Below the pieces are notes generated by a model. That model did not search any database, was not told where the DNA came from, and saw nothing but the letters and a program-made list of their open reading frames with translations. A DNA stretch of 53,372 nucleotides from Macrostomum lignano. Its lineage: Eukaryota. The translations under genes and the position numbers were made by a program. Below are positions 1 to 53,372 of the stretch, one piece after another; position 1 is the stretch's first letter; every line of letters begins with the position of its first letter. Where the stretch lies: NCBI GenBank assembly GCA_002269645.1, contig NIVC01004247.1, forward strand, positions 1-53,372, given 5' to 3'.

Positions 1-423
1 GGGGGAATCACTGAAAAATCAGGGAAAGTGGTAAATGTTTAGGGAATTTATTAGAGATTCAAAATCACCTATTATCACCTTCTAGAATTGCTACCTAGAA
101 TTGCCTACCTAGAATTGCTAAAAACCAGGGAATTTTCAAATAATCAAAGAATACTATAATATCTAGAATGTGTCACCCAGATTGTCACAGTTGGGTTAAT
201 TTTATTTTTCATGTGCTACAAGTACTAAAATGTGTAGCTAAATTAAGGCCATAAATGTGGCAAAAGTATAGTGGCTAATATTGGGACACTTTCAGCCACT
301 CCTTGGCCACTTTTGTTTGGCCACCTTTTGGCCACTTTTTGTTTACATGTGAGTCATTGACAGCTGTGGCACATCTGGCAATGTGGATATACATCAACAG
401 CATGCCATCAAGTTCTAGATTAG

Positions 424-1414
424 GCGCTTCAAGGATTCTATTACAACAGCTATCGAGGACTTGTGCACAGGTTGCTCTCTAGAAAAGCGCATCAATCAAC
501 AAGGTACGAGCAGCCGCAGGCAGTCCTCAACAGACTTGGAAAATGATCAATTTGTGGCCTCTGTACATTTGTTTTATTACTTTACCAAGCTTCAGAAAAG
601 AACTGGTAAGAGAAAAAGTGAATTTTTCAATTATTTTAATGTTCATAATTGCTGTGACCTTACTTTTGAACTTTATAAAAGATGATAATAAAGTTTTAAA
701 AAGATGATTTATAAAAATATAAATTCTATACATACCTAATTCTTCTTGATCTCCATATACTCAACATCCTTTCACATCATAGCTCCAAGTCTCCAAGGCT
801 GTCAATGCACATCAGTGCATGACACATGCCTATGTTGCTTAGCATATGCCTCTCTGATGCAATGCAGCAAGTGGTTAATTGGTCAGGTCACATGGCTGAG
901 CAGTGCAAAGTGAGCTGCCAGCCCATAGAAGTTATGGATTCAGCGCTAGCTATCTATGGATATATTTCAAGGTGAGGTAGCAAATCATTCATTCTATGTG
1001 GTTTTATAATATGCTGAAAAACAATTCTAAAACATGGTCATATATATGTTGGAAATAAGGGTATTTTCATTTTATATTCAAATAGGAGATATAGAATGCA
1101 GAGTGGACAAACCAAACAAATTTTATCCTTGGTAAAAACAGTTAATAGGACTGCTAATGAAAATTTCTTTTCTACCACTGAAAGTAGCAAAAAAACAAAA
1201 ATTAATTTTCTGTATAAGTGCTACAAAAATTATACAACTTCTACCATAGACAGTTGTGCTCATCTACCTGGATGAGAAATCAAGGCCATCAGAACAGGCC
1301 ATCGAGAAAGAAATAGCACGCATCCTAAAGCCATGCTGCTCAAAGGTGTGCAGCTTGCCAGGAGCAGCTGTCATTTCCAGTCCCTGCTGCTGCTGCTTCT
1401 GCTGCTGCTGCTAA
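424..1414 (+). CDS. 3' exons of an unidentified host gene ending in a Cys-rich tail (exons 424-605, 783-909, 1086-1131, 1250-1414)
   Basis: AG/GT-bounded segments join in consistent phase into an open frame ending ...ARILKPCCSKVCSLPGAAVISSPCCCCFCCCC*. No family recognised; the 5' part is outside the window or not found. Confidence 0.4.
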
Positions 1415-1965
1415 GTTGTTGTGTTTCCCTGTTTTGTACTAAAGCCTTTATTATAAAACACTCATATATGAGTATTTACTTGAATACTTTTAACTCTTGT
1501 GCTTTTGATGACATTTTAATTTGGATTAATTTTTTAACTAATTAGTTCAAATTTCAGTTGCTTGACATTCTTTCTTTAATTATTTTTTGTTTTAAATGTT
1601 CCATTTCATTTTCACAATTTTTTTATCTTGCTTGAAAACATTTACAGGAAATTTTTTGCAATTTGCATAATGCTAAGTACAAATATATTATGTTGAACTT
1701 ACAAAAAACAATAATGAAGCAGTAAAATTTGAGCAACAAATAAGCAAATTTAATTCTTTACATTTGAGTATTTAATTTCTTTAAATGTTTATCATAATAG
1801 TATATATAGTGCAAACATCTGTCTGTCCTAAAACTGTCCGAAATTTTTGTTTTGTCAGCATCTGCATGACCATATTTGGATGTACATAAGGGGTACTTGT
1901 GGACAAGGATAATTTGTTGTCTGTCAGATGCAACTTTTTACACTAGGAGCTATTTGCCTCACATT

Positions 1966-2056
1966 AGTAGTATACGTTTTTTGACACAAAGCCGATTTCC
2001 TTATGGCGAAATACATAGTAAGTACAGGCCCAAAAAAATGGCAGAGTCCGAAATTT
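1966..2056 (+). repeat. Left terminal inverted repeat of the Polinton (91 bp)
   Basis: Reverse complement of 16597-16688, apart from one substitution and one homopolymer indel (T6 vs A7). Confidence 0.97.
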
Positions 2057-2113
2057 CATGTGCACGCAGTCTGAAATTCCATGTGCACGCAGTCTGAAAT
2101 TCCAAGTGCACGC
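2045..2113 (+). repeat. Three tandem 23-bp subterminal repeats (AGTCYGAAATTYCAWGTGCACGC)
   Basis: Units at 2045, 2068 and 2091; only one related copy lies at the right end. Confidence 0.9.
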
Positions 2114-2525
2114 TAAATATCTTTTACGCAACGTGATTATTCAGACGAATTGCATATCCACCTGTCCAAAATACAAGTAACCGATTCTAGCAATGGTGAC
2201 ACAAACACACTTCAAAGGATTCCATTCAAGACAAATTTACTCCAAAGCTATTCACACATTTCAAGTGTTTTTGAAATATTGAAAACTTGTGAATATTATC
2301 ACCCTTTTGAAGAAAGATAGTAAATGATCTATTCTTGAGTGCCTATAGAATTTTTGCACCAACTTGAGCAGATGGTTTACAGATACTATGTCAACAACTG
2401 CGTCAACATGCTTTTTCTTTATACTATATATATATATACGAACACACTGACACAGAAAATATTAAATAACTTAAACCAAGTTTACATTATACTACTTGTT
2501 CAACTATACTTACATCTTAAGTGAA

Positions 2526-3473
2526 ATGAAGCGATCACGTCAGCAGGAATTGGCCGAGCGCTATGTTAAACAAGGTAAGATAATCACCTACTCTAGTTCA
2601 GTTTTCTTTTTTAGATTGACTGTTCGCTATAGTTTAGTTTCTAGATTGATTGTTAGTTCGGTTTCTGTTTAGACCGATCCTCTGTTTGTTCAGTCTCTAG
2701 ATTGATTTTTGCTAGTTCGGTTTCTGTTTAGACTAATACTCTGCTAGTTCAGAATTTCTAGATTGATTGTCTGCTAGTTCGGTTTCTGTTTAGACTGATT
2801 CTCTGCTAGTTCAGTTTCTATATACATTGTATACATGCACCTATACCAAATTTCCCTCATCTTATCCATTATTATAGCATTCAAGAATGGTTTCTTCACG
2901 CGGCCACCTCCAGATCAGTGCAAACGCATTTGCCACGACACCACCACATCCAATTCTGCTGCAAGAGCATCATATTCTACATCTCTCGCCAGAGTAACCT
3001 CGATTCATGTCGAGAGACAGACAACTGAGCTAGATCGCATTTACACAAGAACTGATGTTATTCAGTCAATTAGGCAGCAATCGAACCCACGACCAACTGA
3101 CCAACTGCAGTATGCACCACCACCACCATCACCAACCAGCTACAATGACCCAACAAAGCAAACTTGCAGTAAGCCTACAAGTACCAAACCAACGACAGCA
3201 ACTGAAACACCATCATCATCAATTGCTATTTCTACCCAAGTTCAACCGCTGCTAAACTCGCCAATTATTGTACAGAAGGACATCAAGTCTGTAAAAGTCT
3301 CTCAAATGAGCACAGGCTTCTACCAAGTAGAATTACAAAGACCTGTAATACAACTCAAGTATTTGAATATTGGGACCTATCTTAAAAAGACATTTTTTCT
3401 AACTCTTCATAAAATTTTGCCAGCAATGTGTCCAAGTAATTGCTCTTTTAGTATATATCAAACAAGTCTGTAA
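2526..3473 (+). CDS. Spliced viral orphan protein, 214 aa (exons 2526-2574 and 2878-3473), P/S/T-rich
   Basis: ATG-MKRSRQQELAERYVKQ, donor AG|GTAAG at 2575, acceptor TTATAG at 2877; the phase-1 join is in frame with the long ORF ending at 3473. No homology recognised. Confidence 0.55.
2592..2820 (+). repeat. Alternating ~30-bp minisatellite inside the viral intron
   Basis: Repeated GCTAGTTCGGTTTCTGTTTAGAC and GCTAGTTCAG..TCTAGATTGATT units. Confidence 0.8.
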
Positions 3474-3639
3474 TCAATAATATAATCTCTATAAATTCAT
3501 TATTCTAAAAAATTCTTTCAATTTTATTCGCCATTCATATTGAAATTATTTAATTCAATATAAAGTCAATATCTTGTACAGTCATCATTAAACAAAAATT
3601 ATTAATCCATGCAAATAATTTTTTTTCATACGTTTCTTT

Positions 3640-4330
3640 AGCCATGGTCTGGCTTTTGCCTCAACAGTATGATTTAGCTGTGGTCCAGCTTTTGCCTCAA
3701 CAGTATGATTTAGCTGTGGTCCAGCTTTTGCCTCAACAGTTTTTAGCCGTGGTCCGGCTTTTTTGCCTCAGCAGTATGATTTAGCTGTGGTCTAGCTTAA
3801 AACTGCATCAACAGTGATTTAGCTATAGTCCAGGCTTAACTACCTCAACGATGATTTAGCTATAGTCAAGGCTTAACTGTCTCAACAGTAATTTTAGCTG
3901 TTGTCCAGACTTAACTGCCTCAACAGTGATTTTAGCTGTGGTCCAGGCAACTGTCTCAACAGGGATTTAGCTGTAGTCCGATTAGCTTAACTGTCCAGTT
4001 ATTTAGCTGTGAGCCAAGCAGCAGCACCCGTCTCAACAGTGAGAATTAGCTATGGTCAGCTTTACCTCAACTGTGATTTGGCTGCTGTGGTCTAGCATAA
4101 CTGACTCAACAGTAATTTTAGCTGTAGTCGTCCAGCTTAACCACCCGTCCAGTTTTATAACCATGGTCCAGCTTAACCACCGTCTCAACGTACAGCGATT
4201 TAGTCGTGGTCCAGCTTAACCGTCTCAACGTACAGTGATTTAGCCATGGGTCTAGTAGCAATTAACCGTATCAATAGTGATTTAGCCGTGGTCCAGCTTA
4301 ACTGTCTCAACACAGTAATTTAGCTTAGTC
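3640..4330. repeat. Degenerate ~36-40-bp tandem array (about 18 copies) inside the virus
   Basis: Consensus near AGCTGTGGTCCAGCTTAACTGTCTCAACAGTGATTT; the first copies are near-identical and later ones carry indels. Confidence 0.9.
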
Positions 4331-5035
4331 CAAACAGCATTTGTGTGTCAACTGCACTGACTGCATGCGGTTATAGCAGCGGCAGTCATTATAGTCCCAA
4401 CAAGCTGCGCGTCGCAGCATGATAGTGTAACTCTATATAGCTTCTGCTCAATATAGGACTGCAAAAGCTGAGTTACAACTATACCTTTTTCTGTTTGAAA
4501 AGTAACACTCTATATATAGGTTACTCAAGCAATCTCTTGTCACCGTGCGAGCTAAAAAATTCCAACATGCAAGCAAAACTTTCAATAAATTAATTTCATA
4601 GCACCGCGTGCAGCTTATTTTTACTCTAAAATCCAAGATTGCTAATTTTTCAAGTCGCAAAATATTTTAATTACATTCTACTTGAGAACAAAACCAATCT
4701 AATGAAGCAGCAACCAGCAGTCTTCTTATTAAACGCTTGCCATCGTGTTACTCTTGCAAATTTATAACTAGTGTGCCTAAGATTCATTAATTTTATTGTA
4801 TAAAATATCAACCTACATTTGCGTAAAATTAGACCTAATCATGCAACCCACCCTAGAAACTTATGCCACCTTTGGCACGCAACAATGTCTTAATCAGCAC
4901 GCAACAATTAAATTTGTTTACTAGTTCACAAACAGCATGCAAAGCTTGCTATAAATACAAGACCCGAAATGGTCAATTTTTCATGAGCTCAATCATTACA
5001 GCAAAAGAAATACTATATTCAATTGCTTGTAAGAC

Positions 5036-6234
5036 ATGGCAGCTTGCATCAAGACGGAGTCAATTGTACGCTCCGACTCGAGTCCGATTTTTTACGTTGG
5101 AGAGCAGTCTACAACCACGACTGGTTCGTCCTGCCAGTTTCGATCTATTGCGTGGAAACCATCAATCGAGTGTACAAAATGGTACCCAATTATATTGCAA
5201 ACCAAGGCTCCAATGGAGCTTTTTCGTGGAATCGCAGAAAGGCCAGAGCTCGATCATCCGTCTTGCAGACACGACTCTCGCGACGCAGTAAGTGTCCAAT
5301 TTCATCCAGACAGCTGCGATAAGGAACTCTTCCACTCTCTCCGGTGAGCACCATATTAAATTTATACAATTAATTTTAGGAAACTATATTCATAATTTAT
5401 ATAATGTTTTGCAGTCAAGTCGAAAAAGGTCTATCGGTCAAGTTGAACGAGATTCAAGATGCTCGACCCTTGGCACGACTAACAAAACCAGCTCATCAGC
5501 ATGCTAACGACGTCCTCGAGTTTGTGCCTCAACAATGGCTGGCTATAAAGCCTGCTTACCCTTGTGCCACAATCAGGATCAGCAACGATCATCCACACGG
5601 GAAGGAGGTGTCCATTTCCGATTTCAAAGGTGTCAGCGGTACCTACCAAATGACAGTGCAAGCAACGAGCTTGTATTGTCCAAAAGGCTGCCTCGTCTGG
5701 CGCATTACATTCGCTGTGCGCTCTCTGACACTCATAGAATCTTCCGACAACATGTTGCAGCGCCTCGACATGTTCAAGGGAGTGCTTGCACACCTACCCG
5801 CGACCAAGTCAGCAATTAGAAGCAGGAGTCCGTCCCCAACATCTACCTGTGAGCAAGAAGAAGCAAATGAACAAAGCCTGCAGAATTCAAGCCAGGTGAC
5901 ACCTGCCAAGTCACCTGCAAAGCGTCGGTCTACCACCACCGTATCGAAGAAGTCGACTACATCGAATGCAGCGCCAGCCTCTATTGAACCGCCGCCTAAA
6001 AAGCAAGTTCGAAAACGCAGCGGTGCAAAACAGCAAAACAATTCTGCCGAAGCTGGTGCAGATGGCACAGACTGGGTGGAGGCTCCACCAGCAAAGATCT
6101 TGGTGAGTACACCTGCCTCTGGAACCAGGGTAGCGTCCAAGGAGACAGCATTTTTAAAGCGTGCTGCTGCGGACGCTACTACAGCTAGCGTGTCTTCATC
6201 GGACGACTCGTACAGCAGCTCTGATGATGAGTAA
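5036..6234 (+). CDS. Spliced probable OB-fold ssDNA-binding protein, 375 aa (exons 5036-5343 and 5415-6234)
   Basis: Intron 5344-5414 (GTGAG...TTTTGCAG) joins two ORFs in frame. The pattern PIILQT..PM..FRGI...AVSVQF....KELFHSLRQVE...GTYQMTVQATSLY resembles T7 gp2.5-like/NCLDV SSBs, with an acidic C-terminus (SSSDDSYSSSDDE). TATAAAT at 4950. Confidence 0.6.
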
Positions 6235-6443
6235 CAAAATTTTTGACTAATTTTATCCAAGTTTTAACTAACTTATTCCACTATATTTATCAAATTTTTG
6301 GCTAGGGAAATATTATTTTTTAGGGAAAGCTCAAAACATTTTTTGCTACTCCTTGTACGCTAACCAGGTTTTGTAATTTAATATTAGAATTTACGATAGT
6401 ATAGTCATGTTTAACTTTTCTTATTATTTATTTTCCGTTTTAG

Positions 6444-7000
6444 CGACTTGTCCTATTAATAGTTACTGCGAGTCTGAAGCTGCACCCGTTTGAAAAATTT
6501 GATTTAAAGCAGACCAAACAGAAGCTACAGACCAGAAACCGGTTTTGCAAACTATTCCTAAGCCGACCAACAATGCTAAAGACAATTTATTCAAATGCTA
6601 AAATCCAACTTTATCCAGCAGGAAAACTAACTATATATGGCTGTAAATCAAATTCTCAGATAGTCTCAGTTTTACGATTTATCAACGACACTATTAATTG
6701 TGTAGATTTTGATTCAGTAAAAATTCAGAGCAGTACCTATGTCGCTTTATTGGTCATCTTTGGCCAAAATTCGGTTTCTCTAGTCTAAAAAGATATGCAG
6801 GCTACTATTCGAATTATCTGGTTGGATACGATGCAGAAAATTTCCCACAAGCAGTTTCTGTTAGATCAGCATCAAAACCAAGGCTTTTTTGTAACATATT
6901 TTTTTCGAAAAAGTTTGTTATTATGGGCGTTCAAAACACTCATGAATTGAATAATATTCTTAACCATGTCAAGGATTTTTTAATCTCTGTTAATAACTAA
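6444..7000 (+). CDS. TATA-binding protein (TBP)-like ORF, ~185 aa, with one homopolymer frameshift at 6746-6748; start unresolved
   Basis: Repeat 1: LIVTASLKL..FDLKQ...AKIQLYPAGKLTIYGCKS (TBP: NIVSTVNL..LDLKT...TALIFSSGKMVCTGAKS). After adding one T, repeat 2: KIQSS...YDAENFPQ...KPRLFCNIFFSKKFVIMGVQ (TBP: KIQNM...YEPELFPG...[20 protein letters not shown]). Length matches the TBP core. Preceded by an acceptor-like TTTTAG at 6443. Confidence 0.72.
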
Positions 7001-7214
7001 ACTTAACAAGTAAACAATTGCTGTCAAATCGCAGTTGCGATGCATTCTTTTACAAACATTTTGTCTTTTTTTATTTATTTACCAATTGTTTTCTCTAATA
7101 GTAAACGTGTCAGCTATACCTATAACTAACCAAATCATCATTTTTCTTACAGCCGCAAATGACAAACCGGATCATCTATTAATATTATGCTCGATACGCT
7201 CGTTGTCGAGCTAG

Positions 7215-8297
7215 GTGCACACAATGCCGCGTGCACAATGCCAAATCTGCAGAAAAAAGTTCAGTAATCAAGCCGAGCTGCATGCTCACTCGCATGGTGC
7301 TTGTTTTTCACCGCAACGATTACTGACCGGATCGCTGCAAAACCTGATCGAAAACCCACCAGATGGGTGGTCCATCGCTTTGCGCGAGTCAGCTCATCGT
7401 GGTCGGGTAAATTTTGTCGAATTTACTCCCACTCTTGAACAACAAGGCAACAGCTCTGGCGAGTTACTTCCTGGCGAGTTGATTGCGTCTTTAAGAGAAC
7501 CAATATTTAAAATATTGGAAAAAATTGGCTCACCCAGTTTATTAATAAGAGTCTGCTTTCACTTGAAAGTGACACTATTTCGACCGAAAACAGCAGCAGA
7601 CGACAACGATGGCTCGAGCAGCGAAGAGATCATTTCGGTCTATTTTAATACCAACATTGCGACAATATCATTTGATGAGACGATTAAACAGTGACATGCT
7701 GTTATCTCCCGAGGCCTACAATGACTGGTTCGCACGCGTTATTAATCAGTTGTTAATAAAAATTGACAATTTTCAATCTCGAGGTAGTAATTGGCAATAT
7801 AGAGCAATCGAGCAGCTAGACTTGATGCTCTGCGTTTATCGCAAAAGCCATGCAAGCACACTGTCAACAAATACGTCCCACGGTGGTGTGGGGGCGGGCG
7901 GCGGCAGTGGTGGTGGTGGCGGCGGTGGTGGTGGTGGTGGTGGCGGCGGCGGCGGCGGCGGCGGGGGCGGCGGGAGTCCGGTCCAGTCCGGTCCGGTCCA
8001 GTCCGGTCCGGTCTGGTTAAGCAGCAATCGTTTAAAGTTCCAGTCTCAATCGGTCGCAAAGCTGGAGCAGTACTGCTTCTAAAGCCGCACAGAGCAGTTT
8101 AAAGCATCAAGACTATTTAAGAGTCTTACACAAGCGACAACTTGTGTTTTCGCGCATACAGTCCATTCGTTCTCGAAAACAGAAAGTTTTTTTTGATGCA
8201 ACAAAGAAAACTTGCACTAAGCTTCTTCGATACGAAGCGATCCTGGACAAGTTCAATTAATTCGCTACCCTTTGGACACTGGCACTTGGCTAATTAA
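7215..8297 (+). pseudogene. Protein-primed DNA polymerase B remnant: N-terminal region and extreme C-terminus kept, catalytic core absent
   Basis: N-part has a C2H2-like CQICRKKF...LHAHSH and FQSRGSNWQYRAIEQLDLMLCVY, matching the Polinton pPolB N-region F..RGSGW....I..L.L...Y. C-part (8096-8297, one indel near 8205) reads LKHQDYLRVL...IRSRKQ...LSFFDTKR....INSLPFGHW, matching LTHEDY...IRS....LSPFDDKR....TLPYGH. No exonuclease or palm motifs lie between them. Confidence 0.8.
7881..8016 (+). repeat. (GGY)n microsatellite followed by CCGGT/CCAGT pentamers at the polymerase deletion junction
   Basis: Directly visible; reads as poly-Gly in frame with the polymerase N-stub. Confidence 0.95.
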
Positions 8298-8589
8298 TTA
8301 ACAATATGCTCTGATCTCTTTTGTTGTACAAAGTAATAGCATGCTATAGAAGACTGTAACCCATCATTAATTTTTTCATTGATCATTATTTACAATAAAT
8401 AAATGATACCGGCATTCGTTTAAATTATAATTTTAGCACTTTTTTGTGTTTAATTATTTGAAAAAGTATATTTTTTATAGTTAGATTCTCAAGACTAAGC
8501 TTGTGTTTGTAGTAGACGTAAATGTAGTGCTATCGTTCATGTTTCAAGAAAAAAAACTTTTTTTTAAACTTTCAGCTACAAGAATCGAC

Positions 8590-9072
8590 ATGAATCCCGA
8601 GCAGCAGCAGCAACAACAACTAACTGATCGTAAGCTTTTAGTTGAACGTCTATACGATTCGGCAACGATTCCGACCCGAAAAACTGTCGGGTCGATCGGG
8701 TATGATCTTTGCGCTGGCGTCGATGGTACCATTCCGGCCTACGAGTCCCGGAGTGTGCGAACCGGACTCAAAATTCGCTTACCGCCTGGTACCTATGGCA
8801 GGATAGCGGGACGTTCCAGCATGGCTCTGCACAGCTTATTTGTTGGCGGTGGCGTAATCGACCCCGACTATACTGGTGAAATCTGTATAGTCTTGTTTAA
8901 TTACAGTCCGGAAGACTTTGAGTACTATGCCGGGCTCAGTATTGCACAACTGGTTCTGGAGCAGGCCGTGCTTGCTTCAGTCTATGTGACTGAAGCAGAC
9001 AATTCGATTCGGATGATTGAGCCGCCGACCAAGCGGCGCGGCTTTGGCGGCTTTGGCAGCACTGGCCAATAA
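8590..9072 (+). CDS. dut: Viral trimeric dUTPase, 160 aa
   Basis: All five motifs are present: IGYDL, GRSS, GVIDPDYTGE, IAQL, RGFGGFGSTG. ATG at 8590. Confidence 0.95.
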   Translation: MNPEQQQQQQLTDRKLLVERLYDSATIPTRKTVGSIGYDLCAGVDGTIPAYESRSVRTGLKIRLPPGTYGRIAGRSSMALHSLFVGGGVIDPDYTGEICIVLFNYSPEDFEYYAGLSIAQLVLEQAVLASVYVTEADNSIRMIEPPTKRRGFGGFGSTGQ

Positions 9073-9163
9073 GTATAATAATAATAATAAACTGATTTTT
9101 TTCTTTGGTGATTGGTGCACTATGCGAGAGCTTTGTAAATACTATAAGCAATTTTAAAAATTT

Positions 9164-9607
9164 ATGCCTAAAATATATGTTGTAAAAATGTCTCCAGCGA
9201 AAGATCGAGGTTTTAAAAAGAAAAAGAAGAGCATTCGTAAAAAGAAGAAATCTATTAGAAAGATTAATAAAAAGCAACAAGGTTATGGTGTCGTAAATTG
9301 GTTAATTAATCATTTACCATTTGAAGCACATTTACCCGGCGGATATCAGTTTTGTGGTCCAGGTACGCAACTGCAAGCTAGGCTAGCAAAAGGACAACGA
9401 GGAATTAATCGGCTTGACAATTTGTGCATGCTTCACGACGTGGCCTATGATAAAAATTCTGACGTGCAAGAGAGGTTAAAAGCTGATAAGCTATTAGAAT
9501 CTGGTGCACGAGAGATTGCCCACGATCCGTCTACTGGTTGGAAAGAAAAACTAGCTGCGAAGTTGGTTACCAAGGTTATGCAAGTTAAGCAACGCTTTGG
9601 TGCTTGA
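9164..9607 (+). CDS. Parvovirus-type phospholipase A2-domain virion protein (PLA2X-like) with Lys-rich N-terminus
   Basis: HLPGGYQFCGPGT (Ca-loop) and HDVAYD (catalytic HD), as in parvoviral VP1u and adintovirus PLA2 proteins. Confidence 0.9.
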   Translation: MPKIYVVKMSPAKDRGFKKKKKSIRKKKKSIRKINKKQQGYGVVNWLINHLPFEAHLPGGYQFCGPGTQLQARLAKGQRGINRLDNLCMLHDVAYDKNSDVQERLKADKLLESGAREIAHDPSTGWKEKLAAKLVTKVMQVKQRFGA

Positions 9608-9609
9608 AA

Positions 9610-10299
9610 ATGCAGCAGCCATACAATATGCAACTAGCTCACGATTCTACATTTATTATTGCTGGACCTTCAAACTCGGGTAAAACTGAATGGACGTTGC
9701 GTTTGTTGACTGAACGAAAAGAATTATTTGATAAAAAACCGTGCCGTCTTGTTTGGTGCCATGGATCAAGTTTGAAACCAGACGATCAACAACGAATTAG
9801 AACATGCTGGCAAAAAAGCGGTCTTGACCCTATTGTTTTTGTACCCGAATTCACACCACAGATGATTAATCGTTTTTTACCACACGATTTGGTTGTTGTT
9901 GACGACTTGCAAAGCGAGATTGCTAAGTTGCCAGAATTTACTAGTATGTTTACAAAGCATGCGCATCATATCCCTTTGACTTGTCTGTACCTTTGTCAAG
10001 GTCTTTTTAACAAGTCTGATCCAGAAGCACGCATGCGAAGTTTATCAGCTAGTTATATTTGTCTAACTCGTAGTGTGCGCGATCGAACCACAGTTGAACA
10101 TCTCGGTCGACAAATGTATCCGCGTAATAGTAGGTTTCTAGTGAATGTGTATGAAGACGCAACAAATAACAAACCTTTTTCATATTTATTCATTGACCTG
10201 CGGCAAGTGACACCAGATTTTTTACGATTGAGAACAGGAATATTTTCTGGTGATGAACAAGTTGTCTATACTCGTGAATGTGATGCAAAGTTTGTGTAA
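9610..10299 (+). CDS. A32/FtsK-type genome-packaging ATPase
   Basis: Walker A IIAGPSNSGKT, Walker B LVVVDD, and downstream HH..I...YLCQ and R..SLSASY motifs typical of Polinton ATPases. Confidence 0.93.
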   Translation: MQQPYNMQLAHDSTFIIAGPSNSGKTEWTLRLLTERKELFDKKPCRLVWCHGSSLKPDDQQRIRTCWQKSGLDPIVFVPEFTPQMINRFLPHDLVVVDDLQSEIAKLPEFTSMFTKHAHHIPLTCLYLCQGLFNKSDPEARMRSLSASYICLTRSVRDRTTVEHLGRQMYPRNSRFLVNVYEDATNNKPFSYLFIDLRQVTPDFLRLRTGIFSGDEQVVYTRECDAKFV

Positions 10300-10356
10300 T
10301 ATTATTATAAGCAAATTATAAACTGTTGTCAATATTAGTTTGTGTTTTATTTCAAA

Positions 10357-11346
10357 ATGAGTTTTTACGTTTTTTTGCCGTCAAACGATATCAGTTACGA
10401 AACCAACTCGCCTAATGAATTTCGAGTGCGACTAACTGAACCAATAAATTTATTGAACGGATTCTTCGAGGTTGCACTAGTTGAATTACTGTGCCATGGA
10501 GCAATTACGACGCCAAATGCTCATCGTGAGCGTCGATTTGAAGTTCCATATTTTGCGGACATTGACTCAATAATACGATTAAAGAAAAACTATTGGGGTC
10601 GTGTTTGGGCAGAGGCAGACTTGGATGCTTACGTTTCCTGGCAACCGTCTGGTACAGATGAAAAATTTGCCTGGCTTTTACGAAATTCAGGCGAAAAAAC
10701 TATTGGATTAGAACTACCAGTTACATTTATGGACGCTTTCAAATTTGACTCTTGGAAGAAACTTTCTGGACTTGTCTCGGAAAAATTATCAAAACCTGCC
10801 GCTGGTAGTGTACAACCACCGGATGGTTCATACTTGGATTTGATAAAAAGTCTCGACAATACTCTAGCGCTAGTACCTGAGAACTATTATGTTTTTTATT
10901 GTGTTCTATCGCCTGGTGAAGCTATACGACTTGTTTCGCATGGAGACTATCTTCGAAAAACGGAAGGAGAAGTGTACATCAAAGTACACCAATATTGGTT
11001 GAGAAATCGTGTTTGGCGCATTAACAAAACCTACTTGGATGCTGTGCTACCTTCTCCGATGCCTAGTAAAACGGTTTACATGTACTGTTACACAGATATA
11101 ATCGAGTATCAAGCAGTGGGAAGTACATCAGTACCGTTGCTTCGAGTTGTGGAACTCCAACAAAAGAAAAACGGAGAACTTATACGCGATAGCAGTGCAT
11201 TGCAAACACCCTACTACTTGAAAACAAATCGACAACAAATTCACGAGATTTCGATTCGACTATCGGACCAGCGCGGAAAACCGTTTAATTTTGATCCGGG
11301 AGCACACGTTGTTGTCGTACTGCATTTTAAACATAGGTCGGACTAA
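10357..11346 (+). CDS. Minor capsid protein (penton)
   Basis: N-terminal FYVFLPSN...N....FRVRL..PI.L...FEVALVEL and C-terminal YCYTDII....VG....PLLRVV...Y....I.I.L.DQ.G..F.F. Confidence 0.88.
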   Translation: MSFYVFLPSNDISYETNSPNEFRVRLTEPINLLNGFFEVALVELLCHGAITTPNAHRERRFEVPYFADIDSIIRLKKNYWGRVWAEADLDAYVSWQPSGTDEKFAWLLRNSGEKTIGLELPVTFMDAFKFDSWKKLSGLVSEKLSKPAAGSVQPPDGSYLDLIKSLDNTLALVPENYYVFYCVLSPGEAIRLVSHGDYLRKTEGEVYIKVHQYWLRNRVWRINKTYLDAVLPSPMPSKTVYMYCYTDIIEYQAVGSTSVPLLRVVELQQKKNGELIRDSSALQTPYYLKTNRQQIHEISIRLSDQRGKPFNFDPGAHVVVVLHFKHRSD

Positions 11347-11402
11347 TTTATAAGCAAAGATTAATTGTGTAATAGAAAATTTTGTGAATTTGTTTTGTAA
11401 GA

Positions 11403-11831
11403 ATGAGCGAACTAACAGAAAAAGGAAAACAAAATGCTCGCTCATTGTGTCAGTGTGCTTTTTTACTACAAATTGTTTATCGGCTAAAGCATCCAAAGCA
11501 GAGAAAAAGTTTTTTACAAACACTTTCAGAGTCGGAGATACGATGTCTAGTAGACTTTCTGTTTAATATTATTAGTGGACGTATTAAAATTAGTAACTGT
11601 AACAAAAGACGACTTGAGAAGCATCGCAGATATATACGCCAGCTTTTGGAACAGAAGACTCCAATTACTGCAAAAAGGAAAATACTTGTCCAGCACGGAG
11701 GATTTTTACCTTTTTTGGCTCCAATTATTGCTGCTCTACCTGCTATAAGCACTGCGCTTGGGATAACGTCTGGAGTAGTTGGTACCGCCGCGGGAGCAGC
11801 GAATTTAATACGATCAATTCAACGAAAGTAG
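11403..11831 (+). CDS. pX-like basic virion protein with C-terminal hydrophobic peptide
   Basis: Basic helical N-part, then LVQHGGFLPFLAPIIAALPAI, similar to the adenovirus pX precursor tail (GG-ILPLLIPLIAAAI). Confidence 0.75.
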   Translation: MSELTEKGKQNARSLCQCAFLLQIVYRLKHPKQRKSFLQTLSESEIRCLVDFLFNIISGRIKISNCNKRRLEKHRRYIRQLLEQKTPITAKRKILVQHGGFLPFLAPIIAALPAISTALGITSGVVGTAAGAANLIRSIQRK

Positions 11832-11841
11832 TAGGAATATA

Positions 11842-12531
11842 ATGCGAACTAACGAGAGTAGTAGTTTTCAACGAATGTATCTAGTACCTGAATCTGTGTA
11901 TCAATCTGCATGTCAAGGTGCAGAGCAAGGATCGTCACCAACTGCTGAGACACCTCGAAAAACTGAAGTTTTAGACGCACCGCAAGATGCTCTGGCAAAA
12001 AATATGGTGGAAATGAGAGACCAAATGGATAACTTGGACAAGGAAATGGAAAAGGAGCCAAATTACACAGCTCAATTGAAACGAAGCAGATTGGAAGACA
12101 AACATTTAAAATTGCGCAAAGTCTATCGCACTGGAGACGAGGACAATCTGTCACTTGTTCGCAAAGGGACTACTGTAAGAAGTTCATATGCCAGCGAATC
12201 AAGGGAAATTCCTAAAGTTTTTTTACCACGTTTCGAAGCTCTCGCTCAAAACCTATTTTCGGACATGGACAAGAATGCAGAACCAATGCTGGCTAATTTG
12301 ACTGATGCCGAGATACAAGATCTCATGGAATATGTTGTTCGAGACAGACCGCTTAAGCGACACGAGACTCAACCGCCTAGTGGACTAAAAACATTTTTAG
12401 ACTTTCTTCGAAAACGTGGAATCGCAGCAAACCAAATCGGGCGTCATGTACGAAACGAGCTAATGTCTGCTCCAAAAACTGTTGCAAAGGAGGATCTTAG
12501 TCTGTTTGAAAATTATCAAACACTGAATTAA
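11842..12531 (+). CDS. Hypothetical Polinton protein, 229 aa
   Basis: Intact ORF tightly packed in the virion block; N-terminal RMYLVP resembles the KMxLVP start seen in Polinton proteins at this position; charged and helical. Confidence 0.75.
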   Translation: MRTNESSSFQRMYLVPESVYQSACQGAEQGSSPTAETPRKTEVLDAPQDALAKNMVEMRDQMDNLDKEMEKEPNYTAQLKRSRLEDKHLKLRKVYRTGDEDNLSLVRKGTTVRSSYASESREIPKVFLPRFEALAQNLFSDMDKNAEPMLANLTDAEIQDLMEYVVRDRPLKRHETQPPSGLKTFLDFLRKRGIAANQIGRHVRNELMSAPKTVAKEDLSLFENYQTLN

Positions 12532-12643
12532 GTTGTTTTAAAATTACAGATTACGTTTTAACAAAATTGATTCGAGCACTATAAGCTTTTTAAAAAGGTT
12601 AATTTTTTGTTTATGAAAAATATATAGTTTAATAAGACAAACC

Positions 12644-12832
12644 ATGTCATCTATCTTCCAAAAACTTTTGATTCGTCTCTGTGAGTTTTTTTGCATAAAA
12701 TCTGAATGTGTGCCGTTTCTGGGAAAGGAGCACAACGAGGATACTGACGGAGATTCGATCGAGGCTTCGTTCTTTTGTTGCAACTGTCAAACGACTAGCA
12801 TCAATCTAACTGATGATGAAGCGAGTGCGTAA
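12644..12832 (+). CDS. Small Cys-rich hypothetical protein, 62 aa
   Basis: ATG lies 64 nt after a TATAAGC motif; the stop overlaps the integrase start. Confidence 0.45.
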   Translation: MSSIFQKLLIRLCEFFCIKSECVPFLGKEHNEDTDGDSIEASFFCCNCQTTSINLTDDEASA

Positions 12833-13973
12833 GGAAATTGAAGAATTTTTGACGGATGCTTTTTTTAACTTGAACAGGCCTACTTCATTTAGTGGTAACA
12901 AGACTATACTTGTTCGTGAAGTACGTAAAAAGTTTCCACAGATTACGAACAAAGTTGCAAAGCGCGAAGTTGATAATTGGGTGCGATCAACAAATGAGCA
13001 TCATTTATTTCGAAAAACACGACGAAACTTTCCAACTCCAAAAATTAGTGTGCCACCAGTTGCAAAGTTTCAGTTTCAAATCGATTTGGCAGATTTACCT
13101 CAATACAAGACGGAAAATCGAGGTTATCGTTACATACTTGTTCTTATCGACTGTTTTACTAGAGTTGTACGACTAAGACCATTGCGTACAAAGAAGCCTT
13201 CAGAAGTTAGTCAAGTATTACTAGAGATTTTTCGAAGTGGTTTTAAGCCTGTTTATTTACAAGGTGATGCTGGTATGGAGTTTCTCGGAAGAGCTACACG
13301 TCAAATGCTGAAACAGGAAGGAGTTCGATTTTTTGTTAGCCAAAGCAATTACAAGGCAAGCATGGCTGAACGATTTATCCGCTCGTTAAAGGAACGTCTA
13401 TTACGATACTTTCGAGCAAAAAATTTACCTCGATGGTTTGACATTTTACCGCAATTGGAAGATAATTTCAACTCTAGTCCTCATCGATCCTTGAGTGGAG
13501 AAACACCAAAACGGGTAGAGACAGACCCGCATTTACAAGGAATTTTGTGGGACAAAATGTTTGCGAAGTCGTACACTAAAAAGAATGAGAATAAATTTAA
13601 AGTTGGTGATTGGGTTAGAATTACACGACGTCGAGGAACATTTGAAAAAGGATACACTACGACTTGGAGTAATTCAAAATATCGCATTCATCGTGTACAC
13701 TTGACAGACCCGCCAATGTACGAATTAGTGGACCCTGAAGATGGATTTGAAGTGCTGAAAGGAAGGTTTAACCAAGCGGAACTAATGTTGGTAAACGAGA
13801 CAGATGAAACACCTAATGAAATTGAAAAAGTTATTGAAACTGATCGAGCGAAAAATGGAAGTCGTCTGTATCTAGTAAAATGGAAAGGTATGCCAATCTC
13901 AAGAAGTCAGTGGTTAAACGAAAATGATCTTGACGCAAAGACTGCTAAACTATTTTCTAAAGTGTATAAGTAA
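12813..13973 (+). CDS. Retroviral-like DDE integrase with C-terminal chromodomain
   Basis: FQIDLADL...YRYILVLIDCFTR, LQGDAGMEF and KASMAERFIRSLK (D,D,E); chromodomain EIEKVI.......YLVKWKG......W. Confidence 0.96.
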   Translation: MMKRVRKEIEEFLTDAFFNLNRPTSFSGNKTILVREVRKKFPQITNKVAKREVDNWVRSTNEHHLFRKTRRNFPTPKISVPPVAKFQFQIDLADLPQYKTENRGYRYILVLIDCFTRVVRLRPLRTKKPSEVSQVLLEIFRSGFKPVYLQGDAGMEFLGRATRQMLKQEGVRFFVSQSNYKASMAERFIRSLKERLLRYFRAKNLPRWFDILPQLEDNFNSSPHRSLSGETPKRVETDPHLQGILWDKMFAKSYTKKNENKFKVGDWVRITRRRGTFEKGYTTTWSNSKYRIHRVHLTDPPMYELVDPEDGFEVLKGRFNQAELMLVNETDETPNEIEKVIETDRAKNGSRLYLVKWKGMPISRSQWLNENDLDAKTAKLFSKVYK

Positions 13974-14014
13974 CACATGAATTGGGATTGCATGACGAAG
14001 AGAAGACTGTTGAA

Positions 14015-14472
14015 ATGGATCCTATTTTTGCTTTTTATTCTGGTCCGAATAGATCTGCTGAAGGTGGAGGTGGATATGGCATTCCTGTTTACGAAGGTTA
14101 CGTTTTTTGTCAAATTTGGCGGACAGATTGGTGTATCCTGTACTACGCAACGCAAAGAAAGATTTCTTGGATCGTGGTCTGGAGTATTTGAAAAGTGCGA
14201 CAGCAAAAATTGGTATGGGTCGGAAGCGTCACTTGGACACAGAATCGAGCGAAGAGATGTTTAATACAACTGCAGTTTCGAGACCAAAGCGAAGGAAAAG
14301 AACCAGTGGAGTGGCTATAAGCTTAGGAAAGAAGAAACGGCAAAAGAAACGACGAACAAGACAGTGTGGAAAGGGACGCGTGAACAAAAGAAAACGCAAG
14401 AAGACCGGTGGTATAGGAAAACGTCGAACTGCTACTGCAAGCAAGAAACTTTTTAGTCTGTTTGAAAAGTAG
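14015..14472 (+). CDS. Basic core (pVII-like) protein with one frameshift in a T-run at 14103-14108
   Basis: MDPIFAFY...GGGGYGIPVYEGY joins FLSNLADRLVYP...RKRH...KKKRQKKRRTRQ if one T is added. The D..YY....GG...VY.G start and Arg/Lys-rich tail fit Polinton core proteins. Confidence 0.65.
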
Positions 14473-14473
14473 C

Positions 14474-15796
14474 ATGAACCATTTGCTTGGACCTGATATT
14501 GCTGCTCTTAAAAGTGAATTGTCGCTATTTGATCAAAGTCCTGTTCAGTTTAGTGTTTTGGATAATCGATATACTAACATTCAACCGCAACATGGTATTA
14601 CAAAAGGATCACCTATCGAATTTGAAGTTGTGCCTGCAGGCGATTTGTATTTGGATCTACAAGAAACTGTGCTCACGGTATGCTTCAGCGTTAGTGATAG
14701 TGAAGGTGAACCTATAGATGCAACGAAAAATTTTGTTTGTTTGAATAATTTGGTTATTGGAACATTGTTTGAGGACGTTCAATTTACTATTGGCGATACT
14801 GTAGTTGAAGGTGGTAGTTTTATGTATCCATACAAGGCTATGCTTCTTACATTACTGGAATATGGACATACAGCTCAGAAGGCTGGTTTACTGCCGTGGG
14901 GGTTTTACAAGGATACAGCTGGTAAAATGAATGCAACAAGTGAAAACGATGGACGAACAAAGAGGCAGGCGCTCATTGCTAACAATAGGCGGTGCACTGT
15001 ATCGGGGCCGTTATTCTTGGATTTGTTTCGTCAGCCTCGGTATCTACTATCAAAGACACCACTACGGATCAAGCTCATACCGGCAAAAAGTAAATTTGTC
15101 CTGAGCGGGTCAACATTAGAAGCTGGTGCGGTTTTAAAAGACTATGAGATCAAGTTTTTGCGTGCAGAACTACGATTGCGGTTTGTTCAACCCTCGCCGA
15201 GTGTTATCAGTGCACATGCTCATGGACTTAAAAGTCACAATGCATTATATCCGCACCGAAGTCTAAGCCTTGGTACGTTTACTATACCCCGAGGATCGTC
15301 TAGCCATACGCATGAAAATTTGTTTCCTAGTGGGGTACCACGGCTTTTATTGATGGCAATTGTAAGCAACAAGGCATTCAATGGAAGCATGGACACAAAT
15401 CCGTTCAACTTTGAGCATGCAAATGTGAGCAGCATTGGTGTGTTTGTGAATGGAGACTCGGTACCATCGCGTCCGCTGCAGACAAACTTTGGAGATGATT
15501 GTGTGACAGAGTATAATTTTTTGCTACAACAGCTTGGAATCTATCTACAGGGACGAGATATTGGATTTAATATGCTGGATTACGCCAATGGTTACTCAAT
15601 TTTTGCATTCAGTCTTGGAAGTGAACCTGGTGTCGGACGGGGAGTGCAACTGTATAAGGAAGGAAATGTAAAACTAGAGTTACGCTTCAATGCTGCAACT
15701 AGTACCGTGTACAACGTCATATTTGGAGGTATATTTGACAAGCAACTGCAACTGACTGAACTTCGCGACATTGTTCCTGGCACAGTATGGAAGTAA
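14474..15796 (+). CDS. Major capsid protein (double jelly-roll hexon), 440 aa
   Basis: KSELSLFDQSPVQ...PIEF.V......YLDLQET, GPLFLDLFRQPRYL, FNGS...NPFNFEH, and GY.IFAF.L; intact ORF. Confidence 0.93.
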   Translation: MNHLLGPDIAALKSELSLFDQSPVQFSVLDNRYTNIQPQHGITKGSPIEFEVVPAGDLYLDLQETVLTVCFSVSDSEGEPIDATKNFVCLNNLVIGTLFEDVQFTIGDTVVEGGSFMYPYKAMLLTLLEYGHTAQKAGLLPWGFYKDTAGKMNATSENDGRTKRQALIANNRRCTVSGPLFLDLFRQPRYLLSKTPLRIKLIPAKSKFVLSGSTLEAGAVLKDYEIKFLRAELRLRFVQPSPSVISAHAHGLKSHNALYPHRSLSLGTFTIPRGSSSHTHENLFPSGVPRLLLMAIVSNKAFNGSMDTNPFNFEHANVSSIGVFVNGDSVPSRPLQTNFGDDCVTEYNFLLQQLGIYLQGRDIGFNMLDYANGYSIFAFSLGSEPGVGRGVQLYKEGNVKLELRFNAATSTVYNVIFGGIFDKQLQLTELRDIVPGTVWK

Positions 15797-16350
15797 TTGA
15801 TTCTATCCTAGATCGTGGTGTAACAGATCGCTTCCTTCGCAATGTTGTATCGAAATTGTGCGCACATTTTTTAAATGTTGTATTTCTTGGTGTTTTTCCT
15901 CAAAACTTTGTTGGTGGACTTAGACGCTTACCTTTAGACGGTAAAGACTATTTTTTTATCGTTAATACTGACGTCTCCAACCTGCCCGGAAAACATTGGG
16001 TATGCGTTTGGGTTTATGGTCATCGAGCAGGTCGCGGTAGCAAACGACTTGGTGAATATTTTGATTCTCTTGGTCTAGTACCATTGCCAAGAATAGCAAA
16101 ATGGCTAGGAAAAGAATGTGGAAATTCGAAAAATTGGTGTTATAGTCGCTTTGCTATCCAAGACCCACAGAGTGGAAGTTGTGGATTTTGGGTAATTTTT
16201 TATATTTTTCATAAGTTGACTACCAGAGGAAACCTAGAGTGTTTTATTCGAAGCGTTTTTAAACGGAATATAATTCGCACTGGTTCGTTTCGATACTTGT
16301 ATGCTAAATTACGCAATTTTGTTTTACGAGTGCTGCCTCAATATTTGTAA
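15787..16350 (+). CDS. Adenain-family cysteine protease
   Basis: FLGVFP...IVNTD.S..PGKHWV...EYFDSLG...IQD..SGSCG.W (catalytic His, Asp, Gln, Cys). Confidence 0.93.
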   Translation: MEVIDSILDRGVTDRFLRNVVSKLCAHFLNVVFLGVFPQNFVGGLRRLPLDGKDYFFIVNTDVSNLPGKHWVCVWVYGHRAGRGSKRLGEYFDSLGLVPLPRIAKWLGKECGNSKNWCYSRFAIQDPQSGSCGFWVIFYIFHKLTTRGNLECFIRSVFKRNIIRTGSFRYLYAKLRNFVLRVLPQYL

Positions 16351-16596
16351 ACTCGCTAATTTGTGCGTCAAATTGTGTTTGTATCTAGTTGAAATATACA
16401 ATACTGCTTGAAAAGAAGAATTTAAATGCGTTAAGTTATACGCAAAATAAGCTTTGTGTCAAATTGAATTTTGGTTGGGCTTGTAATTAGCTGCATTCAT
16501 TGCGGATAGAATTTAGGTGGATAGACAGGTGTTTGCGTAAAAGTGATTCAGCTAATTGGTTAATTCATTGCGTAAAAGCTAGTTTGCGTGCACGGC

Positions 16597-16688
16597 AAAT
16601 TTCAGACTCTGCCATTTTTTTGGGCCTGTACTTACTATGTATTTCGCCATAAGGAAATCGGCTTTGTGTCAAAAAAACGTATACTACT
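16597..16688 (-). repeat. Right terminal inverted repeat of the Polinton (92 bp)
   Basis: Matches 1966-2056; weaker similarity extends inward to about 16569 (GTGCACGC and TGCGTAAAAG motifs). Confidence 0.97.
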
Positions 16689-17179
16689 CACATTCACATT
16701 TACCTATTAGGTTTTATAAAATTGACTAACTTTGCTCCATAAGTTTGCTCTATATGAACTAATTGACTTCAAACTTGACACAACTTTTTATAGCTTTATT
16801 CTTTGTCTAAATATGGTCTTAACTCTGTAACTCAAACAGAACAGAAATTCTAAGCTTATGAAGTTTGTAATTTTTTCTGTTGTTTACTGCTTTCACTTAT
16901 TCCTACAAACTAAGGGCCAGGCAATAGGGCTCAGTCTTCATAGCAAATGTACAATGTTATGGAATAAATTTATTTTTATAGCCTTCTCTGCACCTTCACA
17001 TATGGAGAGGCTATATTCAGCCATGATAATTTAGTGAGAAATTCAAAACACTGTGCTCTATATAGGCAAACTCTGCAGCAATTAAACAGTAGATGGCAAA
17101 TCAAGGCAATGCAAAATACAATGCTATTAAATTGGTCACACCATGGAACTTTTAACATTAAATTTCACTTAAAAGTTTT

Positions 17180-18233
17180 TTAAAGGGGAGAGGAGAGAGG
17201 AGAGAAGAGAAGAGGGGATAGAGGGGATAAAAAAGGGAGAAATGAGAGGTAGAGAGAAGAGAGAAAATAGGAAATAGGAAAGATGAGAGAGCAGAGGAGA
17301 GAGGAAAGAGTAGAGATAAGGAAGTGGCAATGAGCAAGTAAAGAGAAGAGAGATGATATGACAGGAGGGAGGAGAGAAGAAAGAGAAGAGAGGGGATAGA
17401 AATGAGAGGAGAAGAGAGAAGAAAGAAGAAAAAAGTAGAGATGAGAATAAAATGAAGAGAAGGAGACAGAAGAAATAAGATTGTAGAGATAAAAGATAAA
17501 TGAAGATATAAGGAAAGGGAGATAAGAGACAAAGGAAGACAGAGAAAAGTGGAAAGAGATGAGATAAGAGATGAGAGGGGAGAGAGGATCAGAAGAGGGA
17601 AGAAAAGAGAAGAGAAGAGAAGAAAGGAGAAAGGAGAGGAGTCAAAAGAGGGAAAGAGAAGAGTACAGAGGAGAGAGGTAAAAGAATAGATACAATAATA
17701 AAGATGACAGAAAAGAGAAAAAGAGAAGATCAGTGATCACAGATAAGAGTGAACAGATAGGAGATGAGAGAAGAGAAGAGAGGAAAGATAAGGGAGCACA
17801 GAAAAGAGATAGGAGAGTAAAGAGATTGAGAACAGAGGGAGAAAGAGATAAGAGTAGCAATTACAAAGATAAGGGGAGAGAGGAGAAAGAAATGTATAAG
17901 GGCAGAGAAGAATGTCAAAGGGAGAAAGAAGTGGAGTGAGGAGAAATGAGGGAATAGAAGAGAGAAATTAAAGAGGAAAAAGAATAAAAGAGTTAAGAGA
18001 GTAAAGAAAAGGCAAAGAAAAATTAGAAGAGATAATATAGAAAAACAGAAATAATAAAGGAAAAAAAGATATAAGAGAACAAAGACAAGAGAGAAGAAGA
18101 ATTGTAAGGGAAGAGACAAGAGAAGAGGGGAGAAAAGAGAGAGGAAAAAAGGAAAGAAGAGATAAAGAGAAAAGCAGAGAGAAGGAGAGAGAGAAAGGGA
18201 GAGAGAGAAAGAGAGAGAGAGAAAGAGAGAAAT

Positions 18234-18284
<51 letters not shown>

Positions 18285-18390
18285 GAGAGATAGAGAGAAA
18301 GAGAAGAGACGAGAGAGAAGACAGGAAATAGAAGAAAAAATAGAAGTTTCAAAGGATCCAAAAAATAGGGAAAGGTAGAAATAGAGGCCA
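17180..18390. repeat. Purine-rich (GA) low-complexity tract
   Basis: Almost only A/G, with an (AG)n run near 18240-18300. Confidence 0.95.
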
Positions 18391-20155
18391 AAGTTTTCTG
18401 ATATATGCTTTAAATAGACATTTAAAATAGTTCCAAGTATTAAAATACTGCCATGTTCAAAATCTGTGGGTTTTAACAGCTAATACTAGTACTGTATATA
18501 TACAACTTAGTTGGCTCTATATGTTGTATATGAACATGGCTACTATAGTGTCCTGGCTTTAGATAGCTTTGCTAGTGACCATGATAGGCCTAGTTATTAG
18601 CAAGACAATGATCATTTATAGCCTCAAAATTTATTATATAGAAGGGTTTTAAAGTTTGAATTATATTATAGTATTTTGCTGCAATATCTAAGCTGAAAGC
18701 CTGATAGGCATAAGCCTATATAGGTTTTTATATAGGCCTACACAAGTATATATGCATGGAATGCATGAACTTGATGTATAGCAATTTGATTGATCCTGAA
18801 AGTAATATAAATAAGTTGGTATCACTAGGAGAGCGCATAAATGCTCGCAAGGAGACAGGATTTCAATACTAATCTTTGGCTTAAGCCAAAAAAGTTCTGC
18901 AATGTCAAAATGAAATGTATATAGGTACTGATTAGATAATAACAAACATCAAATGTAAGGATTGTTGGCAATTATTAGGCATTAAAGATGAAAAAAATTT
19001 TTAAAGCAAGTATAGAAGGAAATGCTCAAAAATAGAGCACTTAAAACAAAGTTTTAGGTACGCCTAGGCATTAAGTGTTTGCAATTAGAGAATTTATAGT
19101 ATGAATGAATGCATAATGTAGGAGAAATTGCACTAGTATTTTTTAAACAAAGAGAAGCAGGAACTTAGTTGCAAGGAAGTATATTGTATCTCTTATCTTG
19201 TATCTTTTATTATATATAGTTTTGAGTATTTAAAATAGGTCCTTTCAGATGAAGCAATGATATAACTTTATAGTATGAAATCTGCAGATGGATCTTCAAC
19301 TGTTCAAGTCAATCAATGCCAGATAGGATTAGGAAACTATAAATCTTGCACCTAAATAAATAAAATTTTTTAATCTTATTTGCTTGTAGTTGTATGCAAT
19401 GCAATTTGTACCTTGAAATTGGGCATAGGCCTAGGCCTAGGATGTGATTTCATACCTAGTCTTAGCTCTGGCAAAAAACCTGGCCTAATAATTTTTAGTC
19501 TTTAAGTAACTTATGACAACTATAATAGTGCATTACAATACAATATATAATAACAAACTTTCCAAAGCCAAAGGACTATTAATTAATTGATTTTCTATAA
19601 TGCTCACATTTTGGATAGGGCCTAGCTAAAAGCACCATTGATTGATCTAGGAAATACAAAATAGTTTTGAATTTTGGAAATATAAAGTCCAGTGCTATGC
19701 TAATGCCAATGAATAGATGTAAATTATATAAACAATAGCTAGGCCTAGTCTACTCTTTGAATAAAATTTGTTTTTGGCAATATGCCTATTAATAATTATA
19801 GAATTTTTTGACAATTATATCAAAACAAGTTGTAGATACAATAGGTTAGGCCTAGTATTAGTAATGCCATGGCTGCCTTGTAAAATGCTTAAGAAGACTA
19901 AGTAAAGACCTATTCTATTGTCTAAAGACAAGGTAGTGTAGGTTTAACTAGGAAGGAATGATAGAAAGATCGCGTTATAATGCCAATGGTTTGATACTCT
20001 ATAATTAGAAGCAGATGTATTTTTTAACTGTCGTAAAGATATTATTCCTTAGCTGTTATAAAAATATGCTTCAATTTATTCTAGGGTAGGTCCTACATTA
20101 TTGTGTTAACTTGGGTTTCATTTCCAAGAAATTTGACGAATTATTCCATTTCGTG

Positions 20156-20416
20156 GGGCCTTTTCATGTTGCTTGCTCTGGTTCCAGAACCAGAACCAAT
20201 TTGTGAAGTATAACTTTTTGTCTCCATAACTAGAGGGAGATACGTGCTATAAAGTTTTTATTATTGAATGACAATCGCTAAGAAGAAAGTGAAAAATTGT
20301 GCTAAGATAGGTTGTTAAGGCAGTCAAATAATAACAGAGTTTAATAGTTATACTGCTGTTTTTTCTTGGAATTCCGAACCAATTCTGGTTCTGGAATTGG
20401 TAATATGAAAAGGCCC
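20156..20416. mobile_element. Possible small MITE
   Basis: 12-bp inverted ends GGGCCTTTTCAT / ATGAAAAGGCCC plus internal GGTTCCAGAACC-type inverted matches; no clear TSD. Confidence 0.3.
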
Positions 20417-21346
20417 TGTCATATCGGATGACGAAGTGACCAGGAGCAAAGTAGCTTTGAAAAATAATATAAAACGAATTAAGTGACCAAATATTTATTT
20501 ATTTGGACAATGAGGCGGAAGGCCTTTTTGTTTCAATAGATGGAATGGCAGCGAAGAGTTTGTGCTGCTTTGCGCGTGTATTTATATATTTACAGACAAC
20601 GCCAGATTGAGGGGCCAAGCCAAGGGAGGTGCGAAACAGGTGGCGTGGCGTGATTGGCTACGCCAACCCCCTGGCTTAGCGAGCCGGCTAGCGCGGTGCG
20701 CAACCACCCCACCTCAGCTAGACAGAGGTTGGGGGGTTCCAGTGCGGCTGCACTGGTGCTGCCGGTCGCGTACAGTCTGGCCGCCACAACTTTATTTGAA
20801 ATTTTCATATCGCTTATAAACACGTTGTCTTAATGATGCCTTACCCTCTGCTAATACCCTATGACATTCGATCATTAATTTAATCGATGCAAGTTCAACA
20901 GAGATTCTACTGGACACTGGGAAATTTGGGGCAACACTATCGTTCCTTTCTATAGATTTTTTGTAGTATATTTTTACGTCCAATTAAAAAAATAAACAGT
21001 TAATGCGTTAATGATATAAGAAGCGCTTGCCAGAAGTTAGTTTTGAACTTATACATATGTAGTCGCCAGTAAGGCTTAAGAAGGGCACAAAGGAATGAAC
21101 TGTAGATAGTCAGATTAGAAAACAGGCTTCGGTTGTGACACAGATGAAGAATTGTAGAAAATTATTTTTTGTTTAAAAAGCTTATACATAGTTTCCTATA
21201 CTTGACAAATTGTGTCTATAAATAGTGAAGACTTTTTCTATTTTAGATGTCGGATACTTTATAATTTGTTTCAGTTTGCTCATCAGAATCCGCGGGTTAA
21301 ACTTCATAACTTAAATTTTTCATTCAGGACACTGCTCAACAGATGT

Positions 21347-22122
21347 TTACTGGAATGGGTCGACGCACTTGCACATAAAATTTCTGGCAGAGATTTTGCT
21401 ATTTGGGATATCGTTCAGTCCGATGGTGTGTCCCATAGCAGTTGTCCAGATGCTGACTTTAGGACCGTCATTACTTGGCTCGCCAGGAATCTTCCAGATG
21501 CTCGCGGCGAAGGTCGTTTTGCAGGCCTCCCAGATCCAGGTGCCCGTGTCGAAGTCGCCAATCCTGTAGCCACCAATAAAGTAGGGAGTGTCGTTCAGAC
21601 TAGTCAGCTTGATCCAGTGAAAGTGAAGGCCGTCTCATTTAAATCGTTGGCGTCGGCAGATTTCACGAGTCCCGGCTCTGAGTTGCACTTGGCGAGGCCG
21701 TCATTCCAGTCCGAAGCATTGAGCAGCTTGTAAACTGACGTGCCATACTTCTGCCCGTAGCTGCTGGGACATGCAGTTGTCCATCGGGCAAGCCATTGTA
21801 TTTTCTCACGTAGGCGCGCACGGTAGGGCAGGGTCCGCCGATTTTGTTGGCAAAGTTGCTGCACTTGTCGAACAAGAACAGCTGGCAGATTCGGCTCTCC
21901 GGCGCAGAAACCTGAAGCCGTGGCAGCTATCGAAATTCGAGCAACTTAGCGAACATTCGAGCTCTTTATCAGATTTAAGCTCCAGTTCGAGCAGGTGCTC
22001 CGCGGCTTCAGACAGAGGCGAATATCTCTCAAGGTGAACTTGGCCGCTTCGTAGCAACTCACCAGGTTTGTTGCTTCTAAAAGCAACAGTAGCAACAGTA
22101 GCGAATAGTTGATCAGAGTCAT
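21347..22122 (-). pseudogene. Secreted PAN/apple-like plus C-type lectin domain gene, broken by several frameshifts
   Basis: Signal peptide MTLINYSLLLLLLLLEATNLVSC; ECSLSCSNFDSCHGFRF (PAN-like); ACPSSY...WNDGLAKC...YFIGG...WIW...WKIPGEPSND...LND...FMC (CTL), spread over shifting frames. Confidence 0.6.
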
Positions 22123-22761
22123 ATCTATGGCTAGGAGACTAGGGACTAAGGCTTGTTGTGCGACTAGGAGAGCGCGGTACGGTAGCTCTGTCAATTGTAT
22201 CAGAAATATATATGTTAATTTTTTGGGATAGCCCACCGTTTCCAAGTGCAGCATGAGGGTGAAATAGGCAGTCTGGATAGGATTTGGTATGCTGGTTGCC
22301 AGCAAGCTTCCCAGCCTACATGTCCATGTGATCTTCTCGTCCAATTATCAGCTTCTCTGCAGCGTACGTCTAACGCCGTTTCCTAGGGCAACAATACATT
22401 ATGGGAATGGAAAAATTATATTCATGAGGATTGTGGATGCACTGGCGCAATGCATTGGGTGCTACTTTAATGTATCGTCCCGCTACCAGCGGTGAGAGGC
22501 AAATTTTGTCCACATTTGCTGCCTCTTGGATTCACACAGGGTGTACAGCGGGCCTTAAACTTTCCAATTGTCAGGCATGTACATGTACACTCTCGATCTG
22601 TGCCTTGGGGGTTGGCCCTCATGGCTGTAAATCGCGCGACTCTAACCAGTTAGAACCTGCCAATTTTTCGTCTAACTACAAGCAGCAAATTAATGAGGCC
22701 GTACAGTACGGAATCGACCCAGGACGACTGAAGCAACGTACCCTGCAAAAAAACGTTGAAA

Positions 22762-23510
22762 ACTTTCAAAGTCAGGACTGGTTACTTTGTACATACATGC
22801 GATACTTTCAAAGTCAGGACTGGTTACTTTGTACATACATGCGATACTTTCAAAGTCAGGACTGGTTACTTTGTACATACATGCGATACTTTCAAAGTCA
22901 GGACTGATGGTTACTTTGTACATACATGCGATACTTTCAAAGTCAGGACTGGTTACTTTGTACATACATGCGATACTTTCAAAGTCAGGACTGGTTACTT
23001 TGTACATACATGCGATACTTTCAAAGTCAGGACTGATGGTTACTTTGTACATACATGCGATACTTTCAAAGTCAGGACTGATGGTTACTTTGTACATACA
23101 TGCGATACTTTCAAAGTCAGGACTGGTTACTTTGTACATACATGCGATACTTTCAAAGTCAGGACTGATGGTTACTTTGTACATACATGCGATACTTTCA
23201 AAGTCAGGACTGGTTACTTTGTACATACATGCGATACTTTCAAAGTCAGGACTGATGGTTACTTTGTACATACATGCGATACTTTCAAAGTCAGGACTGG
23301 TTACTTTGTACATACATGCGATACTTTGAAAGTCAGGACTGGTTACTTTGTACATACATGCGATACTTTCAAAGTCAGGACTGATGGTTACTTTGTACAT
23401 ACATGCGATACTTTCAAAGTCAGGACTGGTTACTTTGTACATACATGCGATACTTTCAAAGTCAGGACTGGTTACTTTGTACATACATGCGATACTTTCA
23501 AAGTCAGGAC
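22762..23510. repeat. 42/45-bp minisatellite, about 17-18 near-identical copies
   Basis: Unit ACTTTCAAAGTCAGGACTG(ATG)GTTACTTTGTACATACATGCGAT. Confidence 0.97.
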
Positions 23511-24216
23511 AAAGGTAGGTATAAATAGCCAATTAATGATGAACAAACTCTGTTGTTGAGGCGCATGTCGGCCCGAGTAATGCGTAAATGAGTAGTAGTA
23601 TACATCGAGCTGCATGCTAAGTGGTCGCAAAAATTCTATTTGTTACTTTTAAAGCAGTATACGAGTTCTCCAAAACAGAAAAAAAGTTTCACCTGCTGAG
23701 TCTACGCTAATGGAGACTGAAAAAAATAATTAACCAAACTTATAATTGGCAGCACACATAGCGTAAGTGGATGGAGGGTAGCGCAGGCCAAATGAAAAGA
23801 AAAATAATGTAAGAAAGCTATATACTGTCTAACGGCTGTCTGCAAGCTGCCGCGGTGCTATGAAAGCTTCTCCATTCGGCAAAGATACTCGAATATAGGC
23901 GCGCACAGCTCCAAAGGCGAGTCTGTTCTCTCGAATTGTGCTCAGCAATAGCCACAGTTCTGTATAGAGATGTTAAACGAAGCCCTACTAGTTGAGGTGA
24001 AAACTCTAAAAGCAACCAATAGGAAACTGCACAGCCGCAGAAATTAAAGGTGTACGAATTCGATTGTACACAGATTTGGGGAGGGTTCTCAGACGATTAA
24101 ATTGTTGCAAAGCGACAGTGAGGCAGCTGATACACTTGCAAAGTTCTTCATCTGTCTCTCAGCCAAGCAGGCAAGATTTGGAGCGTCTAGATTTCAGTTT
24201 TTAGCCGCTGGTTGCT

Positions 24217-33333
<9,117 letters not shown>

Positions 33334-33504
33334 TGTCGATTTGGCACACGAATGATTCTTCGTCAGTAATGAGAAATTACTAATGAATGCCTGTTTTAAT
33401 TTATCACTCACAGTTTGCAGATAGAACGAAGATTAATCCTTATCTTTTTTAAACAATGACTAACGCCTCTTGTGGCTGATAACTGATTTTCAAGCATTGA
33501 GTCC

Positions 33505-34287
33505 CCTGCTCACACCCAACTCTACAATGCTATGAGCACTGCTCACACCCACCTCTACAATGCTATGAGCACTGCTCACACCCACCTCTACAATGCTATG
33601 AGCACTGCTCACACCCACCTCTACAATGCTATGAGCACTGCTCACACCCACCTCTACAATGCTATGAGCACTGCTCACACCCACCTCTACAATGCTATGA
33701 GCACTGCTCACACCCGGCCAACATAGATCGATTCTTGCTGCAGTATCGGAATGCAAAGCACGCTGCCACAGGGAAAACTCCACACCTCTACAATGCTATG
33801 AGCACTGCTCACACCCACCTCTACAATGCTATGAGCCCTTGCTCACACCCACCTCTACAATGCTATGAGCCCTTGCTCACACCCACCTCTACAATGCTAT
33901 GAGCCCTTGCTCACACCCACCTCTACATTGCTATGAGCACTGATCACACCCACCTCTACAATGCTATGAGCTCTAGCTCAACACCCACTTCTACAATGCT
34001 ATGAGCCCTTGCTCACACCCACCTCTACAATGCTATGAGCCCTTGCTCACACCCACCTCTAAATTGCTATGAGCCCTTGCTCACACCCACCTCTACAATG
34101 CTATGAGCCCTTGCTCAACACCCACCTCTAGAATGCTACGAGCACTGCAGTCACACCCACCTCTACAATGCTACGAGCACTGCAGTCACACCCACCTCTA
34201 GAATGCTACGAGCACTGCTCACACCCACCTCTAGAATGCTACGAGCACTGCAGTCACACCCACCTCTACAATGCTACGAGCACTGCT
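33505..34287. repeat. 33-bp minisatellite
   Basis: Unit CTCTACAATGCTATGAGCACTGCTCACACCCAC, interrupted by unique sequence at about 33720-33780. Confidence 0.95.
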
Positions 34288-34846
34288 CTTCCGCATGTAA
34301 CAATCTCACAAGTACAAAAGTACTTGTAAAACGAACTTGATCCACTTAGTAGTTTGGATAGATATGCCCTGTATGTGCGCCTGTCACTAGAGCACAATAA
34401 AATAATTATTTTTACACATAATTATAATTTGTATGCGTAAGCGTATCTGTAACATTAATTAATACTAATGCAGAGCTATTTTAAATAATTTTTTTCACAA
34501 GAATATTTTTTTGCAAAATAACTATTTTGTTATACTTTTTTTTAAAATTAAAAGCACAACTATGAAGACACTTCTTCATTGAACATTTAGCTATTGACAC
34601 CGCTTTAGTACAGTTATATTGTGAATAGCTATAATATAATAGAAAATGCCATAACCAGCAGATACACACGTAAAGAAAGAAAGTTTTCAAAAGAGCATTT
34701 ATCAAATTGATTTGTTCATAAACAGTTAGCATTATTATTGGTGCAAAAAATGCCGATAAAACTCTAACGCACTAAGAACATCAAGGGCTTCAGTTCAATT
34801 GAAGAAGCAATTAAAAAACATAGTTTTGCTTTGGCACCTACAAATC

Positions 34847-37800
34847 TTAAAATTTTGAACTAAAACTTCTTAGCAACAGGCAGAGAAGCAGGCCAACAGC
34901 AGCCAAGCTGTGTACAGCTAGCAGCAACCTGTTGGCATGGCGACCAATCACAGACGACTTCAATCTGTTTATTGCTGGCAGCTGCGAGGCCAGGGTTGAC
35001 AAGTCGGACTCGAAAGCCAAGCAGGCCGTCACCACCAGGAGAAAAGCGTTGGCACCCATGGTCAGGTGGCACAGCTGACTGGATGGTCGGTGGTCACCGG
35101 TGAAGGCCTGAGATGGGAGAGGGACAGTGACGTCATAGATGGAAGATGAGATATTTCGATAAGGTTCTATTGAAAGCGACTCAACAGGGGCTTTTTAGAA
35201 ACTGAGTTTTTTGTGGACATTCTTAGAAATCAGTAGACCTATGATAATTCTTAGAAATCAGTAGACCTATAATGATTCTCTAAATGAAAGTAGGATATAT
35301 TTTCCTAGAAACAGATTTACCAGAAAGCTAATCGTGTTTATTAGAACACATATTTTAAAGTTATTAATTGATTTAAAAGATCGGATTTTTGGTTAAATTT
35401 ATTAGAAAATCAGGTCAGAAACCACTCACCAAATTAGAGTAGCAGGTAACCACAAAAGCTCCAATCATCACCAGACGAACTTGCCGACACGGCAGCAGCC
35501 AACGAACAACTCCATCAACATCATCTTTCCCTCGAACGTATCTGCCGGCAAACACCAGACTAGAAGCAGCCCTCAATCCAATGTTAACGCAGTTAGCCAG
35601 CACAAAACCTGCGCAAGCTAATTCCTCTCCAACGCCAAACAGAGCCGGGCCAATTCGACGTATTGCGGTGGTGGCAGCCACCGCGGTAGCTAAGAAGGCT
35701 ACGGAATACCCGACCAGTCTGCGGTTGTGCGAGTCCACCTGAGAGTATGTGCGTATGCGGTTGCTAGCTGTTGCTCTTATCAATAGTCTATGGCCCAAAC
35801 CTAGGGTGCATTAGCGCTGTCTGTTATATTGAGCTACCGCATCGCCCACCACACTGCTAAGCCAATTAAGAGTCAATTTGAGGCGTTTTTTGTCTGCGAC
35901 TCTAAAACGACTCTGGGGCCGTAGAGTCGTATTTGAGGCGTGCTGGAGTCGCTGTAGAATCACTGAGTTGCCTCTAAAGCGCATCTGCATCAATTTATGA
36001 CAACGGTCGGTAAACTCCGGCGCGCGAGCCACATGCGGCCCGTAAAGCTTCTCTATCTGGCCTGCTCAAGGTATCTTCTCAACTCTCTTACCTCCTTTTT
36101 CCCCTCTTCTCTCCTTTCTCCTCTCTCATCTTATCTTCACCAATTTTATCTCTCCTCTCCTCTCTTGCCCTCCCTCTTTTCTCTCGTCTCACATCTGCTC
36201 TTCTCTCTCTCTGATGTATTCCCTCTCCTCTGCTGTTTCATCTGGCCCTTGAGGTAAGAAAGATTGCCGATCCCTGCTTTAGGAATAAGAAGCGCGTTTC
36301 GCAGTTACGCCCGTATAACAACTCTATTTAGTCTACTTGAGTCGTTAAAAAGTCACAAGATTCACATCATGCAGAGTTGCTAGAGTTACTAGCGACTGTT
36401 TTGAAATGACTCTTTAGCGATTCTTGTCACTTCAATGGGAAGAAGTTTTTGGGCCTTCAGCAATATAAAAATACGCTAAAGCCAAGTAACGCACCTCAAC
36501 TCGGGACATTGTAGCAAACATGAATGCCTCAGAAACGCCATTCCAAGCCAACAGCAGCACGTAGCAACTAAACAACCGAAGCAAATTCGGGCCCTCGCCT
36601 TCGCTCAAAGTGGCGCCGCTGTACAAATGAAGCAGCTGAGTGGAATAGGGCACGGAGAACAGAGCTACCGACCAGCCAATCAGGGACACTAATCTTAGCG
36701 CGCCACGCAAGTAGATCCCAGCCAGCGTGACCCGGTCCGGGTCCTGCTGCTCCGGCGATTGACCTCGACGCAGCGACTTGCCAAAGAAATGATAGGCGCC
36801 CTCTTCGACAGGCTGCAATAAAATTATTTGATGGTGTTGGCGCTGCTGATAGTCAGACAGTCACTGCCGAAAATCAAGGCGACAGGCAAGAAGACTCGCA
36901 TCTTGCATTTTTAAAGAAGCTGTCACAAATTCCCTAACAATTTCGCTTTAGATTTTGGAATCGATGAATTGTTTCAATATGTTAAATATTGAATGTGAAA
37001 ACTCAATACGCCGTCGTGACCTCTCCTCTCTCTCTCTCTTTCCTCATTAGATACGAGCGTCTCTCCCTCTCCCTCTCTTTCTCATTCTCTCCCTCTCCCC
37101 ATCTCAATCTCTCTCTCCTCTCTCCCTTGTTCTCTCTCTATCTCTCCCTCTCCCCGATCTCAATCTCTCATCTCTCAATCTCTCTCCTCTCTCCCTTGCT
37201 CTCTCTCTCTCCCTCTCTCTGATCTTAATCTCTCTCCTCTCTCCCTTGTTCTCTCTCTATCTCTCCCTCTCCCCGATCTCAATCTCTCGTCTCTCAATCT
37301 CTCTCTCCTCTCTCCTTTGTTCTCTCTCTATCTCTCCCTCTCCCCGATCTCAATCTCTCGTCTCTCAATCTCTCTCCTCTCTCCCTATCTCTCCCTCTCC
37401 CCGATCTCAATCTCTCGTTTCTCAATCTCTCGTATCTCAATCTCTCTCTCCTCTCTCCTTTGTTCTCTTTCTCTCTCCCTCTCCCCGATCTCAATCTCTC
37501 GTCTCTCCCTTCGCTCGCACACCCTGTACCAGTGGCTAACTGTATCTGTGGCCAACTTATTTTATTGTCAGGAAAATGCACGACACGGCAGATTCTTCAC
37601 TCAACGGTCAATGGCCAGCAGCTTAAACTCTCACCTGAAACAGCAGTCGTGCAGCCAAGGACCCCAAATTGGACACACTATCCAGTAGTCCTTGCTCGGC
37701 CAGACTTAACAAATTAGTAAACGTCAACACGTACTTTTCACCCTCTGTTAGCAACTGTTTCACCGCGCATTGGCCTAGAAAAGATCGCACTAACGCCGTC

Positions 37801-38597
37801 TGAGCCGGGTCCAACGGTTCCGAGTTCGAATCCAGCGAAGCCGTTTCAATCGAAGACGCCGAACCAACCGTGAGTGCCGATCTGGCAAAATGCCAAGGCA
37901 AACGGAGCAGATTAGGCGACACAAGAGGCACCCCAAGCAAGCCGGCAAGACGTCTCTCTCCGCCCTCGGCACCCGGCCGAATCATCCTTCGAGCGCCTGC
38001 CCACATCACCGCCAGCAACACGCAGCCATAGATCAGCTGACCAACAGAATAGACCCTGATTGACCAATCCGGCGAGTGGGACAATGTCACGCCTACGCCG
38101 ACAAAGACGCACCTGGCTAACTGAGCCCAGCCCTCAGCAGCTACGCGTCTACCCATCACCAAGTGAATCTGTAACAGAATCTGTAACGGCTCTGTTAACA
38201 GTTCGACCATAGCTGACCCGGCGTACAGACACACTTCCATAGTTGGCAGAGACAAAGACCACAGCGGGATCAAGACTACAGACCAGGCTAAACCGAACCA
38301 AGGTGCCAGCCAGAGTAAATCTATCAACGAGCGCAATTGACTTTGAGTACTTGGAGCGCTGACGCAGGCCTTGCGAAACGGTTCCCTGGCAAAGAATGTC
38401 ACAGTGGAATACAGCAATGTCAGCTGAGCCGCCTGGCCCAGTACCGACTTGGTCACGTGACGCAATACCCATGCATTCAAAATGAAGGTTGACAATCGGA
38501 ATAAGGCATTCAGCGCGGCATTAAACACGGTGTGCTGCAGGGCTGAACTGAACAAGTTGCTGGTAGGGGAGGAGGCTGCAAACTCGGCTGGCTTCAT
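34847..38597 (-). CDS. RFT1: RFT1 (Man5GlcNAc2-PP-dolichol translocation protein), 616 aa, exons 37635-38597, 36495-36812, 35430-35738, 34847-35107
   Basis: LFRLSTFILNAWVLR...LTLLYST..F.AREPFRKAC, KQLLTEGEKYV, NLGSLAARLLFQPVEE, LLLAWNGVSEAF, GFVLANCVNIGLR; all introns GT-AG, phase 0. Confidence 0.93.
37020..37510. repeat. Pyrimidine-rich (CT) low-complexity repeat in RFT1 intron 1
   Basis: Direct reading. Confidence 0.9.
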
Positions 38598-38747
38598 CTT
38601 GCGCTTGCTTGGTGCAACTGTATTTAGTTACAGTAATAATAGCAGTGCTTTTGACAATTGAACTGTTCTCAATTGCATCATGAAATAGATTAATGAGTTC
38701 ATTGTCTTTCAATTACAATGCTTTTTTGGCCGACAAGCTTGAGGATC

Positions 38748-39372
38748 GTAGAGGCTGGCCCAGCGACTGGATATCTGGGAGGCTGACCCAGCAACTGAGG
38801 ATCTGGGAGGCTGGCCTAGCGACTGGGGATCTGGGAGGCTGACCCAGCAACTGAGGATCTGGGAGGCTGGCCCAGCGACTGGATATCTGGGAGGCTGACC
38901 CAGCAACTGAGGATCTGGGAGGCTGGCCTAGCGACTGGGGATCTGGGAGGCTGACCCAGCAACTGAGGATCTGGGAGGCTGACCCAGCAACTGAGGATCT
39001 GGGAGGCTGGCCCAGCAACTGAGGATCTGGGAGGCTGACCCAGCAACTGACACTCTGGGATGCTGGCCCAGCGACTGAGGATCTGGGAGGCTGGCCCAGC
39101 AACTGACACTCTAGGAGGCTGGCCCAGCGACTTGAGGATCTGGGAGGCTGACCCAGCAACTGAGGATCTGGAAGGCTGGCCCAGCGACTGGATATTTGGG
39201 AGGCTGACCCAGCAACTGAGGATCTGGGAGGCTGGCCCAGCAACTGAGGATCTGGGAGGCTGGCTCAGCAACTGAGGATCTGGGAGGCTGGCCCAGCAAC
39301 TGAGGATCTGGGAGGCTGGCTCAGCAACTGACCCTCTGGGAGGCTGGCCCAGCAACTAAGGATTTGGGAAGC
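38748..39372. repeat. ~28-31-bp minisatellite (GAGGATCTGGGAGGCTGGCCCAGCAACT), block 1
   Basis: Direct reading; lies between the GCHFR 3' end and the RFT1 start. Confidence 0.95.
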
Positions 39373-39836
39373 TGACTGACCTTCAGTAAAACTGATCAAC
39401 TAAACTATTGATAGGTTAATTATTTGATAGAGTAATCCAAAAAACTGACACTGATGCATATCTATTATCTATTAATATATATTCTTATCAAAGACACATG
39501 TGAAGTTACACTGAGGAAGGAAACACATCAATGATAACAGAGAATGTAATGAAAACTGTAAGCACCAAAAGAACTAGGTAAAAATGTATAATATCAATAA
39601 CTAATTTAAAAGAATAAATAGAGCCAATCTGCCACCAAATTATTATAAAAATCATGGAAAAAATCTAGGAAGTTACTTCATTGTCCAATACTGAGATTCT
39701 TACAAGATCTATAAAAAATGACTAGCGGATTCTACAACACACCAAAGCCAGAGAAATGAATAAATAAATTTGACTTTTGTTAGCAGTCTAAATTTAAGCA
39801 ATTCGCCAAACAAACAATTCAGTTATACTGCATCAA

Positions 39837-40812
39837 TTAGGTAGATGAAGATGCGACTCGACTTTCAATGATGGATTTCAACGCTTGTCCATCATTCTCG
39901 GTGTGCAGCGTCCAGATGCAGGTCTGGCCGACTCCGGTCATGGCCGACACCCGGTAGCCCAGCAGGTGCAGACGGTCCAGCACTTGGCGGGGGCACATCA
40001 GGGTTGTCCATTGGTAGCTGCGGTGGTGTATGGGGGCTTTGGTTAAGGCTTTTAGAATTCCTCAGCAACTGAGGATTAGTACCTGCAGTTGAGGATCTGG
40101 GATCTGTAGATATGAGGATCTGGGAGGCTGGCCCAGCAACTGACACTCTGGGAGGCTGGCCAAGCAACTGGGGATCTGGGAGGCTGGCACAGCAACTGGG
40201 GATCTGGGAGGCTGGCACAGCAACTGGGGATCTGGGAGGCTGGCACAGCAACTGGGGATCTGGGAGGCTGGCACAGCAACTGACACTCTGGGAGGCTGGC
40301 CCAGCAACTGGGGATCTGGGAGGCTGGCACAGCAACTGGGGATCTGAGAGGCTGGTCCAGCGACTGGGGATCTGGGAGGCTGTCCCAGCAACCGACACTC
40401 TGGAAGGCTGGCCGAGCAACTGACACTCTGGGAGGCTGGCCCAGAAACTGGGGATGTGGGAGGCTGGCACAGCAACTGGGGATCTGGGAGGCTGGCACAG
40501 CAACTGGGGATCTGGGAGTTAGGTTTTAATTAAGGATTAATGCCTGCACTGCCCAAGACAAAACAATAAAATGGCTCACAAGTTATTGCCATCCTTCTTC
40601 TCCTTTTTGGCTCCCAAGTACTGCATGAGCACAGGGTCGCTCCACTCGTCCCCAACAAGAGTGGGTCCGCTTTCCTAACAAAGTGAACGCAAATTTTTCA
40701 TATACGAATCAATCTCTGTATCAAATTCTCAACAGCATTAAAATACTTCAATCATGGCAAACTATTAAGAACTTACCAGACGAACTTGACAGCTAATTAA
40801 CAGGTAGGACAT
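39837..40812 (-). CDS. GCHFR: GTP cyclohydrolase I feedback regulatory protein, 103 aa, exons 40777-40812, 40580-40674, 39837-40017
   Basis: Spliced product MSYLLISCQVRL-ESGPTLVGDEWSDPVLMQYLGAKKEKKDGNNF-YQWTTLMCPRQVLDRLHLLGYRVSAMTGVGQTCIWTLH matches GFRP (MPYLLISTQIRMEVGPTMVGDE.SDPELMQHLGA...SMTGVGQTLVWCLH). Missed by the ORF track. Confidence 0.95.
40085..40518. repeat. Same ~28-31-bp minisatellite, block 2 (GCHFR intron 2)
   Basis: Same unit as 38748-39372. Confidence 0.95.
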
Positions 40813-41347
40813 TTTTAATTTATGACTTTAAAAGTTGACAGGTGAAGTATCAGAAACAATTAGATATTTTTATAACTGAAAACTTGCGAACAATAATAAT
40901 TTATAATTTTATAAAGTCAGACGAAAATTAGAATTAAAAGTAAAAAATAATGCCAAAATTAGTTTACTCTTAATTAATTATTACAATTATAAATAAACAA
41001 AACTGTCAATAAACCTTTTCTAAACCAAGCTAGTAGAATATATTGATTTATTAGTAGAGCACAACAAAGCTACCAGTATTAATCAACGAATCATTTCATG
41101 AAATTTCTTGCACAGCAACAAAATAATGACATTAGAAAATGGGATATCCGGGATGTTTTCAATGCAAACACGAAATCACGTTCGGCCATGATGGCCATCC
41201 CCGAAGACACTTGGGATTGCTCGGGAGTCAGGAGATAGGCAGAATGATCCCAGCGCTGGTTGTGACATTGTATGCCGGGGTTCGTGATGATGGTTTAGAA
41301 TTCGATTATTGGAAGTGAAAAAATCAAAAGTTTGAAATCAAGTCGAA

Positions 41348-44300
41348 TCAAGCGCCTCGCTCAGGTCCGGAGCCCACGGCTTTCAGATCCGATGGTCCCC
41401 TGGTAGCGAACTCCTCCCAGCTGCCATCGTAGACAGCCGCATCGGAGTTGCCAAGCACGTGAGCAGCCAGAGCCACGTGACAGGCCGTGATACCCGAGCC
41501 GCAGGTGGTCACCAATGGCCGGCTGGGGTCCAACCCGCTGGCTAAGAATTTCTTTCTAAGCTGATCCTCGGTGAGCATCCGGCCGCTCTCGGAGTCGTAC
41601 AGGCTGCGGAAGAACAGGTTGGCTGCGCCTAGCGGGTGGCCAGCGGGGAGGCCGGCTCGGGGCTCCGGCTCCTCTCCGCGGAATCTCGCTGGGGAGCGGG
41701 CGTCCGCCACCTGCGGAGTGGTGGGGACGGGTGGGAGATAAGGCTGCTGTGTCCGGCCTTGCTGGCTCTGGGTTTATCAATTTTTTCTCTTGTACATCTA
41801 CTGACCGGCCTACCCACTGTAGCTCGTGTCTATCTACCCCTTCTATCGTGTGTCTATCTACCATCTCTATCCCGTGCCTATCTACCCCTTCTATCGTGTG
41901 TCTATCTACCATCACTATCCCGTGTCTATCTACCATCTCTATCCCGTGTATATCTACTCCTTCTATCGTGTGTTTATCTACCAACTCTATCCCGTGTCTA
42001 TCTACCATCTCTATCCCGTGTATATCTACTCCTTCTATCGTGTGTCTATCTACCATCTCTATCCCGTGTCTATCTACCCCTTCTATCGTGTGTCTATCTA
42101 CCATCTCTATCCCGTGTCTATCTACCCCTTCTATCGTGTGTCTATCTACCATCTCTATCCCGTGTCTATCTACCCCTTCTATCGTGTGTCTATCTACCAT
42201 CTCTATCCCGTGTCTATCTACCATCTCTATCCCGTGTCTATCTACCCCTTCTATCGTGTGTCCATCTACCATCTCTACTCTATCTACCATCCCTATCCCG
42301 TGTCTATCTACCATCTCTATCCCGTGTATATCTACTCCTTCTATCGTGTGTCTATCTACCATCTCTATCCCGTGTCTATCTACCATCTCTATCCCGTGTC
42401 TATCTACCCCTTCTATCGTGTGTCTATCTACCATCTCTATCCCGTGTCTATCTACCATCTCTATCCCGTGTCTATCTACCCCTTCTATCGTGTGTCCATC
42501 TACCATCTCTACTCTATCTACCATCCCTATCCGGTGTCTATCTACCATCTCTATCCCGTGTATATCTACTCCTTCTATCGTGTGTCTATCTACCATCTCT
42601 ATCCCGTGTCTATCTACCCCTTCTATCGTGTGTCTATCTACCATCTCTATCCCGTGTCTATCTACCCCTTCTATCGTGTGTCTATCTACCATCTCTATCC
42701 CGTGTCTATCTACCCCTTCTATCGTGTGTCTATCTACCATCTCTATCCCGTGTCTATCTACTCCTTCTATCGTGTGTCTATCTACCATCTCTATCCCGTG
42801 TCTATCTACCATCTCTATCCCGTGTCTATCTACCCCTTCTATCGTGTGTCCATCTACCATCTCTACTCTATCTACCATCCCTATCCCGTGTCTATCTACC
42901 ATCTCTATCCCGTGTATATCTACTCCTTCTATCGTGTGTCTATCTACCATCTCTATCCCGTGTCTATCTACCATCTCTATCCCGTGTCTATCTACCCCTT
43001 CTATCGTGTGTCCATCTACCATCTCTACTCTATCTACCATCCCTATCCCGTGTCTATCTACCATCTCTATCCCGTGTATATCTACTCCTTCTATCGTGTG
43101 TCTATCTACCATCTCTATCCCGTGTCTATCTACCATCTCTATCCCGTGTCTATCTACCCCTTCTATCGTGTGTCTATCTACCATCTCTATTCCGTGTCTA
43201 TCTACCCCTTCTATCGTGTGTCTATCTACCATCCCTATCCCGTGTCTATCTACCATCTCTATCCCGTGTCTATCTACCCCTTCTATCGTGTGTCTATCTA
43301 CCATCTCTATCCCGTGTCTATCTACCATCTCTATCCCGTGTCTATCTACCCCTTCTATCGTGTGTCTATCTACCATCTCTATTCCGTGTCTATCTACCCC
43401 TTCTATCGTGTGTCTATCTACCATCCCTATCCCGTGTCTATCTACCATCTCTATCCCGTGTATATCTACTCCTTCTATCGTGTGTCTATCTACCATCTCT
43501 ATCCCGTGTCTATCTACCATCTCTATCCCGTGTCTATCTACCCCTTCTATCGTGTGTCTATCTACCATCTCTATTCCGTGTCTATCTACCCCTTCTATCG
43601 TGTGTCCATCTACCATCTCTACTCTATCTACCATCCCTATCCCGTGTCTATCTACCATCTCTATCCCGTGTATATCTACTCCTTCTATCGTGTGTCTATC
43701 TACCATCTCTATCCCGTGTCTATCTACCCCTTCTATCGTGTGTCTATCTGCCATCTCTATCCCGTGTCTATCTACCCCTTCTATCGTGTGTCTGTCTACC
43801 ATCTCTACTCTATCTACCATCCCTATCCCGTGTCTATCTACCATCTCTATCCCGTGTCTATCTACTCCTTTTATCGTGTGTCTATCTACTACTCTCTATC
43901 CCGTGCCTATCAACCATCTCTAGTCTATCTATCATCTCTATCCCGTGTCTATCTACCATCTAACCATTTTATCTCCTATCTAGCCTGCATATATCTAGCT
44001 AATCTAATACCAAATCTAATCTTTTGAGTCACACAGTTCGACTGTAGCATATCTATCAGCACCGTGTACATCTCCCGTACCCAATTTACGCCATGCACCT
44101 TATTTTCCTCACCTGCACAGACGCAGACTGCAACGCCTTGCAAAACTCTTCAAAAGACCGATACAGAGCACTTTTCTTATCTTCGCTAGCTTGAAATTCA
44201 ACCGACTGATAAACGGTTTTTAATGGGCCGCTGGTCACTCGCCGACCCTCGGCAACCCAGGCAGCCAGGCCTCCATCTAACACGCTGACAGCCTCGTGGC

Positions 44301-44643
44301 CAAACATGCGAAACATCCACCAGACCCTTGGCGCAAACATGCAATTATCGTAGACAATAACATGGCTATCATTGCCGATACCCAGGCGTTTGCCAACGTA
44401 CTCGGCAAACTGAGCAGAGCTGGGCAAAGTGTTTGAGAAGCCAGTTTCTCTGGCGCTGCATTCTGGCACGCTGAAATGTCTGGCACCGGGAATTCTTGGC
44501 GCCGCGGCGAATGAGGTTTCCACTGGGGCCGGGTAGCCGCCGGCATCAAGTATTCGAATTTTGTTATTAGCGGCATTGGATAGTCTGCTGGCCAGCCATG
44601 AACTGCTGACCAGAGCTGGGGTGACCGCCTGTCTGGCTGCCAT
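41348..44643 (-). CDS. MPST: 3-mercaptopyruvate sulfurtransferase-like tandem rhodanese, exons 44113-44643 and 41348-41710
   Basis: LVSSSWL...RIPGARHF...APRVWWMFRMFGHEAVSVLDGGLAAW; exon 2 DARSPARFRGEEPEPR, active-site loop CGSGITAC (MPST-type CGSGVT rather than TST CRKGVT), and VYDGSW.E. Confidence 0.88.
41826..43960. repeat. ~2.1-kb mixed 24/27-bp minisatellite filling the MPST intron
   Basis: Units CTATCCCGTGTCTATCTACCATCT and CCCCTTCTATCGTGTGTCTATCTACCAT. Confidence 0.97.
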
Positions 44644-45372
44644 GCAGTTATTAACAGACTTTACTACTGAAGGTGATATATAATGAAGATAATTTTTTGC
44701 AAATATTTATTCAATAAAACATTAAACTATCACTGAGATATCTAGACTTATGGGGGAATTGCTGAGATGGTAAGGATCATTTGGAAGTTGTTGGTAGGCA
44801 AAGCCAAAGTTAGATCACAGGACAGTTGGGGTTAAGGCATGAGTTAATGCATGCCTCACAAGTAGGGCACTGATTGCTGGTAGTAACAAGTAAAATTTAA
44901 ATGCAGGTTATGAAACCCAATAATCCTATTAGATTCTTATAGTCAGTTTTGAATTTTAAGTTTATTATAAAACAATATAAATTAAAAACAAATTTGTTTT
45001 AAAATGGTAGTGTTAATAAGTAAGAGAGTTGATCCTTTGGAAAAAATTGCCTTGCTAATGATAATGACTATTATAGCAACAATAATATTATAGATACATA
45101 TTTATGAAAATAGCTAACTAAAAGGAATTTGACCCTCTATAATTATGAAGATATTGTGATAAAAAGCCATAGTTTTGCCTATAGTTGTCTAAAGGAGCCC
45201 ACTAGATATTGCCAATGGAAATTAAATTTATAGGCCTACTAAGTACTATTAAGAAAGTAGACAAATAAAGATTTAAATTGTTAGATTTCTTATATAACCA
45301 AAAATATTATCATTAAAAAAGGCAAGATAAAAGTTACATCTTTTTCACATAAATTTAGGGAATACACTGAAC

Positions 45373-45903
45373 CCATTGGAAAAGTTATGCACCTATATAG
45401 GCATAAAAGGTGAGCGAGATGCACAAAAAAGGCATATTAGTGGCCTATTTTATGCGTGTTGTGGAAATGTACCTGAGTGCACCTTTTATGCCTAAATTTC
45501 ACCAATATTTTTGAAAAGAGGCATGAAAGGTGTACAATTGATGAAGTGGTTAGGCATTAGGGGAATTCTCAATTTTGATTGGTTGAGGCAATAGGGGTAG
45601 TAAAGGTGTATAAGGGGCACTCGAGGTGCATAAAACATGAACAGTAGGCTCACAAGTGAGGCAAAGCAGGTGCATGGGAGGTGCAGTAGGGGCACAGAAA
45701 ATGTATAAAAGATGAATTTGAAAGGTGGGTATATATATTTCTAATTAAACTATTTTTTTCAAAAAAGAATTAAGTCATAGCATAAATAGGTGCATACATA
45801 TGCATTTCCAAAACACACACAAAATAGGCCAGTAAATATAAGTGCCTCTTGTGCACCTTGCTCACCTTTTATGCCTATGCAGTTGCATAACTTTTTCAAT
45901 GGG
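45373..45903. mobile_element. Old MITE-like element with diverged long inverted ends
   Basis: CCCATTGGAAAAGTTATGCACC..GGCATAAAAGGTGAGC versus GCTCACCTTTTATGCC..TGCATAACTTTTTCAATGGG; no clear TSD. Confidence 0.55.
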
Positions 45904-47324
45904 AATTAGTAATAAAAATTGACTGAGAGTTACATACTCCTATATTGCAAGCATAGATTGAACATAAAAACCTATACAAATTGCTGCTATCCCTTTCCTG
46001 ATTCTCTAATCTTGAGAATGCCTAGGACTAAAAAGATGATATGCAATACATATACCAGTAGAATATATACCTAGACAGATTCACAGATACTTAGATAATC
46101 AGACTTAGATATATACAAGAACAGTTCACAGACCAATTCTAAGAAAGTAGAGAATTAGATCTAGAACAGTTGGTGGTAGCTTTTAGGATATTTATAAACA
46201 CAAAAGCAAAACCACTATTACAACTTGGTATTATAATTAGGCCTAGACTATTCTTTAAGTTTAAAGACAGGGGAACAGCACTATTACAACTTTGGTAGCA
46301 TCAGTGCTCAGTGGGATTATTCTAGAAGGCAGAAGTAACCCAATATCATTATATATTGCATATGAAGCCAAGGCCTATACTTTATTTATAAATAAAATTT
46401 ATATAAATAAATGTATAAATATATAGACCTAATGTATAATGCAAGGTGAAATTAGCTACTATTCATATTTTAGTTAGCCTAGGCATGTTGAAACAAGCCA
46501 ACTTCAATAAGTAAAAAAATCTGTATGTGTGCTAGTAGCTAATATGGGCATTATGGGGGCTCTGCCTTTATACCCCCAAAAAGGGCCCCTTTGACCCCGC
46601 TCTCTTCTAACTTTGCCATAGACAATTCCAGTAGGCCATGAAACCTACTGAATACATAGGAATAAATGGGATTTTACCATAGACAGTCTCAGTGGGTCTG
46701 CTAACTATAACACTAATATGGATAGGCTGCATCAGGCAGAAACAAGCTGATACTCCTTGGCGACATCGGCGTTAGCCATTATAGCTCATTTCTGCCCTCT
46801 GTGGCCCATCAATATTGGTATATTGTGAATTATTTAACACAGTAACCTAGAACTAGAAGATTGCCTAAGTAATAGTAACAAGTCTTAGATATTTGGCAAT
46901 TTAATTAGGCCTAATTAGTTAGGCCTATTTTTTTGCATTTAAAAGTTTAATTCAATTATAAGAATTTGATATTTTATCAGTTTGGCACTTGGCACCCTTG
47001 GTGCATCTTTCTTTGTTTTAGTGTGGCATTTGCTGGTTTCCTAGTTTCGTTCTTTTAGTAAACTTAGTCCTATCCTAGCCTCTTAAAGAGTCGAGACTAT
47101 TGTTGGTTTCATATCAAGTTAGAATTTATGTCCAGATAGTATCCTCAATTGTGGATAAACAAAATATTATTATTTAAAAACATGAACAAGCCCTATTCTT
47201 AGCCTAACCTAATCATCAGACAGAATAACTCTCATGCCTGCCTAGTGATTCATTTTCTTTTTCAGTTTTTATCTAAGAAAGTCTAATCGCGGAAATAAAA
47301 ATTCTTAGAAACGCTTGATTCCAA

Positions 47325-48053
47325 GGGTGCGTTCGAGTGACTTAAAATGACTTAAACTGTTATTTTAACGTCCTTAGTAAAACAAATGTTAAGCAGACTA
47401 AATGTAAAAATAATCTAGGTAAATGATAGTCAAATTACAATTAAGAATTAATTCAATTTCTAAAACCGGTCTAAGATTAAAAAAACGTCGCCTATACTTC
47501 TTCCAACTCAACCTGAACGCCTAGGCACCGTTTTAACTTCGCTCGCAATTACCACATTTAATCGTAATTGAATATTTTGTATTCTTCACCTTTGTTCTAT
47601 CATTTGCTTTCACGTCATATTTCACGTCACGTCACGTCAGGACAGCAATATACAATCTATAGACAATATGATTTGGTATACTTCGTATATAAGTTGACTG
47701 TGATATTAGTACTAAGCAATTATTCAAAGACTATAATGACGGGCAGCGAACTGAGCAAAAAGACGTGAAAGCAAATGATAGAACAAAGGTGAAGAATACA
47801 AAATATTCAATTACGATTAAATGTGGTAATTGCGAGCGAAGTTAAAACGGTGCCTAGGCGTTCAGGTTGAGTTGGAAGAAGTATAGGCGACGTTTTTTTA
47901 ATCTTAGACCGGTTTTAGAAATTGAATTAATTCTTAATTGTAATTTGACTATCATTTACCTAGATTATTTTTACATTTAGTCTGCTTAACATTTGTTTTA
48001 CTAAGGACGTTAAAATGGCAGTTTAAGTCATTTTAAGTCACTCGAACGCACCC
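47325..48053. mobile_element. Young PIF/Harbinger-type MITE, 729 bp, with 292-bp terminal inverted repeats
   Basis: Arms 47325-47616 and 47762-48053 are near-perfect reverse complements beginning GGGTGCGTTCGA; 3-bp direct repeat CAA on both sides. Confidence 0.85.
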
Positions 48054-48645
48054 CAAGTTTAAAATATACGTATATTGGAACACTAATACACACGTTAAAT
48101 GAATTTCCTATTCCAGAGAATTTTTTCCCATATGCTAAAAATGAGTTGTCTGTATGTGTGAGATAGATTTAGGAAAAAACGGCTTAACCGATTTTGTTAA
48201 AACTTGCACAATTCGATCAGAAGTTTTCCCGTGACGTACAAGCACCGGGGCTAATAAATTGCTAAATGTAAAATGGATTAAACATTAGAAAAAACATGCT
48301 TTTTGCTGAAGTCAAGCAGCTCTTTCGACTTACATGCATTGTAAGAATGCTAGAGAAAAAATGACTGGTTAAATTCTGATTCTGAAATAGATTGCATCAC
48401 AATAGGCTTTTATCTATTCAGTCTGTGTACTGGCTGAATTTTTACACTGAATTAAATTGCGTCACAGTAGTGAAAACGCAGCGTAAAAGCATACCTAAAG
48501 ACCTGATTTATATAGCGGAACGATATTGTTAACTAACTGAGACCTGATATTGACTGGCTGCGAAACTGATTATGTCCCATAACTGACTTGGTGTAAGTGT
48601 TAAATTATAAAGTGCTACACATTCATTTATAAATTCGATGAGAGC

Positions 48646-48702
48646 TAGCCTAGATGCGAACAGACTAGACTGCTATAATGCAGCGATCTGGGTTCGAATC
48701 TT
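48646..48702 (+). mobile_element. Possible tRNA-derived SINE head
   Basis: A-box-like TAGCCTAGATGCG at 48646 and B-box GGTTCGAATC at 48691; no intact cloverleaf seen. Confidence 0.35.
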
Positions 48703-48744
48703 AATTCGAACTAATTAAAAAGACCAGAATTATTGCACTTGATA

Positions 48745-48922
48745 AGCCGAGGATTATTGCACTTGATAAACGGAGGATTATTGCACTTGATAAGCCAAGG
48801 ATTATTGCACTTGATAAGCCATGCAAGGATTATTGCACTTGATAAGCCATGCAAGGATTATTGCACTTGATAAGCCATGCAAGGATTATTGCACTTGATA
48901 AGCCATGCAAGGATTATTGCAC
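48745..48922. repeat. 28-bp tandem repeat (GGATTATTGCACTTGATAAGCCATGCAA), with degenerate continuation to about 49545
   Basis: Direct reading. Confidence 0.9.
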
Positions 48923-48931
48923 TAGCTCAGA

Positions 48932-49279
48932 CAGGGGCGTCGCCAACGAACATGTTCCCACTTGTAAAAAAGATCTGGGAGGGCATGCCAATGCTTTGTC
49001 CCCCCACCCCATATACCTTATGACCCGTTATGGAAATTAATAATTTTGCTGCAGGGCGACAAAACATAGCGCCGGTGGCGCTAAAATAAGTGCCCGGGCG
49101 CCAAAATGAGTGGGCCTGCGGCGCCAAAATGAGTGCTTGCGGCGGCGCTAAAATGAGCGCTGACAGCACCGATTCTGAAAATAATGTACATGTAGGAATT
49201 TAGCTATGTACGAGCGTACATGTACATGTATAATTGTTGGCTTTGTCCCGCCACCATAAAATCCATGGCGATGCGCCTG
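48932..49279. mobile_element. hAT-type MITE, 348 bp
   Basis: Imperfect TIRs CAGGGGCGTCGCCA / TGGCGATGCGCCTG and perfect 8-bp TSD AGCTCAGA (48924-48931, 49280-49287). Confidence 0.85.
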
Positions 49280-50527
49280 AGCTCAGATGAGGATTATATT
49301 AATATGTTAGCTGAAAAAAGGAATTATTAATATTGCGCTAGCTGAGACTTTGATGTATTGCACAGCCTGAGAAAGCGTAGCTTAGAGAGGGATTATTGCA
49401 CTAGCTGAGACCGATTTTTGCACTTGATGAGTTAAGGATTATTGCATTCGATAAGAAAATAATTATTGCACTACTAGCTGAGAAGAGGGTTATTGTACAA
49501 CCTGAGAAAGCGATTTGCATTAGCGGAGGAAATATTTGCACTAGCTACTTGCTGTGTGGTGTATGCTTTCTATTAAATCTGGGGGGGGGGTGCTTAATAT
49601 TGTATTTGGAGTCGGGGGTGCTTTCTCTCGAGGGGGGGTGGGGGTATTTGTTATTTGACAGAGAGGGGTACTAGCTGCATGTGTCTATATGTATGAGATT
49701 CTTTCTGTCCAGGGATGCTTGCCATCTGCAGGATTCTTGCTATCTGGTGGATGCTTGCTATCTGGGGGGATGCTTACTACCTGGGGGGATGCTTGCTATC
49801 TGCGTTGCTTACTCTTGGAGGGTGGGGTGCTTTCTGTCTGGGGATGCTTGCTGTCTTGGGGATGTTTTCTATTTACGGGGAAGTCTGCTATCTTTATGAA
49901 AGCTAATTTATTTTGTTGCTTTTGGCTAAATAAAAAAGAGATTCATAGCAAACATCTTTGTCCGTGACAATTTTTAATTGAATAAGGTGATTTTTAAAAC
50001 TGAAGAAGGAATTGGTTCTTAAGAAAATGTGCCTTTTAATTTTTTTCATGAATAATTTTTGCTCCTTACTTTTTGGGCGCTCCGAAGGGGGACACTAGAT
50101 TGCTAGTGCAAACTGAAAGCGCAAATTTCTGTTAAAATCGAGCATTCCGTAATAAGGTCATGCCAGCTGACCAACCCCAGACCTCTGAAGGCTTCCGTGA
50201 ATTAATTGCTGCAGACAATCACCGCAAAAGAACAAAGGGCCACGGACAGTGCCTATATCATGTAAAAGGGCAGCTGCCGCCCCTCTGTGGCTCTACCCCC
50301 CCTCGTTTTGCTATGGCATAGACAGGGGCGCCCACCAAGAGGCAGGGATGGGACACCAAATATTCCCCCCCCTCGGCGGTCCTCGGCGGTTCGCGTCCTA
50401 CCCAACAATTAAATGTGGTCAGTGGTCACACTCCAAAGACTTATACGATTATAGCACACGTTTGGTATCAAGAGAGGTGTTTGGTATTGCTGGATATATA
50501 TATACTCTCTTGATGCATATGTATCGG

Positions 50528-52560
50528 CTTGACTTACTTGACTTACTTGGCTGTCCCAGAGGGACACAGCGGGAAGGCGCGAACACCCATTCTGCTAATC
50601 CCTGAATGGCCGACGCGTCGCTATAGATGAAGGGTTGGCGCCGCCCAGGGAGGTCCCCCAGTGTCGCAAGCAGCTATAGTGCTCTCTGGAAATGAGAGTT
50701 CAGCCCTGCGGGTGGCCCGAAGGCAGCGCATGAGCTGATTAAAGTTTTCGGGTTTGCACGCTTCAGTAATAGATGTGTGTGACCCGAGGTAAGTGAGTCT
50801 GGCTCGCGTAAGGCGGGACAGATGCTGACGAAATGCTCAGCGGTTTCGTCACCTGAGTTACAGAAGCTTCAGGTGGCGTTGGTGGCGTTGCCTGCAGGTA
50901 CTGGTGCCTAGAGAAGCAGCCGTGACCTGAGAGGGTCATGGTGGCAGCCCGGATGTCTCTGCGCGAGAGGCTCAAGAGGAGCTTCCGGAGCTGGTGAGAG
51001 GGCTGAGGGACAGCGCCTCTGGATTGCTGCAGGTAGTGCAGTTCGCCCAAGTCGAGCGGTGCTGGTCCTGATCCACGTTTTGATTCGCGAGTCAATGACA
51101 CAGCCAGGAATCGGGACAAGGGTTCGGGACCGAGAGAGGAGCCGGAGGCGCCAACTTTTGCAAGGGCGTCAGCCAACTCATTTCCTCGGATCCCCATATG
51201 CCCCGGAATCCGTTTAAGGGTGATTTTGTTGGTGGAGATCAACACGTTGAGGAGTTTGATACAGTCGAGGACTGTATCAGAATTGGTGCTGCAGCCACTG
51301 ATGGCGTGCAAGGCAGCTTTGCTGTCCGAATGGAAAATGATGTTCTTACCGGTAACGCCAGTGGCGAGGACCTCTGCGATGCGGGAGCTGATGGCGAGAA
51401 CTTCATTTTGGAAGACACTGGAGTTGACCCCAGTGTACTGAGCGTGGGTTGCGATGACCCTTCCGTTCAGGAAGATTCCAACACCAAAGCCGGTGTTGGC
51501 TGACTGTTTAGAACCGTCGGTGTAGCAATGAAGCTCACCAGGGTTCCAGTGGTCATTGATGGTATCGCATGAGTCGATAGCTACAGAGTAGCGTTGTCTC
51601 AGGTTGAGCGTTGAGGCAATGCCATCGTGAAGACGCGATTGGCCTGACACTCGTTGAGAATGTTGAGGCACAGGTCGCTATGCGGGACGAGGTTCCGCTT
51701 AGCAGGTGCCCTCATGTAAAGGAATTTGACACCGGCATCGAGTAAACGCCGCGTCGTTCTAGCCGCCTCACCCCTGACGAAGAGGTCGAGAGGCGGTAGA
51801 TTAAGGAAGGCCCCCATGCCGGCAAAGGGCGTGGACCTGGTGGCGTTGCAGATAAGCCTACACGCTCTGCCTTGGATCGTGTTGAGCAGGTCTGCATGGC
51901 TTTTGACCTGGGTAGCGCTAACCCAGACAACAGAGGCGTACGTAATGGCAGGTCTAACTACGGAAGTGTAGATCCACCAAAGTCGCTTTGTGGATAGACC
52001 CCAAGAGGTGCCAAGTGCTCGTCGGAGCTGGGCCAGGATGGCTGAGGCACGCTTGGCATTTGCTTTCACGTGAAGGACCAGTTGAGCCGGTGGTCAAGTA
52101 TGACCCCGAGACATCTGGTCTGGTGCGCGAAGGCAATATCTCTGCCGTATAGCTGCAGAGGTCGTATGTTCCAGCGTATTCTGTGGGTGAACATATGGCA
52201 ACAGTTTTGGGCTCAGATAGTTCCAGACCGTTGTCATTGGCCCAGGATTCTGCTTTGCGGATAAAGCTCTGCATCAGATCCCTGAGCGTGCTGGGGGATG
52301 GCCCTGCCACAATGGCAGTGACGTCGTCAGCATACCCGACTTTAGGACGGGATCAGGTCGGGAGTCGCCCAGAAGAGCGTCCATGACCAGGTTCCAGAGC
52401 GTCGGGGTGTGGACTCCGCCTTGGGGTCCGCCCTTACAGACTCTGGCGGAGGCAGTTTGCCCGAGAAGTTGGGCAGTGACGTACGGTTAGAGATCATGTA
52501 CATGATCCACCGTATGAGGGTAACGTGAGCTTTGCGGTTTTGAAAGGCCCTCGCCCTTCA
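50528..52560 (-). mobile_element. 5'-truncated, frameshifted non-LTR retrotransposon (RT + RNase H + zinc knuckle; I/R1/LOA-like)
   Basis: PQGGV..PTLWNLVMDALL and GYADD (RT); YTDGSK...VFQNEV...SDSKAAL...IPGHMGIRGNELADALAK (RNase H); x..FC...DET.EHF...CP knuckle with the first Cys turned to TGA; short tandem tail (CAAGTAAGT)2. Confidence 0.88.
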
Positions 52561-53372
52561 AATATCTAGTTATAGCTATAGCTATAGCTATAGTGCATAC
52601 ATGTATCGGATATACTCGTACATGTATGCACGTAACCACACCCAATATTGTAGATCACGTTACCCACATGCTTGTTCATAGGTTTCTGAATAGAAACTCG
52701 AGCCGCCTTTGAATTGAACTACATTGGCTGAATAATTGAACGCACAGTATATAGCTAAGCGACTTAATTTCGCTGTTTATTAGTATACGCGAGCGGAAAT
52801 TTATGTCAGGAGTTCAATTCTGTCCACGAGAATTGCCTGCCTGCGTAGGGGTGTCTTCGCTATATATTAACATGCAATATATAGTTTTGCTTATTTCGGA
52901 TCCCATTTTGAGCCCAGTTGCTCATGCATGTAGATTAGCTCGTATTGAGTCCGAAATAAGATACAGGGGGGGGGGCGCTGCATTGAGTCAAAGCAACTGC
53001 AAGCCACGGGTTTTTTTCAGAGTGAGCATTCTCAGTCCACATGAGTTTGCATTAAATAATTCTGGCATGATATAGTGCTGTATTTACTCAGGGTGGTTAT
53101 GAAATGCTTGAGCTTAATAATGTACCAATGTGAATTATAGTTGAGCAATTGAAAAGAAGGGATCGAAGTCATTTAATATGAGAATGTGAACTCCCGGTAC
53201 AGCTGGTTAACTCTCGATCCGGGGTTGAGCTTACAGTTTTAATCGCCTATAATATTTTTGCGTAACAGATCGCGCACCCAATAATTTCCTCCGATTATAT
53301 AGAGCAGTGCAGGACAAGGCGGAGAAGAATTCAAAAAAGCTATAGTTAGGTGCCATAAAAACCCAGAGCAAG

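Follow-up and report, generated by a model that had tools for sequence, protein, structure and literature searches.

A Polinton/Maverick insertion in the flatworm Macrostomum lignano with a deleted polymerase core

Introduction

Protein-primed replication requires pPolB, and in polintons the terminal protein (TP) arrives fused to this polymerase. The order described for the polinton pPolB is TP (D1), linker, vOTU and polymerase, with the vOTU probably cutting the TP off (Krupovic et al., 10.1101/2024.03.18.585575). The same study reports the little-finger domains of Y-family polymerases as structural neighbours of TPs, and describes the fused D1 as devoid of the helical extensions by which free TPs are proposed to contact the polymerase. 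The (AGT)2-type end motif was found to be the commonest one in vertebrate Mavericks (PMC8097293). Defective polinton copies are an already known kind of element, and polintons that lack PolB and yet stayed mobile or became amplified were reported in Pieris mannii and in a second insect group. In these insects LINE or gypsy cargo occurs at or near the loss, several related insertions are found, and more complete relatives are present in the same genome; whether such polintons are mobilised in trans was left open (10.1101/2025.02.07.637071). Non-autonomous Polintons are apparently absent in anole (PMC3014272).

Here we analyze a 53,372-nt stretch of the M. lignano genome (the window), which harbors an element that shares with the Polinton/Maverick group (Polintoviricetes, with endonuclease VII-containing pPolB) its (AGT)2 TIR ends, 6-bp TSD, RVE integrase, capsid, candidate ATPase and probable protease, as well as the C2H2-TP-linker-vOTU order of pPolB. 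With its missing part restored the element would span ~17.9 kb, as compared with 12.7-24.6 kb for intact vertebrate elements (PMC8097293). It differs from the group in lacking the polymerase core and vOTU, in having all of its genes on one strand, and in carrying dUTPase and TBP-like accessory genes. TIR flanks, loss of polB and retention of the other polinton genes together with the integrase are features shared with the PolB-lacking polintons of insects, and a more complete relative (P0009, known from a partial model) is found in M. lignano as well. In contrast to the insect cases, the deletion is a clean one that keeps both ends of the gene, and one copy of its junction is known. Our literature search, carried out mostly on non-subscription text (including PMC8097293, PMC11414722, PMC11296320, 10.1101/2023.08.22.554363 and 10.1101/2022.07.12.499685), found in the accessible parts no report of a TP-retaining, vOTU-less polinton and nothing specific on the endonuclease VII grouping or on defective-interfering polintons.

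Results

Boundaries and setting of the element

The Polinton/Maverick-type insertion spans positions 1966-16688 of the window (14,723 bp). It begins with AGTAGT and finishes with ACTACT, and hence carries ends of the (AGT)2//(ACT)2 type, which along with (AG)3 characterizes Polintons. A 6-bp TSD, CACATT, occurs on both sides without a mismatch (1960-1965 and 16689-16694, no strand assigned; probability of a random 6/6 match, 4e-4), and the target site was a short tandem, because a second CACATT comes after the right TSD (16689-16700). The TIRs are ~103 bp long (left, 1966-2068 on the forward strand; right, 16585-16688 on the reverse strand) and agree in 99 of 104 alignment columns; they differ by one length change in a T run and by four mismatches in the inner part, where they overlap a 23-bp repeat. 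The initial annotation's description of near-identical TIRs, a perfect TSD and a recent insertion was thus borne out, and the element looks young. It points to a Polinton family in Macrostomum that was active recently and has apparently not been described: no report of Macrostomum polintons was found in the accessible literature, in which work joining the two terms concerns Tc1/mariner.

The inner end of the left TIR passes into the 23-bp subterminal repeats, of which there are three copies at the left end (2045-2113) and one altered copy at the right end (16585-16610). The left arm of the element is packed with degenerate tandem arrays of 32-75-bp units (2630-2820, 3637-4324), and its frames at 2835-3473, 4863-5347 and 5404-6234 matched no Pfam or PHROG family. 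In the host flank (17176-44000 and 47325-48053) there are many satellites, with periods of 4, 15, 20, 24, 28, 30, 33 and 42. The flank also contains an inverted repeat of 297 bp, its arms separated by a 135-bp spacer, which may be a MITE.

Gene content outside the polymerase

Nine genes of the element, amounting to 6.8 kb and all on the forward strand, have no internal stop. These encode a dUTPase (8590-9072; Pfam dUTPase, E 2e-29); a phospholipase A2-like protein (9164-9607; Pfam Phospholip_A2_4, E 3.6e-9), which we take to be PZ; a candidate packaging ATPase (9610-10299) with Walker A and B motifs, unnamed by Pfam or PHROG; a 329-aa protein (10357-11346) that matched nothing in Pfam or PHROG and that we presume to be the minor capsid protein; a core protein resembling adenovirus protein X/mu (11403-11831; Pfam Adeno_PX, E 2.5e-6); a 229-aa protein to which no function was assigned (11842-12531), 174/175 residues of which are identical to part of the record P0001; an RVE integrase with a chromodomain and D-D-E motifs (12813-13973; Pfam rve and Chromo above cut-off); a full-length major capsid protein (14474-15796); and a probable maturation cysteine protease with His/Asp/Cys motifs (15787-16350), for which the matches were weak (Peptidase_C5, E 0.043; PDB 6lj9, E 0.008). 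The capsid protein is colinear with its relatives P0021 and P0022 along its whole length (442/442 residues, 67% identity to each), and is 31% identical to an F54H12.2-like protein, a family that we take to be the Polinton capsid.

The claim that the capsid, integrase, ATPase and protease ORFs are open therefore holds for all four. Describing the element as otherwise intact was an overstatement, because two genes besides pPolB are split, each over two frames. One is located directly 5' of the capsid gene (14015-14472, forward strand), where the frame changes near a T run at 14103; it matched no family, and from its motif we take it to be PW. The other, a TBP-like gene upstream of pPolB (6444-7000, forward strand), matched Pfam TBP below the cut-off (E 0.011 and 0.003) and the TBP structure PDB 1mp9 (E 2.8e-5). 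The literature search found, in the accessible text, no report of a TBP in a polinton.

Exact look-ups of nine window proteins found none of them, with two of the nine queries having wrong starts, and the best capsid match among 19, out of 8,000 scored candidates, was 67% identical; the capsid search was unable to count copies because no near-identical capsid turned up.

The polymerase remnant and the extent of the deletion

Relatives of pPolB were collected in steps. A first search gave five matches, of which P0003 (PAA86599.1) was the one useful relative; P0002, a Chlorobium repeat protein, was set aside as a chance match, and P0004 and P0005 were set aside as matches to the zinc-finger region. 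Searching with P0003 led to seven longer proteins, and a cluster look-up added P0017 (PAA65278.1), a 1,422-aa M. lignano protein that serves as the reference for numbering. The nearest named proteins are all M. lignano models: PAA91590.1 (P0009), P0017, PAA84795.1 (P0007) and P0003.

By P0017 numbering, the element keeps residues 1-298 and ~1358-1422 of pPolB, while about 1,059 codons (~3.2 kb) are missing. The earlier statement that only the N-terminal region and the last ~70 aa are present was accurate, as ~298 N-terminal and ~65 C-terminal codons remain. Lost are the catalytic Cys and His of the vOTU, the exonuclease motifs, endonuclease VII and palm motifs A-C, so that no complete pPolB with exonuclease and polymerase motifs is found in this element. 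The deleted part of P0017, P0009 and P0008 had no tblastn match across the 53 kb (best E 0.28). We also found no replacement replicase (S1H, S3H, PolA or AEP) among 20 frames compared with Pfam and 10 compared with PHROG: the longest frame in the left arm has 284 codons, 0/10 frames matched PHROGs, and the left-arm frames tested against Pfam gave weak TBP matches alone. The element is unable to replicate itself because the polymerase motifs are missing, and it is a defective derivative rather than an autonomous member of the Polinton/Maverick group.

What remains of the gene, on the forward strand, is fragmented. The first piece (7224-7685) contains a C2H2 finger (zf-C2H2, E 0.0075, below cut-off) and the first half of the TP (D1) domain; it is 39% identical to residues 1-159 of P0017, had no match above 0.80 in the ESM Atlas, and ends in a frame break at ~7686. 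According to the alignment to relatives, the second piece (7687-7887) encodes helix a2, the predicted linking Ser (7786-7788), strand b4 and a GG. It is followed by a GGC/GGT tract and GTCCG repeats (7882-8017), with a second frame break at the 3' end of the tract; comparison with P0009 and P0017 identifies this stretch as the native linker between TP and vOTU, and P0017 carries a Gly/Ala-rich stretch at the same position. The third piece (7965-8096) comprises the end of the linker and the start of the vOTU, stopping short of the catalytic Cys, and is identical to residues 3-46 of P0009 at 38 of 44 positions. The C-terminal ~65 codons (8096-8297) are distributed over two frames, owing to a third break at the T run 8187-8194, and show 34-43% and 61-67% identity to the C-termini of P0003, P0007, P0015 and P0017. 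Broken at these three places, the remnant does not form a single open frame.

The deletion junction

The junction maps to ~8094-8098 on the forward strand, with the left frame running into a stop at 8100-8102. Identity to P0009 reaches 9/9 codons up to 8094-8096 and then ceases, and C-terminal homology begins from about 8096-8104. This position is downstream of the interval 7850-8050 in which the junction had been placed, and lies within a unique stretch: one of 110 12-mers at the junction is repeated in the window, as compared with 23/83 in the G tract. P0009 (1,084 aa, a partial model) starts in the Gly run, extends across the GTCCG repeats and agrees with 38/44 residues encoded by 7965-8096; the GGC tract is therefore the native linker. 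The tract itself was considered as the site of the junction or of a collapse and rejected, as the junction is found ~120 bp further on. For the same reason a repeat collapse, which the initial annotation had named as one finding that would overturn its reading, is an unlikely cause, and the downstream side of the tract is present and colinear with P0009.

Nor does the remnant stop near the GG, as had been proposed: it runs on through the Gly tract to 8096, and the cut falls ~70 codons past the GG that closes the TP part and 5 codons before the catalytic Cys of the vOTU. The cut ignores the domain border rather than following the TP end.

No protein record with the same junction was found in the protein searches. 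As a junction in DNA is invisible to such searches, their silence is weak evidence.

The retained TP domain

The fold was modelled for residues 1-185 of the relative P0008 from an 8-row alignment that included both window pieces. In the model (pLDDT 83) the elements follow one another as b0-b1-a1-b2-b3-a2-b4, and a Gly-Ser occupies the loop between a2 and b4; this accords with the D1 architecture of a sheet with four or five strands and two helices, little-finger-like in fold. Eight of its top nine VIA matches were Y-family polymerases, mostly their little-finger domains, the best with Z 7.0, rmsd 3.9 A and 113 aligned residues, where a Z under 8 is not decisive alone. Foldseek found nothing at E<=0.001 in the PDB (best match polymerase iota, E 6e-3) and four matches at this threshold in BFVD, including a C2H2 protein from an adintovirus and the PolB of a MELD virus; the 50 BFVD matches listed contained no entry labelled as a TP of PRD1 or adenovirus. 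The ESM Atlas gave unnamed clusters only for this part of P0008. The best BFVD match, A0A7D4VFN9, is a C2H2 protein from Drosophila-associated adintovirus 2; at 560 aa it falls short of a full pPolB, and it may be a split or partial polymerase.

The Gly-Ser of the window (7783-7788) aligns with Ser153 of P0008 in the a2-b4 loop, placing the predicted linking Ser where PRD1-like TPs are expected to have a linking Ser or Tyr, near Gly/Pro, and the HGG at 7879-7887 (GG at 7882-7887) aligns with the GG that closes the TP part in P0008 and P0019. From the P0008 fold together with these two alignments, we assign the retained N-terminal part of pPolB to the TP domain, with the GG as its probable end. 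The domain of the relative folds like the published TP. Regarding the GG as approximately the end of the TP agrees with the relatives, whereas the remnant does not stop there.

The predicted fold, the Ser between a2 and b4 next to a Gly, and the little-finger neighbours are shared with PRD1-like and adenovirus TPs and with pPolB D1 (10.1101/2024.03.18.585575). Unlike stand-alone TPs, which are separate genes with helical extensions, the region studied here is the stump of a fusion gene, broken in frame and bearing a linker tail. The first break, at ~7686, falls between strand b3 and helix a2, so that the TP domain does not occupy one open frame; this could be a sequencing error. The near-identical record P0001 reads through this point, and the break is therefore recent or copy-specific.

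Related records

P0001 is near-identical to the window over 7599-12447 and then continues into two tandem Gypsy-type units, an element that is absent from the 41 kb downstream of the splice point in the window. P0001 represents this subfamily at a different locus, in another haplotype or in another assembly. We rejected it as evidence of a second deleted copy: its model splices the GTCCG repeats to the dUTPase, skips three other open genes as well, and is unable to show the junction because it splices over it. P0009, which is 86% identical over 44 aa, keeps the vOTU, exonuclease and palm motifs; this partial model represents a sister subfamily.

Discussion

The most likely reading, which we hold with evenly balanced confidence, is that of a young defective Polinton copy. 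The insertion carries one internal deletion of ~3.2 kb in pPolB that, by alignment to relatives, took out the polymerase palm together with the vOTU protease, the exonuclease and endonuclease VII. The TP coding region would survive because it lies upstream of the break, as a passenger that is presumably unused for priming. The deletion would have arisen at or after insertion, leaving a single defective copy that probably never spread. This reading is favored by the lack of a polymerase or replacement replicase, by a cut that is indifferent to the domain border, by the broken TP frame and the two further split genes, and by the failure to find a protein record with the same junction. Nothing here shows that the element has used the polymerase of a helper to spread. 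As it retains its TIR origins and the genes for integrase and capsid, replication by a complete relative that provides the entire TP-vOTU-polymerase precursor is conceivable in principle; since the TP is fused to pPolB, such a helper would come with a primer of its own, and the TIRs would be all that it requires.

Some points stand against a simple defective copy. Three of five frame breaks fall in the 1.07-kb polymerase remnant, which makes up 12% of the coding sequence (binomial p 0.015, or 0.07 without the G tract; a post hoc comparison). This clustering fits selection on the other genes after loss of the polymerase, and two of the three remnant breaks lie in slippage-prone runs. In addition, P0001 provides a second near-identical sequence, joined to a Gypsy element, and PolB-lacking polintons were amplified in insects. 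These points would likewise fit a loss that preceded insertion, as the initial annotation had it.

These same observations suggest a non-autonomous lineage mobilised by a helper, which we regard as possible and hold tentatively. The deletion would then have arisen in a replicating genome, as in the defective-interfering type, with the complete TP-vOTU-polymerase precursor of a relative acting on the TIRs, the element's own integrase inserting the product, and its own TP remnant being unneeded and decaying. The gathering of breaks in the polymerase remnant while the capsid, integrase, ATPase and protease genes stay open, the perfect TSD and near-identical TIRs, the occurrence of P0001 in another context, and a close M. 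lignano relative that keeps the motifs lost here all agree with this. Helper dependence is also plausible because PolB-lacking polintons stayed mobile in insects (10.1101/2025.02.07.637071). However, the protein searches revealed no further instance of the junction, the P0001 model splices over it, P0009 belongs to a sister subfamily, and the gene 5' of the capsid is broken too.

That the element keeps its own priming protein and borrows the polymerase alone, much like the adenovirus-type split of TP and polymerase, was the initial annotation's proposal, and we consider it improbable. The whole D1 domain is retained along with the predicted linking Ser, P0001 is open at the first break, and the start at 7224 shares a frame with the post-junction stop at 8100-8102, so that a product of ~290 aa would result should both internal breaks be sequencing errors. 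Yet the frame is broken twice in this copy, and the cut leaves a ~70-residue tail while removing the protease that would trim it. The D1 domain is devoid of the extensions proposed to bind the polymerase (10.1101/2024.03.18.585575), and a helper, which makes TP and polymerase as one chain, already carries the TP in cis. Among co-resident elements of fungal linear plasmids, 21/23 keep their own polymerase (PMC13348850). Equally hard to credit is a multi-copy flatworm satellite lineage in which one deletion would have made the TP part of the pPolB precursor into a separate gene of ~290 aa, its product priming the element's own TIRs for a helper polymerase after trimming by the vOTU of that helper, as this requires that both breaks in the N-terminal remnant be sequencing errors or copy-specific. 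If true, it would be a present-day repeat of the adenovirus TP/polymerase split.

Cut-and-paste mobility by the RVE integrase and TIRs, with no polymerase involved, would accord with an open integrase bearing D-D-E motifs and with TIRs and TSD in place, but we think it very unlikely: it leaves the open capsid, ATPase and protease genes unexplained, evidence of excision is absent, and the accessible literature gave no description of it. An assembly artefact, in which a full polymerase is present but dropped, is given just as little credence. Several single-site frame breaks and the one-base TIR difference fall in homopolymer or tandem runs, so the assembly may carry indel errors, but the junction lies in unique sequence away from the tract.

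Taken as a single defective copy, the element is of little consequence beyond marking a Polinton family in Macrostomum. Should the junction recur at several loci, it would document the mobilisation of polintons in trans in a clean form, free of cargo, and in a laboratory animal, and the TP codons across copies would test whether a free D1 does anything. In another M. lignano model, P0003, palm motif C follows immediately on helix a2 of the TP; this may reflect either a predicted intron or a further pPolB deletion, distinct from the present one, in a sister subfamily.

Follow-up and report, generated by a model that had tools for sequence, protein, structure and literature searches.

Most virion genes of a Polinton/Maverick integrated in the Macrostomum lignano genome are preceded by a shared word, TATAAG(C), that is probably a variant of the TATA box; a baculovirus initiator is the less fitting reading. 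On balance, it seems probable that a TBP encoded by the element reads this word and recruits host Pol II to the late genes. The finding bears on two questions: by what means Polintons, lacking an RNA polymerase gene, control when their capsid genes are expressed, and whether those of animals depend on a helper virus. A pair of box and TBP argues for self-directed nuclear transcription, a proposal that is directly testable. The literature searched yielded no link between a Polinton promoter and a TBP and no study of Polinton promoters or TBPs, although supplementary gene tables may list TBP genes.

Architecture of the element

The window, the 53,372-nucleotide contig NIVC01004247.1, contains a single Polinton/Maverick of 14.7 kb (Table 1). 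The arms of its terminal inverted repeat (1977-2068 and 16585-16676) are 96% complementary, and a 6-bp target duplication flanks the element. A retroviral-type integrase is encoded (PF00665, above cut-off), as are the major and minor capsid proteins, the packaging ATPase and the protease. These were recognized by visible motifs and by profiles that included the element's own proteins; none of them has a Pfam match. The same termini, target duplication, integrase, ATPase, capsids, protease, PLA2-like and pX genes characterize adintoviruses and Polintons in the available text of PMC8502044. The element sits in an animal-type genome, flanked by Rft1, rhodanese and an RNase H retroelement.

Neither Pfam nor a local PolB profile matched a protein-primed DNA polymerase B in this copy. 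The stretch at 7224-8082 presumably is a remnant of that enzyme, on the basis of a sequence motif. As PolB is likely present as a remnant only, the copy is non-autonomous. The match of the core-gene profile to this element was not significant. The ORF with the acidic tail may encode a viral single-strand DNA-binding protein (SSB; DUF2738 or Pox I3-like), but the indication is weak, with scores of 0.87-0.91 and low recognition value.

Table 1 Termini, genes and TATA-like words of the Polinton/Maverick copy.
Feature	Position	Strand	Remarks
Polinton/Maverick integrated copy	1966..16688		ends AGTAGT...ACTACT; target duplication CACATT on both sides
Left terminal inverted repeat	1966..2068	+	arm alignment and element end
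Right terminal inverted repeat	16585..16688	-	arm alignment and element end
Canonical TATA box TATAAAAT	4799..4806	+	left arm; candidate early promoter
Canonical TATA box TATAAATA	4950..4957	+	left arm; candidate early promoter
ORF with acidic tail, likely second exon	5404..6234	+	donor-like sites at 5288 and 5344
Two-repeat TBP-like gene, divergent	6444..6998	+	frame broken near 6750; starts directly after splice-acceptor-like site; no TATAAG upstream
Protein-primed DNA polymerase, likely broken N-terminal remnant	7224..8082	+	no match to local PolB profile
dUTPase	8539..9072	+	no TATAAG upstream
TATAAGC, intergenic	9143..9149	+	in-frame ATGs of PLA2-like gene: first 21 nt, second 45 nt downstream
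PLA2-like virion protein	9164..9607	+	PF08398
GATAAGC within PLA2-like gene	9485..9491	+	125 nt before ATPase; membership doubtful
Packaging ATPase	9610..10299	+	Walker A and B visible
TATAAGC, intergenic	10306..10312	+	minor capsid (penton) ATG 51 nt downstream
Minor capsid protein	10357..11346	+	similarity to gene in same block of relatives
TATAAGC, intergenic	11349..11355	+	pX-like gene 54 nt downstream
pX-like protein	11403..11831	+	PF05829
TATAAGC embedded in pX	11744..11750	+	codons GCT ATA AGC; 229-aa ORF 98 nt downstream
229-aa ORF	11842..12531	+	usual position after pX
TATAAGC, intergenic	12580..12586	+	62-aa ORF 64 nt, integrase 233 nt downstream
Integrase, rve and chromodomain	12813..13973	+	profile match
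TATAAGT in final integrase codons	13965..13971	+	presumed core ATG 50 nt downstream; further ATGs at +12 and +27
Presumed core protein	14015..14472	+	frame interrupted near 14.1 kb; position and Gly/Arg-rich make-up
TATAAGC embedded in core gene	14316..14322	+	codons GCT ATA AGC; major capsid ATG 158 nt downstream
Major capsid protein	14474..15796	+	113 homologs
TATAAGG embedded in major capsid gene	15653..15659	+	Tyr394-Lys395; protease ATG 134 nt downstream
Maturation protease	15787..16350	+	His and Cys motifs visible

TATAAG(C) upstream of the virion genes

The eight TATAAG copies listed in the original prediction are present at their positions on the + strand, six of them as TATAAGC. They precede most structural genes, as had been claimed: 8 of the 11 right-arm gene starts have a copy within 170 nt upstream (1.15 expected), a value reached by none of 3000 codon-matched shuffles. 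The earlier expectation of roughly one TATAAGC proved too high because codon-matched and dinucleotide shuffles give 0.17 and 0.40, respectively, and none of 3000 shuffles of either kind reached the six copies in the arm. When the best hexamer of any kind was scored, none of 400 shuffles equaled TATAAG. The region 8500-16400 holds 8 copies versus 2.6 expected (p=0.002). The signal is local, as the hexamer is not enriched window-wide (25 versus 34 expected). The left arm contains none (2.0 expected, p=0.12, not significant). Canonical boxes (TATAWAW) are missing from the right arm, where 4.7 are expected, and none of the eight TATAAG copies matches this pattern. It is the TA at the front and the C at the end of the word that carry the information.

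Four TATAAG copies, rather than the three originally counted, are embedded in upstream coding sequence (11744, 13965, 14316 and 15653); taken alone, their number is not significant under codon shuffling (2.1 expected, p=0.14). Several distances given earlier as running to the next ATG in fact run to the gene start; the next ATG lies at +33 (12580), +12 (13965), +13 (15653) and +93 (9485). Upstream ATGs remain ahead of the ATPase (+93) and protease (+37) genes. GATAAGC does occur at 9485, but the arm contains many words with one mismatch, and this one is indistinguishable from chance. The single copies at 9485, 13965 and 15653 may be chance occurrences. The four runs compared, of 24, comprised contigs with flat coverage; in three runs, diverged sister contigs begin to match at 15653, for which a protein motif there could account. 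The original idea that the virion genes share a promoter word is supported; the accompanying baculovirus reading is the weaker part of that proposal.

The TBP-like gene and a proposed scheme for late transcription

The TBP-like gene escaped the original prediction. Its frame is broken in this copy, and four natural homologs are intact (P0115-P0117 among them). P0114 was dropped as a TBP homolog because it is a repeat artefact. A word-based homolog search with the first half of the gene gave no match, and a profile search returned its own 4 members only. The DNA-binding face is heavily altered relative to cellular TBP, with polar residues at the equivalents of L114, V122, V161 and L205, which are altered in the TBP mimics of herpesviruses as well. 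One of the four intercalating aromatics is apparently lost or ambiguously aligned, and the L205 to Asn replacement lies in the repeat responsible for reading the TATA half, which is unchanged. The equivalent of the TFIIB-contact residue Glu188 is present in 5/5 TBP-like sequences. The two lobes of the predicted structure are poorly oriented (pTM 0.51).

In the scheme that we favor, the left-arm genes, including those for the TBP-like protein and the putative SSB, would be expressed first, from canonical boxes via host TBP. The element's TBP would then dock on TATAAG(C), a word presumably bound poorly by host TBP, and host RNA polymerase II would start ~30 nt downstream. The outcome would be an early-to-late switch in which each gene has its own promoter, half of these promoters lying inside codons of the upstream gene. 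The present copy would rely on sister copies, because its TBP-like frame is broken and it has no full polymerase.

This scheme draws support from the enrichment of the word before the capsid-block genes, from the lack of canonical boxes in the right arm, from the presence of such boxes at like distances in relatives, and from a TBP-like gene with intact natural homologs. Against it weigh the restriction of the observed co-occurrence of gene and word to one element, the aromatic and L205 changes, the poorly oriented lobes, the non-significant counts for the embedded copies and the left arm, the persisting upstream ATGs and the avoidance of TAAG within genes described below.

Promoter slots in distant Polintons

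Distant relatives comprised 81 loci, from one search of which the best 80 of 222 were taken, with capsid identities to this element of 27-36%. Because 46/81 loci fall in one cluster, either weighting or a single representative per cluster was used in counting. Canonical TATA boxes lie at matching distances before 40/134 genes in 25 clusters, whereas TATAAGC occurs at 1/134. These boxes, at fixed slots and some of them inside codons, provide a promoter map for the group. No TBP was found in 62 unassigned ORF representatives or 6841 six-frame peptides from the 81 loci (19 with PolB), an absence that is weak because most loci are partial. The viral contigs, prokaryote genomes and phage records searched held no close relative with DNA context.

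A broader proposal is put forward more tentatively. Individual Polinton lineages may each possess a TBP and a TATA word of their own that evolved to fit each other, TATAAGC in this case, in place of the host-read TATAAA that occupied these promoter slots ancestrally. With only one small protein, an integrating virus of 15 kb would then operate a late switch in the manner of herpesviruses, and such TBP-word pairs would constitute a natural orthogonal TBP-promoter code.

Alternative readings

It is conceivable, though unlikely, that TATAAG(C) is a TATA box kept deliberately weak, recognized by host TBP/TFIID and opened late by DNA replication or another activator encoded by the element, with the TBP-like protein binding the termini or diverting host TFIIB, NC2 or Mot1 as a decoy. 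The heavily altered face of that protein fits such a role. Crystals of TBP with DNA carrying, separately, the G(-26) and C(-25) variants (PDB 1qn5, 1qn3) point the same way and weigh against the element-encoded reader, as do the relatives with no visible TBP, in which TATAAG(A/G) occurs at 10/134 genes, mostly before the core gene (0.40 of clusters). A host-read box leaves unexplained, however, why six copies share the same doubly disfavored G6-C7 and why canonical boxes are absent across the whole arm. In addition, in vitro selection with wild-type TBP, in the available part of PMC1636458, yielded no G at positions 6-7.

A late promoter of baculovirus or nudivirus type, at which a co-infecting large nuclear DNA virus would supply an RNA polymerase that starts within TAAG, appears improbable. 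All copies do contain ATAAG, and TAAG is avoided mid-gene (10 versus 23.6 expected), being the most depleted of the 256 tetramers under plain codon shuffling and rank 4 with junctions kept. ATAAG occurs mid-gene once versus 5.5 expected, and the opposite strand is low too. Adintovirus DNA has also been co-purified from baculovirus-infected insect cells, according to the available text of PMC8502044. Yet the other (A/G/T)TAAG words are unenriched upstream (6 versus 7.4 expected), and the leading TA and trailing C fall outside the baculovirus motif as given in the available part of PMC13483298. Relatives that use TATAAA are TAAG-poor as well (185 versus 244), most strongly for GTAAG and TTAAG. 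Avoidance of splice donors explains part of their depletion (GTAAGT, 3 versus 10-11) but not that seen here (GTAAG, 4 versus 5). Starts within TAAG would, moreover, leave extra ATGs upstream of the core and protease genes, and the TBP-like gene would be left unexplained.

A role of the word in 3'-end formation or RNA processing of the upstream gene is very improbable. Three copies are no more than 7 nt from an upstream stop codon and no AATAAA follows the late genes of the arm, but three others lie 86-155 nt before the stop of their host gene, none follows the last gene, and relatives have TATA boxes at like distances. Chance occurrence in AT-rich spacers combined with amino-acid constraint, which the lack of window-wide enrichment and the counts for the embedded copies alone would allow, is refuted for the set as a whole by the codon- and spacer-matched shuffles (0/3000) and best-of-all-hexamer shuffles (0/400), and has negligible probability.

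Relation to known systems

A close parallel to an element-encoded TBP reading TATAAG(C) is the late promoter of beta- and gammaherpesviruses, TATT(WAA), used with a viral TBP mimic (KSHV ORF24, EBV BcRF1, HCMV UL87; available parts of PMC6541308, PMC4893493 and PMC12529657). Both systems combine a nuclear DNA virus, a modified TATA box (a probable one here) before structural genes and a TBP-fold protein, encoded by the virus, whose DNA-binding face is polar at the four positions named above; the use of host Pol II would be a further common trait. In contrast to TATTWAA, which is altered at position 4, the Polinton box is altered in its 3' half (G6, C7). The TBP-like part is ~185 aa rather than a domain of a large protein, it keeps the Glu188 that ORF24 lacks, and its carrier belongs to an unrelated lineage. 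No partners resembling ORF18/30/31/34/66 were found by Pfam among the left-arm ORFs, several of which are without assignment. If the scheme is true, the Polinton would represent an independent and minimal form of the strategy that herpesviruses pursue with their TBP mimics, and its protein a natural altered-specificity TBP useful for understanding how the 3' half of the TATA box is read.

Relative to the canonical Pol II box (TATAWAWR, optimal at -31/-30; available part of PMC1779604), the word has the same first five letters and lies at the start-codon distances of canonical boxes in related Polintons, but its G6 and C7 are disfavored by cellular TBP. In baculoviruses, TAAG is avoided away from promoters, a trait that recurs here inside genes. 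Their late promoter, (A/T/G)TAAG in the available parts of PMC13483298 and PMC9786725, is contained in the Polinton word as ATAAG, a TAAG core after A/G/T. The Polinton word has additional letters and an invariant 5' side, however, and other DTAAG words are unenriched. None of the viral RNA polymerase genes LEF-4, LEF-8, LEF-9 and P47 was found among the element's ORFs. A figure legend of the adintovirus account labels a TBP-like gene in the map of a MELD virus, whereas the available text does not contain the word "promoter" and describes no late box or TBP-box link (PMC8502044).

Virophages share promoters with their helper giant virus, as in mavirus and CroV. There too, one short word stands before the virion genes of a small DNA virus that integrates, but that word is read by the cytoplasmic machinery of the helper, whereas the candidate reader in the present case is encoded by the element itself.

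Organization of the element

The element is a single Polinton/Maverick with inverted repeats of ~100 nt at its ends and a CACATT duplication flanking both sides, and the surrounding DNA is intron-rich and animal-type. Pfam identifies the dUTPase, PLA2-like, pX and integrase genes of the right arm. The other right-arm genes were named by homology, by recognizable motifs and by location, the presumed core gene by location only. Its frame is broken near 14.1 kb; as contigs from each of the four sequencing runs compared (X4, X9, X17 and X18) differ from the window there, the break could be peculiar to this copy or reflect an error of assembly. No full DNA polymerase is present in the element copy. 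Left-arm genes in 5036-6234 may be alternatively spliced, judging by sequences that resemble splice donors (5288, 5344 and 6103) and an acceptor (just ahead of 5416); the exon at 5416 weakly suggests a viral single-strand DNA-binding protein.

Features of the element and of the host DNA beside it
Feature	Position	Strand	Description
Polinton/Maverick	1966-16688		Termini AGTAGT and ACTACT
Left-arm repeat array	2600-2830		Imperfect, units of about 60 nt
Left-arm repeat array	3635-4330		Imperfect, units of 33-45 nt
TBP-like gene	6444-6998		Left arm, frame broken
Right-arm block	8539-16350	one strand	dUTPase, PLA2-like, ATPase, minor capsid, pX-like, 229-aa ORF, 62-aa ORF, integrase, presumed core protein, major capsid, protease
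Host Rft1 exons	36432-38627	-	Set among long microsatellites
Host rhodanese-domain gene	44086-44706	-	Set among long microsatellites
Non-LTR retroelement with RNase H	50763-52352	-	Set among long microsatellites

TATAAG(C) upstream of capsid-block genes

The original prediction held that TATAAG(C) recurs upstream of most structural genes, and every copy lies where it was placed. TATAAG is not enriched across the window (25 seen, 34 expected). The right arm carries eight copies on the coding strand and one on the opposite strand. When synonymous codons were shuffled and spacers dinucleotide-shuffled, 2.6 copies were expected against the 8 seen (p=0.002), and 0.17 of TATAAGC against 6. A copy lies within 170 nt of the start at 8 of the 11 right-arm genes (1.15 expected), a number reached in 0 of 3000 shuffles, and the best score of any hexamer in 400 shuffles stayed below that of TATAAG. 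Thus, the set as a whole withstands the matched shuffling proposed as its refutation and is a real feature, whereas the four copies embedded in upstream reading frames (11744, 13965, 14316 and 15653) are not enriched by themselves (4 vs 2.1, p=0.14). The distances to the starts are 45, 50, 51, 54, 64, 98, 134 and 158 nt, the first measured to the second in-frame ATG of the PLA2-like gene.

Codon choice offers hints in support of the embedded copies. All four mid-gene Tyr-Lys pairs are spelled TAC AAG and both pairs near gene ends TAT AAG, with Tyr codons overall at 52 TAT and 31 TAC. The Tyr-Lys pair whose codons form the 15653 copy is conserved in all 4 capsids of 47-68% identity, but among the other 104 that cover the site it occurs in 1. 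Within 12813-15796, AAG serves in six of six Tyr-Lys pairs, yet AAA is the commoner Lys codon overall (106 vs 68). AATAAA is absent after every capsid-block gene from the ATPase onward (9610-16688); AATAAGC occurs at 16446, 96 nt past the protease stop.

Promoter slots in distant Polintons

Comparison was made with 81 distant Polinton loci (including the best 80 of 222 matches), forming 25 clusters at 70% capsid identity. Ahead of the capsid-block genes in these loci, no hexamer is more enriched than canonical TATAAA, which occurs in 0.31 of upstream windows but in 0.08 of mid-gene ones. The 57 TATA words found no more than 200 nt from a start include 16 at 39-54 nt and 17 at 80-100 nt, with 2 nearer than 39 nt, a spacing that fits expectation since a TATA box sits about 30 nt ahead of the start site (available text of PMC1779604). 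Several are embedded in upstream codons, and far more often than synonymous choice would predict: counted in clusters, 7.1 vs 0.8 before the minor capsid gene, 3.8 vs 0.1 before that for the major capsid and 2.9 vs 0.4 before the core gene. With one locus per cluster, 40 of the relatives' 134 genes have a canonical box, 10 have TATAAG and one has TATAAGC; in the window element canonical boxes precede 0 of 10 genes and TATAAG 8 of 10. TATAWAW is missing from its entire right arm (4.7 expected, p=0.009). The simplest reading is that the promoter slots have been conserved and the word in them changed. The left arm has canonical boxes at 4799 and 4950 and no TATAAG, an absence not significant by itself (p=0.12).

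In most members of one cluster (L003-L069), TATATAAG, encoding Tyr-Ile-Arg, lies in the major capsid gene 288 nt ahead of the protease start.

A candidate element-encoded reader

Slightly favored is a scheme in which host TBP would transcribe the left arm from canonical boxes, after which the viral TBP (the element's TBP-like protein) would dock on TATAAG(C) and draw the host's TFIIB and Pol II to the capsid-block genes; this pairing of TBP and word is known here from one element. Wild-type TBP picked no G at positions 6-7 in the in vitro selection described in the available text of PMC1636458. Stray ATGs at +12, +13, +21 and +27 would be skipped if transcription starts ~30 nt downstream.

The main rival, which we judge unlikely, is a weak box read by host TBP; it ranks first because host TBP has crystal structures on boxes carrying either G(-26) or C(-25) alone and because TATAAG(A/G) precedes the core gene in relatives lacking a visible TBP. 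A late promoter of baculovirus type is more doubtful still. In its favor, TAAG is the most depleted mid-gene tetramer of the window element (10 vs 23.6; rank 1 of 256, or 4 with junctions kept) and ATAAG is rare (1 vs 5.5), but other DTAAG words show no upstream enrichment, TAAG is likewise depleted in the pooled relatives, and avoidance of near-cognate boxes would produce the depletion as well. Across capsid-block genes of the 25 clusters, TAAG is again the most depleted mid-gene tetramer (185 vs 244), and the splice-donor word GTAAGT stands at 3 vs 10-11.

The proposed working of box and viral TBP would resemble the TATT box and TBP mimic of beta- and gamma-herpesviruses, as described in the available portions of PMC6541308, PMC4893493 and PMC12529657. 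The element is nevertheless not a member of that class, because its word differs, Pfam matched no partner proteins in its left-arm ORFs and the TFIIB-contact residue Glu188 is retained. One figure legend of the adintovirus paper names a TBP-like gene, and the word "promoter" is absent from that paper's available text (PMC8502044), as it is from the paper on entomopoxvirus-associated PLVs (PMC11296320). In the literature searched, which was text rather than figures or supplements and took in few subscription papers, nothing was found on a late box of Polintons or on what reads it.

Other Polintons

Contigs less than 90% alike to 8100-16550 in the four runs show that this organism carries additional, diverged families of Polintons. 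L048, a distant locus, has a Bcl-2-family ORF (191-631, + strand), marginally below the Pfam cut-off, adjoining the Polinton ATPase. NCBI assigns one Polinton capsid homolog with 39% identity (P0120) to a bacterial metagenome-assembled genome, a placement that probably reflects a binning error. L012 (4550-5143, - strand) and five related loci have a Polinton ORF that matches a region binding phosphatase 1 (PF10488), presumably GADD34-like.
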